Shown: positions 1-64,000 of the stretch, one piece after another | Numbering within the stretch: the stretch's first letter is position 1 | How the letters are laid out: each line of letters opens with the position of its first letter | Assembly (NCBI GenBank): GCA_965369655.1 | Contig: CBDUQR010000008.1 | Coordinates: 1 to 64,000, forward strand | Source of the DNA: an uncultured bacterium | Lineage (GTDB): Bacteria > Zixibacteria > MSB-5A5 > JAABVY01 > JAHJOQ01 | DNA: 64,000 nucleotides | Reading direction: 5' to 3' | Made by a program: the position numbers and the translations under genes | The notes under the pieces: generated by a model | Seen by the model: the letters and a program-made list of their open reading frames with translations, nothing else | Told to the model about the DNA's origin: nothing | The model's database searches: none

Positions 1-420
1 AACAAAGAGCTTGGTCGTAAGGAGGGGATGGCGAAAGATTACGGCAACCTCGGGATTGTGTATCAGACTCGCGGCGATCTGGACAAGGCGGAGGAGATGC
101 ATTTGAAGTCTCTGAAGATCGAAAAAGAGCTTGGTCGTAAGGAGGGGATTGCGAGTGATTACGGCAACCTCGGGATTGTGTATTTGACTTGCGGCGATCT
201 GGGCAAGGCCGAGAAGATGTATCTGAAATCTCTGGAGATCAACAAAGAGCTTGGTCGTAGGGAAGGGATTGCGAGTCAGCACGGCAACCTCGGGAATGTG
301 TACCTGACTCGAGGCGATCTGGACAAGGCCGAGGAGATGTATTTGAAGTCTCTGGAGATCAACAAAGAACTAGGATTGAAGGAAGGGATGGCGAAAAACT
401 ATCTCAATCTGGGACTAATC
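1..420 (+). repeat. 120-bp tandem coding repeats (TPR units)
   Basis: Units at 1, 121 and 241 begin with near-identical aaagagcttggtcgta.gga.gggat; the unit at 361 is more diverged. Confidence 0.9.
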
Positions 421-567
421 TCGGCAAATCGTCGAGATATAGATGAAGCTACTCAATACTGGAAGAAAGCGCAGCGATTGTACAAGCAGATCGGGATTAC
501 GAGAGAAGTACAGAAGGTCACAGCGTTGCTGGATAAGGCGCTGGAACAATCAACTGGCGCGAAGTGA
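1..567 (+). CDS. Tetratricopeptide repeat protein, 5' partial
   Basis: Frame is open from base 1 (NKELGRKEGM...). Contains 40-aa TPR units (YGNLGIVY...GDLDKAEEMYLKSLEI). TGA at 565-567. Confidence 0.9.
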   Translation, partial: NKELGRKEGMAKDYGNLGIVYQTRGDLDKAEEMHLKSLKIEKELGRKEGIASDYGNLGIVYLTCGDLGKAEKMYLKSLEINKELGRREGIASQHGNLGNVYLTRGDLDKAEEMYLKSLEINKELGLKEGMAKNYLNLGLISANRRDIDEATQYWKKAQRLYKQIGITREVQKVTALLDKALEQSTGAK

Positions 568-725
568 GCCTCGAAGAAGCGTGTCACTAAGAAACCAGGC
601 AGAAAGACCATTACAAAGAAAACCGCCAAGAAAACTGCGAAGAAGAAATCAAGAAAAGTTACAAAGAAAGTATTCCGCAAGAAATCAAAGTAGAGACCGG
701 TGGCCTGCCCCCTTGGGGCAGTTGA

Positions 726-1116
726 GTAGGGTTGAACCCGTAGCGAAGCGGGGTGATTCAGCCAATAAAGAAAGATGTCAGGATCACAGGGATCCTGACC
801 TACTCGCCATTGACAGTTCGCCAGGTGTCGGCGAGTGAGTGTGCGATTGTTTTTACAACCTTCGCATTGGTCCAGTATTCCGTATGGCATGACGGATTCC
901 AGCAACGGTGCCACCATCCCACATTGAACTTGCTGTTGTGTCAGGTCTTGAACCCGCACGAGCGGGATTGTGACCTGACACTCCATTGGCTGCATTGACA
1001 ATGGCAGCAGGTCACACAAATCCGTTAATACGGATTAGCAAGACCTGCCGCAACGGTTAACGGAGCATTCCTATGAATGGCAGAACCACTTCGTTTCACT
1101 CCGGGTTCTTCCCTAC
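726..1116. repeat. Cluster of GTAG-initiated REP-like palindromes
   Basis: GTAGGGTTGAACCCG at 726 (+); GTAG-GTCAGGATC-N5-GATCCTGAC at 776-803 (-); hairpin GTGTCAGGTC...GACCTGACAC at 938-981; GTAGGGAAGAACCCG...GCCATTCATAG at 1071-1116 (-). Confidence 0.6.
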
Positions 1117-1170
1117 TCACTTCGGTGCGCCCTATGAGAGCATCTTCCATTTCATCACAGTAATACAATC

Positions 1171-1202
1171 AAAAGAGGAGGCATCGGGGATGATGCCTCC
1201 TC
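1171..1202 (-). terminator. Rho-independent terminator of citrate synthase
   Basis: GAGGAGGCATC/GATGCCTCCTC 11-bp stem followed by TTTT on the minus strand. Confidence 0.75.
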
Positions 1203-1287
1203 AGGGTACTGTATCGAGGATACATAGTAGGGTATAATGCAGCGAACTGATATAGCGATCAGCTCGTGTTTTTTTCTTCGATAAGCT

Positions 1288-2562
1288 CTACTTCATTCCA
1301 ACGTGCTTCTTGATCCAGTCAGTTCCAACCGATTTCGGACGAGTGATCGCAGTGCCAAGCGCACGGTTGATGACCAACTGCGAGCACATTCCCATAGCTC
1401 GAGATACAGCGAAGAGCACCGTGTAGTACGGGAACTCTCTGAGTCCAAAGTGATACAGGATCGATCCGGAACCGGCATCGACATTCGGCTGCGGATTCTT
1501 GGCCTTGCCATGCTCTTTGAGCACGCCCGGAATGATGTCGAATACCATCTTGACAGTGTTGTACACGTCATCATCAGCACAGTACTTGGCGCCGAAATCG
1601 ACGAACGCGACAAATCTCGGATCCGGGCAACGCAGAACAGCGTGACCGTAACCGGGAATCACCTTACCGGAATTCAGAGTCTCCCATGCGAAATCCTTGA
1701 GCTGCTGCTCTGTCGGGAGACCGCCGAATTTATCGACGACCTGCAGAATCCATCCGAGGCATTCCTGATTTGCCAGACCATGGAGCGGACCGGCGAGACC
1801 ATTGAGACCCGCCGAGACAGAGTAGTAAATATCCGAAAGCGCGGAGCCGACCGTGTGACAACTGAACGCCGAAACATTGCCGCCTTCGTGATCGCAGTGG
1901 AGCGTCAGATAGAGTCTCATCGCCTTGTAGAAATCTTCGTCGTCGTTGCCGAGCATATGAGCGTAGTTGGCGCCCCAGTCGAGACTCTTATCGTAAGGAA
2001 TTCTCGGTCCCTTGTTATATCTCATGCGATAGATACCGGCTGCCAGAGATGGAAGCTTCGCGAGCAGATTCAGAGAATCCTCAAAGCACGGATCCCAATA
2101 TTCCTTCTTGGGAATACCTTCACTGTAACGTTTGCGGAACTCAGACTCATGCTCCATAACGAGAATACCAGTATCGAACATCGCCATCGGATGAGATTCT
2201 TTCGGCATCGCTTCGAGAACCTTCCAAACGTAATCCGGCACTTCGCCTCTCTTCACGTACTCCGCCTGGAGATCCTTCAATTCATCGGCTGTCGGGAGTT
2301 CACCGGTGAGAAGCAGGAAGAAAATCTCTTCCGGAATCTTATCTGTGAGTTCGAGAATCGGCTTGCCGCGAATAATCAGCCCCACCGCAGGCTCAACCAG
2401 CGACGTATCGCAGATCATGCCTTTCACACCGCGCATACCGCCGTATGCCTGCGCGACGGAGACTTCGGATATTTGCTTATCGGCGTGATCCTTAGCAATC
2501 GCCTTGAGTTCGTCTCGCAACCCAGGTATCTGTGCTGCAAACTTGTCTTTCAGAGCTGGCAT
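1288..2562 (-). CDS. gltA: Citrate (Si)-synthase, eukaryote/Geobacter type
   Basis: Motifs YGGMRG, DHEGGNVSA, GPLHGLANQE, PGYGHAVLR, PNVDAGSG. RBS GAAAGGAG lies upstream of the ATG at 2562. Confidence 0.95.
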   Translation of the reverse strand: MPALKDKFAAQIPGLRDELKAIAKDHADKQISEVSVAQAYGGMRGVKGMICDTSLVEPAVGLIIRGKPILELTDKIPEEIFFLLLTGELPTADELKDLQAEYVKRGEVPDYVWKVLEAMPKESHPMAMFDTGILVMEHESEFRKRYSEGIPKKEYWDPCFEDSLNLLAKLPSLAAGIYRMRYNKGPRIPYDKSLDWGANYAHMLGNDDEDFYKAMRLYLTLHCDHEGGNVSAFSCHTVGSALSDIYYSVSAGLNGLAGPLHGLANQECLGWILQVVDKFGGLPTEQQLKDFAWETLNSGKVIPGYGHAVLRCPDPRFVAFVDFGAKYCADDDVYNTVKMVFDIIPGVLKEHGKAKNPQPNVDAGSGSILYHFGLREFPYYTVLFAVSRAMGMCSQLVINRALGTAITRPKSVGTDWIKKHVGMK

Positions 2563-2802
2563 CAAAAACTCCTTTCAACTCTACTATTGATCCGACGAGA
2601 GAGTACCGCTTAATGTTGTCTATCAGTGATGCTCCTCGTTGGACTCTTAGGCTGAATGCCTCACGCTGCGGTTTTTCGCAAAATGTGAATTGGTTCACAA
2701 ATTCCTCCGCAACGTTTCCGTTAATTTGAGTACAATTTTATACTCTTTCAATGAGAAAGTCAACCATTATTTGGGTAGTGGGTCAGTTTGAAACTCGACT
2801 AC

Positions 2803-3000
2803 TCAGCTTTTTGGGCCAAGGGGATTCGCATGGCTCAACTCTGATGTTAGATCGGTCCAGATTGTCTTTACATATCCTATCTTTTCGTCATTGCTCATGT
2901 TTCCAAGTTTGGGGTCTGTGTATACAATCTTCCTGTTCGTATCAGAATCGTAATACGTGACGGCCTCGGCACCTGAAACCTTAGGATTCCAACTCATCAT
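2803..3000 (-). CDS. Small hypothetical passenger protein (65 aa)
   Basis: RBS GGGAGG lies just before the ATG; stop is just inside the left TIR; no recognisable domain. Confidence 0.5.
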   Translation of the reverse strand: MMSWNPKVSGAEAVTYYDSDTNRKIVYTDPKLGNMSNDEKIGYVKTIWTDLTSELSHANPLGPKS

Positions 3001-3091
3001 AACCTCCCTAATTCACTCTGATATTTTGGTTGCAATAAGAAAAACATGCGTCTTAAGAAATGTACACTTGGGGCGTGCGAGTGGCAAGCAT

Positions 3092-3937
3092 TTATTGTAG
3101 CTTCGCCTCTCTTTCTTCCAACAATTTCACAATATCCTCAAGATTCCAGAGCTTGTCAGTAACACCAGCTTCCATCGCGGGCGTGACTTTCAACGTTCGA
3201 TGTATCCGAACGAAGTTGTAGTACATGAAGTGGAGGGCTACGGCATGCATGAGGTTCTCGATCTTCTTGCTGAAAGCGTTCGTCAATCTGGTAAACCGGC
3301 GCATGCTCATTCTCATTGTCAGATTCTGTCTTTCAACGTGCGATGTTGAAACCTGATCTTTTTTCGGCTTGCCGGTTACTCTATGTTGGCGACTGCCGAT
3401 ACACTTGGCTGGACTGTGCCGCGTTTCCGCTTCTGGTGCCGATCCGTACAACTTGACCAACATGGCATAGTCGATGTCAGCACCGAAAGCTTGATCTACG
3501 GCTTCGAGATAAGGTCTGTGACCGTCTGTGGTAAGCTGGACTCTGTTAGTAAGGCGACTTGCAACATCGTGCATGAATGCTTTAGCCCATTCCGAATTAC
3601 GAAGACCGACTAACCATGTAACAACAAGTTTAGTATCAGGATCAATAGCTACCCACGTCCAAACGTCGCCAACACCAAACTGATCTTTCATATCATCAGA
3701 GACGTTCTTCTGTTTGGCATAGCAGAATGACCAGATTTCGTCACACTGTATGCGCCTGCAATTGAGGTTGCGAAGAACGCGATCCTGATACTCTGCGCAA
3801 ACTTCGCCTACATCAGCCAAGAGCTTGACTACGGTGTTTTTAGCAACTCCAGTCATGCGGACTGTTGAGCGGATCGAGTTTCCCTCAACCAATGCCGCAA
3901 AGACCTGAACTCTTTTTTCTGTTGTTAGCTTATTCAT
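3092..3937 (-). CDS. IS1-family DDE transposase
   Basis: N-terminal HTH (EGNSIRSTVRMTGVAKNTV); QCDEIWSF, LTTDG and VERQNLTMR...RRFTR motifs. Confidence 0.9.
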   Translation of the reverse strand: MNKLTTEKRVQVFAALVEGNSIRSTVRMTGVAKNTVVKLLADVGEVCAEYQDRVLRNLNCRRIQCDEIWSFCYAKQKNVSDDMKDQFGVGDVWTWVAIDPDTKLVVTWLVGLRNSEWAKAFMHDVASRLTNRVQLTTDGHRPYLEAVDQAFGADIDYAMLVKLYGSAPEAETRHSPAKCIGSRQHRVTGKPKKDQVSTSHVERQNLTMRMSMRRFTRLTNAFSKKIENLMHAVALHFMYYNFVRIHRTLKVTPAMEAGVTDKLWNLEDIVKLLEEREAKLQ

Positions 3938-3945
3938 ACTGACCT

Positions 3946-3974
3946 AATATACGTAAGCGGTCACGCATTGTCAA
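3946..3974 (-). promoter_or_regulatory. Sigma70 promoter of the transposase (leaderless-like)
   Basis: TTGACA-17nt-TATATT, 8 nt before the ATG; no clear SD. Confidence 0.65.
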
Positions 3975-4037
3975 GAGAAAAATGCTTGAGCGGTCAAGAA
4001 AATTATCTTGGCAATCTGCCGATAATAGTGTATATAA

Positions 4038-4109
4038 TGGTGGAGCCGTCGGGAATCGAACCCGATCCGCGCGAGTCCAAAGTCCGCTGGAGTCACCCTG
4101 ACCGGCCCC
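4038..4109 (-). ncRNA. tRNA-like RNA (Ala-type acceptor, degenerate D and anticodon arms, encoded CCA)
   Basis: GGGGCCG/CGGCTCC acceptor with G3-U70, discriminator A, CCA; T arm TCGGG-TTCGATT-CCCGA; loop CTTTGGA. Confidence 0.65.
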
Positions 4110-4115
4110 ATCTTC

Positions 4116-4153
4116 GGCTCAGACAAGCGTACGTGGCCTGTCTGAGCCTTTTT
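4116..4153 (+). terminator. Terminator-like hairpin inside the IS
   Basis: GGCTCAGACA/TGTCTGAGCC stem followed by TTTTT on the plus strand. Confidence 0.55.
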
Positions 4154-4319
4154 CTATATCTCTATACACCAGAAGGGTCGATTTCCCTTCTGAGAATGGG
4201 TAATGGTGGCGGACGAATCCGCCTAAGAAGTAATAATATAATTTTACTTGACAAGAACCTTGCAGATATGCTTCCTTGCATTCGTAGCCTCCATGACGTT
4301 AGTGGAGTTATTGATTATT

Positions 4320-4348
4320 AGCCGGTGTTCGCTGCACCGGCTTTTCTT
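4320..4348. terminator. Hairpin just downstream of the HARE-HTH gene
   Basis: AGCCGGTG/CACCGGCT stem; T-tract on the plus strand. Confidence 0.5.
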
Positions 4349-4790
4349 ATTTCTTCAACCTATACGTCCTCGGTCCTACTTTTTCAAATACATCAGGCTC
4401 ACGCTGAATACTGGACTCAACGGAATTCTTAGGGCTGTCTGTCCTGAACTCGTATCCACCAGCTTTGAGTCCCGCAACAACTTCATTCAGATGTAGAGGT
4501 CTTTGCGCTATAGACAATACGATCTTGCAAGCCTCGACAATCGTCTTATCCTTGAGCCGACCATCCAGAGATACGTCGCGCTTTTTGGGGAACATTTGAT
4601 TCTGCAACATATGATGAATTCCGCTGAAGTGGCCTTTCATCTTGTGAATCTCTTGTTTTTCCTTCTCTAACTGATTGATTTCAGTTTCAATCTCACGTAA
4701 TCTCTGGTCATACCCCTTCAATCTCTGTTCGAGGTCTTCAAAGTCTATCGCGTCCAGCGCGTCATAAAGGCTATCATATGGGTCTGTCAT
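4347..4790 (-). CDS. Coiled-coil plus winged-HTH (HARE-HTH-like) passenger protein
   Basis: RBS AGGAGG; heptad-like N-terminal half; C-terminal TIVEACKIVL...PLHLNEVV...SPKNSVES...FEKVGPRTYRL. Promoter TTGACG-17-TATTGT at 4814-4842. Confidence 0.75.
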   Translation of the reverse strand: MTDPYDSLYDALDAIDFEDLEQRLKGYDQRLREIETEINQLEKEKQEIHKMKGHFSGIHHMLQNQMFPKKRDVSLDGRLKDKTIVEACKIVLSIAQRPLHLNEVVAGLKAGGYEFRTDSPKNSVESSIQREPDVFEKVGPRTYRLKK

Positions 4791-4885
4791 AAGTCCTCCT
4801 GTCAATCAAAGGTACAATAACAGATTGTTGAATTCACGTCAAGTAAAATGTGTAACAATAATTGGGCTGTTGTACAATAGTGGAA

Positions 4886-5167
4886 TTAGTCGTCTTCGGA
4901 TTGGTCGGCTTTCTTCCTCCAACGCGCATTAGCCGCCCTACGTGCGGCTTCTGAGCGTTCTTTAGGGGTCATTCTTGCAGCTCGTGCCTTACCGCCTTTC
5001 AACCCTCCGCGTCGTCCGAGAGCTACGGCAGCAGGGTCTTTACCTGAATTTTCTGGTGGGGATTCTGGTTCTTCTGGCGGGGATTCGTCAGTTGCCTGTT
5101 CGACAATACTGTGAGCCAGTTCGTTAATATCTGGCCGCTTTTTCTTCTTGCTTGATCGGTCACGCAT
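4886..5167 (-). CDS. Small basic KGG-motif protein (putative nucleic-acid binding)
   Basis: KDPAAVALGRRGGLKGGKARAARMTPKERSEAARRAANARW. Start placed at the ATG at 5167, 6 nt after a TTGACA-16-TACCTT promoter. Confidence 0.8.
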   Translation of the reverse strand: MRDRSSKKKKRPDINELAHSIVEQATDESPPEEPESPPENSGKDPAAVALGRRGGLKGGKARAARMTPKERSEAARRAANARWRKKADQSEDD

Positions 5168-5470
5168 ACCATCAAGGTACAAGTCCCGATCAGAATGTCA
5201 AGAAGAATCGCTGTCAGGAAAATTCAAACTGACCCACTACCATTATTTGACATTAGCTGTCCACCGGCGGTGAGAGGAAACATACATCTTCGTCCTCTGC
5301 GGCGTTTCCGCGAATAGATCATATTCCAGCTTGACTTACATTCCGTGATCGCTGCACGATTCCGTGACAACTATCTTCTTTCAGTTGGCGCGATTCTCAT
5401 CACAGATACGACAGTCACCTCTTGTGAATTACTGGCGAATCATTATCTTTGCGCCGATGGATTTGATATC

Positions 5471-7837
5471 ATGACCGATAACGAAGCATTAGAAATACTC
5501 GAGTTCGACAAGATCAGGACGATGCTCGCGGGCAAGTCGCTAACCCCCGCAGGCAAGGAACTCGCGCTCGCAATCGAGCCTCTCGAAAACAACGGCGATA
5601 TAAATCGTATCCTCGATGAAACGACCGAGATGGTCGAAATACTCAGCTTCGAGGAACCCTTCCCCCTTCAGCGAATAGATGACACCAATCGACTGCTGCA
5701 TCGGGTCGCGACCGAGGGCACTTATCTCGATCCATCCGAACTGCTGAAAATAAAGATCTTCGTCGAGATCTGCGGGAGACTCAAGAAATATATCAGGAAC
5801 AAATCCGACAAGTATCCGCTGATCGCAGAACTCATAAGCAAAATGAGTTTCGCGCAGGAAATAATCGACGCTATTGACAAGGCGATTGACAAAACCGGCG
5901 AGGTCAAAGACTCCGCATCGCCGGAACTCCGCAAGATCAGGATCGAAAGGAGTTCAACGAGAAACAAGATACTGAGCAGGCTCGAAAAGATCATCGGGGC
6001 CAGGACCCAGCGAGGCACATACCAGGATGACATCATCACAGTCAGGGATGGGCGATATGTCATACCGATTGCCGAGGGCGACTTCACGACGCAATCCGGC
6101 GTCGTGCATGACAGGTCGAAATCTGGCGCCACGCTCTATGTCGAACCGCTCGAAACCGTCGAGTTGAACAACCGTCTCCGAAAACTCGACTCACAGGAAG
6201 AGAAAGAGATCACCAGGATACTCATCTCGATCGCCGACTTGATTCGAGAAGAATTGGCGTCGCTTCAGGCAAGCTACGATGTATACGCGGGGATTGATTT
6301 CATTCATACCCGTGGCCAGTTGTCCCTGCAACTCGATGCAAACAGACCGATGATCATATCCGAGAGCAGGGTCAGGCTCATTGACGCCAGACACCCGCTG
6401 CTTCTCACGCAGGCTGAGGATCGAGCGAGCGTGGTTCCGCTTTCGCTTTCGCTCGGCGGCAAGTTCGACGCGCTGGTCGTGACCGGGCCAAACACCGGCG
6501 GGAAGACGGTCGCCCTCAAGACCCTCGGCATCCTGATACTCATGGCGCGGTCAGGGCTTCATATACCAGCTAGCGAGAAGACCGAGATAGGCTCTATCAC
6601 GAGAATATTCGCAGACATCGGCGATGAACAATCGATCGAACTCTCCCTTTCGACATTTTCATCTCACCTGTCACGGATCATCAGGGCTCTTCAGGAATGC
6701 GACGACAGAAGCCTGATATTGCTCGACGAGATCGGTGCAGGGACAGACCCGAAAGAAGGTTCCGCACTCGCAGAGGCAGTGTTGATCCATATTCTCGACA
6801 AAGGCGCGAAGGCGTTCGTCACCACACATTATTCCGCCCTGAAAACTCTGCCCGAAAAATACCCGAGAATCGAGAACGCATCTCTCGAATTCGACAGGAG
6901 CACACTACGGCCCAGCTACAGATTCAAGGTCGGTCTGCCCGGATCAAGTTATGCCATCGAGGTCGCCAAACGACTCGGCATGCCGGATGAGATCATTGCG
7001 CGCTCAGAGAAAATCGTCGGGACTCAGGAGCACAGCTTGTCAAGACTCATCGAGAAACTGGAGAGTGAACTACGATTGTCGAGACAGGAAAAGTTCGAAC
7101 TCGACCGTGAAAGACAGCAGGCCGAGGAACTCCGTAAGAATCTGAACGAGCGGGAATCAGGTTTGAGAACGCGTGAGGAAACACTCAAACGGCGTGAAGT
7201 CGATGACGCTCGCGAACTTGTCGAATCAACTCGTAAGAAGCTCGAAGACCTCGTCAGGAGCATCCGTGAGAAGCAGGCGGATAAAGAGACTGTGAAGGAA
7301 GCGCACGGTCAACTCAGAGAGATGGAAAGCGATTTCACCGAACAGCGGAATCGTCTGGAGCCCCGCAAACGCCGCAAGAAAGAGAAATTGCAGCCGGGCG
7401 ATGATGTCTTCATCGAGACCCTTCAGACTTCAGGTTCCCTGCTTGAGTACCAGCAAGCATCCGATTCATGGAGAGTCCAGGTCGGCAATATGATCTCGAC
7501 CGTCAAGTCAGAATTCCTGTCGAAGCACGAGCAGAGTGATTCCAGGCCTGCGCTCCCGTCCGATGTCAATTATGCGCCGTTCGAGGACATCTCCACTCAG
7601 ATATCCGTAATCGGCCTGACCGTCGATGAAGCTATCGAAGAGGTCGACCGGTTTCTGGATCGAGTGGCAATCAGCAACCTCGACACTGTTTACATCCTGC
7701 ACGGCAAAGGCACAGGCGCACTGCGTCGCGCTATAAAGGATTTTCTCTCCAGACACCACCTCGTTGCAGACTTCCGACTCGGATACGTTTCGGAGGGCAG
7801 TTCCGGCGTCACAGTCGTCACAATCAAACGTGATTAG
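5471..7837 (+). CDS. mutS2: MutS2 family protein with C-terminal Smr domain
   Basis: LEFDKI N-terminus; TGPNTGGKT; DIGDEQSIELSLSTFSSH; LLDEIGAGTDP; Smr motif ILHGKGTGALR. Start placed at ATG 5471. Confidence 0.95.
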   Translation: MTDNEALEILEFDKIRTMLAGKSLTPAGKELALAIEPLENNGDINRILDETTEMVEILSFEEPFPLQRIDDTNRLLHRVATEGTYLDPSELLKIKIFVEICGRLKKYIRNKSDKYPLIAELISKMSFAQEIIDAIDKAIDKTGEVKDSASPELRKIRIERSSTRNKILSRLEKIIGARTQRGTYQDDIITVRDGRYVIPIAEGDFTTQSGVVHDRSKSGATLYVEPLETVELNNRLRKLDSQEEKEITRILISIADLIREELASLQASYDVYAGIDFIHTRGQLSLQLDANRPMIISESRVRLIDARHPLLLTQAEDRASVVPLSLSLGGKFDALVVTGPNTGGKTVALKTLGILILMARSGLHIPASEKTEIGSITRIFADIGDEQSIELSLSTFSSHLSRIIRALQECDDRSLILLDEIGAGTDPKEGSALAEAVLIHILDKGAKAFVTTHYSALKTLPEKYPRIENASLEFDRSTLRPSYRFKVGLPGSSYAIEVAKRLGMPDEIIARSEKIVGTQEHSLSRLIEKLESELRLSRQEKFELDRERQQAEELRKNLNERESGLRTREETLKRREVDDARELVESTRKKLEDLVRSIREKQADKETVKEAHGQLREMESDFTEQRNRLEPRKRRKKEKLQPGDDVFIETLQTSGSLLEYQQASDSWRVQVGNMISTVKSEFLSKHEQSDSRPALPSDVNYAPFEDISTQISVIGLTVDEAIEEVDRFLDRVAISNLDTVYILHGKGTGALRRAIKDFLSRHHLVADFRLGYVSEGSSGVTVVTIKRD

Positions 7838-7861
7838 AAAATAACACGAATAGGAAAGCAT

Positions 7862-7902
7862 TAAAGAACCCGCAGGCTGTTTTGCCTGCGGGCAATTTTG
7901 TT
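7862..7902. terminator. Probably bidirectional terminator
   Basis: CCCGCAGGC/GCCTGCGGG stem with U-rich tails on both strands. Confidence 0.7.
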
Positions 7903-8019
7903 GGGAGAGGCGGAGGGGGGATGCCCGACTCTAACGTCAGGTGGTTGGACAAAGTCCAACACGCACCTCTCCCAATTCATGAGTACTCGCTATGTACCCC
8001 TGTCGTTGTTGTCGTCCGG
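7862..8019 (-). ncRNA. Candidate sigma54-dependent sRNA (~160 nt)
   Basis: Lies between a sigma54 promoter and a terminator; stems TTGGGAGAGG/CCTCTCCCAA and GTTGGAC/GTCCAAC. Confidence 0.4.
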
Positions 8020-8028
8020 CATCAGTTA

Positions 8029-8045
8029 AAGCAAGCCGCATGCCA
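8029..8045 (-). promoter_or_regulatory. Sigma54 (-24/-12) promoter
   Basis: TGGCATGCGGCTTGCTT matches the TGGCAC-N5-TTGC consensus with correct GG-N10-GC spacing. Confidence 0.65.
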
Positions 8046-8493
8046 CATAAAGTGACACATCAACGACAGGGACCCTTAGACCAAATTATTAAGATAGCCT
8101 CCTATCCTTCTGATATGACTCACTTTATTTAACACCTTACAGCGACGGTAAGTTCCATGCCGAAGCGCCGAAATATCACTCTGAAACATCCAGTGCAAAC
8201 TTTTTCACATTCTGTGCATGTGTTTATCCAGCTTCGCGGATTTCGTGCTGATGCCAACTGTGGCAGGTGGCTTTCGTAAACCAACATGCCAGATCGTTTC
8301 AGGAGCGTCGCGTCTATCAGGCCTGATTCACGCGGGCAAAACATTCACCTCATCAATCTCAATGCCGATAATGATAAAAGCCTACTACACTGGCGCCGAT
8401 GGCCGGGATTAAGGTTCGGAACACGTAACAACCGCTGCCCGCGGGTCGTCGCAGTAGTATACGCATTCCGAGAGATTGCTTGAGGTGATGGAG

Positions 8494-9633
8494 ATGCAGC
8501 TTGAAACTCAGCGCGGACCGGAAGCAACCCGGATGCAGTCTGTAGAATCCGATGCTTTCGCAGCGGCTCCTCTGGCGATGCTCATCACAGACAGCTCGTT
8601 CCGAATCATAACAACCAACAAGGCAGCGATTCGTCTTCTCTCGCGAGATGATTCCGATCTGTCGGAACGTTCCATATTCGATTACTGTATTCCGGAGGAC
8701 AGCTCGCTTGAAATCGATTCATGCGCGGAATCGCTGAGAAGCAGACGGTACGGCAGATTCCTCCCTGCTGCGGAGTCATCAGATGAGGTGCGAGTCAATC
8801 AGCCAATTGACATCTCAATTACAGACCTAAACGATGACAAGTATCTGCTAGTGTGCGAACAAGCTGCAAACACGGACAGAGAAAGCCCGAACATCGTAGA
8901 ACTTGACCGTATGTTGACTCGGGGAGAGATGGCCGGAGAGATCGCACACGAAATGAACAACTATCTGACAATACTCCTCGGTAATGTCGAGATCATTCCG
9001 ATTTTCTGCGAGAAGAAGAACTGCGATGTCACTCTGAAGAAAATCGGCCTGATGAAGGAAACGCTAAATAAGATCGGCTCTCTTTCCGAGAAGCTCGCGG
9101 CGTATGGCAAATCGCAGAAGGAATCGATCATCGCCGACATCAGCGGCCACATACAGGACATAATCGATTTCTTCACCCCGCAGAACAGATTTGATGGAAT
9201 ACGAATCGAGACGGATTATGATGACGGTCTCCTCCCCATTCGCGGCGACATCGGCAAAATGCAGCAGGCAGTCGGAAATCTTCTTCACAACGCTGCTGAC
9301 GAAGTGAGCGCTTCGGGCGTTGAAAACCCGACAGTCACGGTAACGACACGACTCTCGGATGATAGCAGCCATGTGATGATCTCAGTTTCCGACAACGGTC
9401 GAGGCATTCCGGAGCAAATCAAGCCTCTGCTGTTCAACAGACGAGTCTCGATGAAGGAGTCGGGTGAAGGCTACGGACTTCTTACCGTGAAGGAAATTAT
9501 CGACTCACACGCGGGCAGGATCACTTTTAAGGAGAACAAATCCGGTGGCTCGACATTCACCATCATGCTGCCGGCAACAACTCCATCAGAGCCAGCCTTA
9601 CCCGAAATCGACCTCGGAGACTTACTTCAATAA
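8494..9633 (+). CDS. PAS-domain sensor histidine kinase
   Basis: H-box IAHEMNNYL, N-box NLLHNAAD, G1 DNGRGI, G2 GEGYGL. GAGGTG RBS; exact start uncertain (8476-8494). Confidence 0.9.
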   Translation: MQLETQRGPEATRMQSVESDAFAAAPLAMLITDSSFRIITTNKAAIRLLSRDDSDLSERSIFDYCIPEDSSLEIDSCAESLRSRRYGRFLPAAESSDEVRVNQPIDISITDLNDDKYLLVCEQAANTDRESPNIVELDRMLTRGEMAGEIAHEMNNYLTILLGNVEIIPIFCEKKNCDVTLKKIGLMKETLNKIGSLSEKLAAYGKSQKESIIADISGHIQDIIDFFTPQNRFDGIRIETDYDDGLLPIRGDIGKMQQAVGNLLHNAADEVSASGVENPTVTVTTRLSDDSSHVMISVSDNGRGIPEQIKPLLFNRRVSMKESGEGYGLLTVKEIIDSHAGRITFKENKSGGSTFTIMLPATTPSEPALPEIDLGDLLQ

Positions 9634-10850
9634 TCACATGGCGGGGGGCCGCCTCCGAAAATGTACTCTATCAAATATACAACATCATCGATATCAACGT
9701 TGTCACTACAATCAACATCGCCCGACAATCCACTGCACGCCGGCTCGTCACCGCCGCCGAATATGTAGTTGATCAAATATACCACATCGTCGATATCTAC
9801 GCCGCCGGAACCATCGGCGTCGCCTCGAGCGTATTCACACGGTGGCCCGATGTGACGCACCGCGGCTACCTGAGCGCCATCGCCTACCGGGAATGTCCTG
9901 ATGATCGTCCCGGCGCTGTCGAGTTCGGTCACGGAGTCATCGGCGAAGTTCAACGAGAATACAGTCGAGTCGGAAGCTATCGTGACCGACATCACGCCCC
10001 CGTCGGTCAGTATCGGGTTCGATGGTCCCCGCAGAACATCGTACGATTCAGCATCGAAAGTCAGCACATGCCCCGGGCTTCCGGGCTGCCACCAGCCCTC
10101 GCCCGCAGCGAGGAATCCGATATTGTCGGGCAATATCTCGATATCGGTCGGGTCACCGCCGATGAGGATTGAGTCGAGCACGACCATCTGGTCCGGGTCG
10201 AGCACATACACCGAACCGGTGCCATCGTATTCCCCGGTGCACACGACATAAAGATCGCCATTCGGTCCGAACGTCAGATCGCTCGGATTCTCGCCGACCT
10301 GAACCGGAGCGAGTGTTGAGTCTCCCCTGTTGTCCCATGCCGCCACGAAACCATGATCGTAGCTCGTATCCTGCCAAACGAATGACACGGTCGTGATAAA
10401 GCTCGTGTCACCTCTCACCACGATGCCCTGCGGGTTTTCTCCGCTGATCGGCGACTCGCTGATAATCTCACCCGCTGAAGTGAATTTCGAGATCGTGCCG
10501 GTCAGCCAGTTTGTTACGAGAAATGTATCAGGCGCAATCTGTGCCATCTTCCACGGATTCCTGTTGGCGCCGAGAAATATCTCCCGCACTACCTGTCGGT
10601 CGATGAGATCATACATGTAAATATCCGATGTGCCCGAGTTGACGATGTACGCCGTGTCGCGCACGATCAGAATATCATTCGGCCACAGACCGAGTGTCAG
10701 GATGTCGTTTGAGACCTGCTCGGTTTCGAGATCGACCATGCTGAGCGTCTCGGCTGAGCCATTGATTACATAAAGTTCGTCTGATTTCAGCGTTGCCGAC
10801 AGCGATACCACAGCAAGGATCATGGTTGTAAATACTGCGATGCGTAACAT
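9627..10850 (-). CDS. Secreted YncE/BtuG-like beta-propeller with C-terminal dockerin
   Basis: Signal peptide; YVTN-like repeats; dockerin RGDADGSGGVDIDDVVYLINYIFGGG; lies downstream of the B12-regulated receptor. Confidence 0.8.
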   Translation of the reverse strand: MLRIAVFTTMILAVVSLSATLKSDELYVINGSAETLSMVDLETEQVSNDILTLGLWPNDILIVRDTAYIVNSGTSDIYMYDLIDRQVVREIFLGANRNPWKMAQIAPDTFLVTNWLTGTISKFTSAGEIISESPISGENPQGIVVRGDTSFITTVSFVWQDTSYDHGFVAAWDNRGDSTLAPVQVGENPSDLTFGPNGDLYVVCTGEYDGTGSVYVLDPDQMVVLDSILIGGDPTDIEILPDNIGFLAAGEGWWQPGSPGHVLTFDAESYDVLRGPSNPILTDGGVMSVTIASDSTVFSLNFADDSVTELDSAGTIIRTFPVGDGAQVAAVRHIGPPCEYARGDADGSGGVDIDDVVYLINYIFGGGDEPACSGLSGDVDCSDNVDIDDVVYLIEYIFGGGPPPCDY

Positions 10851-10867
10851 ATCATTACCTCCGGTTG

Positions 10868-13111
10868 TTATGCGCCAAACGGAACGGTCATCCTGAGCCT
10901 AATGGACCAGAGCCGCACTGGCAGCGGGTATCTCTCGATTAACATATATTCCGTGCCTGTCGAATTGTCGATTGTGTATTGCAGCCTGAATCTGAACCAC
11001 TTGATATGATACTTGAGCGCGGCTCTGAAATCTGCGACAGTGTAACCGTCGAGCCACTTGGAGTTCGCCTCCCGGATAAATCTCTTCGAGACGCTGCGTA
11101 TCCGGTAGCTGCAATCGATCAGGCTGCTCTCGTATCTGATCGTGAAATCCTGAATGAACCGTGGACGATACATCAATTGCTTGTCGTGCGTTGTGCGTTC
11201 AAATGAACGATCTTTCGATATCTGGTCGGTGTTGGAGTAGCTTGCTGTCAGATTCAATGGATCGAGACGCCACATGATATTCATCGTGCGCGTGACGACC
11301 AGCGCGCCGCTCAGGTTGCGCGGAGTGAATTTGTTGTCGTTCGTCCTCAGCCAGTATATCAAATCCCGATAGACCGAATGAGTGTAGCGCACAGTGGCTT
11401 TCAGTTCACCGAGTATCGGCGCCGATACACTCAGCGCCGCCGATGACTCCTCGAGGCGTTCGGGTCGAAGATCAGGGTTGCCTATTGCGAACACGCCGTC
11501 ATTCCAGAAAAGAGATGTATATAGAGGCGGCCGGAACGACTTGCCGTATGACACCTCACAGCGACTGTCAATCCAGTGCGAGTAATTGATGCCAGTCTGA
11601 ATCGACGGAGAGTAGAGCGGATCGAACAAGCTGCTGTAATCCGCGCGCGCTCTCAAAAGCATGTCCGACGAAAACCGGTTCTTCCCCCCTGAGTCAAAGA
11701 CAGACCTGTCCGCCGAGATCACGAACGCCGCCCTGCGTTCGAGGACATCATCGAACACAGCGCCCGGCCTGATAAAGTTCTCCATCGTGAACGATTCGTG
11801 CCCTCCGGTAGCAGAGACATCAAACCTCGTATCGGAGTCGAGGTGATAACCCGCATCAACCTTTATCTGGTGGAGCCTGTCCGCATACTCGACATCGGTC
11901 TCGAGGTGCCGGAGCGTGTCCCTGTCCCGATATCTCTGATCGTAATCCTTGAAAGAATATCGCGCGTCATAGGTCACTTTCCCGTCGTGTCCATCAATCG
12001 AAGCCGAGAACAAATCGCGCGATTCTTCCTTGCGCGCTTCGGGAGTGAACTGGTCCGGCAGGAAACCCGGAAGACCGTTCTTCTGATCGAATCTCATGTA
12101 TGACAAATGCAGCCAGCCGGGATTCCCGTTGCCGAGTCGGGCCGCAATGCCGCTGTTTCTTCTCGCAATGTCCGCGTTCCTGCGCCTGATCACGCCTTCT
12201 CTTTCATGTTCGTACATGAAATCGTTCTTCGCAGTGAACCGTGAGTATGATGCCGATGCCGATCCAGCGTCTCCGACTCCCACGGTCGCTCTTGCCGAGG
12301 CAGACCCTGCTCCGTGGCTTCCGGCTGAACCATCGAGTTCAAGTTGTGAATCAGCGTACGCCATCGTCGTAAAAATGCTCAACACGCCCCCCACCGCACC
12401 CGCGCCGAACTGCGACGATGAACCTCCCTGCTGAAATTCCACTCTGGACACATTCGATAAGGGTATCGAATTGACATCCGCTACGCCCGTGATCGGCGAG
12501 TTGATCCTGACTCCGTCGAGCAGCACGAGCACTTCCTTCGACGGCCCGCCCCTGACCGAAACTGAAGCCTCACCTGAATTTCCTGCGGTGCTGTTGACGA
12601 TCAGATTCGGAATCTGGTCGAGAATTTCAGCCACTGTGCTCGCAGATTGAAACTCCGGAGACCTGCGATCAATTACGATCTTCCGCGAATCGTTGTGGAG
12701 CTTCGAACCAAGAATCTTCTGCGCCCCAGCATAGTAAAGCAGAGGTTTAAGACACAGATCGCAAGTCGCAGTCCTGTCGATATATACAACGACCGCCACC
12801 TGCGAGTCATAGTATGCCGGAGCGGAGATTTCGATCTCATACGATCCCGGCTTCAGACCATACACCCGGAACGATCCGTTCTCGTCTGTCACTATCGCAT
12901 CCGGAGTCGCGTTGATTCTGATGACACCGTCGGGGACAGGACGATTCGTCTCGCAGTCGGTGAGCCGTCCGCTGATACTCAGGTCCGACTGCCCGGATGC
13001 GACGCCGGACAAGATTGTCAAAATGCAGACCAGAGAGAAAAGCCGCTGCAAAGTCATACTGCTCAGCACAGCGCAGACAATGTGGATGAAAATCGTACTC
13101 GTGACTCTCAC
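10868..13111 (-). CDS. btuB: TonB-dependent receptor, probable cobalamin transporter
   Basis: N-terminal carboxypeptidase-regulatory-like domain; plug SVRGG...VLVLLDG; GNPDLRPE; directly downstream of a cobalamin riboswitch. Confidence 0.8.
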   Translation of the reverse strand: MRVTSTIFIHIVCAVLSSMTLQRLFSLVCILTILSGVASGQSDLSISGRLTDCETNRPVPDGVIRINATPDAIVTDENGSFRVYGLKPGSYEIEISAPAYYDSQVAVVVYIDRTATCDLCLKPLLYYAGAQKILGSKLHNDSRKIVIDRRSPEFQSASTVAEILDQIPNLIVNSTAGNSGEASVSVRGGPSKEVLVLLDGVRINSPITGVADVNSIPLSNVSRVEFQQGGSSSQFGAGAVGGVLSIFTTMAYADSQLELDGSAGSHGAGSASARATVGVGDAGSASASYSRFTAKNDFMYEHEREGVIRRRNADIARRNSGIAARLGNGNPGWLHLSYMRFDQKNGLPGFLPDQFTPEARKEESRDLFSASIDGHDGKVTYDARYSFKDYDQRYRDRDTLRHLETDVEYADRLHQIKVDAGYHLDSDTRFDVSATGGHESFTMENFIRPGAVFDDVLERRAAFVISADRSVFDSGGKNRFSSDMLLRARADYSSLFDPLYSPSIQTGINYSHWIDSRCEVSYGKSFRPPLYTSLFWNDGVFAIGNPDLRPERLEESSAALSVSAPILGELKATVRYTHSVYRDLIYWLRTNDNKFTPRNLSGALVVTRTMNIMWRLDPLNLTASYSNTDQISKDRSFERTTHDKQLMYRPRFIQDFTIRYESSLIDCSYRIRSVSKRFIREANSKWLDGYTVADFRAALKYHIKWFRFRLQYTIDNSTGTEYMLIERYPLPVRLWSIRLRMTVPFGA

Positions 13112-13145
13112 CCCCGCCCGCGCAAGGATAAGGTTCAGGTCAGGT

Positions 13146-13308
13146 CCGGCAGGTCTCCTGGCTCACGGGTCATCCTACTCGCAGGCGCCTTCCCACCCGA
13201 GGGCAGTGGCATTCGATATTACGTGCCTGCTTTCGTCGCCGATTACAGTAGCGGGGCTGCGGTGGCATCTCACCACCTTCCCTATTAAGCGCTCTGCACC
13301 GAACCGAT
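13146..13308 (-). promoter_or_regulatory. Cobalamin riboswitch
   Basis: Minus strand reads AATAGGGAAGGTGGTG...GCCCCGCTACTGTAA...GCCACTG...GGGAAGG...GAGCCAGGAGACCTGCC (B12 box). Confidence 0.93.
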
Positions 13309-13349
13309 TTCAGAAAGCAATAAAACTGGGGATCAGTCGAGTGTCAACA

Positions 13350-14405
13350 TCAATCTTCGGTTGGGTCCTGATGGCTCGCCAGTTGTCCGCATGCGGCGAG
13401 TATATCTGCGCCTCTCGACTTGCGAAAAGTGACAGCCGGGCATCGGGGATACAGGTAGTCGGTAAAGCGGATAACGCTCTCCTCTGACGGTCGCCGAAAT
13501 GCAGGAGGAAGACCCGGCGCAGAGTTGTATGCGAGCAGATTGATCTTGCATGGCAGATCATGTATGAACCGCACGAGATCTTTGGCACATTCGAGCGTGT
13601 CGTTGATACCGCCGATCAGGCAGTATTCTATCGTCAGGCGTTTGCCGGTAGTATCGGCATAGTGTTTCATCGCGGCGCGCAGCTCGGACAGCGGATATTT
13701 CTTATTGATCGGAACAAGCTTTGACCGAAGATCATCATTGGCCGCGTGAAGCGATACGGCCAGCATCGTTTTCAAGCCGGAATCAGCGAGGCGATATATC
13801 CCCGGCACAATTCCGACCGTCGAGAATGTGATCCTCTTCTGTGCGATGCCGAGGCCATGGTCGGACATCAGGAGTTCCGCCCCCGCGACAACATTGTCGT
13901 AGTTCAGAAACGGCTCCCCCATACCCATGAATACGATATTCTGGAAATCATCATCGCCCGACAGGACCGACTTGACCGAATAGACCTGCTCCGCAATCTC
14001 TCCGGGCGTAAGATCGCGCTGCAGTTTCATCGTCCCGGTCAGGCAGAACGTGCACGCCAGCGGGCACCCGACCTGACTCGAAACACATATTGTACTCCTG
14101 CTCGATCCGGGAATCCAGACAGTCTCGATCATTGCGCCGTCAGCGAGCCGCAACAGCAGCTTGCGTGTTCTGTCGATCTCGGATGATGTCGTACTGACTA
14201 TCTCGGCGCGAGATACATAATATCCGGCGGAAAGAACCTCACGGAATTCTCTCGACAGACTGGTCATCCCGGAGAACTCGGTCGCATTGTGCCTGTGAAT
14301 CCATTGAAATAGTTGCCGACCCGGATACTTCCTTTCGACAAGTTCATCCGACAGGTTTTCAAGCTCTATAAGGCTGAAATTCTTCAGATCAATTTTCGAC
14401 CGCAT
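13350..14405 (-). CDS. rlmN: Radical SAM rRNA/tRNA methyltransferase RlmN
   Basis: CVSSQVGCPLACTFC, MGMGEP, SLHA, AACGQL. ATG at 14405 overlaps the der stop (TGATG). Confidence 0.95.
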   Translation of the reverse strand: MRSKIDLKNFSLIELENLSDELVERKYPGRQLFQWIHRHNATEFSGMTSLSREFREVLSAGYYVSRAEIVSTTSSEIDRTRKLLLRLADGAMIETVWIPGSSRSTICVSSQVGCPLACTFCLTGTMKLQRDLTPGEIAEQVYSVKSVLSGDDDFQNIVFMGMGEPFLNYDNVVAGAELLMSDHGLGIAQKRITFSTVGIVPGIYRLADSGLKTMLAVSLHAANDDLRSKLVPINKKYPLSELRAAMKHYADTTGKRLTIEYCLIGGINDTLECAKDLVRFIHDLPCKINLLAYNSAPGLPPAFRRPSEESVIRFTDYLYPRCPAVTFRKSRGADILAACGQLASHQDPTED

Positions 14406-15730
14406 CAGTTCCTCACGCCCCGCGCTTTTACTTTGATCCTGATCGGCACGCCCTCGAAATCCCAGGTCGCCCGCAGGCGATTCTCGATATACCTGAGATA
14501 CTGTCTCTGCAAGAGTTTCGGGTAGTTGCAGAAAAACACGAACGTCGGAGGACAAACCTCAGACTGCGTCACGTAGAAAAACTTTATGTGCTTGCCGCGC
14601 ACCGCCGCCGGATGCTGCCTGTTGACAGTCTCCTCGATGAACCGATTCAACTCTGAAGTCTGGATTCGATAGTTCTGACGGTCATTGATTTTCTTGCAGA
14701 GCTTCAGGACATTGACTCCGCGCTGACCGGTTGTTGCGGACATGAAGATCATCGGCAAGTATGACAACGTTGGGATTTTCCCTCGTATCGACTCCTCGTA
14801 AATCCGAGACGTGTTCGTCTCTTTGTCCTCGATAAGATCCCACTTGTTGATCGCAAGCAACGCCCCCGTCCTGAACGACATCACTTCTTCAAGCACCTGG
14901 ATATCCTGATGCAACAGGCCTTCGTGCGCCTCGATCAGGATGACCGCGATGTCGCATCGTTCGACGCTCTTCAGGGTCCGAAGCGTAGTGTAGAACTCGA
15001 TGTTCTCTTTGATCTTTGATTTTCTCCTGAGCCCCGCCGTATCTATGAGGATAAACTTCTCCCCCTCGAATTCGATCTGAGTATCTATCGAATCCCTCGT
15101 CGTTCCTGGAATGTCAGTGACAATCTGTCGCTGTTTCCCGCTGAGGAAATTCACAAGCGATGATTTGCCGACGTTGGGCCGCCCTACTACCGCAATTTTC
15201 AGCATGTCGCTTTCGGGAAGCTCTTCGCCCTCAGGCAGGCGCTCGACGATCAGGTCGAGCATATCCCCTGTGTTATAACCTGATATGGCTGCGATGTCGA
15301 TCGGTTCTCCGAGTCCTAACGAGAAGAACCGATTCGTCTCGAGCTGGTATGTCTCGTTGTCAGCTTTGTTGGCAACCACAAGCACCGGCGTTTTCGATCT
15401 CTGGAGCCTCCGGGCGATGTCATCATCGAGATCAGTCGCGCCGACCCTGGAATCGACCATGAACAGCACAAGATCAGCCTCGTCGATAGCGATCTCAGCC
15501 TGCTCACGGACGAGTTGGTTGATGAGATCATCGCTGTCGGGAATGAATCCACCCGTATCGATGAGATAGAATTCCCTGCCCGCCCAGTCTGCACGGCCAA
15601 ATAAGCGGTCGCGCGTTACGCCGGGCTGATCATCGACAACCGCGACTCGCTGTCGCAGGATGCGATTGAACAGGGTCGACTTTCCTACATTCGGTCGACC
15701 TATGATTGCCACGACAGGAAGACGGTTCAA
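14405..15730 (-). CDS. der: Ribosome biogenesis GTPase Der/EngA
   Basis: Two GRPNVGKS GTPase domains plus a KH-like C-terminus. Confidence 0.97.
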   Translation of the reverse strand: MNRLPVVAIIGRPNVGKSTLFNRILRQRVAVVDDQPGVTRDRLFGRADWAGREFYLIDTGGFIPDSDDLINQLVREQAEIAIDEADLVLFMVDSRVGATDLDDDIARRLQRSKTPVLVVANKADNETYQLETNRFFSLGLGEPIDIAAISGYNTGDMLDLIVERLPEGEELPESDMLKIAVVGRPNVGKSSLVNFLSGKQRQIVTDIPGTTRDSIDTQIEFEGEKFILIDTAGLRRKSKIKENIEFYTTLRTLKSVERCDIAVILIEAHEGLLHQDIQVLEEVMSFRTGALLAINKWDLIEDKETNTSRIYEESIRGKIPTLSYLPMIFMSATTGQRGVNVLKLCKKINDRQNYRIQTSELNRFIEETVNRQHPAAVRGKHIKFFYVTQSEVCPPTFVFFCNYPKLLQRQYLRYIENRLRATWDFEGVPIRIKVKARGVRN

Positions 15731-17028
15731 TTCGACAACTCCTCCATGATCCTGATGAGTGTCTCGCGAGGAGAATATGACGCCTGGACAACAGGGCGAT
15801 CCAGTTCCCTCGACATATCGTTCAGAGCCAGATCATCCAGAAACAAACCATCATCGTTCAGACAATCCGGCGGTACTACCACGCAGTCTCCGATTCGATC
15901 CAGCCCTCTTGCGGCATCGATCATATCCGTTCCGCACAACAATCCAGAAACCGAAACAGTACGCCCCAGGAATTCGTTCTGAACAGGCACAACCTCGCAA
16001 CTGAGACTGCCGACAGTCGCCCACTTCTCGGCAAGAGTTGAATCGAGAATATCCGAAACCATGCGACCCGTCAGCACGGTGAGACTCAGATCGCCATCGA
16101 TGGATATATCGCCCGCCGTGTCCGAGTCGAGCAACTGCCTGACCATCCCCACTCCATTCTCAACCTGTGGGAAATCATCGTAGAATGAACTCGGCGGTAT
16201 CTGCTCACCCACGAGTATGAAGAACTCGTCCGCAGGATAGACAAAACGGCTCGCCAGAGATTCAGCAAGGGATTCTCCCTTTCTCATCAGATACGACAGG
16301 ACCTCGCGCGCCAGATCGGGAGTCACCGGATCGATGCGGGGAAGTTTCGATCTGTGCCTCGTCAGGCCGACAGGCACAACAGCTATCGACGCGACATTCG
16401 GACAGAGATCGGCGAGATCATCAATGGTCCGCTCGAGTTGCGCGCCATCGTTCCAGCCGGGGCATAACACAATCTGCGTGTGAAGCTCGATCCCGGACTC
16501 GACAAGTCGCCTGAGCTGCGGCATCAGATCGGGAATCTTGTCGTTGCTGAGCAGTCGGCGCCGGAGTTCCTCGTTCGTGGTGTGAACTGAAACATAGAGT
16601 GGCGACAGTCTCTGGGATTCGATCCTCTCGAAATCCGATTCGCTAAGATTTGTCAGCGTGATGTAGTTGCCATGGCTGAACGACAATCGATAGTCCTCAT
16701 CTTTGATGTAGAGCGATCTTCTGAGACCCTTCGGAAGCTGGTGTATGAAACAGAACACACACTTATTCCCGCAGGTTTTAACCCTGTCCGGCTCGAACTC
16801 AAGCTCAAGACCGAGCAGGTCCTCAAAACCGATTTCGAGTTCGATCTGTTCGCCATCGGACGTTTCTATCAGCAGGATCAAGTCTTCTTCTGTCGACAGA
16901 AATTCGTAGTCGAGCAGATCGCTGACCTGACGGCCATTCACGGCCAGCAGTTTGGATCCTTCGCCGATACCGAGGTCCCGCAGCATCGGATCATCGGATG
17001 TCGATTTGATTGTCAGCATATCCTGCAT
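15727..17028 (-). CDS. DUF512 radical-SAM-like Fe-S protein with PDZ-like N-terminus
   Basis: CGNKCVFCFIHQLPKGLRRSLYIKDEDYRLSF; QVENGVG. Confidence 0.9.
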   Translation of the reverse strand: MQDMLTIKSTSDDPMLRDLGIGEGSKLLAVNGRQVSDLLDYEFLSTEEDLILLIETSDGEQIELEIGFEDLLGLELEFEPDRVKTCGNKCVFCFIHQLPKGLRRSLYIKDEDYRLSFSHGNYITLTNLSESDFERIESQRLSPLYVSVHTTNEELRRRLLSNDKIPDLMPQLRRLVESGIELHTQIVLCPGWNDGAQLERTIDDLADLCPNVASIAVVPVGLTRHRSKLPRIDPVTPDLAREVLSYLMRKGESLAESLASRFVYPADEFFILVGEQIPPSSFYDDFPQVENGVGMVRQLLDSDTAGDISIDGDLSLTVLTGRMVSDILDSTLAEKWATVGSLSCEVVPVQNEFLGRTVSVSGLLCGTDMIDAARGLDRIGDCVVVPPDCLNDDGLFLDDLALNDMSRELDRPVVQASYSPRETLIRIMEELSN

Positions 17029-17313
17029 TCACAACTCACTCAAAGCCATACCGAAAACATTGCACGGAATATACGGCGACAGGGCTGTGAAACAAATACA
17101 TTCCGGGATCGCCCAGCCTCTCATAGCCTGACCGATCGGAATCTGAAGAGTAGATGTTCCGATAAGCACCGGCAAACCTGTGGTAGAATGCTGTTCTCAA
17201 CCGCACACTGATAACCACTGGAAGATACAGTCATCCGCTATCACATGATGTGTGAGACGAGCGAGATTGGTGCTTGACTTCCCGAAATGTTTCGAGCAAA
17301 TTACTGCCCGAGT

Positions 17314-17385
17314 GCACCGGTAATTCAGTGGTAGAATGCAAGCTTCCCAAGCTTGACGTCGCGGGTTCGAGTCCCGTCCGGTGCT
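17314..17385 (+). tRNA. tRNA-Gly(CCC)
   Basis: GCACCGG/CCGGTGC acceptor; CAAGC-TTCCCAA-GCTTG anticodon arm; GGTTCGAGTCC T arm; U73; CCA not encoded. Confidence 0.93.
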
Positions 17386-17434
17386 CTTTTCATTATTCAG
17401 ATGACTGGAAGTAATCTGAGGCTATAATATTGTC

Positions 17435-17845
17435 GTAGTCCAGCAGGGCAGGTGTCTCCGACACTTGCTATCTGTTCTGTCAGAAGCGAAGCGCATCTGC
17501 CTTACTCCACTGTCCACCTGCTGTGATACCGGCGAAAGGGCTTGTTGAGAAGCCTCTGTTTTTGCCGAATGCGTGTCAGATTCATTGTTGCGTCGGGTCT
17601 TGATCGCGCGCAGCGCGAGTGTGACCTGACGCATCGCTTGCAGGCCGGCAGGTCATCGGTCGCTGATCCCGTCATTGACCCCGATCTTCGAGGGGATCCT
17701 GAGGGACACGCCTTCGGCGCAAGACCAGCCGGAACGAAGAATGGACCCCGGTTTTCACCGGGGTGACAGTCCTCGGCCGTGTCATTCCGGCGAAAGCCGG
17801 AATCTATCTTCATCGTTGCCATTCCGCAAGGCGAGACCGAAGGCG
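17435..17845. repeat. Cluster of palindromic REP/MITE-like repeats
   Basis: GTCATTCCGGCGAAAGCCGGAATC, CCCCGGTTTTCACCGGGGTGAC and GGGCTTGTTGAGAA (the last is shared with 26465 and 59877). Confidence 0.55.
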
Positions 17846-17855
17846 TGTCTTAAGT

Positions 17856-19802
17856 TTACGACTTCAATTCGACATCCCCCTCGCAAATGCTCGCCAGCCC
17901 TGCCATCATCTGCAGCACGCGTTGTCTAGGGTTTTCCATCTTCAGCTCGGTGAACACCCGCAACGCTTCTTTTAATGCATCTTTTGCCTTGGTGCAGTTC
18001 TCAAACCTGTTCTCGGCAGTCGCCCACATGCCGTACGCAATCCCGACATTCATCGTAGTCATCGCATAGTCCATCGGGAAATCATCGTAAGTATGAACCC
18101 GTAGCGCTGCTTTGAATGCGCTCAACGCAAGCTTGCAGTTCGGTGCCTTATCCTCTACCTGAGCAAGAGTCCAGTAAGCATTCCCAAGATTGTTCTGAGT
18201 CATCGCATAGTCCATCGGGAAATCGTCGAAGGTACTGACCCGGAACGCTTCATTGAATGCCTCTATCGCAGCCTTGCAGTTAGAGGGCTTATCCTCTACC
18301 TCGGCAAAAGACTGGTATGCAGCCCCAAGATTGTTCTGAGTCATCGCATATTGAATCGGGAAATCGTCGAAGGTACTGACCCGAAGCGCTTCATTGTATG
18401 CCTCTATCGCAGCCCTGCAGTTCGATGCCCTATCCTCAACCTCGGCAAGTCTCTGGTAAGCAGCCCCAAGATTGTTCTGAGTCCCCGCATACTGAAACGG
18501 GAAATCGTCGAATGTATAGACCCGAAGCGCTTCATTACAGGCATCTATCGCAAGCCTGCAGTAAGATGCCTTATCCTCTACCTCGGCAAGAGTCCGGTAA
18601 GCATTCCCAAGATTGTTTTGAGTCATCGTATACTGTCCCGGATTGTCGGATATTGTCCAAGTGTTCAGCGCCTGTTTGCATGCAGAAATCGCAACCTTCA
18701 TGTAAGCGGCTTTCTCCAGCTTGACAAGACCCTGTTCATAAGACTTATCCTCAATACTGAGCAGCGCAGAGGGATCGTCACCGAAAAGCTCAACCAACCT
18801 CCTGAAATCCTCAACACCAACGAAATCGCCCTCGACAACATACTGCAGATACGCTTCCTCGAAATGGACGCCGCTCTCTTTTTTATCCGCAAAGCCTTGC
18901 GTCGCGAGCTTGCCGAATACCTCGTCCCACCAGAGCTTTTTCTTGTCTATCTCGTGGAACTTGCTTGCAACTTTGTGAATGTTATTGAGCGAGAATATCT
19001 CTCGTCCTTCATAGATGCCAGCCTGATAGAGACGTTTCACAGACTGAAGCACAGCCTTGCCGGCAGCATCGAGTTGCCCGTAGCGTCGCTTCATCTCCTC
19101 AATATCGAGGAAGATCGATCCAATATTGCCGTCGAATGTCTCAGGCATCTGCTTGCCTGCTTTTGCCGCAACATTTTTTGCTACATCAGGAGTGATCTTG
19201 TCGAGCATGAGATATTCGGCAATACGAATACCTGCTTCCTGTTCCAGCTTCTGTTGCACAAAATCCGCTTCAGTCTCCCAGCATGTCCCGACTATTATCG
19301 TACCCCGTCTCACAAACTTTCTGAGTACATTTGTGAAGTTTAGTTTTATTAAGAACTTTCCTATATCGTCAACAAGCAGGACTTCACGAGTAACCATCTT
19401 CATGTTGTACGGTATTTCGATATCAGCAGGAAAACTGTCAACAGCAAGTGTTGGGATCGTTATTACCGCAGGTTCTTTGAGAGTCTTGAGTGCATTGAAC
19501 ACGCTCCTCGTCTTTCCAGACAGAGGTTTGCCTATAACAATAACATGTTCCCCTTGATCGATCAATTCCCTCAATTTGTCATCAATCGGTCTCGCATAAT
19601 AGTACTTACGGAAACCGTGCTTCTTTTCTCCGCGAGAGTGCATTGCTTGATCCGGAGTTAGCCGAGATGCGCGCTTCCAGATTGCTTCGTAATAGCCACT
19701 TGCCAAAGCTCTTTTATCTATTCTTCGCCAGAAATACTGAAAAGCAAAAACACTCAATGTAACAACAACAGCGACTATCGCCCAGAATATCGGATCACTC
19801 AC
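17856..19802 (-). CDS. Membrane-anchored P-loop NTPase with C-terminal TPR repeats
   Basis: N-terminal TM helix; Walker A GKPLSGKT; Walker B LLVDD; 47-aa repeats YAMTQNNLG.AY. Confidence 0.85.
   Translation of the reverse strand: MSDPIFWAIVAVVVTLSVFAFQYFWRRIDKRALASGYYEAIWKRASRLTPDQAMHSRGEKKHGFRKYYYARPIDDKLRELIDQGEHVIVIGKPLSGKTRSVFNALKTLKEPAVITIPTLAVDSFPADIEIPYNMKMVTREVLLVDDIGKFLIKLNFTNVLRKFVRRGTIIVGTCWETEADFVQQKLEQEAGIRIAEYLMLDKITPDVAKNVAAKAGKQMPETFDGNIGSIFLDIEEMKRRYGQLDAAGKAVLQSVKRLYQAGIYEGREIFSLNNIHKVASKFHEIDKKKLWWDEVFGKLATQGFADKKESGVHFEEAYLQYVVEGDFVGVEDFRRLVELFGDDPSALLSIEDKSYEQGLVKLEKAAYMKVAISACKQALNTWTISDNPGQYTMTQNNLGNAYRTLAEVEDKASYCRLAIDACNEALRVYTFDDFPFQYAGTQNNLGAAYQRLAEVEDRASNCRAAIEAYNEALRVSTFDDFPIQYAMTQNNLGAAYQSFAEVEDKPSNCKAAIEAFNEAFRVSTFDDFPMDYAMTQNNLGNAYWTLAQVEDKAPNCKLALSAFKAALRVHTYDDFPMDYAMTTMNVGIAYGMWATAENRFENCTKAKDALKEALRVFTELKMENPRQRVLQMMAGLASICEGDVELKS
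18048..18650 (-). repeat. 141-bp tandem coding repeats
   Basis: attgtt.tgagtc recurs at 18189, 18330, 18471 and 18612. Confidence 0.85.
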
Positions 19803-19847
19803 TCTCTACTCCTGTATTCCTTTCCCGAAATCATCGTTGCCTGTCCC

Positions 19848-20891
19848 CTACTCTCCCTCGACCGCGACTTCTTCCGTCACAGAATCATCGCTGGGTTGTC
19901 CGCTTTCTTTGAGTGATTCATCGCGGAGTTCGCGGAAACGCAGATGGTCGAAGTACAGAAACATCAGACCGGCGACAAAGATCGGGATCATATCCATGAC
20001 ATGAAGGATAATCGAAAACGACACCGCACTCGACTTGTCAACGCCGAACAGCGCCATGCTGACGATGCATGCCCACTGGAACGTGCCGAGATTGCCGGGC
20101 GTGATCGGAAACATCAGGAGCACGGAATTGACGACGAGTATCACCAGCGCGCCCCAGATCGGCATGTCGATCCCGAACATCCTGATGATGAATACGATCA
20201 CGAGCGCATGTGATGCCCAGAGCAGCAGCGAATAGATCGCCGTCAGCGTGGAATGCTTCAGACTCGTCAGTATATCGAGAGCATCGACAAACGACTTCGA
20301 GACATGCCTGATTTTCTCGAACAGTCTCGGAAATCGCAGTTTGAGTCTGCGCCTGCCGTAAATCCTGAGCTTGCGGCGATTGTGCACGATTAACAACAGT
20401 GCGACCGCGAGTGTCACAAGGACTATACCTGCGAGAATTCCCGACCTCGCGAGCCATCCCGGGAACACGACAAACGTCGATGCCGCGAGCATGATGATCA
20501 GCAGCGAGACGCCGTCGAAGAGCACCTCGATGATTATGGTCGTCGCGCAATACGTCTTTGGAAGCTTCGCCTGTTTCGACAGAACCAAAACCCGCGCAGC
20601 CTGCCCGGTGAGCGCGGGCAGCGAAACATTGATCATCTGGCCAACTGAGTAGATTGAATAGATATTGCGAAACGTCAGCTTCGTAACCGGATCCATGATG
20701 ACTCGCCATCTGAGGGCTTTGCAGACATTCATCAGGAACGCCGCAATGATCGCCGGAATCAAATACCAGTAATTTGTCTGAGACAGGATGTCACCTATAC
20801 GCTCACGGTCGAGATCATGGAACGACAGGAAGAGCAGGACAATCGCAACAATGAGACCGAGAGCCCGCTTGTATTTTAGCAGAAACCGCAT
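19848..20891 (-). CDS. Lysylphosphatidylglycerol synthase TM-domain (flippase-like) protein
   Basis: Multi-TM protein; KALRWRVI; PITPGNLGTFQ. Confidence 0.85.
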   Translation of the reverse strand: MRFLLKYKRALGLIVAIVLLFLSFHDLDRERIGDILSQTNYWYLIPAIIAAFLMNVCKALRWRVIMDPVTKLTFRNIYSIYSVGQMINVSLPALTGQAARVLVLSKQAKLPKTYCATTIIIEVLFDGVSLLIIMLAASTFVVFPGWLARSGILAGIVLVTLAVALLLIVHNRRKLRIYGRRRLKLRFPRLFEKIRHVSKSFVDALDILTSLKHSTLTAIYSLLLWASHALVIVFIIRMFGIDMPIWGALVILVVNSVLLMFPITPGNLGTFQWACIVSMALFGVDKSSAVSFSIILHVMDMIPIFVAGLMFLYFDHLRFRELRDESLKESGQPSDDSVTEEVAVEGE

Positions 20892-20993
20892 ACGATACTC
20901 CGTAAGCGCCGTGATAGAAAAAGATAACGCCCCCGATTTATCAAGTCAACGATTAACAAGCAAAAGCTTAAATCATGAAGTGGGATGTGCAGG

Positions 20994-21755
20994 TCAGATT
21001 TTCACGGCGTCAGTGAGCTTTATCCAGCCTTTGAGACGATTGTCGAATATCCCGAAATACCAGCCGCTCTCCTGCTTCAGGATATCGAATGTCAGCCCCT
21101 CGTGCGCAAGGAACTGTTCGTCGAAATCCTCTCCGGGCCCTGCCCTGACCGATACCTCGGGGACAATGATCGCTCCACGCACAGCGTAATAGCCAAAATG
21201 AGCATTGACGCCGGTACAGATTCCCGCGCAGATGAGCATCACCAGCAGTACGGACAAAATCGCCTTGACCACAATCGTGCGCTTCCGGGTCCAGATCATG
21301 TATGCGAGCACGACGGAGGACAGGAACAGCAGGCACGACGAAAGCACCGCCCATTCGTCGGTAGTGTAGAAAAGCACGAGCGATTTATACCACATCCAGA
21401 TTGGAGACTGCGCAGTCGGATCGACCTTGTCCACCAGATACTGGCGAGCGAATTCGAGATTCGCCCTGATGTCGTCGTTTCTCGGTTCGAGCCGTAGCGC
21501 GCGATGATAGCATGCGATCGCAATCCCGAGGCGGCCTGTCTTGAAATATGCATTGCCGAGATTGTAATGGAGTGCGGCGTTGTCAACCCCGCCCGAGAGG
21601 ACGGCAAGGTAGCTCTTTATCGCACCGTCGTAGTCGCCCTTTTGATACAGGTCGTTCGCCACGTCGAAATCATGTTCGAGCGCGCCTGATGCCCATACCG
21701 CGCCGACGCAGAGAGCGGCCACAATCGCGATGATGACTACGAGTCGCAATGTCAT
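20994..21755 (-). CDS. batE: BatE-like TPR plus SH3 protein
   Basis: ALHYNLGNAYFK TPR, two TM helices, SH3-like VRAGPGE...HEG...GWI. ATGA overlap with batD. Confidence 0.85.
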   Translation of the reverse strand: MTLRLVVIIAIVAALCVGAVWASGALEHDFDVANDLYQKGDYDGAIKSYLAVLSGGVDNAALHYNLGNAYFKTGRLGIAIACYHRALRLEPRNDDIRANLEFARQYLVDKVDPTAQSPIWMWYKSLVLFYTTDEWAVLSSCLLFLSSVVLAYMIWTRKRTIVVKAILSVLLVMLICAGICTGVNAHFGYYAVRGAIIVPEVSVRAGPGEDFDEQFLAHEGLTFDILKQESGWYFGIFDNRLKGWIKLTDAVKI

Positions 21756-23566
21756 CTCGATGAACCCTCGAACTCGACAATCCATTTCTCTGCCTTGTTC
21801 AGCGTGTTGTTCATGTCATCGCTGACGCTGCTCGACTTCGAAAATCGCCCCTCATCGCACTCGGCAAGAATATCGGCGAATTGTTGCCGTAACTCAGGCG
21901 CCACCCGTTTGCCATCAAACAAGGCATCCGCCTGTTGCAGTGTAAGACCGTGAGACGAGATGTTGAACTTGTCTCCAATGTATTCGGATAATGCCCTGCT
22001 CACCTCAGTGTAAAATTTGCTCGCATCATTCTGTCGCAGCAGGTTCCTGGCGGACGAGAGACGCGCTTTCGCCATCTTCACCGCCCGCTTGAGCCTTCGG
22101 TACCCGACATCGCCGGCAAGCCTGTCACGATGTCGCCTTAATACGAACACCGCCACGAGGCCCGCAATTGGCAGCGCATTGAGGAATATGAACCAGAGGC
22201 TAAACAGGTACGGCCTGCCTGAATCAGAACTTCCTCGCCGATCCGTGAAGATGTACCGAATGTCTTTTGCGATGAGATCCAACCGTCCCGGAAGCAGTCC
22301 TGTGTGGGCAGCGATTTCTTCATTGGATACGCCCAGCACGGATATCTCAAAAGATCTTCCCGACAGCCTCTTGTACTCACCTGTTTTCGGATCGAAATAT
22401 GTGGTGCCCTCGATGGGGATCGTATAGTTGCCCGGCTCCTTTGGAACGAATGTAGTCTCAAACGTCTTGGAGCCGCCAACTACATATCCTGCTTTCGAGA
22501 CATTCTCGGACTTGCCGGAATTGAACACCCTGAATTCATCGAGTTGTGGGATCACCGGTTCTGCAAGGGTCTTGATATTCCCTGTGCCGGAAAGCTTGAT
22601 CTTGACTGTTACCGGCTGGTTGACCTCGACTTCAGTCTTGTCAATTGATGCGGACATCTTGAACTGTCCGACACTGCCGGAGAAATCCGCCGGCCTGCCT
22701 TCAGATGGAAGCGGCAACACAACTATCTCGATAGGTTTTGATTCGAGATTCACCGGCTTTGGCTGAGATCGACGTCTCTGAAATACTCCAAATGGATCGC
22801 GGTCGAAAAGCGACATAAGGTCCTCGCCACCGATTTTCAGCGTCGCCTTTCCTACGGTTTTTACTCCCGGCGACGTCGGAAACAGAGCAGTCTTGACTTC
22901 CGCCACATAGTAGTTTTTGCCATGCACGGTCTTGTAGAAATTCTTCTGAGGAGGGAGATCCTCCACCCAGAAGCCAGTGGCTGACGGCGGCTCATACTTA
23001 GGGTCACCGAACAACCTCTTGCCCTGATAGAACCGGAAAGTGAGCGTGATCTGCTCGTTCACATAAGCCGTGTCTTTGTCCACAAATGTCTCGACAAAAA
23101 AGTCACGATCTCCACCCCTGCCTGACTGAGTCTGCTGTGAAGTCCCCGCACCCATCCCGGAATCCTGACGCCTCGTTGTGGCACCGCCCGAACTGACTGT
23201 GAGCGTGATCGGAGTGGTCGCGTAGTTCTTACCCTTGAAGGACAACTCCTGCGGAGGGATGACGATCTTCCCCTTCTGCTGTGGTACAACGAGGTATGTA
23301 TGCGTAACAGATGACGCCACCTCGCCGTTCACGAATGAATACTGCCGCGATGTCCCCGCACCGAAGACCTGGCAGCCGGGTATCACAGGCGTATTCGGGG
23401 CAGGTAGATTCTCGACACTGCCGGAGATCGTCAACTCCAGCGTGACCTGCTCGCCGACTGAGGGCTGAGTCGTCGACACATCAGCAACAAAGCTGATGTC
23501 CTCGGCCGCTGCATTCATGCAAAGCATGAGAACGATTGTGACAATAATCGACAAACGCAACCGCAC
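21752..23566 (-). CDS. batD: BatD family protein
   Basis: Signal peptide; Ig-like BatD repeats (LPLPSEGRPADFSGSVGQF); C-terminal TM helix. Confidence 0.88.
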   Translation of the reverse strand: MRLRLSIIVTIVLMLCMNAAAEDISFVADVSTTQPSVGEQVTLELTISGSVENLPAPNTPVIPGCQVFGAGTSRQYSFVNGEVASSVTHTYLVVPQQKGKIVIPPQELSFKGKNYATTPITLTVSSGGATTRRQDSGMGAGTSQQTQSGRGGDRDFFVETFVDKDTAYVNEQITLTFRFYQGKRLFGDPKYEPPSATGFWVEDLPPQKNFYKTVHGKNYYVAEVKTALFPTSPGVKTVGKATLKIGGEDLMSLFDRDPFGVFQRRRSQPKPVNLESKPIEIVVLPLPSEGRPADFSGSVGQFKMSASIDKTEVEVNQPVTVKIKLSGTGNIKTLAEPVIPQLDEFRVFNSGKSENVSKAGYVVGGSKTFETTFVPKEPGNYTIPIEGTTYFDPKTGEYKRLSGRSFEISVLGVSNEEIAAHTGLLPGRLDLIAKDIRYIFTDRRGSSDSGRPYLFSLWFIFLNALPIAGLVAVFVLRRHRDRLAGDVGYRRLKRAVKMAKARLSSARNLLRQNDASKFYTEVSRALSEYIGDKFNISSHGLTLQQADALFDGKRVAPELRQQFADILAECDEGRFSKSSSVSDDMNNTLNKAEKWIVEFEGSSR

Positions 23567-23567
23567 T

Positions 23568-24377
23568 CTACCAGTCCTTTCCAGTATAGCCGCCAGATGG
23601 CGCTTTCAACTTGACGAGCTTTTTCAGCACATCCCGGTCATTTCCGGTGACGGCATTCAGCAGCCTTTCGGCATCCTCCTCGCTCATTTCCATTTCCCGG
23701 GGCTGTGACTGCTGAGGTTGCTGTTGCTGATCCTCATTCTGGTCAGCAGAGGATTGCTGTTGCTGTTGTTCCTCTTGCTGCTCCTGTTGCTCTTGTTCCT
23801 GCTGTTGATTCTGATCTTGCTGGTCTTGTTGTTGATCCTGCTTCTGTTGATCCTGTTGGTCCTGCTGCTGTTGATCCTGATTCTGCTCCTGATCTTCCTT
23901 CTGATCTTCCTGCTTCTCCTGATTCTTATCGCACTGTTGCTGTTCCTGTTCCTGAAGTCTCTGTTGAGTCAGTTCGAGATTGTACTTGGCGTCGAGATCA
24001 GTCGGATCGATGTCTAAGCTCTTCTTATACGCGTCGAGGGCTTTCTGGTAATCGCCTTTCCTGAATTCGGTGTTGCCCATATTATAGTATGAATATGCCT
24101 GCATCATGCTGTCTTCGGAGAGCGCCGAATTCAGGTAGGTCTCGTTTGCCTTGTCATACTCGCCCTGCTGGTGATAGGCGCTTCCCAGATTATAGTTGAC
24201 GACCGGATCGGCTGGATTCTTGTCTCTGGCTTCTTCGAGAAGTGTAGTCGCCTGGTCGAACTCTCCCCTCTCGTACAGCTCTACGGCCTTGTCGTTGATC
24301 TTTCTGTACGAATCATCGGCGCGCACAGACCCGATGAGTAAGACTGTAGCGACTATAGCGAACAGCAACCCTCTCAT
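23568..24377 (-). CDS. batC: BatC-like TPR protein with Gln-rich linker
   Basis: TPRs; DAKYNLE; poly-Q/D/E tract; AERLL...KDW terminus. Confidence 0.88.
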   Translation of the reverse strand: MRGLLFAIVATVLLIGSVRADDSYRKINDKAVELYERGEFDQATTLLEEARDKNPADPVVNYNLGSAYHQQGEYDKANETYLNSALSEDSMMQAYSYYNMGNTEFRKGDYQKALDAYKKSLDIDPTDLDAKYNLELTQQRLQEQEQQQCDKNQEKQEDQKEDQEQNQDQQQQDQQDQQKQDQQQDQQDQNQQQEQEQQEQQEEQQQQQSSADQNEDQQQQPQQSQPREMEMSEEDAERLLNAVTGNDRDVLKKLVKLKAPSGGYTGKDW

Positions 24378-25396
24378 CTCCGTCTCCTGCCGTTGAACCT
24401 GAGCTTTCTGTCGGTCACAACAAATTCAATTATAAGAAAGAAGAGTCCCGCAGCAAGGGGATACTGAAATCTGTCTTCGTATTGCGTCATCAGCTTGCCT
24501 TCAAGCTCTCTCTTTTCCATGCCGAGAATCTCGTCGTATATCCGGTCGAGCTCGATCTCACCCGCAGTCGCTCTGTAATACTCGCCGTCAGTGATCTCGG
24601 CTATCCTCTGGAGAGTCATCTCGTCGAGGCTGGTCATCACGACCGAACCATCCTCGTCTTTCTTGAAACCGACAGTCTCTCCTCGGCGATTCTTGATCGG
24701 AATCGGCTCGCCCCGCACCGAACCGATGCCTATTGTGAAAATCCTTACGCCCTGATCATGCGCGCGCTCGGCGATTTCAATTGGCTTCGTATCGTGATCC
24801 TCACCATCAGTAAGCAGAATCATTACTTTGTACTTTCTCTCGGACTGATCGAACGCTGTCAGAGCGGTCTCGATGGCATCACCGATAGCAGTCCCCTGCG
24901 TCGGAATAATATCCGAATAGACGACGTCCATGAATATCTTGAACGCCGAATAGTCGAGTGTCAATGGACAATGTATGAAACTCTGCCCCGCGAACAGCAC
25001 AAGCCCGATCCTGTCGCCCGACAGACGTTCGACAACCCCGCGAATCTCCTGCTTGGCTTTTTCGAGTCGACTCGGCTTCATGTCCTCGGCGTCCATCGAT
25101 GTCGATGTGTCGAGGAGTATCATTATATCGAGTCCTTCGCGCTTCATCATCACCGCATGAGTACCCCACTGAGGACGCGCCGCCGCGAAGATCAGAAAAA
25201 CCAGCCCGATCAGGAGCATGACAAACTTCGTGATCCTTCCGGTCCTCGAATATGTTGCGGCAAGCCGCTTGAACCGGGATGGCTGCGCGAAACGATCCCT
25301 TGCCAGTCGTCGACCGCGACGTGCCCAGAGAAAGAAGAACACGAGCGGAAAAATCAGCAGCAGCGCATAGAGCATGTCGGCATTGGCGAATTTCAT
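24374..25396 (-). CDS. batB: BatB VWA domain protein
   Basis: ARPQWG; MIDAS DTSTSM; LLTDGEDH. Confidence 0.9.
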   Translation of the reverse strand: MKFANADMLYALLLIFPLVFFFLWARRGRRLARDRFAQPSRFKRLAATYSRTGRITKFVMLLIGLVFLIFAAARPQWGTHAVMMKREGLDIMILLDTSTSMDAEDMKPSRLEKAKQEIRGVVERLSGDRIGLVLFAGQSFIHCPLTLDYSAFKIFMDVVYSDIIPTQGTAIGDAIETALTAFDQSERKYKVMILLTDGEDHDTKPIEIAERAHDQGVRIFTIGIGSVRGEPIPIKNRRGETVGFKKDEDGSVVMTSLDEMTLQRIAEITDGEYYRATAGEIELDRIYDEILGMEKRELEGKLMTQYEDRFQYPLAAGLFFLIIEFVVTDRKLRFNGRRRR

Positions 25397-25446
25397 TTCT
25401 AACCTGTACTAATAACCTTGCGCGTCGTTCATCAGCTTACTTCGGG

Positions 25447-26442
25447 TCATGGCAGCTTCCTGAACCGTGTCTGCGACAATACGACCTCGACCATAATCAT
25501 CCCGAGGCCGCATGCCAGGAAATATAGATACAGTTCATCGAACTGCAGGTATTGCTTCGTCTTCATCTTCGTTCTTTCAAGCGAGGATATTTCCTCATAG
25601 ATATGCTTCAGCCCTTCTACATCTTTTGCGCGGTAATACCGCCCGCCGGTCAGGTCCGCGATCCTGCGAAGAGACTCCTCGTCGATTTCGTTCTCGATAT
25701 TCACGTAGCGTCTGCCGAATACCGGATCATCAACCGGATATGGCGCAGGACCGGGACGACCTGCCCCGATGGCGTAAACCTTGATCTTAAGAGTCTTAGC
25801 GATCTCCGCAGCAGTCACAGGATCGATTTCGCCGGCGTTATTGACGCCATCGGTCAACAGCACTATCACCTTGCTCTTCGCAGGCGAGTCCTTCAGCCGA
25901 TTGCAACTGTTTGCCAGCGCCATGCCGATCGCGGTGCCGTCCTCGACCATACCGAATGTAACATCGTCAAGGAAGTTAAGGAGGATATTGTAGTCTAGCG
26001 TCAACGGACACTGAGTGAAACTCTCCCTGGCAAAAACAACAAGCCCGATCCTGTCGCTGGTCCGGCTGTCGATAAAGTCTCGTATCACCTGCTTTGCGAC
26101 ATGCAGGCGGTTCTTCGGTTTGAAGTCTTCGGCCTTCATGCTGCCAGAAATGTCGAGCGTCAGGATAATATCTATTCCCTCGGTCTCAGTTTCGATGTTT
26201 ACGCTCGATGTGCGAGGCCGCGCGAGAGCCACAATAAGAAGTGCGAGCGCGAGAAGTTTCAGTCCGGGCGATATGAAATCGGCCCACAACCTGCCGCCCG
26301 GTCTGACAGCCTTTATCAGGGTAAGATCCGAGAAAACCACTGTCGATCTTCTCTTTCGTCCATATCTGATCAGCCACAGAACCAATAGCGGTATCAGCAG
26401 CAGCAGCAACAGGACGGAGGGAGTCGCTAACTCATAATTCAT
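25447..26442 (-). CDS. batA: BatA VWA domain protein
   Basis: ALARP; DISGSM; GTAIG; LLTDGVNNAG. Confidence 0.9.
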   Translation of the reverse strand: MNYELATPSVLLLLLLIPLLVLWLIRYGRKRRSTVVFSDLTLIKAVRPGGRLWADFISPGLKLLALALLIVALARPRTSSVNIETETEGIDIILTLDISGSMKAEDFKPKNRLHVAKQVIRDFIDSRTSDRIGLVVFARESFTQCPLTLDYNILLNFLDDVTFGMVEDGTAIGMALANSCNRLKDSPAKSKVIVLLTDGVNNAGEIDPVTAAEIAKTLKIKVYAIGAGRPGPAPYPVDDPVFGRRYVNIENEIDEESLRRIADLTGGRYYRAKDVEGLKHIYEEISSLERTKMKTKQYLQFDELYLYFLACGLGMIMVEVVLSQTRFRKLP

Positions 26443-26464
26443 GGTTCGCGACCTCCAGTTCTAC

Positions 26465-26627
26465 GGGCTTGTTGAGAAACCCCGTAACAGACATTACCTG
26501 TAGATTTGTCATCACGAGGAGCGATAGCGACGTGGTGATCTCAGTTCTTGTAATACGCGGCCTGACTTGAGATTGCCACGCTCCCTTCCTTCGAGGCTCA
26601 GGACTTGTCGGTCGCTCGCAATGACAG
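26465..26627. repeat. MITE/REP-like palindromic element within the bat operon
   Basis: GGGCTTGTTGAGAAACCCC...GTCATCACGAG...GCGACGTGGTGATCTC...GAGATTGCCACGCT...CGCTCGCAATGAC; closely matches 59869-60058. Confidence 0.7.
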
Positions 26628-26657
26628 CGAATTCCAACGACCACTCTATACACCATG

Positions 26658-27608
26658 TCAACTACCTTTTTCAACACGCTCTCGACGCTCCTGTCCCGTC
26701 TCTCGCACGAACTGCCATGCTCTCTGGAAATCGTTCTCAGCCTGATTCAACTCCGGATGGAATTTGGCGAACTTCACAAGATCGGCGCCATCAAACATCT
26801 CGAAAAGCCTGTCATACTGCTCCTGATCGAGACTTATTCTCGACATCTCTCCGCGCAACTCGAAAGTCGTCCTGTCGAGCGCATCGATCCCGTACCGAGG
26901 CTCAAGGTATCTCCTGATGATCTTCGTCAGGCGCAGATAGAACGGCTTAAACTCCGAGTCTGCGAGCAGTGCTGATTCTCGAAGATGCCTGAGTCTCTCC
27001 TCCGCCACGACCCAGGGCGGCCTCGTATCGACTGGCTCCGCATCGACGCCGTTACCGGCTTTCCTTCTCACCAACCAGTACACAAGCGCACCGACAACGA
27101 CCGCGGCAACGATCAGATACATCCAGAGGAACCTGCTTCCGAAATACATCTCCGGTTTCAGCCCCCGTATATCAGCCAGCGAGTCTCCCTCGGCGAGGCT
27201 CAGGATCGTGACTCTGAGCGAATCGGTTTCGATCTCAGTCATCGTGGAATCCGGCATCAGGAAGCTGAGCTTGACCCGGGGCAGCCAGATCGTGCCAGTC
27301 TCGTAGGCGGCGATGACAAACTTCGCCGTGAGCCGTATCCGACCATCCTCCGTACCCGACATTTCGTACTCTCTGCCCTTGACCTCGAAGTTGCCGAGCC
27401 GGTCACCGATCGGTATCGAGTCGACCGCGATCGAGGAATCAGATACGACCGTCAGAGTATAGTTGAGACGATCACCGATATATGCCTGCTGCCGGTCGAT
27501 CTCCGCCTTCACAGATACAGGCTCAGTCTGCGCGAATAGATGTGCCGGACACAACAGCGATACGGCGAGTAACGCCGACGCCAGCCCTATGTTTATGATC
27601 CTGATCAT
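26658..27608 (-). CDS. Bat-operon membrane protein (BatD-like Ig domain plus TM)
   Basis: Signal peptide, AYIGD Ig-like domain, TM helix, ADLVKFAK; sits between DUF58 and batA. Confidence 0.8.
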   Translation of the reverse strand: MIRIINIGLASALLAVSLLCPAHLFAQTEPVSVKAEIDRQQAYIGDRLNYTLTVVSDSSIAVDSIPIGDRLGNFEVKGREYEMSGTEDGRIRLTAKFVIAAYETGTIWLPRVKLSFLMPDSTMTEIETDSLRVTILSLAEGDSLADIRGLKPEMYFGSRFLWMYLIVAAVVVGALVYWLVRRKAGNGVDAEPVDTRPPWVVAEERLRHLRESALLADSEFKPFYLRLTKIIRRYLEPRYGIDALDRTTFELRGEMSRISLDQEQYDRLFEMFDGADLVKFAKFHPELNQAENDFQRAWQFVRETGQERRERVEKGS

Positions 27609-27612
27609 ACTA

Positions 27613-28500
27613 TCAGTGATGCCGCTTAAGTTTTCTCAACTTAAAGAACCGCGTTAATGCCTCTATGTAACTACCTGCTGTCGAGAGTGATACAAAATCT
27701 ACATTGAGGTGTTTGAACATGTCGGCGATATTCTGCTGGCGCCTACGCGCCGCCTCGGCATAACGTACCTGAATTCCAGCCGAGGCTGTATCGACCCACA
27801 TCGTCTCACCAGTCTCGGAATCTTTGAGCAGGAGAAGCCCGGCTTTCGGGATTTCCAACTCTCTCGGATCGGTGATGTTGATCGCAATCGTATCATGCTT
27901 GCGTTTAGCCACGAGCAGCGGCTTGCGGAAATCATCCCCGATAAAATCGGAGATTATGAAGAGCACCGCTCGCCTCTTGATAACACGGTTGAAATACTCA
28001 ATGGCGCCTGCGATGTCCGTACCTGTGCCTTCAGGCTTGGTATACAGGACTTCCCTGATCAGTCGCAGCACATTGCGACGACCCTTTTTCGGCGGGATAA
28101 ATTTCTCGATCCTGTCAGAAAACGAAATCATGCCGACTTTGTCATTGTTCTTGATCGCCGCGAAAGCCAGGAGCGCGGTCAGCTCGGCGGCCAGTTCGGA
28201 CTTGTAGTAATCGGCTGTGCCGAACTGTTTCGATCCCGAAGAGTCCATCAGGATTATCACTGTCAGCTCGCGTTCCTCGGCGAATTTCTTGATAAACGGC
28301 GTACCGTATCGCGCGGTAACATTCCAGTCTATCTGCCGAACGTCATCTCCCGGCTGGTATTCCCGCACCTCATCGAACTCCATCCCCTGACCCTTGAAGC
28401 TCGAGTGATACTCGCCCGATATCAACTCATCGACAATCCGCCGAGTGCGAATCTCGATCCGGCGAACTTTCTTCAGGATTTCCCTGGTATCCAGTGCCAA
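27613..28500 (-). CDS. DUF58 protein
   Basis: GMEFDEVREYQPGDDVRQIDWNVTAR. Confidence 0.93.
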   Translation of the reverse strand: MALDTREILKKVRRIEIRTRRIVDELISGEYHSSFKGQGMEFDEVREYQPGDDVRQIDWNVTARYGTPFIKKFAEERELTVIILMDSSGSKQFGTADYYKSELAAELTALLAFAAIKNNDKVGMISFSDRIEKFIPPKKGRRNVLRLIREVLYTKPEGTGTDIAGAIEYFNRVIKRRAVLFIISDFIGDDFRKPLLVAKRKHDTIAINITDPRELEIPKAGLLLLKDSETGETMWVDTASAGIQVRYAEAARRRQQNIADMFKHLNVDFVSLSTAGSYIEALTRFFKLRKLKRHH

Positions 28501-28502
28501 CC

Positions 28503-29489
28503 TTACGGGACCTCGATTGTGTCGAAGATTTTCCTTACTATGTCTTCGGTAGCGAGTTCTTCGGCTTCCGCCTCGTAGGTGAGGATGATCCGGTGCCTGA
28601 GAACATCCATGCCGATAGTCTTGACATCCTCCGGCGTGATATATCCGCGTCCCCTGAGAAATGCGTGCGCGCGAGATGCAAGATTGAGGTAGATGGTTGC
28701 CCTCGGCGATGCGCCGTACTCCACGAGGTCCCCTATATCCAGACCAAACTTCGCAGGCTCGCGCGAGGCCATCACGATGTTCACGATGTATTCCTTGACC
28801 TTCTCATCCACATAGATCTCTGAAACCACCTTGCGCGCGTTCAGGATTTCTTCAGGCGAGACTACCGGTGACGCCGACGGCTTGACGATTCCTGTCATTC
28901 GGTCCATGATTTCAAGCTCTTCGTCACGATTCGGATATGTGATCTTCAGCTTCAGCATGAAGCGATCAACCTGCGCTTCCGGAAGAGGATACGTGCCCTC
29001 CTGCTCGATCGGATTCTGGGTCGCAAGGACCAGGAATGGTTCATCAAGCGGATAGGTCGTATCGCCGATCGTTACCTGTCTCTCCTGCATAGCTTCGAGC
29101 AACGCGCTCTGGACTTTCGCCGGCGCGCGATTGATCTCATCCGCAAGGATTATATTCGAAAAGATCGGTCCCTTCTTCGGATAGAACGTCCCCTCCTGGG
29201 GCGAGTAGACCAGAGTGCCGATCAGGTCGGCGGGCAGGAGATCGGGAGTGAACTGGATTCTCTGGAACTTGGTCTTTATTGCGTCGGACAGCGTCTGGAT
29301 CGAGAGTGTCTTTGCCAGCCCCGGAACACCCTCGAGGAGAATATGGCCGTCAGCCAGCAGACCGATCAACAGTCGCTCGACTAAGTAGTCCTGCCCAACG
29401 ATAACCTTCCTGATCTCGTTGGTGAGGCCTTCGATGAAAGCAGATTCCTGCTCTACTCTCTGTTGTATTTCTCTGATGTCCTGATCCAT
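28503..29489 (-). CDS. moxR: MoxR-family AAA+ ATPase
   Basis: EGVPGLAKT; RIQFTPDLLP; DEINRAPAKVQSALLE; EGTYPLPEAQ. Confidence 0.96.
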   Translation of the reverse strand: MDQDIREIQQRVEQESAFIEGLTNEIRKVIVGQDYLVERLLIGLLADGHILLEGVPGLAKTLSIQTLSDAIKTKFQRIQFTPDLLPADLIGTLVYSPQEGTFYPKKGPIFSNIILADEINRAPAKVQSALLEAMQERQVTIGDTTYPLDEPFLVLATQNPIEQEGTYPLPEAQVDRFMLKLKITYPNRDEELEIMDRMTGIVKPSASPVVSPEEILNARKVVSEIYVDEKVKEYIVNIVMASREPAKFGLDIGDLVEYGASPRATIYLNLASRAHAFLRGRGYITPEDVKTIGMDVLRHRIILTYEAEAEELATEDIVRKIFDTIEVP

Positions 29490-29535
29490 CGCACCTCCGT
29501 TAATGCTTCAGTATTGTCAATTCTACGCTGTGAAG

Positions 29536-30450
29536 TCAGTGATGTTCCGCGACTTGTCTCAATGAAATCAGCATATCGGTAACCTCTGATTCGCTCACCG
29601 GCAGCCCGCCGAACTTCAGGCTCTGATCCCATTCGAGAAGCTGCATGCACTTGTCCGACAATATCTTAGGCGCACTTGCTTCATTCATTGCTTCACGACA
29701 TATTTCCCGGTTCGATTCCTGCGGGCGGATTGCGTATTCGTTTTCGATATACTGCATAACTGTTGTGGTCAGCGCTGACTGCGCATCGGCAACGCGACCA
29801 TGAGCCAGCATGATTTCGACACGGTCAAGCGAGGCGAGCAGATCGACCCTCGCCACACCGGCAGTCTCTTCAGGGATGCGCACCGCCCTCCGTTTCCTCA
29901 ACCTCACATATATTAAAGTTGCGATTGATACAATCAGGATCAGGATGACAACCAGCGGTAGCAGGCTCTCCATGCCGACCTGACCGGGGCTGCCCGCAGA
30001 GACTTCGAGCGGTATCGAGGCTGAACCGAGGGTCGTGATGAGACCCGTCCGCGTATCGACATAATCGAGAGTAAGCACAGGGATCGAGAAACTGCCCTGC
30101 ACTGTCGGCCTGAAGTAATAGATCGTAGTCCTCATCACGGACGGCAGATCGGCATCCAGAGATCGCATGCTCGAACTGCCGGTCGATATCAGGTCGAAGC
30201 TCTCGATCACAAGAGTCGGGATTTCTGCTATATCGATGTCTGACTCTTCGCCGCGTATTGTCACCCTGAGTTCGACAATCAGAGTGTCATCGGTGGTCAG
30301 ATCGGTATCGAGAGCGCTTACATCGAAACTGACACCTTCTGGATGAACAGGATCACTGCTCTCTGATTCCTGTGGAGCAGTGTCGGCTGCGATGATTGCA
30401 TTAAAGGCTAACGCGATTGCGAGTATCACATGTAATGCGAGCTTTTTCAT
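29536..30450 (-). CDS. BatD-like membrane protein
   Basis: Signal peptide (MKKLALH...), Ig-like domain (RPTVQGSFSIP), TM helix. Confidence 0.65.
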   Translation of the reverse strand: MKKLALHVILAIALAFNAIIAADTAPQESESSDPVHPEGVSFDVSALDTDLTTDDTLIVELRVTIRGEESDIDIAEIPTLVIESFDLISTGSSSMRSLDADLPSVMRTTIYYFRPTVQGSFSIPVLTLDYVDTRTGLITTLGSASIPLEVSAGSPGQVGMESLLPLVVILILIVSIATLIYVRLRKRRAVRIPEETAGVARVDLLASLDRVEIMLAHGRVADAQSALTTTVMQYIENEYAIRPQESNREICREAMNEASAPKILSDKCMQLLEWDQSLKFGGLPVSESEVTDMLISLRQVAEHH

Positions 30451-30488
30451 GCTACTCAGATATGCATAGTCAGTGAAACGTGTCAAGA

Positions 30489-31346
30489 CTAAACTGTATA
30501 CCGTGCGATCAGCAGTGTCAGAAGCCCCGCGGGCATCAGCAGTTTCAGTCTCAACTGAAGCTTCGACGATGCAAGTTTGACAGACTCCGAGCGAATCGCA
30601 TCAACTGAGACAATAGTCATGGCTGACACAAACAGGATCGATGAAATAAGATAGCTGACCGACAATCCGAAAAACAGATATGCCGCGAACATCACGCCAG
30701 CGAGTACCGCGAATGGAATCATAGCCAACTTCATGCAGAATCCCGGGCCGTATTCAGTGGCAAGCGTAGTAGTGCCGACCGACGAATCGCCGGATATATC
30801 TTCGGCATCCTTTATCATCTCGCGTCCCAGATGGAACAGGAATCCAAACAATGCTCCAAGCAGCGCCAGCCTGATCTGCATCCATTCCCAATTGTTGCCC
30901 GCTGCCGCGGCGTACATAAAAGTCAACGCCGAGACAGACGCTACCCAAATGTTCGAGACTATCAGCAGGCGTTTACCGAATGCTGAATATGCGTACAGAA
31001 GTAATGCCGCTGTCGCCGCAATCAGCAAACACGTAACATTGACCAGCGCCGCCGATGCAAGCCCCAATACCACATGAATAGTCGCCGACACATATCCCTG
31101 CCTGACCGTCAATCTCCCCGACGCTATCAGCCTTCCCGGTTTGTCCAACCGGTCGGCAACGACATCGAAACAATCATTGATCGCGTTTCCGAACCCGGCG
31201 ATAAGTGCCGCGCCGAGAGATGCAAACGCCAGTGTCGCGGCATCAGGAATATCTCGCAGCAGGAAACCCGCCACGATTACTGTCACGCCTGCGATCAGAT
31301 TGTTGACCGGCCTGCCAAGCATTATCATATAGAATAGAGTACGCAT
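30489..31346 (-). CDS. UbiA-family prenyltransferase (DGGGP synthase-like)
   Basis: RPVN; NAINDCFDVVADRLDKPGR; REMIKDAEDISGD. Confidence 0.85.
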   Translation of the reverse strand: MRTLFYMIMLGRPVNNLIAGVTVIVAGFLLRDIPDAATLAFASLGAALIAGFGNAINDCFDVVADRLDKPGRLIASGRLTVRQGYVSATIHVVLGLASAALVNVTCLLIAATAALLLYAYSAFGKRLLIVSNIWVASVSALTFMYAAAAGNNWEWMQIRLALLGALFGFLFHLGREMIKDAEDISGDSSVGTTTLATEYGPGFCMKLAMIPFAVLAGVMFAAYLFFGLSVSYLISSILFVSAMTIVSVDAIRSESVKLASSKLQLRLKLLMPAGLLTLLIARYTV

Positions 31347-32989
31347 CAGAACCGGCTCTCCAGTCTCGCGTACAGCTTTCCATCCGAAAACCTGTCATTC
31401 CTGCCCCACGCAACGTCGAGAAGCAACCTTCCCGTCGGCAGGCGGAACTCGAATCCTGCGCCCGCACCTTCCCTGAATTCAGACCCGGAGTCCTGCTGCC
31501 TGAACCATGCCGCATCAGAGAACAGATGAAACGACGCTTCATCCGACATGTGAAGTTCGGGCTGCAGAATAGCCAGCGCATACCTGTCGCAGAAAAACTG
31601 ATCCTCCCTGTATCCGCGCAACCTTTCTGCGCCTCCCAACCGATAGAGGTCCGACTGCGGAATCATCCGTTCCTCGGTGACTATACCAGCAGCACTCGCT
31701 TTTGCGGAAATATGCAGGAGCTTCCCAAACGAAACGAGCATGTGATAGCCGCCTGTCAACCGCGTATCGCTGATCCTGGTGTCGGGCGGCTCGACCCCCG
31801 CGAACCGATATTGTTGCTTTATGCCGTAGGCGATGTCAAGCTCGACTGTCTGCCTGACTATCGAACCCGCAATCGTCAGGTCTGTACCAATCCCCCACCA
31901 GTACCTGCGTGAGTGGAACACACCCCTGAATTCAGAACCGAGCGGAGTGTAGCTGCTCCATCCTCCCGACATTCTCAGAGAGACCCGAGCGCCCTCGCGG
32001 TAGAAAAACCTCGACTCAATCGACAACTGTTGGAAGAGGCTGTCGTATTTCGACTGCTCTATCGCGAATTCCACCGAGACCGGTCTGTAAAACAAATACG
32101 GTTGATAATATCCGAAAGCGACCTCATGCGACAGCGGATCCTTCTTGTTGTACCGAATCGAGAACCGCCGGCCTCTCCCGAAAAGATTCTCGAACTGCAG
32201 CAGGGCATACCCTTTCACATAGGCGGACCGGTTGCCGACACTCGGCTGATATCCGAGACTTCCATCGAGAGAATTGGTCGGCAGTCGATCTACTCTGAAA
32301 ATCGGGACGCACCGAGTGTAGTCATCCCTGAAATCGAGGTGCACGCTGTCATGGACTCGTATGAAACGATGCGCCCTCATGATCCGGCGCGTTTCATCGA
32401 GCGCGGCATCGTTGAACGGTTCTCCGGGACTGACAGCCGACACCCGCGACAGGTAATCCGCGGTCCTGGCGTCAGTACCCTCGACCTTGCACGAGTCGAA
32501 CAGCGTGCGAGGTCCCGATGCGATCCTTGCAACGAAATAGACTGTACCGATACTATCCAGCGTCGTTTCCTCAATCGAAACCTGCGCAAACGGATTCCCG
32601 GATTCTGTATAGAACCGAAGAAGCTCGCGAGTGAATCGCTCGATGACAGCACCCGAAGCAGGCTTACCGGAGTACTCGGCCAGCAGTTCGTCAGTATCCG
32701 CCTGACTGTCCCCGATGACTGAGATCGATCCGATACGGTACCGTATTCCGGGAATCACCGCCAGCGTATCCGGTTCGATCAATTGAACACCAGCTTCCGG
32801 GTATGACTCGGACAGGAACAGATCGCGAACAGATTTCACACTCGCAGAATCGGAATCAGCAGCAAAAAACGCGCGGCAAATTTCGCCATTAGAAATATCG
32901 CAGTCCCCGGTAACCACCAGTTCGAGATCACCACAGAATCCGGCAGCATGCATGGTCAGTAGAATCATGATTGCCAGAGTGATCTTCAT
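31346..32989 (-). CDS. Omp85 (BamA/TamA-like) POTRA plus beta-barrel protein
   Basis: ENLFGRGR; LGGAERLRGY; C-terminal Phe. Start placed at ATG 32989 (overlaps the upstream stop). Confidence 0.85.
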   Translation of the reverse strand: MKITLAIMILLTMHAAGFCGDLELVVTGDCDISNGEICRAFFAADSDSASVKSVRDLFLSESYPEAGVQLIEPDTLAVIPGIRYRIGSISVIGDSQADTDELLAEYSGKPASGAVIERFTRELLRFYTESGNPFAQVSIEETTLDSIGTVYFVARIASGPRTLFDSCKVEGTDARTADYLSRVSAVSPGEPFNDAALDETRRIMRAHRFIRVHDSVHLDFRDDYTRCVPIFRVDRLPTNSLDGSLGYQPSVGNRSAYVKGYALLQFENLFGRGRRFSIRYNKKDPLSHEVAFGYYQPYLFYRPVSVEFAIEQSKYDSLFQQLSIESRFFYREGARVSLRMSGGWSSYTPLGSEFRGVFHSRRYWWGIGTDLTIAGSIVRQTVELDIAYGIKQQYRFAGVEPPDTRISDTRLTGGYHMLVSFGKLLHISAKASAAGIVTEERMIPQSDLYRLGGAERLRGYREDQFFCDRYALAILQPELHMSDEASFHLFSDAAWFRQQDSGSEFREGAGAGFEFRLPTGRLLLDVAWGRNDRFSDGKLYARLESRF

Positions 32990-35900
32990 CAGAACCTCGC
33001 TCTGACTGTGACGGATGAAACGTGCCTCGTATCGACCGATGGAATCTTCTCTCCATCGTACGACAGCCTCGCGCTCATGCTCTTGCTGAACCTGAGTTCC
33101 GCGCTCAGTCCCCACTGGTAGTTCTCGCCAACGCGTTTTCCATCGGCATACTGAAACGGGACGAAAGCGTTACCGACCGAGACAGACACATTTTGATAGG
33201 CGAATCGCGCGCCCACACGTCCTCTGGAGGGAAACCGTCTCCAGATTTCGGCGCCAGCTTCGAGCAGAGTCACCTCAAGGTTACCGTCACGACTGATATC
33301 CAGAAGATAGCGAGGTTTGAGAACAAGCTCAGTCGTGACAGTCAGATTGTGTCGCAGCACACATTTCGCCTGATGTTCATCGAATCGTGCATCACCCAGA
33401 GACTGGTTGCTCTGCGACATGCCTCGATATCGATATTCGAGCGTGAGGAGATCGCGGGGAGTCAGCTTCGCCTCGGCGCGATTCAAGATCGACAGCTTGT
33501 AGTCGCTGGAGGCTGGTCTTTGCTGCGGCCTCTCCAGTTGAATCTCATCAATCGTGAACAGGAATGAAAGCTGATCACTTGCCTTAGCGCGGGCCGACAG
33601 CCGCAGGCTCCTGTCGAGCCAACTGCGAGTACCAGAAAACAAACTCACATGAGGAACAAGCCAGACGATGCTAAACTGTTCGGATTCACCACCCTGTTCA
33701 TTGCTTCTTGCGCGTGCCTCTAATGTCAGCCGCTTCAGAAATGCCAGAGATGCCGGACACGATTTCCACTTGTTGAAGCGAGCGAACAGCGTAGCCCCTC
33801 GCTGCATCCTGACGCCGACATTCTCAGCCCCCGAGAACTCGACCACTCGAATGTAATCCCCAAAGGGATCGGGCACATAGATGTCATCCTCTAACCTGTA
33901 CTCACCCTGCCCCTCGCCGACGCGGAGAAATGTCTCGGCTGTCCGGTCAACGCCCTCCCTGCTCAACCTGTAGTTGACAGACATCTCCACCAAGCTGCTG
34001 GAACTGCCTGCGCTGTAATCGAGCGATGTCGTCAACTGAGACTGCTCGAACTTAGTCGGGATAAAATAATGCACTCTTCGATGCCGCACACTCAACCTCA
34101 CGTCGGAGGATTTGAATCCACCGCCACCCTGATACCGCGCCTCGATTTCACGAGCATCGAACTCGCGCTCGAACACGCCGGTCAGTGCTTCGCGATTCTC
34201 GTATGACAACCGTGTCTCGAATCCTCGGAATCCGCAGGCACCCGAATAGCGGTCGAATCGCCTCCCCCGTGTGAACGAATCGTACGCCCGCAGGTCAGTT
34301 TCGTCGTTCCATTCGAATGACGTCTTGATGCCGGATTTCATCCAATTGAGCGAAATCATATCTTCATATAGGCGAGAATTGCCGTAAGGCCAGGACCTCT
34401 CGGAATTGCGATCGGTGCGCGTGACACGACCGCTAAGTTCAGGTGTCGGACTTAATGTAAGATCGTATGAATACCTGAAAGCACTTGGGGAATGCATCAA
34501 GTTGTAGAAGCCACAGTCAGCCTGAAGCTCGGTTATCTTACTTATACGAAATGTCTCAGTTAGTGATAGCTGCAACACTTCTCCTGATACCGAGTCAGTG
34601 AGAATTCCCCAGTAGCGATTACGCTCAACACGATCAGATCGTCCCGGGAAAAAGAATTTCTCATCCTGAAGCCTGGCGTTGAATCCGATATTGAGATACA
34701 CCTGTTTCGCGTTCCGCCCAAACGGAGTCAGGTTGAATCCGCCGGAAATATCCATGCCATCATTGTCGTCGTCATCGAGTTCGGACAGAAGATTGCGATC
34801 ATGCTTTGTAGCAGTGCCATCGAACCTGAGACGAATGTGATCATCGCTGACGGACGTTGACAGCGACAGTGCGGACGCGCTCTCCGGTAGCGGGATTCTC
34901 ACTACCGGCAAGTATTCCCCGCCGCCCTGCGCGACATATTCGTAGACGCCTCCACCGAGATAACGGTAGTCGCCGTTTCCCGGACCCATGTATGAGAACG
35001 AGACGCGGTAATCGCCGTTTCCCGTGCCTGCGAATGTATAGATCGTGTCTGAGCCTGTGACCTCAAGAGAATAGTCTCCCTGTCCGGAGTCAGCTTTCAC
35101 CACACCCGACTTCAGAGCCTTCATTGCGTGATCTCCGGCAGCACTTAGCACGTTGATGTCGTCAGGCGACAGATCGAACTGCGCCGGATCATCCTCCGAG
35201 TCAGCCTGTCTCAGGAAATCAATCCTTGCGAAAAGTTGTGATGCGCTGTCACCGTATGCCGCTCCTCCCGCGAAGAAATCCTGCCTGTAGTCCTCGTCGA
35301 GGTATTCGAAATCAGCTTCAATCCTTGTTCTGCTCGTGACGGTTATGGCAGGCGAAAAGGTTATCTCGCCGAGAAGGTAATCGATCTCATAGTCGGCATC
35401 CGCGCCCCTGGCGAGCGGACGACCATCCAGCCAGACTCGATCAGTCGATGGTAAGATCGAGACCGACGACTGCCCGACATCCGGCAGCAACCTGTATGGT
35501 CCAGACACCCCGTCACGACCGAAAATCTTTTTCGTGGCATGTTTTGACTTGATACCTCCGAGCGTCGCATCGGCTCCGACCTTGCCGGCACTTACCTGTG
35601 CGCTCGCCCCCTTGAGGGCTTTCTTCAACCGCCCGTGCGCGCCCATGCGTCTGTCAAAATCGACGTCACCGACGCTGGCGCTGAACCTGTCCGACGATAA
35701 TTTCAGGGCGACCTTGTCAATCTCGCCAATCGACGTCGATATGCCGCCCACCTCAGGAGCAGCCTGATCTGACAGGACTCCGCTGACCCGCAGATTCTCA
35801 GTCAGGTAACCCTCGATCTGCACATTGAGCGTCTGTTTCAATTCGAGATCTGTTCCGCTTCCGGCTGTGATACCGAAAGACTTGCTCCCGAATATCCGCA

Positions 35901-36312
35901 GCGACGATGAACCGGAATTCGTCACCGGCAGTCGCTGGGTCGACTCGTAACTCGGCGCATTTCCGATCATACTCCGTGACTTTATAGCTCCCAGCTTTCT
36001 CCTGAAATAGTACGACGGTATGTCCACCCAGAAACGGCTGTACTCGACTGTGATAACCACTGGGGCTACCAACTCGCGGTTGATCTTAAGAGCGCCGGAA
36101 CCAGCGTCGAGAACGTAATCATCGCCACCGGCAATCTCTCCGTCGATCTCTACGCGCAATGTGTTGCTGATGATATTGTGGTTGCTCAGCCTTATGACGC
36201 CGGGAGACTCATCGAAACGAAATTCTTCCCGTATGATCGGGAGTTCACCATATAGAAAATCTGCGGAGAAAAGCAGGATTAAAACGATAAGAAAGCCTGA
36301 ACGACGCATCAC
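32989..36312 (-). CDS. Large outer-membrane beta-barrel protein (1107 aa), function unknown
   Basis: Signal peptide; amphipathic strands; C-terminal RARF; DYEIDYLLGEITF motif. Confidence 0.7.
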   Translation of the reverse strand: MMRRSGFLIVLILLFSADFLYGELPIIREEFRFDESPGVIRLSNHNIISNTLRVEIDGEIAGGDDYVLDAGSGALKINRELVAPVVITVEYSRFWVDIPSYYFRRKLGAIKSRSMIGNAPSYESTQRLPVTNSGSSSLRIFGSKSFGITAGSGTDLELKQTLNVQIEGYLTENLRVSGVLSDQAAPEVGGISTSIGEIDKVALKLSSDRFSASVGDVDFDRRMGAHGRLKKALKGASAQVSAGKVGADATLGGIKSKHATKKIFGRDGVSGPYRLLPDVGQSSVSILPSTDRVWLDGRPLARGADADYEIDYLLGEITFSPAITVTSRTRIEADFEYLDEDYRQDFFAGGAAYGDSASQLFARIDFLRQADSEDDPAQFDLSPDDINVLSAAGDHAMKALKSGVVKADSGQGDYSLEVTGSDTIYTFAGTGNGDYRVSFSYMGPGNGDYRYLGGGVYEYVAQGGGEYLPVVRIPLPESASALSLSTSVSDDHIRLRFDGTATKHDRNLLSELDDDDNDGMDISGGFNLTPFGRNAKQVYLNIGFNARLQDEKFFFPGRSDRVERNRYWGILTDSVSGEVLQLSLTETFRISKITELQADCGFYNLMHSPSAFRYSYDLTLSPTPELSGRVTRTDRNSERSWPYGNSRLYEDMISLNWMKSGIKTSFEWNDETDLRAYDSFTRGRRFDRYSGACGFRGFETRLSYENREALTGVFEREFDAREIEARYQGGGGFKSSDVRLSVRHRRVHYFIPTKFEQSQLTTSLDYSAGSSSSLVEMSVNYRLSREGVDRTAETFLRVGEGQGEYRLEDDIYVPDPFGDYIRVVEFSGAENVGVRMQRGATLFARFNKWKSCPASLAFLKRLTLEARARSNEQGGESEQFSIVWLVPHVSLFSGTRSWLDRSLRLSARAKASDQLSFLFTIDEIQLERPQQRPASSDYKLSILNRAEAKLTPRDLLTLEYRYRGMSQSNQSLGDARFDEHQAKCVLRHNLTVTTELVLKPRYLLDISRDGNLEVTLLEAGAEIWRRFPSRGRVGARFAYQNVSVSVGNAFVPFQYADGKRVGENYQWGLSAELRFSKSMSARLSYDGEKIPSVDTRHVSSVTVRARF

Positions 36313-37280
36313 TCAGGGATTGCCGGGCGAAACACCGCCACCTTGTCGGCCCCCTGATCCGACACATATATCCAGCCATTGTCACCGACGCAGACAGAAT
36401 GAGCGCGCATAAACTGATACAGCCCCCGTCCGGTCGATCCAAACGAGTATATCGCCTTGCCGTCTGAGGAGAAAACCGATATGCTGTTTCTCTTTTGGTC
36501 GACTGCGTAAATTCTGTCGGAGCGGTCAATCCAGATTCCGATCAGGTCTGACAATTCGCCATCGAGAAGCGACCTGACATAACCATCATAGCTGTCGAAC
36601 ACAATTAAGTTTCCCTCCTCCCGATTGACCACGTACAGATTGTCCCTGCTGTCGAATGCCATCGTTCCCGGATCGAGGAATCCTCCAAGCTCGGTCAACT
36701 CTGACAGCAGGTTGAACCCGGAGTCGAATCTGATCACTCGACTGTTCTCAGGATCCGAGACATAGATGTCACCGAAAGAGTTGACCGCAATGCTGCCGCC
36801 TCTTCCTATCGGGTATTCGAGCGACAAATCTCCCAGGTCTGTGCTTGAAAGCCAATTCAGGTCGTAGTCAAGGCGGACGATCCTGTCGTTTGAGCTGTCG
36901 AAAAGATAGAAATTAACTCTGTCCGAAGTTCCGAGCGATGTTGGCGAATTGAACTTGTCTCTCGTGAAACCGAATCCGCCTGTCTCCGTGAGGAATGTCC
37001 CGTCAGGTTTGACCTTGACGAGCCTGTTGTTACCCGTATCACATATTATCAGGTTCCCCGAAGGATCGAGCGATAGGGCACCGGGGCGAGACAATGCGCG
37101 AGTACCGAGCTTGCCTTGGATGTCGTTGACATGCACATATCCTGTGATCACACTGGATTGAGATTCGCGCATATCCCCCAATCGCTTTGCTCCACACGAC
37201 AGCGCGCAGGATACAATACAGATCGAAATCACTATCGTAAACGATCGCTGCAACATCTTTGATGCAAGTCTACGGATCAT
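36309..37280 (-). CDS. NHL-repeat beta-propeller, probable lipoprotein
   Basis: Lipobox-like ALSC; repeats GNLIICDTGNNR, GDIYVSD, GWIYVSD. Confidence 0.85.
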   Translation of the reverse strand: MIRRLASKMLQRSFTIVISICIVSCALSCGAKRLGDMRESQSSVITGYVHVNDIQGKLGTRALSRPGALSLDPSGNLIICDTGNNRLVKVKPDGTFLTETGGFGFTRDKFNSPTSLGTSDRVNFYLFDSSNDRIVRLDYDLNWLSSTDLGDLSLEYPIGRGGSIAVNSFGDIYVSDPENSRVIRFDSGFNLLSELTELGGFLDPGTMAFDSRDNLYVVNREEGNLIVFDSYDGYVRSLLDGELSDLIGIWIDRSDRIYAVDQKRNSISVFSSDGKAIYSFGSTGRGLYQFMRAHSVCVGDNGWIYVSDQGADKVAVFRPAIPE

Positions 37281-37339
37281 AGAACTAATATGAGAGCGAT
37301 CCCGATCGTGTGCAATAAGAATATCAGAGAAGACCGGCC

Positions 37340-38131
37340 TCAGAAACTGCGGTTGAATGAAAGTCGAATCTCCGGAGAATCACCGAGGCTATACGGCCCG
37401 ACCTCGAACTTGAAATTGGAGAACTCGTCGAGGAGTTGGCGATTGTGTCCTTTCGCGCTCCGCCATGCGAAGAAAGCGGATACCGCCCTGTTTATGGCTG
37501 CCGCCGCGAGCGCGAACCTGGCGACGCGATAGTATGACTTCGAATCATTCTTCAACTCGCGGTACGCTTGTTTATCCGTATCGCTTTGCCATTGCCAGTC
37601 CCACGCAGCCGTTTCCGGATAAAATGGATTGCTTGGTGTATAGACTCGCGAGAACCTGTTGTATTCATCTCTACTGTCGTGAAATCCGACCATATCCCAG
37701 AATGCGTCATCTTTCCCGGTCGGGTCGACACTTGCGTTTACCACGGCGTATTCGATGTAGTCGTCCTTTTTCCACTTTCCGAGATGTCTGTGGAGAATGA
37801 ACGTTGACCAGATACCGACCTCAGCAGTCAGAAAACTCGCAGCCCTTGTCCGTGAATCGCCAACATATATCTCACCGAGACCGGGGAGCAGCAGCGAGTA
37901 GAGCATTGCTCTGGATCTTGACTTGTAGCCCTCAGGTCTCTGCGCGACCGGGGAAAGACCGGGCGAGACTCCCCATTCGTCTCCGCCTGCCTGAGCAAGA
38001 TTGAACGGCGTCTGCGCCGAGAAGAAATATGTATTCGAGACAGCATCAACAGTGTCGGCATAGCTTGCAGGCAAATCAACCAGGAGCAGGGCCATGAACG
38101 TTAGAAAGGTTGCGAAAACTGATCTTGACAT
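37340..38131 (-). CDS. Hypothetical outer-membrane protein (SLLLPGLGE motif)
   Basis: Signal peptide; RAMLYSLLLPGLGEIY; C-terminal Phe. Confidence 0.7.
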   Translation of the reverse strand: MSRSVFATFLTFMALLLVDLPASYADTVDAVSNTYFFSAQTPFNLAQAGGDEWGVSPGLSPVAQRPEGYKSRSRAMLYSLLLPGLGEIYVGDSRTRAASFLTAEVGIWSTFILHRHLGKWKKDDYIEYAVVNASVDPTGKDDAFWDMVGFHDSRDEYNRFSRVYTPSNPFYPETAAWDWQWQSDTDKQAYRELKNDSKSYYRVARFALAAAAINRAVSAFFAWRSAKGHNRQLLDEFSNFKFEVGPYSLGDSPEIRLSFNRSF

Positions 38132-38148
38132 GCCATTCCTCTCGCGCT

Positions 38149-38982
38149 CTAATAGAACTTGTAAGTGAACGTCACCTGCGGAATCCGCTCGCCGTCTCGT
38201 TCTGCAAGCCTTGCCTTGACATTGACCTGAGAAAACGTGCTCTTCCTGCTATTAAATCTCTTGGCCGACAGGGCAGCGTCGAGTGCGGACAGCACATGAT
38301 TCGCGACGGAGAGCATCGCCCATGTTCTGGCTGTTTCGAACTTGTTGTTGGAATCGCCGCGCATGCCCAGATACTGCTGTCTTCGGGATGAACTCTCACT
38401 GGATCTGTCGACGTCGTCCCAGCCGAACACAAACTGATCCCACTTGCCAATCATCTCGTAGTACTGCTGTGTCTTTTCGCTCGGCAGATTGTGCGTGAAA
38501 CCTGTATCGAGAGGAGTATTTTCCGTCTCGACCAGCCAGATCGTATACCTGTCTTTGGACCAGTACTGATCAGCAAACTCCTCGAATTCTGTTTCCTTAT
38601 CCTGCCCGGTCGAATGATTCAAATAGTATTGAGACCAGCTCAGAATATCTATCGTGAAGAATAGGCCCGCCTTCCACTTTGAGCCGACATAGTACTCGCC
38701 GAGTCCCGGTACGAGGAACGAATAGATGAACGCCTTGCTCACGGAACGGTGTTCATATTCGTATATGTCGCTGTCAAAGAACGGAAAATCATTATAGTCG
38801 CTCGCGTCAGCCAGAGTCATCGGATCGACATCATTCAGCGTACTCAGCTTCTGCAGATACGCCCCCTGATCGGCCTGCAGCAACTCTCCGATACCGTAGT
38901 CGCGTCCATCGGACTGAGATGAGCCGAAAACCGCTGCTGTCAAAAGCGTCAGAGTAATCAATATTGTCGGGATGATACGCAT
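38149..38982 (-). CDS. Hypothetical outer-membrane protein, paralog of the adjacent gene
   Basis: KAFIYSFLVPGLGEYY; QQYYEMIGKW; aromatic C-terminus. Confidence 0.7.
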   Translation of the reverse strand: MRIIPTILITLTLLTAAVFGSSQSDGRDYGIGELLQADQGAYLQKLSTLNDVDPMTLADASDYNDFPFFDSDIYEYEHRSVSKAFIYSFLVPGLGEYYVGSKWKAGLFFTIDILSWSQYYLNHSTGQDKETEFEEFADQYWSKDRYTIWLVETENTPLDTGFTHNLPSEKTQQYYEMIGKWDQFVFGWDDVDRSSESSSRRQQYLGMRGDSNNKFETARTWAMLSVANHVLSALDAALSAKRFNSRKSTFSQVNVKARLAERDGERIPQVTFTYKFY

Positions 38983-39004
38983 CTATTGCTCCTCCTGTCG
39001 ACGG

Positions 39005-42000
39005 TCATCTCACGACCGCGATCTTGTGTGATTTCACATCTTTCCGTCCGTTCGAATTCGCCTCAAGACGACAAATATATACGCCGGACGGATAGCCATC
39101 GAGCTTCCACTCATGGTCTTCCTGTATGTTCTCGCTTGTCTCGGTGGCTTCATATACGAGCCGACCGGACAGATCGAATATCTGAATGTTGATTGTCCCG
39201 GGACTCCGCAATTTGTACCTGATATTAGTCGCCTCGTCAGCAGGGTTGGGCCAGTTGTAGAGCGTGACGATAAGGTCGTCACCGGATGGCGACGTTGGTG
39301 CCAAATCGGATGATCCTCGGAAATTGTGATTCGTCGCTGACCTGCCTGATATTCGCCAGGACTGTTCGTCATCGAGTGGTCGGCTCTTCGTGCGAAGACC
39401 GTACAGCCTGTTGTCGGCGCAAATCGTCAGCAGCATTCCCTCAAAATTGTTAGATATGCTTCCCGGCATGACCGCCGACCCTGTATTGCGCCCGGAACCC
39501 GCAAATCGCGGGAAGCCGTTGACCATAACGCCGTTCGCTCCAAAGGCAAACAGTTCGCCATAAGGAGTGCCGATGAGAATATCGGGCACATCGTCGCCAT
39601 CGAGATCAGCAACGATAGGTGCAGCATCGAGCAACCCTGTTGAGACATGAATATCGATATCAACCGGGAAATTCTCGAACGGCGATCCGTTGTGATTGTA
39701 AACATAAAGCTTGTTGTCACCCGCGAATATGATCTGATACACCGCTGCCGTCGGATCGAGCGCCGCAGTCACGACATTACCGATCAGGCTGTCGCAGACT
39801 TTGATCTCGTTGACCGAGTAATCGTCTGAATCTGAAGACTGGCTCAGCAGGATGACAAGATATCCGTCGGACGTGAGAACAGCGAAGTCCGTCCCGTTCA
39901 TACCGTCGAGATCGGCGGCGGTGAAGCTGATTAGGTCCGCAGAACCGAAATCATGAATTGCCGAATCGGGATAGAGAACGAGAGCCGAACCGCCGTCCGG
40001 TCCAACGCCGATATAGTAAGACCGCTGTGATGCGCTATCGATGGCGAACTGCAAGGCATAAGCTTCTGTCACAACCGGCGGCATACCATACGAGAAATCG
40101 ACGAGGTGTATGGTACTGTCGGCGAATCCTGCAAGCACCCCGTACGATCCGAGCGGCGCCTGACTGACATCCACAGGACCAGACACGACCGCAGCAGTAC
40201 CTTCGTACTTCTCCACCAGATCCGCTCGACCGTCTTTGTCGTCATCAGTCAACTGCCAGACATAGATATTTCCTGAACTGGTCCCAACAGCTATTTCAGA
40301 GATTTCATCGCCATTGTAGTCGAACACCAACGGTGGTGTTGTAATTACCTCATTGTCGCCGACCGAAGCAATCGATCTGAGTGTATCGATGATAAAACCG
40401 CCGCCCTGAAGCGTGTCGCCGTAGAATACGAATATCGTATCAAGTATTTCTTCACCTGGTAATGGCTCGATAATTGGTGATCCATCTGGTTCCATCGCAA
40501 TCAGATGTTTCCTCCCTGACACAAAGATTTCCTCCACCCCATCGAAATCATAATCAACGAGAACCGGCGCAAAGCGAGAGCCATCGACGAACTTCGGGAA
40601 ACCATCCAGTTTGGATCGAAGTCTGACATCGAACGTCATGATGATGTCGTTCCTCGATACATTGTATATCTCTATTCCGGTATGAGCGCCGGTATTTGAC
40701 CGGGTCGATGGATTCGTAGTCGGTCCGAAAGTCGTATTGTTTCCCTCTACGAAAAATTCATCCGGACTGCCGAAACCGGTTCGGTAGTTCCCACCAAAAT
40801 CGACAATGCCGTCGGCTTCGACAAGCGAAACGAATCTCGTATTCTCCCACCAGACAGAATCAATGCAAAGCCCCAGATCATTCGGCACCTTGCATGGATA
40901 GAAATTGTACCATTGCAATTTATTGTCGGAAAAGTTATTAAAACCGTTCAGATCGTAATCGAGGTACGCCCTTGTTTCGTCAATGTGATAGATCAGTATG
41001 CCTGCACCGGGCACGAAGTAATCATAGTCGCGGGTCAGACGTATCTCATAATCATTGTTAGGTCTGGGTCCCAAAATCACGCCGGTCAGGCTGTCGACTC
41101 GCAATCCTGAGCCGCCATCCCGATCCGAGTCAGGCTGCCGATTCTCGATCAGATAATACTCCATGTCGCTTATCGGGACCTTGATGACCTGAGGCTCATC
41201 GGTCAGGAGTTCAGCCGCCGCGACCGACTGATTATTGACGTCGGAAACCTCCACAACCTCGACGAAACCGAGATATGCCCTCGACCATGCGTCAGGATAC
41301 ACAGGCAGCGGGTCGAGCACGAAACGGGTTCTGTCGGCCTCCGGGAAATAAATCTCCGCCGTTGTGCCGCGCCCCTGATTGTCCATCAGCGAAAAGTCTC
41401 CGATCTGAGTCATGAACGTCCGTGTGTCGTATAAATCGACAAGTCCGAGTTGATGGCCGAATTCATGTGCCAACACGCCGTTCAGAGCTATGACGCGATT
41501 GTCCTGAGATACGGCTTCAGGCGTCAGGACAGCTTCCCATATCGTGTCAGCGCCGCCATCGACAATAGCCCGGTGCTCGGAATCGACACGGATGAATCCG
41601 GTGTAAAAATCGTGCGGCGTGTTAGTCGCCGAAAACGTCAGATTCATCTGCTGATCGGCTCCGGCATGGAATAACACGAAAGCATCGAATTCGCTGAAAT
41701 CAATATCATCATCCAGATCAGCCTTCAGCAGGGCGTCCTGGAAAAAATCTGCAAGCCCGTCAAATGGGCTCTGCGAACCATAGTAAGACATCGGCTTTTC
41801 GAGCGTATATACAGAATCATCTCCCAATGGAAAGACGGTGCTGACGAGTTCGACGCGGCCCTTCGACACGACATGCCAGTACTGGTTCAACGCTCTCAGG
41901 TGCGTTTCGAAGTACCGCTTATTGTGCGGAGCCATGTCGATTTCATGTTCCTCATCGGCGATAAACTGCGACTGGCTTCGCATGTCAAAATGCCCATCAC

Positions 42001-42310
42001 CGGTGGTGTTGGCGTCATCAGGATCCTCGCGCTCGAATTGCACTCGAATCGCGCAGACGTTGATCGTAATCGTCTCATCCAATGCGAGAGCTGCGTCAGG
42101 CATGGAAAACGGAGCCTTGCGATTCAGACCGATGAGGTTTTTCTGTGAGATCGAACTCTGGAAGTTCTGTCGCGCTTCACTCTGAATGCGTTCATCAGCA
42201 TCGACCCGCTGCTTGCTTATGATGGTGAGAACATCTGACCCGGCAAGAGTCACGGCCTGCAACAGCGCGATCAGAAACAGCAGAGAAGCTGCGCCGAAAA
42301 TCCTTTTCAT
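39005..42310 (-). CDS. M6-like metalloprotease with FG-GAP repeats and T9SS C-terminal domain
   Basis: HEFGHQLGLVDLYD; FSLMD; EYYLIENR; ADLDGD repeats; YNWPNP...SGVYICR...KIAVVR. Confidence 0.85.
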   Translation of the reverse strand: MKRIFGAASLLFLIALLQAVTLAGSDVLTIISKQRVDADERIQSEARQNFQSSISQKNLIGLNRKAPFSMPDAALALDETITINVCAIRVQFEREDPDDANTTGDGHFDMRSQSQFIADEEHEIDMAPHNKRYFETHLRALNQYWHVVSKGRVELVSTVFPLGDDSVYTLEKPMSYYGSQSPFDGLADFFQDALLKADLDDDIDFSEFDAFVLFHAGADQQMNLTFSATNTPHDFYTGFIRVDSEHRAIVDGGADTIWEAVLTPEAVSQDNRVIALNGVLAHEFGHQLGLVDLYDTRTFMTQIGDFSLMDNQGRGTTAEIYFPEADRTRFVLDPLPVYPDAWSRAYLGFVEVVEVSDVNNQSVAAAELLTDEPQVIKVPISDMEYYLIENRQPDSDRDGGSGLRVDSLTGVILGPRPNNDYEIRLTRDYDYFVPGAGILIYHIDETRAYLDYDLNGFNNFSDNKLQWYNFYPCKVPNDLGLCIDSVWWENTRFVSLVEADGIVDFGGNYRTGFGSPDEFFVEGNNTTFGPTTNPSTRSNTGAHTGIEIYNVSRNDIIMTFDVRLRSKLDGFPKFVDGSRFAPVLVDYDFDGVEEIFVSGRKHLIAMEPDGSPIIEPLPGEEILDTIFVFYGDTLQGGGFIIDTLRSIASVGDNEVITTPPLVFDYNGDEISEIAVGTSSGNIYVWQLTDDDKDGRADLVEKYEGTAAVVSGPVDVSQAPLGSYGVLAGFADSTIHLVDFSYGMPPVVTEAYALQFAIDSASQRSYYIGVGPDGGSALVLYPDSAIHDFGSADLISFTAADLDGMNGTDFAVLTSDGYLVILLSQSSDSDDYSVNEIKVCDSLIGNVVTAALDPTAAVYQIIFAGDNKLYVYNHNGSPFENFPVDIDIHVSTGLLDAAPIVADLDGDDVPDILIGTPYGELFAFGANGVMVNGFPRFAGSGRNTGSAVMPGSISNNFEGMLLTICADNRLYGLRTKSRPLDDEQSWRISGRSATNHNFRGSSDLAPTSPSGDDLIVTLYNWPNPADEATNIRYKLRSPGTINIQIFDLSGRLVYEATETSENIQEDHEWKLDGYPSGVYICRLEANSNGRKDVKSHKIAVVR

Positions 42311-42336
42311 CGTTGATCCCTTTGTCTCATCCGCCA

Positions 42337-45300
42337 CTACAGCCTGCCTGTCAGTGAAATCCTGAGTGTATTCGCCAGCGCAACATTTTTGGATGTCGGA
42401 ATGTATGCGAAGTCAAATCTGATCCTGTTATACTGCAATCCGGCGCCAACCGTGAAATAGTTAATCGAACCGGCGTCATCGTTCCTGTAGCCTGCCCTGA
42501 GCGCTATGAACGATCCATACCAGTACTCGAAGCCAGCACTCCAGATTGCTTCCCTGAGCTCTTCGGAGAAGCCATCGTCGAGGTCCGTGATCCTCTTGTT
42601 GATCTCGCCAACGAGAGTGAACTTGTTGTACGGATTCCGCAGCAGGTCGTAAGCAAGTCCAACGGCTACATTTCTGGGCAACGGATCGGACTGCGCGGCA
42701 TCGATGTAGGCGATGTTCGGACCTAAATTGGTAATCGCCGCTCCGAATGTCAGCTTGTCAATGGGCGTATCATAAAGAATGCCCGCATCGACGGCGAATG
42801 CCGTCGCGGTACCCGACCCAACCTCTGCACCCGACCCTTGTGGGGAGAGTCGCGAATAGATGATCTTCGCAGTGAGTCCGAACGACAGACCGGGAGAAAC
42901 CCGAGTTCCATATGTCATACTCATCGCACCATCAAAGGCATGAAAAGTATCAACTACAGTCGAGCTGCCCTCGAGAGTCCGGGGGATCGAACCGTACGAC
43001 ATGAATGTCACGTTGAATCCGAGCGTTCCCCACTCATCTCCGAGGTGATGAGCGTATGATATATTTTCATAGTAGAGGTCGTCGGCAAGTTCCGGTGCGT
43101 ACTTGGCGTGCATCAAAGATAATTCGCTTTTTGCATGCGCGTACACAACCACCTTTCGCGGAGTGGCGAACCATCTCTCGCCGTCCTGGAGAATGATCCT
43201 GACAGTCCTCTCGGTCTGGAGATTACTGTGAAAATAGCTGCCGAATCGCTCTCCGTCATACGCTATCGTTCCGAATACTGTCCCAACAAAGACTCGTCCG
43301 TCTGAGGCCGCCAGACTGTAAATATGGCTTCCAAGATGATTCGCATAAATGTGAAACGTCTGGCCCTGTTTGACAGCATCTCCATCGATATGATTGTAGG
43401 TTTTGATCAGATGCGCCACACGCTCGGCATTTGCAGGTGACAGAGTCGGCTCGTGATCGAGCGCCGCCTCAGTTAAGCTCATATCTCTCGGCGCAGAATA
43501 CGGCCTCCATCCAAACACTCTGAACTCCCCGTTCGCGAGTATCTTCAGGCCATGCGTGGTTCCGACCCACAACTTATTGTCGGGACTATTGTACGCCATC
43601 GTCGTAATAGGATGTCTGAAGGCCACCGAGAATGGAATCATGATCTCCGTACCGGCATCAGGGAAATCCGTCTGCAGGTCGTTCTTCGATTTCAGTTGCT
43701 CTGCAATGTCTCTGATATAGCTCTCGTCCACGACACCAGAGAACTGTCTCACGATTCGCGTCAGCGTGTCGTTGACAACCGCAGTATATCGATAGTCGCT
43801 GCGCCATGTATCGCCGTTGAAAAACCATAGCTCGCTCCCTGCGGCCGCCCATGCCTTGTCTCGCGAATATCCATAGACTGTTGTGAATTCTTTGTCTACG
43901 AGTCCTGTCTCGGCAGCATAGAATGACCAACCGCCTTTGTAGTAGTGAGCGACGCCTCTGCCTGTAGCAACCCACATTCTATTCCCGTCATAGACGGAAA
44001 GATTGTTGATCTTATTTGATGGAAGCCCGTCCTCGACAGTGTACTTCTGCCATGCTCTGCCGTTGAACAAAAAGAGGCCGTCCTCAGTGCCGACCCAGAG
44101 AAGCTTCTCTGTCGCAGCGATACATGTAGGATCTTTGTCGAACGGAAGAGAATACGGCACGTACAGAGCTTCGGGCAAATGGCCTGCGTTCACCGAGTGA
44201 ATCGAAAACTCAAGTCGGGTTAACTCTTCCCCGGTCAGGCTGTCATCCGCAGTTGCCGTCTCGTATGCCGACATGAATGCAGAAAACCTCTCCGGAGAAA
44301 GCGTCATGTTGTCATACCACTCCGAAAGATTGTTCAAGTCAAAACTGAACATCGCTGTCGGCTCTTCGCCGTCATTGAAGCCGGCTTTCAGGTTGGCGAC
44401 TACATCATCAATATCATTGCCGGTGACGCCGTAATTGACGAACGACACCTTCTGCTTGAGCAGACTGAGTCTCTCCTCATCCGTCTCTGAAGTAAACGAG
44501 GAAATCAGATCGTCAAAAAGCTCTCCCCTTCTGGGAATCAGTCGCAAACTGGACTCCCATGATTGTGATTCACCGTCCCATCTGGCCAGCCCGGTTGAAG
44601 TAATCGCCCAGACGTCATACTTCGTGTAGTTCTCCTGAGGAATATCATTCTGAAAGATCGCGATATCCACGATCCTGGTCTCCCAGGGAAGCGAGTAGTC
44701 TTTCCAGATCGCCACAAGCACGACATACGGTACCCTGACCATCCGAGGCCTGCTCTTCTTCGAGGCACTCTTAAGTGTCTCCAGGACATCCGCATATTCC
44801 CGGTCTGTCAGCGACTCATCCTGCAAGACATGGTTGAGTCGTTCTTCGAGAAATGTAATAGATTCTGAGACGATCTTCAGGTTGTGCCAGTCGATCAAGA
44901 TTTTCTCGAAAAGCCTGTTGACCTCAGGTCCCTGGGAATCGTTCAGATATACCAGCAGATGTTGCCGCTCGGCTTCGATCTGATCGTACGACACTCCTGT
45001 ATTTTCCCGGGCGATCGATCTCACCGAGACCTTGAGCAGTTCGCGGTCATCCATCCTTGCGTTGGATGCGATATACTGCACGACAGGCATACTCGGGTCG
45101 ACTTCATACTCGATATAACGCTCTTCGCCCGACTCAGTAACTCGAGTCATGCCATCCGTGTCCAGCTTAAACTCACCTATCGTCTCAGCGTAAGCATCAG
45201 GTACTCGTCCCAGGAGTATGTCGATAGCCTTGGACCGCATCCCTTCATCTTTTCTCATGCTGAATTCGTGGTACTGGCTGGTGAGCGGGTATCTGCCGAG

Positions 45301-45495
45301 ACCGGCCGGATTCCAGTGCGTAGCCGTGGCATCATCCGCAACCGCAACGAAAGCCTCCCCCATGCCGGCGGCCCTGGCGCCCGGGGCGATCCTCAGAAAA
45401 AGAACGCCTGCATCCGACACGCCTGCGTGAGATTCGCCACAGAGCGCCATGACGCCAATTATTGCAGTCAGAATGACCAGAGTTCTGCTTCGCAT
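42337..45495 (-). CDS. porV: PorV-family T9SS barrel with ~720-aa internal insertion
   Basis: FLRIAPGARAAGMGEA...WNPAGL N-terminus; PorV-like barrel with LANTLRISL C-terminus; adjacent to porU. Confidence 0.8.
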   Translation of the reverse strand: MRSRTLVILTAIIGVMALCGESHAGVSDAGVLFLRIAPGARAAGMGEAFVAVADDATATHWNPAGLGRYPLTSQYHEFSMRKDEGMRSKAIDILLGRVPDAYAETIGEFKLDTDGMTRVTESGEERYIEYEVDPSMPVVQYIASNARMDDRELLKVSVRSIARENTGVSYDQIEAERQHLLVYLNDSQGPEVNRLFEKILIDWHNLKIVSESITFLEERLNHVLQDESLTDREYADVLETLKSASKKSRPRMVRVPYVVLVAIWKDYSLPWETRIVDIAIFQNDIPQENYTKYDVWAITSTGLARWDGESQSWESSLRLIPRRGELFDDLISSFTSETDEERLSLLKQKVSFVNYGVTGNDIDDVVANLKAGFNDGEEPTAMFSFDLNNLSEWYDNMTLSPERFSAFMSAYETATADDSLTGEELTRLEFSIHSVNAGHLPEALYVPYSLPFDKDPTCIAATEKLLWVGTEDGLFLFNGRAWQKYTVEDGLPSNKINNLSVYDGNRMWVATGRGVAHYYKGGWSFYAAETGLVDKEFTTVYGYSRDKAWAAAGSELWFFNGDTWRSDYRYTAVVNDTLTRIVRQFSGVVDESYIRDIAEQLKSKNDLQTDFPDAGTEIMIPFSVAFRHPITTMAYNSPDNKLWVGTTHGLKILANGEFRVFGWRPYSAPRDMSLTEAALDHEPTLSPANAERVAHLIKTYNHIDGDAVKQGQTFHIYANHLGSHIYSLAASDGRVFVGTVFGTIAYDGERFGSYFHSNLQTERTVRIILQDGERWFATPRKVVVYAHAKSELSLMHAKYAPELADDLYYENISYAHHLGDEWGTLGFNVTFMSYGSIPRTLEGSSTVVDTFHAFDGAMSMTYGTRVSPGLSFGLTAKIIYSRLSPQGSGAEVGSGTATAFAVDAGILYDTPIDKLTFGAAITNLGPNIAYIDAAQSDPLPRNVAVGLAYDLLRNPYNKFTLVGEINKRITDLDDGFSEELREAIWSAGFEYWYGSFIALRAGYRNDDAGSINYFTVGAGLQYNRIRFDFAYIPTSKNVALANTLRISLTGRL

Positions 45496-45510
45496 ATATC
45501 CTCCTGATTT

Positions 45511-48500
45511 CTACTTGAGAACGACGAGTTTTCCAAATCCTTCTATCAAATCATTGTCACCTTCCGACGGGAAGATCAGCCTTCCCGAAGCGGTGATTCT
45601 GTATATATAGACTCCGTTAGCCAGCTTGTCCCCCCGGTTATCGAAAAGGCTCCACACCGAGGAAAGATTGTGACCTGCATCTGATGGTTGACTGCGCAAT
45701 GTTTCAATCAATCTACCACGCAACGTATATACTTCTATCGAGACGTCCCGAACCGGTTCGGACAGGAAGTACGAAAACCTCGTGTCGCTCGAAGCCGGAT
45801 TCGGGTAGTTGGCAATCCCTGTTATCCTGAGGTCCTCGGTTTCACCGACCGCCACATTGAGAACCAGCATGCTCGAGTTGTTGGCCGAATCCCACGACTT
45901 GACCCTCAGAGTATGAGAACCATGTTCGAGGGACGGTACTATAAACTCGACCTCACCCGACCGAAAACTTCCGGGATAATAAGCAAAATCATCCGTCAAG
46001 TCCATATCATACAGAAGCTCATCATCGAATCCGACCTCGATCCCATGTCCCACCTCTCCGGAGAGATTGATCCCCGAGCTGTCCGACAGCGTTATCGTAA
46101 GGCGTTCACCTGCTTCGAGAAGCCCGCCGTTGAACTTGCCGCCCGCAGCCAGCCTCAGTTCGATCACGGGGCCTGCCGTGTCGGTTATGGTCGGATTGGA
46201 CCCCGACACCTCAATCGAATCGACTGCGCCTGACGCCTGAGCAAATTCGTTCACAGCGTACGCGAGAATCTTAGCTGAGTTCTCGCCATAAGAAATATCT
46301 TTGGGCACTATAAAACTAAGCTCGAATCGTCCATCCGTAACTGGCCCCCTGCCTCGGAATATCCTCGGTCCCGGCAACTTGTAATGGAGAGAGTCGTGAT
46401 GAAGGGTGTCATTTGGGACAAGTTTCTTAGCTTTATTCCTGATCGCATCGTAGACCGTCACATAGACATCGCCGTCGAAGCTTTCGTCAATAGAACCATC
46501 GGTGTCCACCACATATCCTTCGACCGTTGTAAGAGCGAGAGCAGTAAGCGAATCCGGACTGACCGATGTGAAAGTGATACCTCTGTCCGGAATACCAAAC
46601 TTCATGAGCGGATCACCGAATACTATATATAGTCGGTCGTTTTCGTTTGTCGGTATCTGGCGAAGCAGCTTAGCGACATAGACAACCTCACACAGAGAAT
46701 ACCCGCCCTCACCGAACAGGAGATCAAACGTCTTGTAGTTAAAACCCGCGTTGTCGCCTGAGAAGACAAACCGGGTAGCCGCCAGTGATCCGATCGCCCC
46801 ACCCCCGCTGTATCTGAAAAGCTCCTCCGCCATAGCTTCTCTCAGAGGTGAATCGAACTTCCCGATAGAGCAGGAGGCATTGAAAAACACCGAGAGCTTA
46901 TCGCTGTTGGCCAGCTTGAACATATCTTCCTTCCAGTAGAAAACCCTCTCGTCGGCCCACAGATCGGGATTGCCATGACCGATGTAGTTTATCAATACTG
47001 TGCCGTCATTGACAGCCTGGATTATCCTGTCCCGGGCTTTCGGTTTGTGATTGAATGAATCGAATGGGTAATCGGTCAGATATATCTTCTGAACATCCAC
47101 AGTGGATGGCGTATGCTCATTAGCGAGAATCTCCGTCTGATTTGTATGAGCGGCCTCGCTCACCTTGCTGCGGTTTTTCTTGAACTCATCGTCCGCGACA
47201 AGTGTAATCAGATTGCGCCATGGCCCGTAGTTCGACCTGTTTTCATACGAGATTAGTTTCTGGACATACGATCCGATCTCGCCGAGCGACCTGACCGGCC
47301 ATCGGGCTATGACCATATCGACCCCGCGGTCGACGCCGTACGACGTGTCGGAATCGAGAACCCCTCTTCCCGCGAAATTTACGAAATTCTCGTCGGTCAC
47401 CGCCCTGTCCTCAGCGGCGACATACGGCGGAATGTATATGGTCTGGTTCCTGCCTAAGTAGTTCCTATAATCGTAGTGGCCGTCCCCTACAATCAGCGCA
47501 GCACCGGGCGCAGAGACGGAATTCTCGAAACTGTACTTCAGGAAATCCCGTATCGCAACCGGATCGAACATACCGGCGGAATACTGCCTGAAAATATCAT
47601 CGAGATCGACAAGCGCGACCGAGTAGCCCTGCGCCTCCCGATACAATACATATTCTTCGATGGCGTTGTGGAATTCCATGGGAGGTATATTTGGAGCAAT
47701 GATTATCAGATCATCGTCGTAAGCGACCCGTGGCTCAGCCTGTGGAGTTACCTGCAGAACCGAAGGCGTTAGCATCTGTGACTTCGAGACAAGAGCGAAA
47801 CGCTCGAATCGTGAACCGGCAGTGGACCAGTCAAAACTGAGAGAGCCGCCGTCGATCACAAAATCTGTCAGGAATGCCTGATTGTCGACATCCGCGATGC
47901 TCAGGAGAATCATATCCGATCCAGAATTGCCAACAGTATATCTGTGCACGCCGGGTCCATTCCAGGTGTAGAAATCGAGCGAACCTGATGTGTACGCCAG
48001 GTCTGTCGGATAAATAATCTCGAAATAGTCGAGTAGTGGGATCAGGTAGTACCTCTCCTGACGGAATTCAATTTTGTTCAAGCCGCTGAAGTGCTCCACC
48101 GTAATCACTTTCGGATTCTCAGTTGGATTTGTTCCGTAATGTGCCCCGTTGACAACGACCGTAAGTGAATCATCAACCGATGTCACGAGAAGAGTACAGG
48201 TTGGGAATGGTTGAATATCATCAAGCTGAAAATCTATTTCAAAGTCGCCATCATCACGCCAGAACCACCTGTAGTAGTCTCTGATATATCCACCCGACCC
48301 AATTTCGAGGAACCGGTTCTCTTCGTATCTCCGGAACTTGTGAAACTCGGTGTGAAGGGTTGGACTGTCCGAATCAGGCGCAACCTGTACTGTCTCCATT
48401 CGTTTCGGTAGTTCCGGGAAACTGCCGCCGTGTGTCAGCCACAGATAGGCTGTCGATGTATAGCCATTCCTGACAAGCTCGGGTCTTTTCCTAGATGGAT

Positions 48501-49575
48501 CGACATTCAGGAAATCCGCTCCGTGCGCATAGAAGATGATCTCATCGCCAACGTCGAGTATCCCATCGGATTCACCCTCGACTCGTATCGCTATTTCACG
48601 GAATTCAGGTCTCGCTACACTGTTATCATTCGGCAACTCTCGGCCACCCATCCAGAAAACCCGAAGCGTCTTCGGATCAATGGACGCTGTATCCATACCT
48701 GCATTGCTGAGCGCGGTTCCGCTAATACTGTAGACGCCTGCATCTTCAATCCCGATCTTGACCCATGACGCAGAGTGCGCAAACGGATCAAACGTCTCTG
48801 CTCTCTTCAGTGCGATAAGAGACGGCTGACGTGGCACGCGCCAGTTTTTCGCCTGCTCGTAGTTGAGAAGAGTCGCTCTGAAGATTCTCTCGAATGCATC
48901 ATCCCTGAGCGAAAGAACGCCTGTCTCTGGTGCGGGATCGAATTCGACAAGGACTTCTATCTCACCCGCTACAGCCGAGGCTATCCCGCCAGATGAAATC
49001 CTGACCGGACTGATCAGCAGTTCGAGAATCCTCTGGTCCCGGATGAAATACGGCCCACGTGTTGATAATACCGGATAGCTCGCCGTCGCCTTAGCCTGCT
49101 GAAACCGGGCGTTGTCGAACAGGGTCTCCTCACGGGGACGGTTCAAAGGTTGTGTGATTGGATCTATTCCCTTGTAACTCGATGAAACTACCGACACTCT
49201 CGGCTCCGATCCGACCGGAATACCCATTATCACTTTGCGGATCGGAATCCTCGCGAATCCCGTCTCTTCGTTCAGAGCGCACCTCGAGATATCAACCATG
49301 CGCTCGCCTGACACCTCATCGACTCGTATCTCATACGGCTCGGGTATATATATGAAGCGAATATGCGAATCGCTCGATTCGAGAATTCGAACATCTCTGT
49401 ATTCCGGGAGGGAGTCCGCTCTAACCGAGAGGACAGAAATGAGGACAGCAACAGTCGCGAGAACGACTGGCCGTATCGACCGACTAAATCTTTTGATCAC
49501 TAAAGCTATCATAACGAAAACCGACAGCAAAAAAGCCGGAGTGTCAGACTTCCGGCCGCAAAGCCGCCCGAACAT
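45511..49575 (-). CDS. porU: T9SS sortase PorU (peptidase C25); start uncertain
   Basis: WVKIGIEDAGVY; NYIGHG and ASCSIG catalytic His/Cys; FGDP; NYPNP...LANGVYIY...GKLVVLK CTD. Confidence 0.9.
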   Translation of the reverse strand: MFGRLCGRKSDTPAFLLSVFVMIALVIKRFSRSIRPVVLATVAVLISVLSVRADSLPEYRDVRILESSDSHIRFIYIPEPYEIRVDEVSGERMVDISRCALNEETGFARIPIRKVIMGIPVGSEPRVSVVSSSYKGIDPITQPLNRPREETLFDNARFQQAKATASYPVLSTRGPYFIRDQRILELLISPVRISSGGIASAVAGEIEVLVEFDPAPETGVLSLRDDAFERIFRATLLNYEQAKNWRVPRQPSLIALKRAETFDPFAHSASWVKIGIEDAGVYSISGTALSNAGMDTASIDPKTLRVFWMGGRELPNDNSVARPEFREIAIRVEGESDGILDVGDEIIFYAHGADFLNVDPSRKRPELVRNGYTSTAYLWLTHGGSFPELPKRMETVQVAPDSDSPTLHTEFHKFRRYEENRFLEIGSGGYIRDYYRWFWRDDGDFEIDFQLDDIQPFPTCTLLVTSVDDSLTVVVNGAHYGTNPTENPKVITVEHFSGLNKIEFRQERYYLIPLLDYFEIIYPTDLAYTSGSLDFYTWNGPGVHRYTVGNSGSDMILLSIADVDNQAFLTDFVIDGGSLSFDWSTAGSRFERFALVSKSQMLTPSVLQVTPQAEPRVAYDDDLIIIAPNIPPMEFHNAIEEYVLYREAQGYSVALVDLDDIFRQYSAGMFDPVAIRDFLKYSFENSVSAPGAALIVGDGHYDYRNYLGRNQTIYIPPYVAAEDRAVTDENFVNFAGRGVLDSDTSYGVDRGVDMVIARWPVRSLGEIGSYVQKLISYENRSNYGPWRNLITLVADDEFKKNRSKVSEAAHTNQTEILANEHTPSTVDVQKIYLTDYPFDSFNHKPKARDRIIQAVNDGTVLINYIGHGNPDLWADERVFYWKEDMFKLANSDKLSVFFNASCSIGKFDSPLREAMAEELFRYSGGGAIGSLAATRFVFSGDNAGFNYKTFDLLFGEGGYSLCEVVYVAKLLRQIPTNENDRLYIVFGDPLMKFGIPDRGITFTSVSPDSLTALALTTVEGYVVDTDGSIDESFDGDVYVTVYDAIRNKAKKLVPNDTLHHDSLHYKLPGPRIFRGRGPVTDGRFELSFIVPKDISYGENSAKILAYAVNEFAQASGAVDSIEVSGSNPTITDTAGPVIELRLAAGGKFNGGLLEAGERLTITLSDSSGINLSGEVGHGIEVGFDDELLYDMDLTDDFAYYPGSFRSGEVEFIVPSLEHGSHTLRVKSWDSANNSSMLVLNVAVGETEDLRITGIANYPNPASSDTRFSYFLSEPVRDVSIEVYTLRGRLIETLRSQPSDAGHNLSSVWSLFDNRGDKLANGVYIYRITASGRLIFPSEGDNDLIEGFGKLVVLK

Positions 49576-50000
49576 CTAAAGGGTTGTACCGCACACAATT
49601 CAAACAAAAAAACCTCAATCAGCGTTACAAGTCGTACCCTTTAGCTGTGTTCGATGGCAACTCCTCTGTCTACGTTTTCGTCGCTAAATTAGATTAAATT
49701 AGCCTTAGTGTCAAGGTTTTTCCATGCGTTATAACACCTTAAGGGCTGTCAGGTTTCATCTGAATGTGTCAGCCCCGATCCGGTGTCGGCAATCAACTCT
49801 ACAACGCTTGCAATAAAGCTGCCAGGACTGCTGCATTATTTCGCATATATGCCCCAAACTCAATTGACAACAGCGAATTACATAACCGTTATCATGTAGC
49901 AAATCAGCACGGGTGTTCGATGCTTAGCGAAGAAGCATCGCAAATCCGGCAGGAGATTGCCAGCGATCTGCAATCTGATTCAGCCTCGATGAGATTTCTT

Positions 50001-50108
50001 GTAGGGCAGCGACCCGTCCCTCAAGGATCGGGATCAGCGACCGATAGCGAAGCGAAGTGATCCTGCCATTCATACAGAGTGGCAGAGCCGCTTCGGGTTT
50101 TGTCCTAC
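50001..50108. repeat. GTAG-bounded REP-like element
   Basis: GTAGGGCA...TGTCCTAC ends; CGAAGTGATCCTGCCATTCATA is nearly identical to part of the 1071-1116 copy. Confidence 0.6.
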
Positions 50109-50261
50109 GGCTGACTACCTTTGTTCAAAAATGTGATTGACCTCCGCGCTCTGCATACTATATGTTGTCTGCGATCAGGAGTAAACAATCGACGATTGAC
50201 AGCGTCATTAGATCAAGGCCGGTGACTTTGTCGAAATCGCAATCCCTGCGAAGGAGGAAAC

Positions 50262-50621
50262 ATGCCGGGTACATTATGCCACTTTGAGATTATCACGAAT
50301 GATGTCCTGAAAGCTGAGAAATTCTACACTGAGCTTTTCGGATGGACAATATCGCGTGCATATGGCGACGACTACTTGTTCGTGCACACCGGTCAGGAGC
50401 CGGATGGCGCGATTGGAAAGGCTGACGAAGAACTGAAGCCGGGCAATGGCGTCTGCTTCTATTTCGAGGTCGATGACTGCGCAGCGTATTGCGACAAAGC
50501 TGTCAGCCTCGGCGGATCGCAGATCAAAGAGAAAGCTGAGATTTCGGGTCACGGCTGGTACGCACTCTTCGGCGATCTCGACGGCAACTGCATCGGCCTG
50601 TTCGAAGCGTTGAAGAAATGA
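50262..50621 (+). CDS. VOC/glyoxalase family protein
   Basis: HFEI...AEKFYTELFGW; YFEVDD; DLDGNCIGL; RBS AAGGAGG. Confidence 0.92.
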   Translation: MPGTLCHFEIITNDVLKAEKFYTELFGWTISRAYGDDYLFVHTGQEPDGAIGKADEELKPGNGVCFYFEVDDCAAYCDKAVSLGGSQIKEKAEISGHGWYALFGDLDGNCIGLFEALKK

Positions 50622-50648
50622 AGAAGGAAACAGCAATGAGAGTTGAAT

Positions 50649-52097
50649 ATGAATGACAAACCACCCAAAGCTTTCGTCTCATACAGTTGGTCGTCACCAG
50701 GCCATTGTGACAGAATCCGCTCGTACGCCGAACGCCTCGTCGGCGACGGAGTCGACATCATTCTCGACCAGTGGCATCTGTCCGAAGGACAAGACAAGTA
50801 CGCTTTCATGGAGAGGATGGTGAGTGATGAATCGGTGACCCATGTACTCATCTTCTCCGACCAAGAATATGCTACGAAGGCCGATGGCCGGAAGGCTGGT
50901 GTCGGTACTGAGACCCAGATCATCTCCAAAGAGATTTACGATAAGACAGACCAGAACAAGTTCATACCAATAGTCTGCGAGAGGCAGGAAGACAACGAGC
51001 CGTGCTTGCCAGTTTTCCTAAAGTCTCGCATAATGATTGACTTCAGTTCCCCCGAATCAACGAATGAACATTGGGAGAAGTTACTTCGTGCGCTATATGG
51101 CAAGCCAATTCATACGAAGCCTAGTCTTGGAAAACCACCATCATACATTACTGATGATGCCCAGAAACCATCCCTTCCAACCTTGGGCAGATATTTAACA
51201 TTACGAGATGCCTTGTTGAACGGCAAACCCACTATCCCTCTTTGTAGGCAAGATTTCATAGACTCCGCGATCTCTTATGCGGATGCATTGCGCGTTCGAG
51301 AGGATCCCAATGTCGATCACATCGACGAGAAAGTTCTGGAGGACCTCCATACCATGCTTCCGCTCCGGGATCAATTGATTGACTGGCTACTTATTGAGAC
51401 TGCTCTTCAAACGGACTCGGAGTTCAAGGAAGTTCTTCTTGGTTTCCTTGAAAAATTGCTTGCCCTCAAGTATCGTCTACCTGAACTGACTCAATGGAAC
51501 GAATCATGGTTCGATGCCCAGAGGTTCTTCGTGTATGAAATGTTTCTGTATCTTATCGCAATACTTATCAAGAACAACAGATACGGCACTATTCAGTCAT
51601 TCCTGACAACTAGCTACTTACTGCCCGAGTCGGAACAGCGGTTGAGAAGAGATTTTGTCTCATTTGATGAGTTCCACACACACTCTGAAGCGTTAGCATA
51701 TCGGAATGATCGTCTGAAGCTCAATCGGCTCAGTCCTATCGCAGACCTTGTTAAAGAACGTGCAACAAGAAAAGATTTACCGTTTCGGGACATTATGCAA
51801 GCAGAACTAGTTGTCCTTCTAGTTTCACTTCTTTCTGATGGCCAGCTTTGGTATCCTCACACGATCGTTTACGCCAGCCGAAACCAACGTTTCCCGTTAT
51901 TTGTGCGAGCCGCCCAACACAAGTACTTTGAAAGATTGAACACGATCACAGGAATCAAGTCAGGCGATGAGCTACGAGAGAAATTCAAAGATGGGTGGGA
52001 AGAACATAATACCAACCAATGGATACCCTGGATGTTTAGGACAAATGTATCAATTTGGGATTCAATGAACATGGATGCCTTGGATACAATAACATGA
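50649..52097 (+). CDS. SEFIR/TIR domain protein
   Basis: KAFVSYSWSS...GVDIILDQWHL...GVGTE...KFIPIV. Confidence 0.85.
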   Translation: MNDKPPKAFVSYSWSSPGHCDRIRSYAERLVGDGVDIILDQWHLSEGQDKYAFMERMVSDESVTHVLIFSDQEYATKADGRKAGVGTETQIISKEIYDKTDQNKFIPIVCERQEDNEPCLPVFLKSRIMIDFSSPESTNEHWEKLLRALYGKPIHTKPSLGKPPSYITDDAQKPSLPTLGRYLTLRDALLNGKPTIPLCRQDFIDSAISYADALRVREDPNVDHIDEKVLEDLHTMLPLRDQLIDWLLIETALQTDSEFKEVLLGFLEKLLALKYRLPELTQWNESWFDAQRFFVYEMFLYLIAILIKNNRYGTIQSFLTTSYLLPESEQRLRRDFVSFDEFHTHSEALAYRNDRLKLNRLSPIADLVKERATRKDLPFRDIMQAELVVLLVSLLSDGQLWYPHTIVYASRNQRFPLFVRAAQHKYFERLNTITGIKSGDELREKFKDGWEEHNTNQWIPWMFRTNVSIWDSMNMDALDTIT

Positions 52098-52104
52098 CCA
52101 ACCG

Positions 52105-52135
52105 GTAGCCCACCCAGAACGCAGTGCCGGGTGGG
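52105..52135. repeat. GTAG plus hairpin between convergent genes (REP-like or terminator)
   Basis: GTAG-CCCACCC-N13-GGGTGGG. Confidence 0.45.
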
Positions 52136-52153
52136 GTTGACCACCAGACGACA

Positions 52154-53572
52154 TCACGTCTGCGCATCGACTGTCGAGCCTGTCGACTCTTTCTCCTTTA
52201 GCTTCATCGTGAAATGCCGCAGGTATTTCGCCTGGTATGTTATCTCGAACCCGCGCAGTTTGTCTCTGTAATCATTTATTTTCCCGCAGACGCGTGCGAC
52301 GAAATCGAGATGCGAATTCGTGTAGACCCGTCGCGGAATAGCCAACCGCACAAGCTCCAGCGGTGGGCTGGTCTCTTTTCCTGTGACAGGATCCTGTTGC
52401 GCAAACATCAACCCGCCGATCTCGACGCCTCGAATGCCTCCCTCGCGATACAGCGCAACAGTCAGCGTCTGCCCGGGATAATCGGATGGCGGTATGTGCG
52501 GAAACATCTGACCGGCATCGATAAAGACAGCATGCCCTCCGACCGGCTGAATGATCGGCACGCCATTCTCGATCAAACGATCCCCGAGATATTTCACCTG
52601 CGCAATCCTGAATTCGAGATAGTCCGGTTCGAGCGCTTCGCGAATGCCTCGTGCGACAGCTTCGAGATCGCGTCCGGCAAGACCGCCGTATGTCCTGAAT
52701 CCTTCGATCAGGATCAGCAGTCTGGTCATCTCCTCTTCGAGCGCATCATCGTTGCAGGCGATAAACCCGCCCATGTTCACGAGGCAATCCTTCTTGGCCG
52801 ACATCACGCACCCGTCGGCATATGAAAACATCTCGCGGGCGATCTCTATCGGCGACCTGTCACGGTAGCCATCCTCACGTTGCTTGATAAACCAGGCGTT
52901 CTCGGCAAAGCGCGCCGCATCGAAGAAAAACGGTATTCCATGCTTCCTGCAGACTTCGGAGGTCTTCCTGATATTCTCCATCGACACCGGCTGCCCGGCG
53001 GCGGTATTGTTCGTGATAGTCATCATCACAAGCGGGATACGGTCCTTTCCTTTCTCGATGATGAAATCCTCCAGCGCGGCAATATCCATATTGCCCTTGA
53101 ATGGATCCATGCTTTTCGGATCCTTGCCTTCTTTCACGATCAGGTCGACAGGCTTTCCGCCCTTGTGCATCGTGTTGGCGCGAGTCGTATCAAAATGCGT
53201 GTTGTTCGGAACGAAATCACCCTTCTTGAGCATGGTAGAGAACAGAATGTTCTCGGCAACACGCCCCTGATGCACAGGTATGATATATTTGAACCCGCAG
53301 ATACCCTGTATCGACTCGACAAAATGGTGGTAGTTCTTGCAACCGGCGTACGACTCGTCGCCCTTCATCATGCCCGCCCATTGGTCATCTGACATTGCCG
53401 ACGTCCCGGAGTCTGTAAGCAAATCGATGAAGACATCTTCAGCGGCAATGTTGAAAATATTGAAGTGAGATTCCCGGATTATCTGTTCGCGCTCTGCGCT
53501 GGTCAGCTTCTTTATCGGCTCGACAACTTTTATTCGATACGGCTCTATCGGAAAGTCAAATTCGTTTTCCAT
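52154..53572 (-). CDS. tnaA: Tryptophanase
   Basis: IDLLTDSG; PLP-lysine motif MSAKKD; RLAIPRRVY; RHFT (tyrosine phenol-lyase has SGKKD and RFFT). Confidence 0.9.
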   Translation of the reverse strand: MENEFDFPIEPYRIKVVEPIKKLTSAEREQIIRESHFNIFNIAAEDVFIDLLTDSGTSAMSDDQWAGMMKGDESYAGCKNYHHFVESIQGICGFKYIIPVHQGRVAENILFSTMLKKGDFVPNNTHFDTTRANTMHKGGKPVDLIVKEGKDPKSMDPFKGNMDIAALEDFIIEKGKDRIPLVMMTITNNTAAGQPVSMENIRKTSEVCRKHGIPFFFDAARFAENAWFIKQREDGYRDRSPIEIAREMFSYADGCVMSAKKDCLVNMGGFIACNDDALEEEMTRLLILIEGFRTYGGLAGRDLEAVARGIREALEPDYLEFRIAQVKYLGDRLIENGVPIIQPVGGHAVFIDAGQMFPHIPPSDYPGQTLTVALYREGGIRGVEIGGLMFAQQDPVTGKETSPPLELVRLAIPRRVYTNSHLDFVARVCGKINDYRDKLRGFEITYQAKYLRHFTMKLKEKESTGSTVDAQT

Positions 53573-53702
53573 GTCTCGATCTCCGACTTGGATGTTGTTG
53601 TTTGCAACGTCGATAAGATCGGGAGCGATTACGGAATGTCTTTGATTTTCTCCTCTACCATCCGCATTGTGCTAATCCTCAATTGCTGATCGATGTACAT
53701 CC

Positions 53703-54707
53703 TTATGCCTTCTTCAGCTTGAAGCATGGTACGACATCACCGTAATGAATGTCACGATAATTACGAAGCTCCGGTTTGACAAATTCACTGACGTAAGACA
53801 GCCGATCCTCGGGCAGGATTTCGAGTTGCCTGAGCGCTTCGATGACAGCGGGATAAAGGGCGCGCACATTCCCATCGGAGACCTTTGCCGCAAGCCCCCA
53901 GCCTCTCTTCGCGATCCCGACACATTCGACACCCTCGCCGCCGACTTTGCAGATGATTTCGCCCGGCAACGCCTGCATCAACGCCAGATCGAATCTGCCG
54001 TCGCCTGAAACCATGAACGGATCGGTCTGTATCGCAGTTACGATCCGCTCGAAGACTTTTTCACGCCCTGAGACGCTTGTCCCGCCTGTGATGATATTCG
54101 CAAAAGCAACTGCCATATTTCTCAATGGCATGCCGAAGTTGGGCAACGAGCAGCCATCAATGCCGATCTTCACATCGTCTGGCTTCATCTCATAAATCTG
54201 ACAGACAGCCTCGAACACCCGCTGCTGGACATCATACTCGAATTCGAGATACCTTGCGGGATCACAGTTCATCTGCAGAGCAAGCGCAAGCTGACCGGAA
54301 TGTTTGCCGGAACAGTTGTGCTGGAGAGGCGAAAAGGTCTCTTCCCGTCTCGGAAGGATATTCTTGATGCGATATTCGGATGGCGGATGAACACCGCATT
54401 TGAGATACGATTCATCGAGTCCGATCTTGTCAAGATTCTCCTTCGTTTGAGCAACGTGCCGCTCCGATCCGTTGTGCGACCCGCACATGATCGCCTGACC
54501 GGAGACAGAAAACCCGTAGTGATCGACAGCCCCGGATTCAAAGACCGGCACAGCCTGGATCGGTTTCGCCGATGAGCGTGTGAACGTGAACATCTCCGGA
54601 TCACCGGCATAGTAGAGGACATTTCCTTTGTTGTCAGTGACAACTATCGAGCCGTAATGAACCGACTCGATTCCATCACCACGCGTTGTATGAGCAAGCG
54701 GTTCCAT
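53703..54707 (-). CDS. L-asparaginase II (Rhizobium type)
   Basis: RSSAKPIQA; HNCSGKH; DGCSLP; KVGGEG. Confidence 0.92.
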   Translation of the reverse strand: MEPLAHTTRGDGIESVHYGSIVVTDNKGNVLYYAGDPEMFTFTRSSAKPIQAVPVFESGAVDHYGFSVSGQAIMCGSHNGSERHVAQTKENLDKIGLDESYLKCGVHPPSEYRIKNILPRREETFSPLQHNCSGKHSGQLALALQMNCDPARYLEFEYDVQQRVFEAVCQIYEMKPDDVKIGIDGCSLPNFGMPLRNMAVAFANIITGGTSVSGREKVFERIVTAIQTDPFMVSGDGRFDLALMQALPGEIICKVGGEGVECVGIAKRGWGLAAKVSDGNVRALYPAVIEALRQLEILPEDRLSYVSEFVKPELRNYRDIHYGDVVPCFKLKKA

Positions 54708-54744
54708 AGCGACATAAAGTTAGCATATAAGCAGACAAAAGCAA

Positions 54745-54888
54745 GGCGATTCGAGTGGGGAATCTGAACCACGCGCCTGCGCGGCGGTGACGGTTTCTAA
54801 AGCAGGGCAAGCGCGCTCGCCTGTCCTGAGACTTGCGAAGGGCGTTTGACTGGTGAGCCACCAGTCAGGAGTTTCTCGAATGGCATAT
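54745..54888 (-). ncRNA. Candidate multibranched structured RNA
   Basis: Closing stem ATTCGAG/CTCGAAT with three internal hairpins; G-U pairs favour the minus strand; TTGACA at 54915-54920. Confidence 0.35.
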
Positions 54889-54967
54889 ACACCTAACCAA
54901 ATACTGATCTGATTTGTCAAGCAAGTATGAGCGAAGATAGATTATTGTGAGCGTGATATGACAACAC

Positions 54968-55000
54968 AAAGCCCGCCTGCTATGAACGCAGGCGGGCTTT
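54968..55000. terminator. Bidirectional terminator
   Basis: AAAGCCCGCCTGC/GCAGGCGGGCTTT. Confidence 0.8.
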
Positions 55001-55030
55001 ACTCGTGAGCAGGGTTTTGCTATGCGGCAA

Positions 55031-58000
55031 TCAGCATTCATCGCACGGCGCAGGACCGCCTGCGAAGATGTAATTGATCAGGTAGACGACGTCATCAATG
55101 TCAACATCGCCTGAGCAATTAGCATCTCCAGCTTCAATTGGGTTCGGAGCAGGGCCACCTGCGAAGATGTAGTATATCAGATAGACGACATCATCTATGT
55201 CAACTCCTCCGCTCGCATCGGCATCGCCGCATGTCCATGACATCAGGAGCCTTGACATCGCATCTTCCACGTCTCCATCGTCGTCGAGGTCCCATCCGAG
55301 CATCAACTGATGAAGCTCGCCCGACTTCGGCTCGGTGAATTCGACTCCAACACTGATCACAGCCGAATCCCCAGGCGCGATTTCAAGTGAGTCCTCTACA
55401 CCGGTGCCCGGCGGTAAGCCATTCAAGCTGACATACGGATCAGGGCTTCCGTCGGCCAACAGGGCCGTGAATTCGTAATGGAACATGGTTTCAGAGCCTG
55501 TGTTGGTAATCATGGCACCTATGTCTGAAGGGGAAGCCTTCGTATCATCAACCCATTTGCCGCACCATTCATCAGATCTTGTGATCTTTCCATATGCGCA
55601 GTACACGTCGACGCCGTTGCATTGGTCGACAACCACCAGTTTGTAACAGGCATACTGTCCTATTGGCAAGGGCGGTACGAGAGAATTACGGTCGATATCG
55701 AACTGTACCGTGATGGGCGAGCCGCCCGAGAAGTCCAGCGTACCGCCGGCGGGAGCGAATTGCAGGCCGTCGGAATAGCACCAACCTCCCACTGGTTCCG
55801 GTACAAGGTACCATCGATAATCGTTGCAGGCTACAGGAGGCTTATTTACGGTGAAGCTCGTTTCCTTGATAAACTTATTCGCACAAAAAGTCACCGTGGG
55901 AAGATATGCAACAATATCGTAGGTGCAATGGACCGAGTCGCGATGCGCGTTGCCGAAATTGACGTATTTTACGTATTGACTCTCCTGAAGATCCAGCTCG
56001 TGGTATCCGGCATTGGGAGTAGTCTGAAACCATTGGGTTGGGTCCCACGGAGACTCCGTCACCTCATAGACTCGGTAGACCCAAGGATATGGGAGAGGCT
56101 TCAGACATGTGAAGCTGTATGCACCTGAAGCGTCCGTATGGCGGGGTTCGAGACACAGAATTTCTCCGGTATTAGGGTTATACATCCGGAGGTCAATGAA
56201 CCAGTCGAATAACCCTGGATCAGGGTAATTCTTTATGCCGTCGAGATTCAAGTCCTCGAACTTCCAACCGGAAATAGAACTTCGGCAATCAGCCCTCAAC
56301 CACTCGCAGCAGCAGTTGTTGGTCTCGTCGTACTCCGGAATCGTGCCAACGCCAAAGCCATTGTCATCGACGCAAGCTTCTACCAACATCCAATCCAGAC
56401 AATGTTGGGTCTCTATGAATTCGACGTCTTCTGTCTGTCCCATCCCTAACGTTGTCGTTGTAAACGCGGTGCCCAGAAGGTCACCTGGATCGCAGTTATC
56501 TGGGGGAGTCCCACCGGGACAATGGTAGAAGGCGACCTCGACTGGTGGATCTACCGGCACAGGTCCGTTGTTGACTACGGTGGCAGTGAAAATGGCGTTA
56601 CCGTAACCGTCGCAGTCGGGATAATCCTGAGGACGCAACAGGTGGACACACAGGTCCGGTTGGAGAGTTGGATCCTCATGCCAGTACATCTGCTTCCGGA
56701 AGTTGTTGAAAGCTGGTGAGGTCGAGAGCCAGTTTGTAAGCCGGTTCTGGGGAATCTTGCCATCATCATTAACATTCGTAATGGAATAGGCATGCTGGTT
56801 CCAGATCTTGCGTGTATTCACCCAGCAGTTTTGCGCATCTCCGAAGACGCGTATCCCGCAATTAGTCACGCAGGAAGCCCCGACTTCGTTATTGGCGCAG
56901 ACGATAATCTCGGCGTGCCCGTCAGCATTACAATCGGCGACGCTGATACCCTCCACACCTGTCCTGGAACTGTTCGGCGTTGTGTAGAGTGTTGAACCAC
57001 CCTGGTCGTCAGCGTGATAGATTCGCAGGTAGCACTCATCACTGTAGATCAATTCCGTGGCACCGTCATCGTTGAGATCGAACATTGTTGAGCTTGTTAT
57101 CCTCGATGACCCGTCCTGGGTTGCGAAACTGCAAAGAATACCTCCATCACTTCCCTTAAGCACAAAATACTTATCACCTCCGGCGACTCCAATTTCAGGG
57201 TAAGGGGAAGCAGGCCAGCACTCCCCGATACATGGTGGACCCCCTCTGGTCTCGCCCGGAAGAACGGTCGTCCACAGAATATTCGCAAAATCAGGTGGTA
57301 TTCCAGTATAGTCAACCAGATGCACTTTGCCTCCCGCCACGACGATCACTTCACCATCGTCATCAAGGTCGAAGTTGCCAACGCCAGCCCACCCGGAGTC
57401 TATGTCGTCCACCAGTGACCACAACACAGAACCGTCAGCATTGTAAACCGTGCGACCATTGACCACTTCAAGATAATCATCATCCGCGACAACATCGGCT
57501 GCAAAGGATAGATACATCTGCTTAAATCCGGCGTCTTGATCAGCCCAGGACCTGTTCTCGCCCCAGAAGGCGCCAGGTACGCCGGTGAACAGCTGACCGT
57601 CAACGGAGTTCAGTACGACGTTGCCCACGATAATCTCTGGAGTTCCATCTTTGTTGATGTCGGCGATGGATATGCCGGAAAAGCGAATGCCTTGTGACGG
57701 TTGTGTGCTTGTCCACTCGATCCAAACTTCGTCCGGATCGTTCGGATCGTAAATACCGTCATTGTTAAAATCAAGGACATCTATGCGGAAAAGTCCCTGC
57801 CCGAGGGTTGCATAATCACCTCCTATTGGCGCTCCGCGCCGAGTTCCAATAATCTCCATTAGACCATCATTATCTATGTCAGCCACCGCCAGTTGGCTGT
57901 GTGCGTAGAACACATCGAGTGATGGCGGATAGGTGACAGTGGTCGGGTAACTGAAGACTGGGGATCCTCCATCTTGACCGCTGATGACTCTTAGCACACC

Positions 58001-58915
58001 GCTGGAATTGGCAGGACTCATTCCGGTTCCGTCGTCGCGATACGAGATGAAGAATATTTCCGGGATACCGTCATTCTCAAGATCAGCGACAATTGGAGTC
58101 ATCAGTACCTGTTCGTGATCGAGGAGGACGGTGGGGGGGGCGCCAGGGTCTGGCCAGACCAATTCCTGGACAGGGTTGATGCTCTCGCAAGGCTCAAATC
58201 CTAAGCCTGAGTCCGGATCGATCTCGCAGCATGTGTCAGGAAGGGGTGGCGCCACGTAGCAGACCTCGGCTGCTATCAGGAAGTTGATATCCGCGCCGTA
58301 GTGATCGAGCATGGTTTCCCATGTGCCAGTATAGTAGTGTGGGGAGCGCAAATCTCCACAAGAACCGTCGTCAGCAAGGATACCGTAGCAGTCATTTACC
58401 TGATCGACAGTAGTGTACCCGATATGGAAATCATCATTGAAAATCAGCCCAGCTGACTCGACATCGAGGAACATACTGCCGGGGTAGTATACTATTTCTG
58501 CCGAAGGGACGTTGACAGTATGGACAAGGTCTCCGGGAAATCCGAAACCATCATCGTTCCAGATCATGACATCGATACCCATACCTGATATGTCACTGAA
58601 TTCCTCAAAGTCGCTATAGAGCGTCATTTCGATATTCACCAGTGTACACGCTTCAGGATTATTTATAGGTCCGAACCGCATGGCAAATGGATCACCGTCC
58701 TCGTCACTTGGGATATAAGCATAGTAGTATATATCACATGCATAATCCCACCAGATGCAACCCCTTTCACTCCGAAGTGTCTGCTCAGTCTGTTCAGACA
58801 CCAGCTCTACATCTATTTCTTTCAGGGCGCCAAGCCCCTCGGTCGTTAAGCTCGTCACCGCCAGTACGACCAGCAGCAGAGCCAGCATTAAAGTAAAAAC
58901 CTGGAAGCGTCTCAT
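55031..58915 (-). CDS. Large secreted protein: FG-GAP propeller, CARDB-like, SdrD-B-like and dockerin domains
   Basis: Signal peptide; ADIDNDG/ADINKDG repeats; TRKIWNQHAY; EYDETNN; SISGWKFEDLNLDG; C-terminal dockerin; RBS AAAGGAG. Confidence 0.85.
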   Translation of the reverse strand: MRRFQVFTLMLALLLVVLAVTSLTTEGLGALKEIDVELVSEQTEQTLRSERGCIWWDYACDIYYYAYIPSDEDGDPFAMRFGPINNPEACTLVNIEMTLYSDFEEFSDISGMGIDVMIWNDDGFGFPGDLVHTVNVPSAEIVYYPGSMFLDVESAGLIFNDDFHIGYTTVDQVNDCYGILADDGSCGDLRSPHYYTGTWETMLDHYGADINFLIAAEVCYVAPPLPDTCCEIDPDSGLGFEPCESINPVQELVWPDPGAPPTVLLDHEQVLMTPIVADLENDGIPEIFFISYRDDGTGMSPANSSGVLRVISGQDGGSPVFSYPTTVTYPPSLDVFYAHSQLAVADIDNDGLMEIIGTRRGAPIGGDYATLGQGLFRIDVLDFNNDGIYDPNDPDEVWIEWTSTQPSQGIRFSGISIADINKDGTPEIIVGNVVLNSVDGQLFTGVPGAFWGENRSWADQDAGFKQMYLSFAADVVADDDYLEVVNGRTVYNADGSVLWSLVDDIDSGWAGVGNFDLDDDGEVIVVAGGKVHLVDYTGIPPDFANILWTTVLPGETRGGPPCIGECWPASPYPEIGVAGGDKYFVLKGSDGGILCSFATQDGSSRITSSTMFDLNDDGATELIYSDECYLRIYHADDQGGSTLYTTPNSSRTGVEGISVADCNADGHAEIIVCANNEVGASCVTNCGIRVFGDAQNCWVNTRKIWNQHAYSITNVNDDGKIPQNRLTNWLSTSPAFNNFRKQMYWHEDPTLQPDLCVHLLRPQDYPDCDGYGNAIFTATVVNNGPVPVDPPVEVAFYHCPGGTPPDNCDPGDLLGTAFTTTTLGMGQTEDVEFIETQHCLDWMLVEACVDDNGFGVGTIPEYDETNNCCCEWLRADCRSSISGWKFEDLNLDGIKNYPDPGLFDWFIDLRMYNPNTGEILCLEPRHTDASGAYSFTCLKPLPYPWVYRVYEVTESPWDPTQWFQTTPNAGYHELDLQESQYVKYVNFGNAHRDSVHCTYDIVAYLPTVTFCANKFIKETSFTVNKPPVACNDYRWYLVPEPVGGWCYSDGLQFAPAGGTLDFSGGSPITVQFDIDRNSLVPPLPIGQYACYKLVVVDQCNGVDVYCAYGKITRSDEWCGKWVDDTKASPSDIGAMITNTGSETMFHYEFTALLADGSPDPYVSLNGLPPGTGVEDSLEIAPGDSAVISVGVEFTEPKSGELHQLMLGWDLDDDGDVEDAMSRLLMSWTCGDADASGGVDIDDVVYLIYYIFAGGPAPNPIEAGDANCSGDVDIDDVVYLINYIFAGGPAPCDEC

Positions 58916-59230
58916 CGCTTCACTCCTTTCCTGTTGGGTCCATTCCTATGTCGTTACCGATTGGCATGCGCGGAATTGAGAGAAATGGTGCCGCGTGCCC
59001 GGGGATAGAATCCACACTTTCGCCGGCGTCACCTCCTCTCGCGCCATCAGCCAGATTTTGTCTATAGTTGCAGGCTCAAGGTGCAAATCGTATGCTGACG
59101 AGTTGTCTGAATCTATAAATATTTGTAGCGCTAATATAGATGATGAAGTCCAAATGTCAAGGATTATCAAAATCCAAAAGGCCTCGATTGCTCAAGACCT
59201 CAATTCTGATTCACTTTATGCAGATGTTAA

Positions 59231-59281
59231 TCAATAGATATCAACCGGCGCAGGACCGCCGGAGAAGATGTATTGGATCAG
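59231..59281 (-). pseudogene. Orphan dockerin C-terminal fragment
   Basis: Alternative frame reads LIQYIFSGGPAPVDIY* and overlaps the stop of the 59278 gene. Confidence 0.55.
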
Positions 59282-59799
59282 TAAGGACAATCGGCGCACG
59301 GTACCGGACCGCCGCCGAATATGTAGTTGATAAGATACATCACGTCGTCGATATCCACTGCATCGAGGCAGTTAACATTCCCCACGATCGGGTCCGGTGC
59401 CGGGCCACCACCGAAAATATAGTTGATGATAAACATGACATCATCGATATCGACTCCACCGCTCTCATCGGCATCGCCGCATGGGTAACTCGGGCCGAAG
59501 TCCTGCCAGTAACCATGATGAATGCCGATATCCACTGTCGAGCCGCTTCCGACAGCGAATTGTCCCATCGTGCCGGAGAGAATGAACCCGGTCGTGGTCG
59601 TTCTGCGGCCACCGCCGGACAGGACCTCCCAGTTGATCTCCAGACTGTCTGAGGATGGTCGTTGCGGATGGTACTGCGGGGGCGAATTCTTCAGGTCGAA
59701 AAATACTGCTTTACCAGCAGGGTCTTTGCCGGATACGGGGGCTGCCTGCATCAGTACGAGCATTACCGCTACACACGTAAATGTCAATATCCTTAGCAT
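59278..59799 (-). CDS. Small secreted dockerin-domain protein
   Basis: Signal peptide; WEVLSGGG...LSGTMGQ...HHGYW segment; duplicated dockerin; RBS GAGGT. Confidence 0.85.
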   Translation of the reverse strand: MLRILTFTCVAVMLVLMQAAPVSGKDPAGKAVFFDLKNSPPQYHPQRPSSDSLEINWEVLSGGGRRTTTTGFILSGTMGQFAVGSGSTVDIGIHHGYWQDFGPSYPCGDADESGGVDIDDVMFIINYIFGGGPAPDPIVGNVNCLDAVDIDDVMYLINYIFGGGPVPCADCPY

Positions 59800-59868
59800 C
59801 GCAATACCTCGCGGGATTTCCTAACTAATATACACAGAAATCCTGGTTTTTTCAATAGTTACTTAACT

Positions 59869-60058
59869 CTTCATTGGGGACTTGTTGAAGAACCCCTCAT
59901 CGAGCAAAAGCCGGTGACGTCGTCATCGCGAGAAGCATTAGCGACGTGGCGATCTCCATTTAGTGCGAGATTGCCACGCTGCGCTCGCAATGACGGCACG
60001 CTGCAGTGGTTCTCGGCATCACTCATCAGGGACCTTTCTCGACAAGTCTCTTATGAAG
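59869..60058. mobile_element. MITE-like element with internal palindrome
   Basis: Imperfect TIRs CTTCAT..G(G/A)GACTTGT(T/C)GA; core CGTCATCGCGAG...CTCGCAATGACG shared with 26465-26627. Confidence 0.55.
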
Positions 60059-60594
60059 GCCAAATTTGATATGCTCCTATTTGGAATATCTACTCTCAAT
60101 CGAGATATCGCGTAGATTGACACACGTCACATATATGTATTCATCGGCCTTGCGAACCACAAACTCAAGGAATCTGATTCACGTTTCCTGAACAACGGAC
60201 GCCACATACGCCAAACAAAAAGACGATGACTGTATAGGTGTGGCTGTGGTAGTCCTTGACATGTTGATGGGCGGCAGACGTTCCCTCTGCCTCAATCTGA
60301 GAGACGGATTTCTTCGCTTGTTGCGGAACACAGACCTGTATGCTGCGTGATGTAATAATCAATGGTAAAGTAGTAAACACGTGGAAATCATCCAGCCATA
60401 ATGGCTATCTGGCGTATTGTCAACTATCCGCACCTCATTGTCGATATGTGAATAGAAGCTGATTGCATTGTGGGACAACAACGTAAGATTGCAGCTATTC
60501 AGGTATGTTTTTCATTGACGACCAATGGAGACAGCCATAGATTCAGATGTCGCTCATTGACGAGTTGGTTCCTCAAGAGAAAACGAGGTTCAAT

Positions 60595-61773
60595 ATGTTA
60601 CAAGAACTGAAAGTGGACAACTTCCTATCTTGGATAAACCTTAGTTTCAAACCGAGTTCAGAGAATCTGATTGTTGGCTTGAACAATACTGGCAAGACCA
60701 ATCTCTGTAGAATCATGCAGTTTCTTTCGCTTACCGCGGCCCTCAACCTGAATGATTGCGCGTCGGCAATTGGAATACCTATTTTCAACTTTCAAAACTT
60801 CTCATTCAAGGAGGCTACCACTACTGATTTCTATGTTCGTGCCTCTATTCCATTCCGAGACGAAGAAGCTGTCTTTGAATACAATTTGACTATCAGTTCC
60901 AGAGAGCAAAGTTCGTCTCTGCCCATCCTGGAAGTCAGCAGTGAGGAACTTCGTGTATCTTGCGAGGGATTTACTGATGCAATTCTTCTCGAGAATAAGC
61001 TCTCGAAAGTCCGACTCCTGCATGAGGGTGAGGCGGAGCGCGGAAACATGAGGTATTTCGAGACCACAGCTCCACCTGAAATGACTATGCTCAACAGGCT
61101 TTATGACCCTCAGACCAACCCGCGGGCAAACTGCTTCAAAGACTATCTGAGAATGTGGCAGTACTACAATCTGTCCGATGCCAACATGCGAAATCAGTTG
61201 TACGTACCCAATCAACAACTACTTAGTCCCGACGGAAGCAATCTCTCCTCCGTCATCCACGATCTCAAGAAGGCTGACGAAAGAACATATCGACAGTTAC
61301 TTGAAGCCATGAGGTCGATTGAGCCAAATTTCGATGTCATCAATTTTTTCGGGGGAGGCGCCGAACGACAAATTTCCATGTATTTCGCGACTTCCGACCG
61401 CAAGAACATACCGGCGTGGACCGCTTCTGGGGGTACACTCCGCTATCTAGCTTTGGCTTACATACTGATTGCGCAGCCAGCTCTGCAAGTCAGACCACTG
61501 ATGATTATTGAAGAACCTGAAAACGGCATATATGTTGGCTTGTTGAAAAATCTATTGAGGATGGCTGAATTGGCTCCTTCCAGGCCACAGATCATTTTCA
61601 CTTCCCATTCCCCTTATGTAATTGACCTTTTTGAAAAACACTTGGATGGTATATTCGTTACTAAGAAGAAACAGCACAGTTCCAGCATTGGACCGATTGA
61701 CAAAGACAAGATAGCCAAGAGACTTGAAGACTTCCCACTTGGTGAATTGCACTTCAGGGACATGCTGGCATGA
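60595..61773 (+). CDS. ABC/SMC-like ATPase (AAA_15/AAA_21 type)
   Basis: GLNNTGKT; SGGTLR; IIEEPENGI; TSHSP. Start placed at ATG 60595 after GAGGT. Confidence 0.88.
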   Translation: MLQELKVDNFLSWINLSFKPSSENLIVGLNNTGKTNLCRIMQFLSLTAALNLNDCASAIGIPIFNFQNFSFKEATTTDFYVRASIPFRDEEAVFEYNLTISSREQSSSLPILEVSSEELRVSCEGFTDAILLENKLSKVRLLHEGEAERGNMRYFETTAPPEMTMLNRLYDPQTNPRANCFKDYLRMWQYYNLSDANMRNQLYVPNQQLLSPDGSNLSSVIHDLKKADERTYRQLLEAMRSIEPNFDVINFFGGGAERQISMYFATSDRKNIPAWTASGGTLRYLALAYILIAQPALQVRPLMIIEEPENGIYVGLLKNLLRMAELAPSRPQIIFTSHSPYVIDLFEKHLDGIFVTKKKQHSSSIGPIDKDKIAKRLEDFPLGELHFRDMLA

Positions 61774-62366
61774 AGATCGGATACTACGTCGAAGGTGATG
61801 CCGACAAAGCCTTTGTTGAAGGTGTGACGCAGAAATATTGTTCAGGAGCAACTCTTACTCAGGCGAAGTTCCGGGGACGCTCTATTACAAAACGCCTAAA
61901 AAAGGAACTGAGAAAAGCACTACTTGAATTGTCGGAGAAGCATCAATGCGAGTACTTCGTAGTTCTTGTTGATGCTAACAATCAGAAATGGCGGGACGTA
62001 AAGAAGAACGAATGGGTGAAAGTCCCTGAGGAATTCGAGCACATGACGGTTTACGGAGTCGCGGAAAGAAATATTGAATGCTGGCTCGCAATCGATCGTG
62101 ACAGTCTGGCGAAAGAACTGGACTGCTCCACCAATGAAATTCCGAAAGATGACCCCTCGGATTTCATTAAGAGCAAGTTCCGCGTGACAGAAAGCGGGCT
62201 TATCGATAAAGGAGAATCCGAGCGCATACGGAATTTCGTGGCCGCAGCAGACTTCCGCACTTGGATCAAACGCTCCGAGTCGTTTAAGGATTTCTGGAAA
62301 CAGATATACGACAAGGGTAAGGATCACAACGACTGCATCCCCAACGAACAACAGAATCCAGACTGA
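61770..62366 (+). CDS. TOPRIM-like (DUF4276/RloB-like) protein
   Basis: YVEGDAD; VLVDAN; RNIECWL; ATGA overlap with the ATPase. Confidence 0.7.
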   Translation: MKIGYYVEGDADKAFVEGVTQKYCSGATLTQAKFRGRSITKRLKKELRKALLELSEKHQCEYFVVLVDANNQKWRDVKKNEWVKVPEEFEHMTVYGVAERNIECWLAIDRDSLAKELDCSTNEIPKDDPSDFIKSKFRVTESGLIDKGESERIRNFVAAADFRTWIKRSESFKDFWKQIYDKGKDHNDCIPNEQQNPD

Positions 62367-62393
62367 TCAGTAACAGTAGTTTAAATACCGTTC

Positions 62394-64000
62394 TCACACA
62401 TTCCAGAACGTCGATTGGTCTTCGGTGGGCATTGTTGTGCGGACCCAGTCGTATGACGGCCAGCGTTCGATCTGTTCGCCCTTGCGGTTGACTTCTATCG
62501 CCAACTGCGCGCGGAATTCATCATCGAATTCAATGTCTGCGCGAGGAATCGCCAGTTCGATGACTTTCCTTACACCAACTTCTCCATGAAACTCGGATCG
62601 CTGACAGGTATCACTCTTATCATCTTTGACGAACATCTGTACATCAGAGCCGCGTAGATCGAACGCGTAGTCCTTGACTGTCTGAAGTACGCACCGAAAC
62701 TCGAATTCAGCAGCGGATTCGTCTTCCGCGCTTGTGAACAGATCGAGTCTGATATAGATATTGTCGTCGTCGAAACCGAAGTGGAATGCCCGCAGCACAT
62801 TCACGGCTCTGTGCATAGCCGACCCGGCTTTCATACAATCGAAAATGCCTGCGTCATGCCACTCGTAGAAACTTGTAACAAGTCCATCAATCACAGGCGA
62901 AATCAACCCGAGTGGCTGCTCGATTCCACTTACGCCACGTATACCGCGTATCGGTTTCAGGAGATTATCCGGCGGAGTCTTCCCGATCATACGATAGACT
63001 GCGCTCAAATGAGACCTGAACAGCCTGTCGAACACGTCGTCTTGCGCAGATGAATGCTCATCGCCGTACCACCAGCACCAGTCCGATCCTTCCGCGATAT
63101 ATATCTCTTTCCACGCTTGATTGATGACTTCAGGATCGGCGTCCGAGTCGGTTCGCTCATGGTCGACAAGAGCATTGCGCGCCGCTGAGAGCAGGTCCCA
63201 TGCCTTATTGTCCTCTTCATGGCCGATCCATACTCTGAAATTATGATTGATCCACGAACCGGCGAAGAGCCGAGGGATATTCTCCAGCGAATCGGTGTCA
63301 GCGAACGCCTCAGAGGCAGTGATAGTCTCGATCGAATCGTCGTGAACGAGGCGTGAATAGAGTTCTCTTAAGAAATCCGCACCGTCATTCGAATAATACT
63401 CCCAGGCATTCTCGCCATCGAGTATGATCGAAACCACCGCGCGTTCGAGTTCATCAGGCTGCAACGAGTCTCGCACCGCATGCAGACTCCTGATGAAATC
63501 ATTGGCGGCATCGTCCGCATCCCAGCCTGAATAGACAAAACCGATTTTGTCTGACAGCGTGTGATCGCGAAACAGGATGCCGATCTCCTGCTTGTCTCTT
63601 CGCAACACGTACGGTTGATGGAAAGAAAGATTATTTCCCCGACTCATATCACACTCAGCCCAGACCTCATCGTCTGTCGCGATCCATTTGATTCCGTATT
63701 CGGCGAGGATCGGAATCAACGGCTCCGCAACCGATCCCTCCGATGGCCACATCCCGCGCAGGTCACACCCAAACAGTTCGCGATACATCTCACAGGACAT
63801 CTCGATCTGCTTGCGAGCATCTTCCGGATGAGAAAACCTCTCGTTCGGTAACTGCATGTGTGGAAGCGCCTCTTTCGCCAGATCGGTATCGATGAGCAGC
63901 GGCAGAATCGGATGGAAGTACGGCGAAAACGAGACCTCTGCCTGGCCGCGCTCCTGAGCGTCCCTGTGAGCCGGAATAATCTGCGCAAGAATCTTCTTCT
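62394..64000 (-). CDS. Glycoside hydrolase family 57, 5' partial
   Basis: Frame is open to the window end; SPYFHPILPL, WPSEG, LDGENAWE, AEGSDW. Confidence 0.92.
   Translation of the reverse strand, partial: KKILAQIIPAHRDAQERGQAEVSFSPYFHPILPLLIDTDLAKEALPHMQLPNERFSHPEDARKQIEMSCEMYRELFGCDLRGMWPSEGSVAEPLIPILAEYGIKWIATDDEVWAECDMSRGNNLSFHQPYVLRRDKQEIGILFRDHTLSDKIGFVYSGWDADDAANDFIRSLHAVRDSLQPDELERAVVSIILDGENAWEYYSNDGADFLRELYSRLVHDDSIETITASEAFADTDSLENIPRLFAGSWINHNFRVWIGHEEDNKAWDLLSAARNALVDHERTDSDADPEVINQAWKEIYIAEGSDWCWWYGDEHSSAQDDVFDRLFRSHLSAVYRMIGKTPPDNLLKPIRGIRGVSGIEQPLGLISPVIDGLVTSFYEWHDAGIFDCMKAGSAMHRAVNVLRAFHFGFDDDNIYIRLDLFTSAEDESAAEFEFRCVLQTVKDYAFDLRGSDVQMFVKDDKSDTCQRSEFHGEVGVRKVIELAIPRADIEFDDEFRAQLAIEVNRKGEQIERWPSYDWVRTTMPTEDQSTFWNV

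Follow-up and report, generated by a model that had tools for sequence, protein, structure and literature searches.

Between the divergent genes gltA and mutS2 lies a block of genes and structured RNA whose nature is the question that this locus raises: is it an ordinary insertion sequence with chance passengers, or one instance of a recurrent cargo-carrying element? A preliminary description, made from the DNA letters, had proposed an IS1-family element with a two-gene backbone around a variable cargo slot. We examined the element in the window (the whole 64-kb stretch of DNA analysed here), its insertion site and its relatives in genome and viral contigs.

Ends, insertion site and gene content

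We found that the element spans positions 2774–5241 (2,468 bp) and is intact. Its transposase-distal end (IRR in element orientation, 2774–2792) reads GGTAGTGGGTCAGTTTGAA, and the end beside the gene for a small basic protein that we call KGG (IRL, 5223–5241) is the exact reverse complement of it over 19 of 19 positions; this is the longest inverted pair within positions 2600–5400. The ends are bordered by an 8-bp target-site duplication, ATTATTTG, present on the gltA side at 2766–2773 and repeated exactly on the mutS2 side at 5242–5249. The flanking genes are divergent and encode a citrate synthase (Pfam E = 4e-91) and MutS2/Smr. A same-genus genome (G001) holds the empty site, in which the flank is followed by a single ATTATTTG and then the mutS2 side, and one contig of a metagenome run (X3) fuses left-flank-like letters straight to position 5242. 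The element is thus a recent insertion with intact ends and duplication, as the preliminary description had read it, and the empty site that it had suggested looking for in relatives exists. The 2.99-Mb assembly contains one full copy and one decayed fragment (contig C60). Public runs listed as containing the element included no RNA data set; the three DNA runs consist of contigs of a single marine-sediment study, and the window may derive from one of them.

The four open reading frames (ORFs) and the RNA of the element are all on the minus strand. The transposase gene takes up 846 of the 2,468 bp (34%), in agreement with the earlier estimate of about one third, the remaining genes being co-oriented with it. 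The promoters of the element genes are predicted, as consensus matches in a promoter scan.

An IS1-related transposase and a recurrent backbone

The transposase (3092–3937, minus strand, 281 amino acids) is a single-ORF DDE enzyme related to IS1. IS1 was its best NCBIfam family match (transpos_IS1, NF033558; E = 1.3e-15), at 57.9 bits against a curated cut-off of 100, and it scored 23.5 bits against Pfam DDE_Tnp_IS1, for which the cut-off is 24.1. Three acidic residues, D66, D138 and E202, were invariant across 20 relatives, and homologues with 55–63% identity are labelled 'IS1 family transposase' by PGAP. Subgroups of IS1 with a single ORF and subgroups with passenger genes exist, and ISfinder lists a passenger-carrying one (ISMhu11). 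Table 8 of PMC10425158 gives the ISfinder definition of IS1 as ends GGnnnTG, a duplication of 8–9 bp and a length of 740–1,180 bp. The ends found here, which begin GGTAGTG and form a perfect 19-bp inverted repeat, fit the first of these features and the 8-bp duplication fits the second. The length, 2.1 times the ISfinder upper limit, and the single ORF in place of an insA/insB frameshift exclude the element from the classical IS1 group, not from the IS1 family.

Compared with E. coli IS1, the element shares the best-matching transposase models, the end motif, the duplication size and the presence of a protein of about 90 amino acids just inside IRL, at the place of IS1 insA. It differs in its length and in having a transposase that is made without frameshift fusion from its own predicted promoter and that scores under the curated IS1 cut-offs. 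The small protein lacks detected similarity to any family, and cargo slots, tRNA-like RNAs and a preference for −35 boxes are further features of the lineage. One could therefore argue that the lineage is a separate family that has no more than its DDE fold and end motif in common with IS1; the sub-threshold scores, the single ORF, the extra conserved gene and lengths of 2.1–7.1 kb would fit such a reading. We consider it quite improbable: the best family match is IS1, the GGnnnTG ends are combined with an 8-bp duplication, and close homologues carry the IS1 label. The original assignment to the IS1 family is upheld by the ends, the duplication and the PGAP naming, with a transposase that scores below the curated cut-offs.

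Transposase relatives were numerous, with at least 585 in genome contigs, across phyla, and 247 in viral contigs. Of 80 genome loci, 61 had a transposase homologue bracketed by the same 19-mer, with up to four mismatches; these 61 bounded relatives come from many phyla, and 53 of them had an exact 8-bp duplication. Among viral contigs, both ends were found in 66 of 80 loci and exact duplications in 39. The bounded relatives range from 2.1 to 7.1 kb in length. A profile of the KGG protein matched 60 of 62 bounded elements, and in 52 of the 62 the KGG gene was co-oriented and started within 450 nt of the transposase-far end; in one locus (L074) it lies only 76 nt from the transposase. The relatives thus share an arrangement in which the KGG gene marks one end, the transposase lies closer to the opposite end and variable cargo occupies the space between and after them. 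The predicted two-gene backbone is borne out by these counts, and linkage of KGG gene and transposase within shared terminal repeats recurs in the genome relatives.

We then took a census of the cargo, scanning 148 ORFs after 10 shorter ones had been dropped. P63C proteins were present in 10 elements, an SDH-type (ClpP-like) protease in 7 and XRE with Peptidase_M78 in 6. The census also included toxin–antitoxin genes (Gp49, YhaV, PemK, SocA and PIN), restriction–modification genes (NotI, EcoRV and methylases) and STAND/AAA NTPases, NYN, RelA_SpoT and nested insertion sequences. The slot between the KGG gene and the transposase was variable and rich in genes of putative defence and regulatory function, which favours the earlier suggestion that the element may be a vehicle for such modules. 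In element orientation, the layout that we propose is IRL, KGG gene, cargo slot 1, an optional tRNA or tRNA-like RNA, the single-ORF DDE transposase, an optional cargo slot 2 and IRR; the transposase would bind the 19-bp ends and insert through an 8-bp staggered cut.

Derivatives of insertion sequences that carry passenger genes are termed transporter IS (tIS) in the parts of PMC7986276 and PMC9330008 consulted. The element conforms to this usage, as the HARE-HTH gene described below, the RNA and a small ORF all lie inside the inverted repeats and would move together with the insertion sequence. It departs from tIS as those parts present them in that its cargo occupies fixed slots bounded by two conserved backbone genes and is exchanged over hundreds of relatives in many phyla. 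Tn7-like transposons, in the portion of PMC8649781 consulted, resemble it in the dominance of defence, toxin–antitoxin and restriction–modification cargo and in insertion at 'safe' sites; by contrast, the present element is far smaller, has one unrelated transposase gene and is without TnsABC-type target selectors. Literature searches, in which ISfinder and TnPedia were not covered, found no published description of this organisation.

We conclude, with a probability of about 0.8, that the element is a transporter IS of a large and widespread branch of the IS1 family, with cargo as described above and with regulation and target choice as proposed below. If so, one of the longest-known insertion-sequence families includes a branch that is very common among environmental bacteria and their phages and resembles a miniature cargo transposon, with a fixed regulator gene, with defined slots that would shuttle defence, toxin–antitoxin and restriction–modification genes between phyla, and with a preference for sites just ahead of promoters. 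This would bear on how small defence modules spread, and on annotation, in which the small gene now appears as 'hypothetical' or 'histone H1' and the cargo is overlooked.

Cargo of the element: a tRNA-like RNA, a probable HARE-HTH protein and a small ORF

Upstream of the transposase gene, at 4038–4109 on the minus strand, we identified a 72-nt RNA that is similar to the tRNA-like domain of tmRNA. Its acceptor stem of 7 bp contains G3·U70, A73 is present and CCA is encoded; a long stem ends in the loop CUUUGGA, the T arm is canonical and a D stem is lacking. The best Rfam match was tmRNA (RF00023; E = 3e-14), at 40.8 bits where the gathering score is 47, and ARAGORN called neither a tRNA nor a tmRNA at this place. 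A purpose-built covariance model (R1) scored the RNA at 85.9 bits. Among 18 sequences of this RNA family from different genomes, 95.5% of cells were paired and 17 of 20 pairs showed compensatory change, values that none of 500 shuffles reached. G3·U70 was kept in 14 and A73 in 15 of the 18, whereas acceptor positions 4–7 varied freely with compensation. Conservation also extended to the T loop and to GG in a D-loop remnant, and the consensus structure has 9–10 unpaired nt in place of the D arm. The 7-nt loop follows the pattern N-UUU-(G 12, A 4)-(C 11, G 6)-A (n = 18), and CCA is encoded in 3 of 18 members.

The RNA is not a tRNA, lacking the cloverleaf with D arm and anticodon arm, and it is not a full tmRNA, with 72 nt in all and 23 nt against 322 model positions. 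Its G3·U70 tRNA-like domain corresponds to the alanine identity of tmRNA. Like the tRNA-like domain of RF00023 and the mascRNA type (RF01684), it combines the G3·U70 and A73 acceptor stem and T arm with a stemless D-loop remnant and a long helix replacing the anticodon arm. Unlike them, it is only 72 nt long, has neither an mRNA-like reading frame nor pseudoknots, falls below both gathering scores and is located inside a transposon. Neither inspection by eye nor a promoter scan gave a convincing promoter for it; most likely, it would be cut from the cargo transcript by tRNA-processing enzymes.

Genes for tRNAs or tRNA-like RNAs occurred in 15 of 62 elements and are therefore not part of the backbone. 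In 11 elements such a gene was co-oriented with the transposase and ended about 80–180 nt before its ATG, and ARAGORN called 14 tRNAs in the elements (199 kb in total) and 8 in their flanks (418 kb). In viral relatives, tRNAs with UUA as anticodon are present. Six of the 15 tRNA-like RNAs located in other genomes lack any IS hallmark within 1.5 kb.

Between this RNA and the HARE-HTH gene, the rest of the block (4110–4346, minus strand) contains several hairpins. One of 13 bp with a T run on the plus strand (4116–4148) lies directly 5′ of the tRNA-like RNA and is followed by a hairpin at 4164–4187, a minihelix with ACCA at 4204–4223 and hairpins at 4289–4307 and 4320–4342 with terminator-like scores on the plus strand in a scan. 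The fold of the 409-nt intergenic region gave z = −4.9 against shuffles.

The cargo gene at 4347–4790 (minus strand, 147 amino acids; predicted promoter at 4842–4814 in the scan) encodes a protein that begins with a coiled-coil part and has a probable winged helix of the HARE-HTH type in its C-terminal part. The protein scored 23.9 bits against Pfam HARE-HTH (PF05066; cut-off 25.9). A word-based homologue search found only the protein itself; relatives came only from a local iterative profile, which tied it to ORFs in 8 other elements, including one (L055) that passes the Pfam model at 29.1 bits. Atlas clusters that are 99% HARE-HTH scored 0.91 with it. An Rfam search in four relatives that carry HARE-HTH (L093, L062, L094 and L079) found no tRNA-like RNA. 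Downstream of the transposase, in the second cargo slot, a small ORF (2803–3000, minus strand, 64–65 amino acids) is preceded by a GGGAGG ribosome-binding site. It had no family match in Pfam, NCBIfam, PHROG or PADLOC, and a word-based search found only itself; among 1.84 billion representatives it had one 63-amino-acid relative (52% identity) and weak matches, partial in both cases, to two longer proteins (877 and 765 amino acids; E = 7e-6 and 5e-5). By sequence it is a near-orphan.

What this cargo does for the element can be read in several ways. The RNA block and extra ORFs could be inert hitch-hikers, a decaying tRNA-Ala or tmRNA fragment and junk ORFs on an ordinary insertion sequence, as might be suspected from an acceptor stem identical to that of host tRNA-Ala(GGC), from the near-orphan status of the small ORF and from the free variation of cargo among relatives. 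We think this very unlikely, as the RNA structure is maintained by compensatory changes across different genomes, tRNA and tRNA-like genes recur at a set place before the transposase and are enriched relative to flanks, and the ORFs, which are intact, are preceded by ribosome-binding sites. At the other extreme, the tRNA-like RNA could be the main functional component of the cargo: charged with alanine and mimicking tRNA or the tRNA-like domain of tmRNA, it would act in trans, on ribosome rescue through SmpB, on decoding through a UUG/UUA-type loop or by decoying anticodon nucleases, and it may work jointly with the HARE-HTH protein. The retention of G3·U70 and A73 while neighbouring pairs change, the conserved T loop, D-loop-remnant GG and 7-nt loop pattern, the tmRNA match, the UUA-anticodon tRNAs of viral relatives and the presence of a tRNA or tRNA-like gene in 5 of the 9 elements with a HARE-HTH relative are consistent with such a role. 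However, the D stem is missing and CCA is seldom encoded. Decoding tRNAs generally have a purine at position 37, but the equivalent position is C in 11 of 18 members. Matching of the loop to codons was rejected for this copy: CAA, the codon cognate to loop UUG, is not enriched among the glutamine codons of the element (transposase, 3 of 11; KGG, 1 of 2; HARE-HTH, 3 of 8; host share, 0.21). On balance we hold a role in trans to be unlikely. A broader scheme, in which the element is a self-regulating, promoter-homing platform whose RNA is an alanine-charged tRNA or tmRNA mimic with a loop of the UUG/UUA type, which interferes with translation or ribosome rescue or decoys tRNA-cutting defence nucleases, strikes us as decidedly speculative; such a mimic would be the first transposon-encoded RNA of its kind. 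In our preferred reading, of a transporter IS with exchangeable cargo, the alanine-identity RNA is a well-defined and testable structured RNA. Pairing of its loop with the start of the transposase mRNA or with the ends was also considered and dropped, because it rests on 4–5 nt.

Control of the backbone genes and choice of target

The second backbone gene (4886–5167, minus strand) encodes the 93-amino-acid basic protein with the invariant motif GRxGGLKGGKARA...AA.ARW, for which 'KGG protein' is a descriptive name only: no Pfam family, including KGG (PF10685), matched at E values up to 0.1. Its 3,099 database clusters are all named hypothetical or 'histone H1', and an Atlas search returned the same two kinds of label, 'histone H1 family' or 'hypothetical'. 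An AF2 model gave four helices at weak confidence (pLDDT 72, pTM 0.30), and a PDB fold search with this model found no match. A predicted complex with the transposase scored 0.00, which carries no weight for or against an interaction.

Both backbone genes have near-consensus predicted promoters, from which the mRNA would begin at the ATG or next to it. In the KGG control region (5151–5201, minus strand), read by eye, the putative −35 box TTGACA (5201–5196) and −10 box TACCTT (5179–5174) precede the ATG at 5167–5165, and an operator-like sequence, TGACCGATCAAG, lies within the first codons (5162–5151). The transposase control region (3933–3998, minus strand; promoter scan, 11/12) contains a perfect palindrome, CTTGACCGCTCAAG (3998–3985), a predicted −35 box TTGACA (3974–3969) and −10 box TATATT (3951–3946), a second operator-like copy, TGACCGCTTACG (3963–3952), and an end-like site, TATATTAGGTCAGTATGAA (3951–3933), which overlaps the ATG and matches the end sequence at 14 of 19 positions. 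If the predicted promoter is used, the transposase mRNA is expected to be leaderless.

The 12-nt operator-like motif shared by the two promoters, TGACCGNTCAAG, has three copies in the window. Because it is present at both, the KGG protein is most likely the repressor of the element, a role like that of InsA in IS1, which represses by binding the IS1 ends. Among 62 elements, 15 have a strict form of the motif ahead of the transposase gene and about 7 have it close to the KGG end, with all matches near a promoter zone save two on the plus strand (L076 and L101); the perfect palindrome occurred in 12 of 62 elements and in 16 of 1,542 background windows. The weak structural model and the restriction of the motif to a minority of elements weigh against a repressor.

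We found that the lineage has a preference for insertion just upstream of −35 boxes of the TTGAC type, at a distance of a few bp. TTGAC, with up to one mismatch, stood exactly 7 bp outside the duplication at 31 of 53 genome sites, compared with 1.4% of control offsets, and TAnnnT followed such boxes at a spacing of 16–18 bp in 18 of 34 cases, compared with 4.4% in controls. The bias was weaker in viral contigs, at 12 of 36 sites, merely 4 of which had a −10 box. Landing upstream of a promoter would spare the host gene and so do little harm to the host.

This preference raises the alternative that KGG is a target selector or transposition cofactor, tethering the transposase beside −35 boxes through TTGAC-type half-sites. 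TTGA is common to the half-site of the operator, CTTGA(C/G), and to the target motif, TTGnC; a weaker inverted counterpart, GnCAA, lies across the duplication (of 53 sites, 26 have its C, 26 its first A and 30 its second A), and the protein is a fixed backbone component. However, promoter-bound host RNA polymerase or the N-terminal HTH of the transposase would explain the bias equally well, and the bias is weaker in viral contigs. We regard a selector as rather unlikely and favour the repressor.

At the present locus, a promoter-like site of the host gltA gene (TTGACT-17-TAAAAT, 2735–2763, minus strand) is retained in the empty locus of the same-genus genome. Its −35 box begins 2 bp from the duplication, in keeping with the preference of the family for sites beside −35 boxes, whereas the commonest offset in the family is 7 bp.

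Insertion site and layout of the element

The 19-bp end GGTAGTGGGTCAGTTTGAA lies at 2774-2792 (IRR), and its reverse complement, exact at 19/19 positions, lies at 5223-5241 (IRL, the end beside the gene for a small protein that we call KGG). The target duplication ATTATTTG is found directly outside each end (2766-2773 and 5242-5249). The element thus bounded is 2,468 bp long and is flanked by genes for citrate synthase (Pfam E 4e-91) on one side and MutS2/Smr on the other. The empty site is present in a genome of the same genus (G001), where the homologous flank runs through a single ATTATTTG into the mutS2 side. One contig from metagenome run X3 also has left-flank-like letters fused straight to position 5242, and other contigs of runs X2 and X3 bridge the occupied junctions; the three metagenome runs come from one study, and one of them is possibly the source of the window itself. 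The preliminary description had read the perfect terminal repeats and exact 8-bp duplication as a recent insertion and had proposed a search for the empty site in relatives, and the observation is confirmed: the insertion is recent when judged at genus level. Besides this one full copy, the 2.99-Mb assembly of 100 contigs contains a single decayed fragment, on contig C60. This fragment (C60:12867-13056) is a relative of the same IS that retains 3'-terminal transposase sequence, 85% identical at the DNA level across 134 nt, and carries two end-like 19-mers, 57 bp apart.

All genes of the element lie on the minus strand. Directly after IRL in the element's own direction is the gene for KGG, a basic protein of 93 aa (5167-4886), whose promoter-like site, TTGACA-16-TACCTT, stops 6 nt short of the ATG. 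It is followed by the gene for a 147-aa protein (4790-4347; GGAGG ribosome-binding site) with an N-terminal coiled-coil and a HARE-HTH-like C terminus, which scored 23.9 bits against Pfam HARE-HTH (cut-off 25.9). A non-coding stretch of 409 nt, which folds much more stably than shuffles of it (z = -4.9), separates this gene from that of the 281-aa transposase (3937-3092). The transposase promoter-like site, TTGACA-17-TATATT, has 11/12 consensus matches and leaves 8 nt between its -10 box and the ATG; if the predicted promoters are used, both backbone mRNAs would begin at or beside the ATG. The last gene before IRR is a small ORF of 64-65 aa (3000-2803; GGGAGG site) with one 63-aa relative among 1.84 billion representatives and two weak partial matches to far larger proteins. 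We also noted two hairpins of the RNA block (within 4116-4155 and 4320-4352) that precede plus-strand T runs. Being antisense to every gene, they look like terminators pointing into the element; the matching hairpins of three relatives (L046, L004 and L026) have the same polarity.

An IS1-related lineage with a two-gene backbone

Judged by its profile matches, the transposase is IS1-related. It matched NCBIfam transpos_IS1 with an E value of 1.3e-15, yet at 57.9 bits against a cut-off of 100, and scored 23.5 against Pfam DDE_Tnp_IS1 (cut-off 24.1). A transposase alignment of 20 sequences shows no variation at D66, D138 and E202. Proteins 55-63% identical to it on Mesorhizobium, Acidiphilium and Hoeflea plasmids carry the PGAP label 'IS1 family transposase'; the KGG homologue of the Mesorhizobium record is annotated as 'histone H1'. 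The window element has the end motif and target duplication of the IS1 family, whereas it differs from classical IS1 in length and in the absence of the two-ORF frameshift. It is most likely an IS1-family element with passengers, that is, a transporter IS, a known kind of IS with passenger genes (PMC7986276, PMC9330008).

A scan of species-representative genomes yielded at least 585 transposase relatives. Their hosts include Zixibacteria (up to 73% identity), Acidobacteriota, Nitrospirota, Planctomycetota, Verrucomicrobiota, Chloroflexota and Desulfobacterota-type MAGs, among others. For the 80 genome loci kept from these, allowing up to 4 mismatches in the 19-mer, the same end was present on both sides of the transposase in 61. 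Exact 8-bp duplications bordered 53 of these 61; the other eight comprised two with one mismatch, one 9-bp duplication, one contig end and four with no match. Bounded relatives measured 2,103-7,090 bp. IMG/VR added 247 further transposase relatives, and of 80 kept, 66 had both ends and 39 had exact duplications.

Among the 62 bounded elements used for our censuses, the KGG profile matched 60, and in 52 the KGG gene was co-oriented and started within 450 nt of IRL. KGG has 3,099 database clusters, none carrying a real name, and its invariant residues fall within GRxGGLKGGKARA...AA.ARW. An AlphaFold model has four helices at modest confidence (pLDDT 72, pTM 0.30), and a structure search of the PDB found no look-alike for the fold. 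In one relative, L074, a gap of 76 nt separates the KGG gene from the transposase, and this looks like a cargo-free form.

The cargo census covered the 148 ORFs of the 62 elements that reach 85 aa and left out 10 shorter ones. P63C proteins occurred in 10 elements, SDH-type ClpP-like proteases in 7 and XRE-HTH plus Peptidase_M78 proteins in 6. We also found toxin-antitoxin genes (Gp49/HigB-like plus HTH, YhaV plus Phd, PemK, SocA/Panacea and PIN), restriction-modification genes (NotI or EcoRV with D12 methylases, N6_N4 methylases and an MmeI-like enzyme), STAND/AAA NTPases, AAA_21, NYN, RelA_SpoT, Bro-N and nested IS. Cargo sits ahead of the transposase as well as behind it. Relatives of the window HARE-HTH protein were detected in 8 other elements by an iterative profile, and one of these passes the Pfam threshold at 29.1 bits. 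This varied cargo, together with the 60/62 occurrence of KGG, supports the earlier proposal of a KGG-transposase backbone around a variable slot that may carry defence or regulatory modules. The KGG profile also hits the P63C cargo proteins of L025, L037, L057, L063, L065, L067, L076 and L082, with E values from 1e-10 to 2e-6, and in L057, L063 and L065 this match lies in the P63C ORF of an element without a separate KGG gene. Because of these matches, the KGG motif may be a portable DNA-binding module.

Among the papers listed by a literature search on IS1-family and passenger-carrying IS, none describes the conserved KGG protein, its slots at fixed places, the promoter-proximal bias or the tRNA-like RNA of alanine type. 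The main interest of the element lies in the tRNA-like RNA and in targeting.

A tRNA-like RNA ahead of the transposase

Between the HARE-HTH and transposase genes, positions 4109-4038 (minus strand, 72 nt) align with the two termini of Rfam's tmRNA model, and 23 nt stand where the model has 322 positions. The score was 40.8 bits (E 3e-14) against a gathering score of 47, and ARAGORN called no gene at this RNA. Homologues in four relatives (L023, L046, L004 and L026) gave a consensus with 13/20 compensatory pairs. A covariance model built from them added L007, L008 and two viral loci, and matched 16 of 151 genomes of the phylum, the window's own included. Apart from the window, the phylum thus has 15 members, and for 6 of them no IS hallmark is present within 1.5 kb. 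Across 18 distinct sequences, in an alignment fitted to the covariance model and hence biased in favour of the structure, 95.5% of cells were paired and 17/20 pairs had changes on both sides. None of 500 shuffles reached these pairing and covariation values, and slid controls were only 34-57% paired.

G3.U70 is present in 14/18 members and A73 in 15/18, acceptor positions 4-7 are free to vary, and CCA is encoded in 3/18. Across the 18 members, the loop that caps the long stem has the consensus N-UUU-(G in 12, A in 4)-(C in 11, G in 6)-A. The acceptor stem of the window RNA is identical to that of the host tRNA-Ala(GGC). Since the identity elements are kept, alanine charging is plausible. The RNA would most likely be cut from the cargo transcript by tRNA-processing enzymes.

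ARAGORN called 14 tRNAs in 13 of the 62 elements (14 per 199 kb within elements versus 8 per 418 kb of flanks), several of them odd, with unreadable anticodons, 'Ser' without a long arm, or UUA in viral copies. Adding model-only cases, 15/62 elements carry a tRNA or tRNA-like gene. In 11 of these the gene is co-oriented with the transposase, and its 3' end lies about 80-180 nt before the transposase ATG. The tRNA-like RNA is thus optional, recurring at a set position without belonging to the backbone.

The UUA anticodon ('Stop') was called by ARAGORN in 84-86-nt tRNAs of the viral loci L167, L169, L170, L172 and L173, about 135 nt upstream of the transposase, and a UUA/UUG theme is common to these tRNAs and the loops of the tRNA-like RNA family. 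In the window's own assembly, which is 99.5% complete, we found no tmRNA gene above cut-off with Rfam and none with ARAGORN; the best Rfam tmRNA match there is the transposon's own tRNA-like RNA. SmpB is present (C38:13673-14098) and 44 tRNAs were called. The absence of a tmRNA gene is probably an assembly gap.

Operator-like sites and target choice

The window contains three operator-like sites of the TGACCGNTCAAG type. One lies within the first KGG codons (5162-5151), and two precede the transposase: the one at 3996-3985 belongs to the palindrome CTTGACCGCTCAAG, and the one at 3963-3952 lies in the promoter spacer. The strict pattern occurred upstream of the transposase in 15/62 elements and close to the KGG end in about 7/62, and the remaining matches lie near one of these two zones, except two plus-strand ones (L076 and L101). 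A perfect palindrome was present in 12/62 elements versus 16/1,542 background windows. The transposase start in the window also carries an end-like site, with 14/19 positions equal to the end sequence, and a site at the same offset with at least 11/19 matches was found in about 16/62 elements. InsA of IS1 acts by auto-repression. By analogy, the simplest reading would be auto-repression by the small KGG protein, the transposase N terminus, or both.

Target choice was analysed at 53 independent sites with exact duplications, window included, oriented by transposase. Counting from the duplication start, positions 15-19 favoured T, T, G, n and C (34, 36, 34 and 33 of 53 sites for the four specified bases), with exact TTGAC at 13 sites and a weaker mirror-image signal on the opposite side of the duplication. 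TTGAC with at most 1 mismatch stood exactly 7 bp outside the duplication at 31/53 sites, versus 1.4% at control offsets; these boxes were transposase-distal in 23 cases, opposite in 11 and on both sides in 3. A TAnnnT at 16-18 bp spacing accompanied 18/34 of the boxes, versus 4.4% in controls. The fixed offset of TTGAC and the -10 spacing thus suggest that the lineage tends to insert just upstream of sigma-70-type promoters. The viral replicate was weaker, with the TTGAC bias in 12/36 distinct sites and a -10 box in 4 of these. In the window, the gltA -35 box (TTGACT-17-TAAAAT) starts 2 bp from the duplication instead of 7 bp, an offset of 2 bp being found at one further site. The TTGAC could be read by KGG, by the transposase or by promoter-bound RNA polymerase.

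An example of promoter-proximal landing is the relative in L094 (8454-8662): a SAM riboswitch (68.3 bits) follows its right end at a distance of about 75 nt, and a TTGAC box lies in the gap. Host tRNA genes near several insertions, such as a tRNA-Thr 63 nt past the end in L027 (right flank 63-138), also fit insertion upstream of promoters.

Follow-up and report, generated by a model that had tools for sequence, protein, structure and literature searches.

Insertion sequences are usually viewed as a transposase gene between two ends. A tRNA-shaped RNA encoded within one was examined at a locus in a 64,000-nt stretch of DNA (the window) from an uncultured marine-sediment bacterium, for which an earlier note had proposed an alanine-accepting tRNA mimic carried by an IS element. 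The 72-nt minus-strand sequence was, letter for letter, the one given in that note. Three DNA runs of one study carried the stretch without any difference, which indicated that it was not an assembly artefact. Judged from sequence, the tRNA-like RNA is best read as a working part of the transposon and as an alanine-accepting mimic. A more specific proposal, in which a tRNA-Ala-descended, tRNA-shaped RNA is conserved gear of one IS1-like branch and its excision punctuates the transcript of the element, is advanced tentatively and is given slightly less than an even chance.

Location of the RNA inside an IS element was borne out. The GGTAGTGGGTCAGTTTGA ends are perfect 18-bp inverted repeats, and the same motif ends related elements at four other loci (L034, L035, L052, L144). 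The element is flanked by an 8-bp duplication, ATTATTTG, while a same-genus genome (G001) contains an empty, uninterrupted site with a single ATTATTTG (Table 1). DNA contigs of runs X1 and X2 span both IS junctions. The IS1 family is characterized by terminal inverted repeats and by target duplications of 8-9 bp. Scores of the transposase were 57.9 bits with the NCBIfam IS1 model NF033558 (cut-off 100), 23.5 bits with Pfam DDE_Tnp_IS1 (PF03400, cut-off 24.1), and 25.9 bits, just below cut-off, with DDE_Tnp_IS240. Its residues D66, D138, and E202 were invariant among eight relatives, and at least 596 relatives were found in a scan of genome contigs.

Table 1. Features of the IS1-like element and of the tRNA-like RNA gene in the window.
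Feature	Position	Strand	Remarks
Target-site duplication ATTATTTG, left copy	2766..2773	.	8 bp
Complete IS1-like insertion sequence	2774..5241	-	2,468 bp; contains four ORFs besides the RNA gene
Right terminal inverted repeat GGTAGTGGGTCAGTTTGA	2774..2791	+	window matches 2 vs 0.01 expected
65-aa ORF between transposase gene and right end	2803..3000	-	family searches empty
IS1-like DDE transposase	3092..3937	-	281 aa
Transposase promoter-like site TTGACA-17-TATATT	3946..3974	-	11/12 matches; 64 nt after RNA
tRNA-like RNA gene	4038..4109	-	72 nt; sequence, models R1 and R2, 22 homologues with covariation
Encoded CCA	4040-4038	-	
A73	4041	-	
Acceptor 3' strand	4048-4042	-	
T arm	4065-4049	-	
Extended central arm	4091-4066	-	7-nt loop CUUUGGA at 4082-4076
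D mini-hairpin	4102-4092	-	
Acceptor 5' strand	4109-4103	-	
A-tract and 13-bp hairpin	4116..4153	-	6 nt ahead of RNA 5' end
Coiled-coil and C-terminal winged-helix (HARE-HTH-like) protein	4347..4805	-	152 aa; conserved upstream neighbour of RNA
Small basic protein	4886..5182	-	98 aa; ORF; GG(L)KGGKARA...ERSEAARRAA..ARW motif
Left terminal inverted repeat GGTAGTGGGTCAGTTTGA	5224..5241	-	
Target-site duplication ATTATTTG, right copy	5242..5249	.	

Two further proteins are encoded upstream of the RNA. The 152-aa protein scored 23.9 bits with Pfam HARE-HTH (cut-off 25.9). Its AlphaFold model (pLDDT 82.9) showed a long helix (residues 22-71) and a winged helix (residues 89-150), with a weak best fold match to the N-domain of RNA polymerase delta; Foldseek returned nothing at E <= 0.001. 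Comparison by hhalign with 10 positional counterparts from related loci yielded a probability of 65% (E 5.8e-5), and no Pfam family exceeded its cut-off in these counterparts. Counterparts of the 98-aa basic protein occur at L052, L033, and L137; it matched PHROG 2384 (function unknown, E 3.6e-6) and no Pfam or NCBIfam family. Searches of the neighbour proteins with PADLOC, PHROGs, and NCBIfam yielded coiled-coil noise only.

The acceptor stem, T arm, and CCA reported in the earlier note were indeed intact: GGGGCCG/CGGCTCC with G3:U70, UCGGG-UUCGAUU-CCCGA, A73, and an encoded CCA. The shrunken D hairpin (GUCA-GGG-UGAC) also proved real, with compensatory changes in 4/4 of its pairs among 22 homologues. 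The segment GCGGA, previously read as a variable loop, was instead partly paired, UCC (19-21) being matched with GGA (42-44). This pairing turns the central arm into an extended helix of 3+5 bp, capped by a 7-nt loop and joined directly to the T arm without a variable loop. The complete fold combines an acceptor stem of 7 bp, a D mini-hairpin of 3-4 bp with GG in its loop, the 3+5-bp central helix, and a standard T arm.

Covariance-model searches yielded 22 distinct homologues, including representatives in 18 of the 151 genomes sampled in the phylum. Model R2, the covariance model that sets these RNAs apart from true tRNAs, scored homologues at 50.2-82 bits, while ordinary tRNAs of 76 nt stayed at or below 43.6 bits. 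When the pattern GGGTTTGCACC-N(8-14)-GTTCRA was used, L207 was the single R2 family member at 60 viral-contig loci, and L260 was the single member, among the matches listed, at 80 metagenome loci of 118 matching stretches; by R2, the remaining pattern loci were chance matches or true tRNAs. The CCA is not encoded in 19 of the 22 copies.

Across the 22 homologues, 95.2% of paired cells were complementary, a count somewhat inflated because alignments were fitted to the structure of the model; shuffles gave 67%, with none of 500 as high, and slid partners gave 36-54%. Model-guided alignments were used, a MAFFT alignment of four copies (A2) having placed the stems wrongly. Stem covariation in homologous elements, which the earlier note had named as a check, demonstrated a conserved structure: compensatory changes were found in 20 of 24 pairs, and all four stem regions covaried. 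Pairing was better on the sense strand than on the antisense strand (95.2 and 87.3%, respectively) because of 52 G-U cells.

These results bear on the idea that the locus is a functionless decayed tRNA gene, or the remnant of an attachment site, hitch-hiking in the IS. ARAGORN was silent on the window copy (one of 21 copies, L144, was called, as tRNA-Gln), and the gene is single-copy in the genome, both of which are in line with decay. However, 20 of 24 pairs are maintained by double changes in 22 sequences whose adjoining transposases have diverged down to 44-74% identity with that of the window, both the 5' and the 3' half are present, and the gene lies 1.1 and 1.3 kb inside the IS ends. A decayed host tRNA or attachment-site fragment is refuted by the covariation, and loss of function in this sense is barely credible.

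The alanine identity set emphasized in the earlier note held up across the family. A73 and G2:C71 occurred in all 22 homologues, G3:U70 in 19 (the window copy has all three), G1:C72 in 20, and G4:C69 in 18, while acceptor positions 5-7 each showed four to five pair types. An identity set (G3:U70, A73, G2:C71, G1:C72) that is fixed while other acceptor pairs covary is the pattern expected under selection for charging by alanyl-tRNA synthetase (AlaRS). The host has an AlaRS gene (C3:55516-57132) and four tRNA-Ala genes. Host tRNA-Ala(GGC) has exactly the acceptor stem of the window copy, and the loop hexamer UUUGCA, found in 11 of 22 homologues, is the same as U32-A37 in the UUUGCAA loop of host tRNA-Ala(UGC), moved by one place. 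The tRNA-like RNA was most probably derived from a tRNA-Ala.

The anticodon-like loop has the consensus N-UUU-R-S-A, with U33 in 21/22, A38 in 22/22, and G32 in 13/22 homologues. An ordinary anticodon loop has U33 and a purine at position 37. Here position 37 is C in 17 and G in five, as in the window copy, and is A in none, which makes ordinary decoding doubtful. A chimera with the glutamine anticodon UUG, as first described, was not supported by this comparison: the hexamer is the shifted 32-37 segment of host tRNA-Ala(UGC), A37 never occurs, and no codon link was found. Counts of CAA/CAG, AAA/AAG, TCA, and stop codons in nine transposase genes were unrelated to the loop triplet, and a private codon-anticodon link was rejected on these counts. 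The window transposase gene contains 3 CAA and 8 CAG codons; the long ORFs of the genome contain 2,909 and 11,018, respectively. Shifting the loop register, so that the triplet before A37 becomes UGC (Ala), UAC (Val), or UGG (Pro), leaves the stem just 2/5 paired (assessed by hand) and was rejected.

A translating role would nevertheless be conceivable if the RNA placed alanine on CAA (UUG, 14/22), UAA (UUA, 6/22), or other codons, so that a changed proteome or read-through favoured the element, akin to allo-tRNAs and irregular tRNAs near transposon and toxin-antitoxin genes. The central arm has 9-10 stacked layers, as many as the D and anticodon stems of a normal tRNA together, and the 7-nt loop retains U33 and A38. 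Directly after the RNA, 8 of 21 sister loci carry a second irregular tRNA with an odd loop (an 8-nt loop UCCC or a 6-nt loop) or a class-II body (UUA/UGC). Mukai et al. (PMC5389517) report non-canonical tRNAs that, when changed to CUA, translated amber codons in E. coli, and they also describe polycistrons of irregular tRNAs close to transposon-related and toxin-antitoxin genes. Against mis-decoding or suppression stand the pyrimidine at position 37 in 17/22 copies and the frequent G32, together with a possible 32-37 pairing in 11/19 copies (G-C 9, C-G 2) that would close the loop to a tetraloop. Moreover, the loop triplet differs between close relatives, the nine transposase genes show neither enrichment of the matching codon nor an in-frame stop, and the host already has a tRNA-Gln(UUG). 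A translating RNA is therefore regarded as unlikely.

Classification with Rfam gave no family at its own threshold, and nothing at the gathering score of the tRNA family (RF00005). The best match was tmRNA (RF00023), with ends 1-374 aligned, the interior reduced to 23 nt, and a score of 40.8 bits. Since SmpB is present in the assembly and a canonical tmRNA was not found, a reduced tmRNA consisting of the tRNA-like domain alone might modulate ribosome rescue by SmpB or take the place of the absent host tmRNA, a reading close to the mini-tmRNA-like regulator of the earlier note. The IS RNA and the tRNA-like domain of tmRNA share G3:U70, A73, CCA, and a T arm. However, the score is below the threshold of 47 bits and falls among the 36-44 bits that ordinary tRNA-Ala genes of relatives reach on RF00023. 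The IS RNA has no mRNA-like domain, tag reading frame, or pseudoknots, 23 nt standing in place of 322 in the model, and it has a paired D hairpin where the D-loop analogue is unpaired in the Rfam tmRNA consensus. The tmRNA-like GAC...GGA of the window copy is made up of one strand of the D stem and the outer helix, and the 22 homologues do not conserve it. Full-length tmRNAs (167-194 bits) coexist with the RNA in carriers G039, G016, G003, and G009; its sequence is unlike the tmRNA ends of the genus, and the gene came with the IS. A mini-tmRNA is thus largely refuted, and a remaining role as a tmRNA substitute is considered extremely improbable.

Ribosome rescue could also be affected in trans. 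An alanine-charged tRNA-Ala look-alike might serve alanine tailing as a private donor, or compete with tRNA-Ala for it or for some other factor specific to tRNA-Ala. Two features that a system adding alanine independently of mRNA reads, the AlaRS identity set and the UUUGCA letters of the tRNA-Ala(UGC) loop, are kept in an RNA unfit for codon reading, and the host encodes an RqcH-type NFACT protein (C46:9775-10818, 175.7 bits). RqcH is described as picking tRNA-Ala via the anticodon stem-loop, which it unwinds (PMC8373112). Such an action, by which a mobile element would reach into protein quality control along a novel route, is rated as very unlikely.

Wherever remains of a transposase were present (13 loci), the RNA lies on the transposase strand, 30-218 nt upstream of the transposase. 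This arrangement, together with the 22 homologues, upheld the claim that the tRNA mimic is kept as part of the IS. The coiled-coil/winged-helix gene immediately precedes the RNA in 13 of 21 loci. An 8-13-bp hairpin was read from the fold output 6-20 nt before the RNA in 19/19 loci, its weakest forms being those of L052 (5 bp) and L141 (a looser fold), and an A-rich tract lies ahead of this hairpin in most of them. In the window, the plus strand of the hairpin is followed by TTTTT, a terminator shape for the opposite strand. Strong promoters precede hairpin and RNA in L135, L140, and L260, which speaks for a position-dependent role; overall, a promoter-like site before the hairpin occurred in 3/21 loci, which did not exceed shuffles (mean 2.3) and counts against such a role.

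Of the roles raised in the earlier note, an RNase P processing signal fits the fixed position of the RNA best. A punctuating role is suggested because the RNA is always on the transposase strand, 30-218 nt before the start codon and behind the cargo genes. In the proposed sequence of events, RNase P would cut the 5' end of the RNA out of a longer transcript, RNase Z or exonucleases would trim its 3' end, and CCA would be added to the 19 of 22 copies that do not encode it. AlaRS would then load the RNA with alanine, although with C or G at position 37 it would probably be no ordinary decoder. Excision would sever transposase mRNA read through from the cargo genes or from outside and leave a processed 5' end, so that transposase expression would be set by tRNA-processing enzymes and by the promoter of the gene itself. 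In L135, L140, and L142, the RNA-to-start-codon distance is just 30-32 nt, which leaves no room for a separate promoter.

Several observations count against this punctuation. The earlier note had correctly placed the RNA just upstream of a transposase promoter, and the near-consensus site found after it, in a region conserved in L033, gives the window transposase a promoter of its own. Six of 19 loci (L134, L139, L141, L143, L145, L146) have an intact RNA and no transposase within 1.5 kb, and the RNA is therefore retained there without the gene that it supposedly regulates. Among 79 transposase relatives (the 80 highest-scoring of at least 596, with 59-73% identity, minus one short of upstream sequence), any tRNA-shaped gene was found upstream in seven, which indicated that the transposon family is able to transpose without one. 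These were L052, L053, and five more distant relatives (L067, L077, L085, L093, L120) whose tRNA-shaped genes, also on the same strand and 100-290 nt upstream, are unrelated; the placement of these five is itself a point in favour of a position-dependent role. Finally, a pure processing signal does not need G3:U70, and punctuation leaves this best-conserved feature unexplained. Its conservation argues for a second role in trans, which the freed alanyl-tRNA-like RNA may have.

A trans role could also stand on its own, as a decoy or sponge. A tRNA-Ala look-alike, carried as cargo with a winged-helix partner gene, would titrate a factor that recognizes tRNA-Ala or aminoacyl-tRNA ends. Candidate targets are toxins (tRNA-targeting, acetyltransferase, or pyrophosphokinase), defence nucleases that target tRNA, and quality-control factors. 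Survival of the module of winged-helix gene, hairpin, and RNA in the six transposase-free loci is consistent with this option, as are the frequent linkage to the winged-helix gene and the conservation of both acceptor identity and loop sequence despite seemingly disabled decoding. However, no toxin or nuclease gene was consistently linked, PADLOC gave no hits of meaningful score on the IS proteins, free cargo would have no reason to keep one place and strand with respect to the transposase gene, and a single gene copy would face four host tRNA-Ala genes. A decoy is accordingly regarded as unlikely.

With excision-based punctuation as the preferred, if tentative, reading, the element can be compared with known systems. 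One close framework is that of IS1 family elements with passenger genes ('transporter IS'), among them the ISMhu11-type subgroup of ISfinder; a literature search for 'ISMhu11' returned no paper by that name. Shared features are a DDE transposase with hits to IS1 models, ends that start with GGT, an 8-bp duplication, and additional genes placed to the left of the transposase gene, inside the left end. In contrast to the IS1 family, model scores were below the curated cut-offs, the transposase is encoded in one ORF without frameshift, and the element bears a conserved structured RNA gene; tRNA-like genes in IS1 elements were not described in the papers that a literature search returned. Within a very widespread IS1-like family, one branch keeps a structured, probably alanine-accepting RNA beside its transposase gene, while other branches have other odd tRNAs at the same place.

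With bacterial tRNA-Ala and other AlaRS substrates, the RNA shares the G1-G2-G3-G4/C-U-C-C acceptor, G3:U70, A73, a T loop of the UUCGAUU type, GG in the D loop, and UUUGCA as in host tRNA-Ala(UGC). It differs in its length of 72 nt, the absence of the 8-9 linker, a D arm of 3-4 bp with a 3-nt loop, a 3-bp helix that lengthens the anticodon-like stem in place of the variable loop, and a loop register shifted by one, which brings C to position 37.

In mascRNA of MALAT1 and in its MEN-beta counterpart (RF01684), a tRNA-shaped module whose D arm is reduced and whose anticodon arm does not decode is likewise embedded in a longer transcript, and its excision by RNase P and RNase Z sets the ends of the adjoining RNA. 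The match of the IS RNA to RF01684 (mascRNA-menRNA) was 34.2 bits (threshold 42.5). Plant mitochondrial t-elements are also tRNA-like processing signals, and the IS RNA would work by analogy with such signals. These systems are eukaryotic or organellar. Aminoacylation of mascRNA is not known, whereas in the IS RNA the alanine identity set is conserved. If punctuation is true, the IS RNA would be a bacterial counterpart of the organellar and MALAT1 tRNA-type processing signals and a novel means by which a transposon protects its transposase against transcription entering from outside. An action in trans would instead make it a mobile mimic of tRNA that has a target in the cell.

Soil bacteria have irregular tRNAs and allo-tRNAs (Mukai et al., 2017, PMC5389517; PMC7609411), which are described as non-canonical and tRNA-shaped, some with G3:U70, and with a mismatch between anticodon and identity; they occur as polycistrons and beside transposon-related or toxin-antitoxin genes, and some are considered to be non-translational. 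PMC5389517 does not appear to describe an IS1-type carrier with ends and target duplication, and its supplementary figures may show related sequences. As defined there, allo-tRNAs combine a long variable arm with acceptor/T stems of 8/4 or 9/3, whereas the IS RNA is 7/5 and has no variable arm. Whether it acts by punctuation or in trans, the element provides a concrete genomic home for part of the 'irregular tRNAs' of soil and sediment metagenomes.

The 72-nt sequence on the minus strand was found letter for letter as given in the earlier note, and its placement inside an IS element was borne out: the element is complete and recently inserted. Comparison of related elements exposed a terminal motif, which is present at both ends and is bordered by direct repeats (Table). 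In G001, a genome of the same genus, the citrate synthase and mutS2 genes are adjacent, ATTATTTG occurs once and the element is absent. Ends, flanking repeats and empty site together gave an element length of 2,468 bp. Its gene order on the minus strand is a 98-aa basic protein, a 152-aa coiled-coil/winged-helix protein, the RNA gene, the transposase gene and a 65-aa ORF. The transposase scored 57.9 bits against NCBIfam IS1 (cut-off 100) and 23.5 against Pfam DDE_Tnp_IS1 (cut-off 24.1). Further copies of the end motif occur on contigs C53, C60, C35 and C46 of the same assembly (G000). On C60, the end motif of a truncated relative runs directly into the final third of the transposase gene, and a like joint (window 2792 to 3210) was present in one DNA contig, indicating that deletion derivatives circulate in the same community. 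Positions 3998-4148 or more were present without difference in three DNA runs of one study.

Table. Locations of the element, the RNA gene and associated features (plain coordinates, window; C, contigs of G000; L, fetched loci, re-oriented)
Feature	Location	Strand	Details
Terminal repeats GGTAGTGGGTCAGTTTGA	2774-2791; 5224-5241	+; -	exactly 2 in window; 0.01 expected by chance
Direct repeat ATTATTTG			outer side of each element end
DDE transposase gene	3092-3937	-	281 aa; sub-threshold IS1 matches
tRNA-like RNA gene	4038-4109	-	72 nt
Intergenic hairpins	4116-4148; 4320-4342		T-run after each on + strand only
Cobalamin riboswitch	13131-13318	-	108.3 bits, full length
tRNA-Gly(CCC)	17314-17386		sole tRNA called in window
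Truncated IS relative	C60:12802-13056		contig end
SmpB gene	C38:13673-14098
RqcH-type NFACT_N protein	C46:9775-10818		175.7 bits, 627-aa frame
Match to genus tmRNA T arm	C1:8976-8994		19 nt, exact
tmRNA gene 3' end with degenerate T-arm/acceptor repeat	L021:1840-1920		~50 nt past tmRNA gene 3' end
Second irregular tRNAs	L052:2846-2920; L053:547-621; L033; L134; L137; L138; L143; L144
Unrelated odd tRNAs	L067:2829-2903; L077:2749-2822; L085:2625-2718; L093:2776-2870; L120:2783-2859		upstream of transposase gene
Gene next downstream of RNA	L139:1702-2052; L143:2037-2381		114-116 aa, GIY-YIG-like by eye; no transposase

ARAGORN did not call the RNA gene, and a search of the window at Rfam gathering thresholds reported only the tRNA-Gly(CCC) and the cobalamin riboswitch. 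In E-value mode no Rfam family reached its own threshold for the RNA gene; the best were tmRNA (40.8 bits; threshold 47), aligned at both model ends with 23 nt where the model has 322, and mascRNA-menRNA (34.2 bits; threshold 42.5). Its single-sequence fold was unremarkable (z = -1.4), so the evidence for the RNA comes from comparing it with related sequences.

Upstream of transposase homologues in related genomes, look-alike sequences were detected. A covariance model built from two gap-free copies (R1) and refined with six (R2) gave 19 matches of 71-73 nt (50-82 bits) in 18 genomes and seven families among 151 genomes of the phylum; all other matches were tRNA-sized (76 nt) and scored at most 43.6 bits. 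With copies from G009, an IMG/VR contig (L207) and a metagenome contig (L260), the final alignment held 22 distinct sequences. Standard pairs filled 95.2% of 526 cells, against 67.1% in shuffles (0/500 reaching the observed value), 36-54% with slid partners and 87.3% on the complementary strand; fitting to the model favours the structure, but complementary acceptor and T-stem changes were still plain in the raw rows. Both-sided changes affected 20 of 24 pairs (acceptor 5/7, D hairpin 4/4, outer helix 3/3, inner helix 4/5, T stem 4/5). Every helix thus covaried in the comparison of homologous elements that the earlier note had proposed, and a decayed tRNA relic was rejected on this ground.

The RNA consists of a 7-bp acceptor stem; an abutting D hairpin (3-4 bp; loop 2-5 nt, mostly 3, usually with GG) that lacks the two-base linker; a central arm, in which one unpaired base separates a 3-bp outer from a 5-bp inner helix, with a 7-nt loop and one or two unpaired bases on the return strand; and a T arm (5-bp stem, UUCRANN loop). 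There is no variable loop, and base 73 follows the acceptor stem. Since the stacked layers of the central arm approximate the D plus anticodon stems of a normal tRNA, an L shape of normal tRNA size is plausible.

G3:U70 together with A73 is the identity set of alanyl-tRNA synthetase (AlaRS). This set, noticed earlier in the window copy, was conserved in 19/22 (G3:U70) and 22/22 (A73) homologues, as were G2:C71 (22/22), G1:C72 (20/22) and G4:C69 (18/22); acceptor positions 5-7 showed four or five pair types each. A wobble pair fixed amid changing neighbours is what selection for AlaRS recognition would predict. G3:C70 is found instead in L136 and L148, both from the branch whose transposases are the most distant, at about 44-49% identity to that of the window. 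CCA is encoded in only three of the 22 copies, so that the others would need a CCA-adding enzyme. The loop hexamer UUUGCA equals U32-A37 of the host tRNA-Ala(UGC) loop UUUGCAA, and the window acceptor stem is identical to that of host tRNA-Ala(GGC). These matches speak against the earlier reading of a chimera with a Gln anticodon and point to descent from tRNA-Ala, which we read as having involved a slip of the stem register by one base. It is solid that the RNA gene is real and conserved, has the alanine identity set and belongs to an IS1-like transposon; its descent is most probably from tRNA-Ala.

The earlier suggestion of a mini-tmRNA-like regulator was rejected: the tmRNA score is sub-threshold and the RNA coexists with normal tmRNA in G039, G016, G003 and G009. 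No canonical tmRNA gene was found in the G000 assembly (99.5% complete), which encodes SmpB; tmRNA scored above threshold in 33 of the 41 genomes of the relatives search, often at contig ends. Since the RNA differs from the tmRNA ends of the genus, arrived with the IS and coexists with tmRNA elsewhere, the absence is most simply explained as an assembly gap. The T-arm match on C1 is perhaps an integration scar. In G002, of the same family, the degenerate repeat in L021 recalls the border of an island that has inserted into ssrA.

Wherever a locus retains transposase sequence, whole or fragmentary, the RNA lies upstream on the same strand, 30-218 nt away. The transposase was full-length at nine of 19 loci (window included), fragmentary at four and absent within 1.5 kb at six. 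The gap from RNA to start codon is only 30-32 nt in L135, L140 and L142, so RNA and transposase gene must there be co-transcribed. A hairpin of 8-13 bp, read by eye from fold output, precedes the RNA by 6-20 nt at 19/19 loci, with L052 (5 bp) and L141 having the weakest; it differs in sequence between loci and, usually having an A-tract before it, is shaped like a terminator for the opposite strand. Near-consensus promoters preceded it at only three of 21 loci (L135, L140, L260). From their plus-strand T-runs, the two intergenic hairpins of the window have the shape of terminators for transcription opposite to every IS gene and might stop antisense transcription coming from the transposase side. 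At 13/21 loci the gene next upstream encodes a protein of 121-169 aa whose N-terminal part is a coiled coil and whose C-terminal part is a winged helix; these counterparts share only 11-22% identity. Aligned by hhalign against ten counterparts, the 152-aa protein gave a probability of 65% (E 5.8e-5). Its AlphaFold model (pLDDT 82.9) places a long helix ahead of a winged helix, and the top fold match, a weak one, was the prototype of HARE-HTH, the N-domain of RNA polymerase delta.

At eight of 21 loci, but not in the window, a second irregular tRNA follows the RNA by 4-15 nt; hairpin, RNA and second tRNA span ~190 nt in total. These tRNAs exceed the Rfam tRNA threshold (41.9-58.5 bits), yet have odd loops or mismatched bodies: an 8-nt anticodon loop with UCCC (L052, L134), a 6-nt loop (L138), a long variable arm with anticodon UUA (L143) or UGC (L137), and Arg-CCG, Thr-CGU and 71-nt Ser-UGA forms. 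Some resemble suppressors of frameshift or nonsense mutations. Among 79 transposase relatives examined from other phyla, drawn from the best 80 of at least 596, only seven have a tRNA-shaped gene upstream; in five, from Nitrospira and delta- and alphaproteobacterial MAGs, unrelated tRNA types occupy the same place, such as 74-77-nt 'tRNA-Ser' (anticodon GCU or ACU) without a long arm and a 95-nt 'tRNA-Ala'.

One rival explanation for the RNA itself is a tRNA that mis-decodes or suppresses, comparable to the allo-tRNAs of PMC5389517. The loop consensus of the RNA is N-U-U-U-R-S-A (GUUUGCA in ten copies, CUUUACA in three, others one each; CUUUGGA in the window), giving triplets UUG (14), UUA (6), UUU (1) and UGA (1) in the usual register. 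Position 37 is C in 17 copies, G in five and never A; G predominates at position 32, and 32/37 pairing is possible in 11 of 19 rows tested (G-C 9, C-G 2). Such a loop is probably not that of a normal decoder. A shifted register restoring A37 was ruled out by hand, as the stem then pairs at just two of five positions. Codon counts in nine transposase genes showed no tie to the loop triplet.

Constant place and strand, the lack of promoter room at some loci and the other tRNA shapes found upstream of the transposase gene in other branches argue for a function dependent on position and shape. RNase P and RNase Z would mature the RNA, CCA would be added and AlaRS (encoded on C3) would charge it. 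The favoured role is transcript punctuation: excision of the RNA would punctuate the transposon transcript. However, G3:U70 is not needed for such a role, the RNA is kept without transposase at six loci, and the window transposase has its own promoter. These weak points make a second, trans-acting role of the putatively charged RNA likely; a decoy function is a further rival. Ribosome quality control by alanine tailing is probable in this Zixibacteria-like organism, which encodes the RqcH-type protein.

No account of IS1 elements carrying tRNA-like genes was found in the literature searched; the nearest published work (PMC5389517), in its main text, concerns irregular tRNAs close to genes of transposons and toxin-antitoxin systems. 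Punctuation by the RNA would work in the same way as that by mascRNA and organellar t-elements.

What the first reader, a model, noticed from the sequence alone, without database searches (positions are those of the whole stretch)
43129..45294. PorV with a ~720-aa insertion containing LysM-like and propeller repeats
Seen: between the NPAGL hatch motif and the first barrel strand lies a large insert. It has propeller repeats (LWVGTEDGL, MWVATGRGV, LWVGTTHGL) and two LysM-like units (YTAVVNDTLTRIVRQF...KNDL...AGTEIMIP; YSAPRDMSL...YNHI...QGQTFHIY). Known: PorV is a ~400-aa FadL-like shuttle barrel. Inference: the insert is periplasmic and could tether PorV to peptidoglycan, implying a fixed rather than mobile PorV and a variant T9SS architecture.
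Basis: partly seen in the sequence, partly recalled or inferred. Interest (0 to 1): 0.75.

Follow-up and report, generated by a model that had tools for sequence, protein, structure and literature searches.

The report
PorV barrel with periplasmic LysM propeller
A type IX secretion outer-membrane carrier protein (PorV) in this Zixibacteria-like genome carries a conserved 710-residue extra module, a beta-propeller with two cell-wall-binding LysM domains and helical bundles, which probably hangs in the periplasm and ties the secretion machinery to the cell wall.

Summary
The gene at 42337-45495 (-) encodes a 1052-aa PorV-family protein. Its hatch (NPAGL at residues 62-66) and its 14-strand barrel (786-1052) are separated by about 710 residues.

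The insert is a Reg_prop-type beta-propeller. Two true LysM domains sit between its blades: family profiles hit solved LysM domains at E 5e-11 and 1e-10. It also holds two copies of a six-helix module that matched no solved fold in a Foldseek search of the PDB.

It is not a misassembly. All 78 related loci kept from species genomes encode long PorVs, and the 70 with an intact ORF give 795-1147 aa. Most are labelled Zixibacteria. PorU lies upstream in 72 of 78 and an M6-like T9SS substrate downstream in 76 of 78. A shorter propeller-plus-LysM-like PorV is common in Chitinivibrionales.

The insertion point, between F. johnsoniae PorV residues 64 and 67 and just before strand 1, places the module at the periplasmic mouth. 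This is inferred; I had no model coordinates.

My best reading is a built-in peptidoglycan-binding module, comparable in role to PorE, that anchors or positions the PorU-PorV complex. A "fixed, non-shuttling PorV" remains an untested inference. I rate it a new variant of a known kind; my literature searches found no description of it.

The parts
42337..45495 (-). Whole gene: long PorV-family outer-membrane protein, 1052 aa
   Evidence: ORF. NCBIfam PorV_fam 253.7 bits against cut-off 90. Foldseek top hits are PorV chains 8gl6_F and 6h3i_F, E 3.5e-11 and 3.6e-10, TM by target 0.54.
45277..45495 (-). Signal peptide and hatch segment with the NPAGL motif (residues 1-73)
   Evidence: Aligns to F. 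johnsoniae PorV residues 5-64. Mean pairwise identity across 71 long PorVs is 0.76. AF2 confidence is low here, pLDDT below 35.
44710..45246 (-). Extra copy of the [blade-like beta meander + six-helix module] unit (residues 84-262); found only in the ~1050-aa clade
   Evidence: hhalign against residues 263-447: probability 99.5 %, E 4.2e-23. 16 of 71 rows hold at least 120 residues here. The forms of 1000 aa or more form one clade of 16 rows with support 95.
44155..44709 (-). Propeller blade 1 plus six-helix module B (residues 263-447); present in all long Zixibacteria-type PorVs
   Evidence: At least 39 residues are present in 70 of 70 intact locus ORFs. AF2 on 68 sequences gives pLDDT 90.7 and six helices. 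No PDB fold neighbour (best E 1.2, TM 0.31 or less). No PDB sequence hit (best 0.055). No Atlas hit.
43810..44154 (-). Propeller blades 2-4, Reg_prop type (residues 448-562)
   Evidence: Pfam Reg_prop 29.6 bits. phmmer to the BT4663 periplasmic sensor 4a2l, E 2e-11, query 457-540. Four-strand beta repeats in the model.
43621..43809 (-). LysM unit 1 (residues 563-625), inserted between blades
   Evidence: Profile of 47 sequences against the PDB: LytE 8i2e_B E 5.2e-11, 4uz2_A 6.8e-6. Beta-alpha-alpha-beta: E567-571, H578-586, H591-604, E617-621.
43519..43620 (-). Propeller blade 5 (residues 626-659)
   Evidence: Four strands, 630-661, in the AF2 model. Contains LWVGTTHGL.
43336..43518 (-). LysM unit 2 (residues 660-720), inserted between blades
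   Evidence: Profile of 68 sequences against the PDB: 4uz2_A E 1.2e-10, LytE 2.9e-10, 4xcm 1.1e-8, AtlA 2mkx 1.3e-4. Beta-alpha-alpha-beta: E663-667, H674-681, H687-701, E713-717. Hallmark Asn701 is invariant and Gly711 nearly so (at least 90 %) in 68 sequences.
43141..43335 (-). Propeller blades 6-7 (residues 721-785), running straight into barrel strand 1
   Evidence: Strands 725-785 in the model. The last strand, 781-785, lies four residues before barrel strand 790-798.
42337..43140 (-). 14-strand FadL/PorV-type beta-barrel (residues 786-1052) and stop codon
   Evidence: 14 strands in the AF2 secondary structure, pLDDT 50-65. Aligns to F. johnsoniae PorV 67-392. Mean pairwise identity 0.53.
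45511..49575 (-). porU: T9SS sortase (C25 peptidase with a C-terminal sorting domain), immediately upstream
   Evidence: NCBIfam T9SS_sortase 641.3 bits against cut-off 420. Found upstream in 72 of 78 related loci.
39005..42337 (-). M6-like metalloprotease with FG-GAP repeats and a T9SS type A C-terminal sorting domain, immediately downstream
   Evidence: Pfam Por_Secre_tail 1.3e-10 and Peptidase_M6. NCBIfam T9SSA_dep_M6i 345.7 bits, below the cut-off of 600. Found downstream in 76 of 78 loci.

Best explanation
The gene encodes the PorV-type outer-membrane carrier or anchor barrel of a type IX secretion system in a Zixibacteria-lineage bacterium. Just before barrel strand 1 the chain leaves the hatch and forms a module of about 710 residues that hangs from the periplasmic mouth of the barrel. 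The module is a roughly seven-bladed Reg_prop-type beta-propeller. Two LysM domains are inserted between its blades, and it carries one six-helix bundle, duplicated to two in this clade.

The most likely mechanism is that the LysM pair binds the glycan strands of peptidoglycan, while the propeller and helical bundles act as a spacer or docking platform. The PorU sortase-PorV complex would then be tied to, or positioned against, the cell wall. In Porphyromonas the separate lipoprotein PorE (propeller plus OmpA_C peptidoglycan-binding domain) is proposed to do this job.

Shown here: the domain composition, the insertion point, conservation across a phylum-level lineage, and the operon context. 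Inferred: the periplasmic location (strong), peptidoglycan binding (moderate), and reduced lateral mobility of PorV (weak).
For: Identity as PorV. The gene lies between porU and a substrate carrying a C-terminal sorting domain. That order is kept in 72 of 78 loci (porU) and 76 of 78 loci (M6-like).

LysM homology: profiles of the two units hit solved peptidoglycan- or chitin-binding LysM domains at E 5.2e-11 and 1.2e-10. Pfam LysM matches 32 of 71 family members individually at E <= 0.01, best 1.4e-14, and 8 of 10 at E <= 1. The beta-alpha-alpha-beta structure is predicted at high confidence. The hallmark Asn is invariant and the Gly nearly so (at least 90 %) in unit 2.

Propeller: Reg_prop. 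The nearest solved relatives are periplasmic sensor domains of Bacteroides hybrid two-component systems.

Periplasmic side:
- The insert replaces the two residues between F. johnsoniae PorV residues 64 and 67.
- The last blade strand ends four residues before barrel strand 1.
- The model has 14 strands, so strand 1 begins on the same side as the C-terminus.
- Connections after odd-numbered strands are longer (9, 6, 11, 16, 17, 4, 10 residues) than those after even-numbered strands (6, 2, 5, 7, 3, 2). This is the usual loop-versus-turn pattern.
- The FadL hatch plugs the lumen and carries the NPA motif (PMC8407342, passages read).

Retention under selection: the module is present in all 70 intact locus ORFs, although it evolves faster than the barrel (identity 0.22-0.39 against 0.53).

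Precedent for a cell-wall anchor in the T9SS: PorE has a propeller and an OmpA_C domain crystallised with a peptidoglycan fragment (PMC7192894, passages). PorE forms a complex with the barrel PorP (bioRxiv 10.1101/2020.05.13.094771, passages).
Against: No binding experiment exists, and none can be run here.

The window's own LysM units score below Pfam's gathering cut-off (12.8 and 18.7 bits against 20.9). 39 of 71 family members do not reach E 0.01 individually. Both units carry a roughly 9-residue insertion between the two helices relative to canonical LysM, so the ligand could differ.

The full-length model is poor in the hatch (pLDDT below 35) and mediocre in the barrel (50-65). I could not see coordinates, so the side of the membrane is deduced, not observed.

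Current Bacteroidota models need PorV to leave the SprA translocon with its cargo (PMC10994853 and PMC12635249, passages). A firm cell-wall tether sits awkwardly with that.

I could not check whether these genomes also encode PorE, PorK/L/M/N, SprA or a second, short PorV.
Confidence: 0.55

Rival explanations
1. The periplasmic module is mainly a protein-docking handle. The propeller and helical bundles would couple the carrier to other T9SS parts, such as a PorK/N-like ring, a motor arm or a PorW/SprE-like adaptor, or would receive substrates in the periplasm. The LysM units would play only a minor or structural role.
For: Propellers and helical bundles are common protein-interaction scaffolds. 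In Bacteroidota, energy from a periplasmic chain is needed to eject the PorV-substrate complex (PMC10994853), and other carriers (SprF, PorG) are coupled to the periplasmic track through periplasmic tails (PMC12635249). The six-helix module is universal in the Zixibacteria-type family (70 of 70) yet matches no solved fold. The Chitinivibrionales-type proteins keep the propeller but mostly lack the helical module (3 of 120 hit it).
Against: No partner is identified. No cysteine is conserved that could form the SprF/PorG-type disulfide link; the best column holds Cys in 34 of 71 sequences, and the window's Cys458 column in 16 of 71. Both LysM units are retained across the family (LysM1 region filled in 70 of 70; LysM2 region in 68 of 70, of which L076 holds non-LysM propeller-like repeats), which argues that they matter.
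Confidence: 0.2
2. The module is a periplasmic sugar sensor. Binding of GlcNAc-containing oligomers (cell-wall turnover fragments or imported chito-oligosaccharides) to the LysM units or propeller would modulate secretion by the attached PorV barrel.
For: The closest solved relatives of the propeller are glycan-sensing periplasmic domains of hybrid two-component systems. LysM domains bind GlcNAc polymers in general (top hits include the chitin-binding Ecp6). A related architecture is common in proteins labelled Chitinivibrionales.
Against: There is no output domain; the only thing attached is the barrel. There is no evidence of regulation. The idea is purely inferential.
Confidence: 0.08
3. 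The insert is displayed on the cell surface, for example as an adhesin or glycan-binding module, and not in the periplasm.
For: LysM and propeller domains also occur on surface proteins. PorZ, a surface T9SS component with two propellers, appears at Foldseek rank 32. [quoted passage not shown] My full-length model is weak in the hatch.
Against: The insert ends four residues before strand 1 of a 14-strand barrel whose C-terminus marks the periplasmic side. To be outside, the chain would have to cross the plugged lumen and return. The loop-versus-turn length pattern agrees with a periplasmic start of strand 1.
Confidence: 0.07
4. The long form is an assembly or gene-calling artefact that fuses unrelated pieces.
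For: None was found. Read support could not be examined.
Against: The same single-ORF architecture is present in 70 intact ORFs from independent assemblies, including complete chromosomes. Composition across the gene is even (GC 0.52). The hatch and barrel halves are conserved in register.
Confidence: 0.01

Closest known systems
PorV (F. johnsoniae Fjoh_1555, PDB 6H3I/8GL6 chain F; P. gingivalis PorV): T9SS type A substrate carrier and PorU anchor
   Same: The N-terminal hatch with the WNPA motif and the FadL-type barrel match by sequence (E 2.3e-26) and by fold (TM by target 0.54). The gene lies next to the PorU sortase gene.
   Different: About 715 extra residues lie between hatch and strand 1, where F. 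johnsoniae PorV has two. The equivalog model score falls below its cut-off (195.3 against 250). The organism is outside Bacteroidota.
PorE (PG1058) of P. gingivalis: periplasmic T9SS lipoprotein with TPR, five-bladed propeller, CRD and OmpA_C peptidoglycan-binding domains; partner of the barrel PorP
   Same: It combines a helical repeat, a beta-propeller and a peptidoglycan-binding domain in the periplasm, attached to a T9SS outer-membrane barrel. Its proposed role is anchoring the T9SS to the cell wall (PMC7192894; 10.1101/2020.05.13.094771).
   Different: PorE is a separate lipoprotein bound non-covalently to PorP, not to PorV. Its peptidoglycan-binding domain is OmpA_C (binds the stem peptide), not LysM (binds the glycan). 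No sequence similarity to the window protein was seen: no PorE chain is among the 5 PDB hits at E <= 0.001. The resemblance is functional, and not evidence of homology.
Periplasmic sensor domains of Bacteroides hybrid two-component systems (BT4663, BT4673, BT3049; Pfam Reg_prop)
   Same: The blade sequence family is the same (4a2l E 2e-11; Foldseek E 2e-10 to 1e-7). Those domains are periplasmic.
   Different: Those are double propellers followed by a Y_Y_Y domain and a kinase. Here there is a single propeller with LysM and helical insertions, fused to a barrel. None of the sensor-type proteins matched my LysM or helical-module profiles (0 hits each).
LysM domains of cell-wall enzymes (B. subtilis LytE, T. 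thermophilus NlpC/P60 4UZ2/4UZ3, E. faecalis AtlA 2MKX)
   Same: There is profile-level homology over the whole unit, with the hallmark residues kept.
   Different: The units carry a roughly 9-residue insertion between the helices, are embedded between propeller blades and not arranged in tandem on a linker, and individual sequence scores are weak.
Propeller-bearing PorV/PorQ family proteins of Chitinivibrionales (about 780-810 aa, e.g. P0194)
   Same: They have a hatch, then a Reg_prop propeller with a LysM-like unit, then a PorV barrel.
   Different: They are shorter. They have one LysM-like unit, split by a long helical insertion. They almost never hit the six-helix module (3 of 120). Identity to the window protein is 36 % over the matched stretches, the best of which covers the barrel (query 793-1037).

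Membership tests
PorV/PorQ family (NCBIfam NF033709; Pfam PF19572) | Sequence match to the family model above the curated cut-off | tested here: met
   NF033709 scores 253.7 bits against 90, in two stretches. PF19572 scores 74.9 bits against 27.
PorV/PorQ family (NCBIfam NF033709; Pfam PF19572) | N-terminal hatch segment with the conserved NPA motif, followed by a 14-strand FadL-type barrel | tested here: met
   NPAGL at 62-66, aligned with WNPA of 6h3i_F. The AF2 secondary structure has 14 strands, at barrel pLDDT of only 50-65. Foldseek to PorV chains gives TM by target 0.54.
T9SS outer membrane channel protein PorV, equivalog (NCBIfam NF033710) | Score at or above the equivalog cut-off of 250 bits | tested here: not met
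   195.3 bits in three stretches. The PorQ equivalog scores 80.3 against 220 and PorV2 scores 52.9 against 325. The protein is therefore PorV-like but outside the curated Bacteroidota equivalog.
PorV as partner of the PorU sortase | Genomic linkage with porU and with substrates carrying a C-terminal sorting domain | tested here: met
   porU lies 15 nt upstream and the substrate gene directly downstream. The order is kept in 72 of 78 loci (porU) and 76 of 78 loci (M6-like).
PorV as substrate carrier | Binds substrate C-terminal sorting domains through its extracellular loops and docks on SprA/Sov | not testable with these tools
LysM domain (Pfam PF01476) | Sequence match to the family | tested here: inconclusive
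   For the window protein alone the match is inconclusive: 12.8 bits on the whole protein and 18.7 bits on the excised region, against the cut-off of 20.9. At family level it is met: profiles hit solved LysM domains at E 5.2e-11 and 1.2e-10, and 32 of 71 members reach E <= 0.01, best 1.4e-14.
LysM domain (Pfam PF01476) | Beta-alpha-alpha-beta fold | tested here: met
   Both units are predicted as strand-helix-helix-strand at pLDDT about 85-90. No separate fold search of the isolated units was run.
LysM domain (Pfam PF01476) | Binds GlcNAc-containing glycans (peptidoglycan or chitin) | not testable with these tools
   This needs a binding assay.
Two-component regulator propeller (Pfam PF07494 Reg_prop) | Repeat match above the cut-off and a propeller fold | tested here: met
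   29.6 bits against 20.4. 9 of 10 relatives match, best 7.2e-17. 4a2l E 2e-11. Foldseek to 3ott, 3va6 and 4a2l gives E 2e-10 to 3e-8, with low whole-chain TM because the query has many domains. The blade count of about seven is read from secondary structure only.
PorE (PG1058) family | Homology to PorE (lipoprotein with TPR, WD40, CRD and OmpA_C domains) | tested here: not met
   There is no OmpA_C, TPR or CRD hit in Pfam or NCBIfam and no PorE chain among the PDB sequence hits. The protein has a signal peptide but no lipobox was examined. The resemblance is functional only.

The most novel reading that the evidence does not exclude
In Zixibacteria, and in a simpler form in Chitinivibrionales, the T9SS carrier PorV is not a free shuttle. 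It would be a trans-envelope unit whose built-in periplasmic propeller-LysM module grips the sacculus, and perhaps the energy-transducing parts. The sortase station would then be fixed in place, and substrate hand-over would work differently from the Bacteroidota model of ejecting a mobile carrier. The six-helix module would be a new fold dedicated to this coupling.
Probability: 0.25. Interest if true: 0.75.

Novelty: new variant of a known kind. Interest (0 to 1): 0.55.

Why it matters
Almost everything known about type IX secretion comes from Bacteroidota. There PorV is a bare barrel of about 400 aa that is thought to carry cargo away from the translocon, and cell-wall anchoring is assigned to a separate protein.

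Here a whole lineage outside Bacteroidota has welded a cell-wall-binding periplasmic module into the carrier itself. If the module binds peptidoglycan, this gives a natural test of whether carrier mobility is essential to the mechanism. It also gives a compact model for how the outer-membrane part of the system is positioned relative to the cell wall.

The module could be grafted into the matching junction of a laboratory Flavobacterium PorV. The finding also shows that the hatch-to-strand-1 junction of FadL-type barrels tolerates very large domain insertions, and it adds a confidently predicted helical module without a solved relative.

Tried and rejected
Misassembly or fusion artefact: rejected, because the same ORF architecture recurs in 70 intact ORFs from independent assemblies.

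Naming the six-helix module failed by every route tried. The profile against PDB sequences found nothing (best E 0.055). Foldseek of a pLDDT 90.7 model against the PDB found nothing (best E 1.2). The ESM Atlas gave no usable hit.

I used record titles of genome loci instead.

A Pfam scan of all 71 full-length proteins exceeded the size limit. I scanned the excised region 560-725 instead.

"Ignavibacteria" as a second host phylum: rejected. The 25 rows with that label interleave with Zixibacteria-labelled rows down to near-identical pairs (19 label changes on the tree against 21.0 for shuffled labels), so the label is unreliable.

A SprF/PorG-type cysteine handle in the module: none is conserved.

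The 1107-aa conserved neighbour as a small SprA-like translocon: the Atlas gave only a 0.87 lead. Neither PDB sequences nor Pfam at E <= 10 support it.

Whether Zixibacteria also have a complete short PorV: among 106 shorter hits, the ones labelled Zixibacteria are marked partial or are short pieces (136-146 aa). The nearest complete short forms that carry a label are named GN15, Latescibacteria or KSB1. The question stays open.

Literature: there were no papers with Zixibacteria plus "type IX secretion" or plus T9SS. Judged from titles and abstract openings, none of the 9 papers listed for PorV plus LysM (10 matched) describes such a protein. The same holds for the 5 papers with PorV, beta-propeller, periplasmic domain and insertion. 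These searches cover only the held library.

Full report
**What is there.** The window holds one uninterrupted minus-strand ORF, 42337-45495, of 1052 codons. It starts with a signal peptide and the PorV-type hatch segment, with NPAGL at residues 62-66. It ends with a PorV-type barrel.
- Pfam PorV (9.1e-21) and NCBIfam PorV_fam (253.7 bits, cut-off 90) both match in separated stretches.
- Against the solved F. johnsoniae PorV (6h3i_F, E 2.3e-26), query 5-65 aligns with PorV 5-64 and query 785-970 with PorV 67-258.
- About 715 residues therefore occupy the place of two residues in ordinary PorV.
- Base composition is even across the gene.

**Anatomy of the insert.** AlphaFold2 on a 10-sequence alignment gave a mean pLDDT of 71.5. 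The insert was well predicted (blocks of 75-93), the barrel was mediocre (50-65) and the hatch was poor (below 35). Read from the secondary structure, the insert contains, in order:
- a beta meander and six helices (84-262);
- a blade and six helices (263-447);
- three four-strand blades (448-562);
- a beta-alpha-alpha-beta unit (567-621);
- one blade (630-661);
- a second beta-alpha-alpha-beta unit (663-717);
- two more blades (725-785), which run within four residues into barrel strand 1 (790-798).

The blades are of the Reg_prop type: 29.6 bits against a cut-off of 20.4, and BT4663 sensor 4a2l at E 2e-11. After PorV itself, Foldseek lists the periplasmic sensor domains of Bacteroides hybrid two-component systems.

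Segment 84-262 is a tandem duplicate of 263-447 (hhalign probability 99.5 %, E 4.2e-23). The six-helix module alone, folded with 68 sequences, reaches pLDDT 90.7. It has no neighbour among solved structures (best Foldseek E 1.2, TM 0.31 or less), no hit against PDB sequences (best 0.055) and no hit in the ESM Atlas. The blade count of about seven is my reading of the secondary structure. I had no access to coordinates.

**Are the LysM-like units LysM?** Alone, the window protein scores below Pfam's cut-off: 12.8 bits on the whole protein and 18.7 bits on the excised region, against 20.9. I therefore cut the two units out of the related loci by alignment column and searched the PDB with their profiles.
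- Unit 1 (47 sequences) hits B. subtilis LytE at E 5.2e-11 and the T. thermophilus NlpC/P60 LysM at 6.8e-6.
- Unit 2 (68 sequences) hits the same LysM proteins at 1.2e-10 and 2.9e-10, and the AtlA LysM at 1.3e-4.
- The alignments cover the whole unit and show a roughly 9-residue insertion between the two helices.
- Individually, 32 of 71 family members reach E <= 0.01 on Pfam LysM (best 1.4e-14); 39 do not.
- The hallmark Asn of unit 2 (N701) is invariant and the Gly (G711) nearly so, at 90 % or more of 68 sequences.

I conclude that both units are diverged but genuine LysM domains. Whether they still bind a glycan is not testable here.

**Not an artefact, and not rare.**
- A word-indexed search with the insert alone found full-length relatives of about 1050 aa (77-48 % identity). 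One is named a Zixibacteria PorV/PorQ family protein. More distant forms are 820-909 aa.
- An exhaustive phmmer search over 1.84 billion representatives listed dozens of clusters, at 50 % identity, of 720-1050 aa. They align from query residue about 262 to the end.
- A scan of species-representative genomes returned 598 relatives. The best 80 (78 loci) are all long forms.
- I set aside eight loci: six cut by contig ends (L002, L015, L046, L060, L064, L068), L010 with hits in two frames, and L035 with a broken 5' part. The other 70 ORFs are 795-1147 aa, median 909.5.
- Record titles name Zixibacteria for 37 loci, Ignavibacteria(-les, -ceae) for 26, unclassified bacteria for 13, and Acidobacteriota and the FCB group for one each.
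- On a FastTree of 71 proteins the Ignavibacteria labels interleave with the Zixibacteria labels down to near-identical pairs (19 label changes against 21.0 for shuffles). I therefore treat all of them as one lineage.
- The window's nearest relatives are L001 (61 %) and L034 (55 %).
- The duplicated module marks one clade of 16 rows with support 95. A single separate long form, L076, is long for another reason.
- Across the family the hatch is the most conserved part (0.76 mean pairwise identity), then the barrel (0.53). The insert parts vary more (0.22-0.39) but are always present.

**Wider distribution.** Other long PorV-family proteins exist.
- A group of about 690-810 aa carries Reg_prop repeats before the barrel.
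- A group of about 830 aa has roughly 500 unassigned residues there.
- The first group is large: at least 323 clusters, at 90 % identity, match P0194 at E <= 1e-30. All 7 of the 120 listed proteins that carry an organism name are from Chitinivibrionales.
- My profiles of LysM unit 1, LysM unit 2 and the helical module hit 101, 55 and 3 of these 120 proteins. They hit none of the sensor-kinase-type Reg_prop proteins.
- In P0194 the LysM-like unit follows the first blade and is split by a long helical insertion.

A propeller with LysM placed in front of the PorV barrel is thus shared by at least two lineages of the FCB group outside Bacteroidota.

**Context.**
- The gene upstream (45511-49575) is the PorU sortase (641.3 bits against 420).
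- The gene downstream (39005-42337) is an M6-like metalloprotease with FG-GAP repeats and a type A C-terminal sorting domain.
- PorU is found upstream in 72 of 78 loci and the M6-like gene downstream in 76 of 78. The misses are loci that end too early.
- Four further downstream genes recur where the flanks reach: two small DUF5683-like proteins in 58 and 56 of 78 loci, an NHL-repeat protein in 41, and an unassigned 1107-aa protein in 46.

The long PorV is therefore the PorV of a conserved porU-porV-substrate cluster.

**Which side of the membrane?** This is deduced, not observed.
- The model has 14 barrel strands, as in FadL and PorV. Strand 1 therefore starts on the same side as the C-terminus, which in outer-membrane barrels is the periplasm (established knowledge).
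- The connections after odd-numbered strands are longer (9, 6, 11, 16, 17, 4, 10 residues) than those after even-numbered strands (6, 2, 5, 7, 3, 2). This is the usual pattern of loops versus turns.
- The insert ends four residues before strand 1 and begins right after the NPA motif of the hatch. In FadL the hatch plugs the lumen (PMC8407342, passages read).
- A folded 80-kDa module cannot sit in the lumen. To reach the outside the chain would have to cross the lumen and come back.
- The nearest solved relatives of the propeller are themselves periplasmic.

I put the periplasmic location at about 0.85.

[quoted passage not shown] It binds the substrate's sorting domain with its extracellular loops and is then ejected with its cargo using energy from a periplasmic chain (PMC10994853; PMC12635249). 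PorV also anchors PorU in the attachment complex (PMC12365241, passages).

A separate lipoprotein, PorE, combines TPR repeats, a five-bladed propeller and an OmpA_C domain. That domain was crystallised with a peptidoglycan fragment, and PorE is proposed to anchor the system to the cell wall (PMC7192894). PorE forms a complex with the barrel PorP (bioRxiv 10.1101/2020.05.13.094771).

The long PorV looks like the same idea built as one chain: a barrel, helical and propeller scaffolding, and a peptidoglycan-binding element that here is LysM and so would bind the glycan, not the stem peptide. My best explanation (0.55) is that the module binds peptidoglycan and so anchors or positions the PorU-PorV station.

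The rivals are:
- a protein-docking handle that couples PorV to other T9SS parts (0.2);
- a periplasmic sugar sensor (0.08);
- a surface-exposed module (0.07);
- an artefact (0.01).

No conserved cysteine suggests a disulfide coupling of the SprF/PorG kind. LysM binding is non-covalent, and the current transport model needs PorV to move.

**Novelty.** The proteins are in the databases under the generic name "PorV/PorQ family protein". In the held library I found no paper that combines Zixibacteria with type IX secretion or T9SS. Among the papers that mention PorV with LysM (9 listed of 10 matched) or with beta-propeller, periplasmic domain and insertion (5), I saw only search listings and abstract openings, apart from the PorE paper, which I read in passages. 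None describes this architecture. Subscription journals are not covered.

I rate it a new variant of a known kind, of moderate interest. It is a lineage-wide alternative build of a central T9SS part, with a testable consequence for the carrier model, plus a helical module of unknown fold.

**Limits.**

Noticed in passing
window 32989-38982 (-): Four genes downstream of the M6-like gene recur in related loci: two small DUF5683-like proteins (277 and 263 aa; found in 58 and 56 of 78 loci), an NHL-repeat protein (41 of 78) and an unassigned 1107-aa protein (46 of 78). The Atlas gave the 1107-aa protein only a weak lead (0.87) to SprA/Sov. PDB sequences and Pfam do not support that lead.
   Followed up: partly
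window 39005-42337 (-): The best NCBIfam model for the downstream protease is named an 'inactivated' M6-like metalloprotease, but the score (345.7) is below its cut-off (600). The window protein keeps an intact HExxH motif (HEFGH, visible), so it may be active.
   Followed up: no
L076:6462-7820: One relative (1147 aa) has about 276 residues of extra propeller-like repeats in the place of LysM unit 2.
   Followed up: no
proteins P0192, P0202, P0210, P0236, P0219, P0256: A further class of long PorV-family proteins (731-1111 aa) has roughly 450-700 residues before the barrel that match no Pfam family and none of my three profiles. The hatch-to-strand-1 junction seems to be a general insertion site.
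   Followed up: partly
loci L004, L006, L008 and 23 others: Twenty-six MAG records titled 'uncultured Ignavibacteria/-les/-ceae' carry genes that interleave on the tree with Zixibacteria-labelled records, some almost identical (e.g. L025 and L033, L018 and L061). The labels look unreliable.
   Followed up: yes
L010: The long PorV of this locus gives tblastn hits in two reading frames. This is a probable frameshift or assembly error in that record.
   Followed up: no
window 50643-52097 (+): A 484-aa protein with an N-terminal SEFIR/TIR domain lies just upstream of the porU cluster on the opposite strand. It has no counterpart in the 78 loci. It may be a defence-type gene.
   Followed up: no
window 60547-62366 (+): A gene pair encodes an AAA_21/AAA_15 ATPase (408 aa) and a DUF4276 protein (198 aa). 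This is the make-up of some abortive-infection-type modules.
   Followed up: no
window 3092-3937 (-): An IS1/IS6-like transposase fragment (57.9 bits, below the cut-off of 100) sits in a stretch of lower GC content (0.47 at 2001-6000).
   Followed up: no
window 20994-29489 (-): A Bat/MoxR-type operon (DUF58, VWA BatA/BatB-like, TPR BatC-like and BatD proteins, plus an AAA ATPase) lies downstream of an Omp85/POTRA protein and a UbiA prenyltransferase.
   Followed up: no
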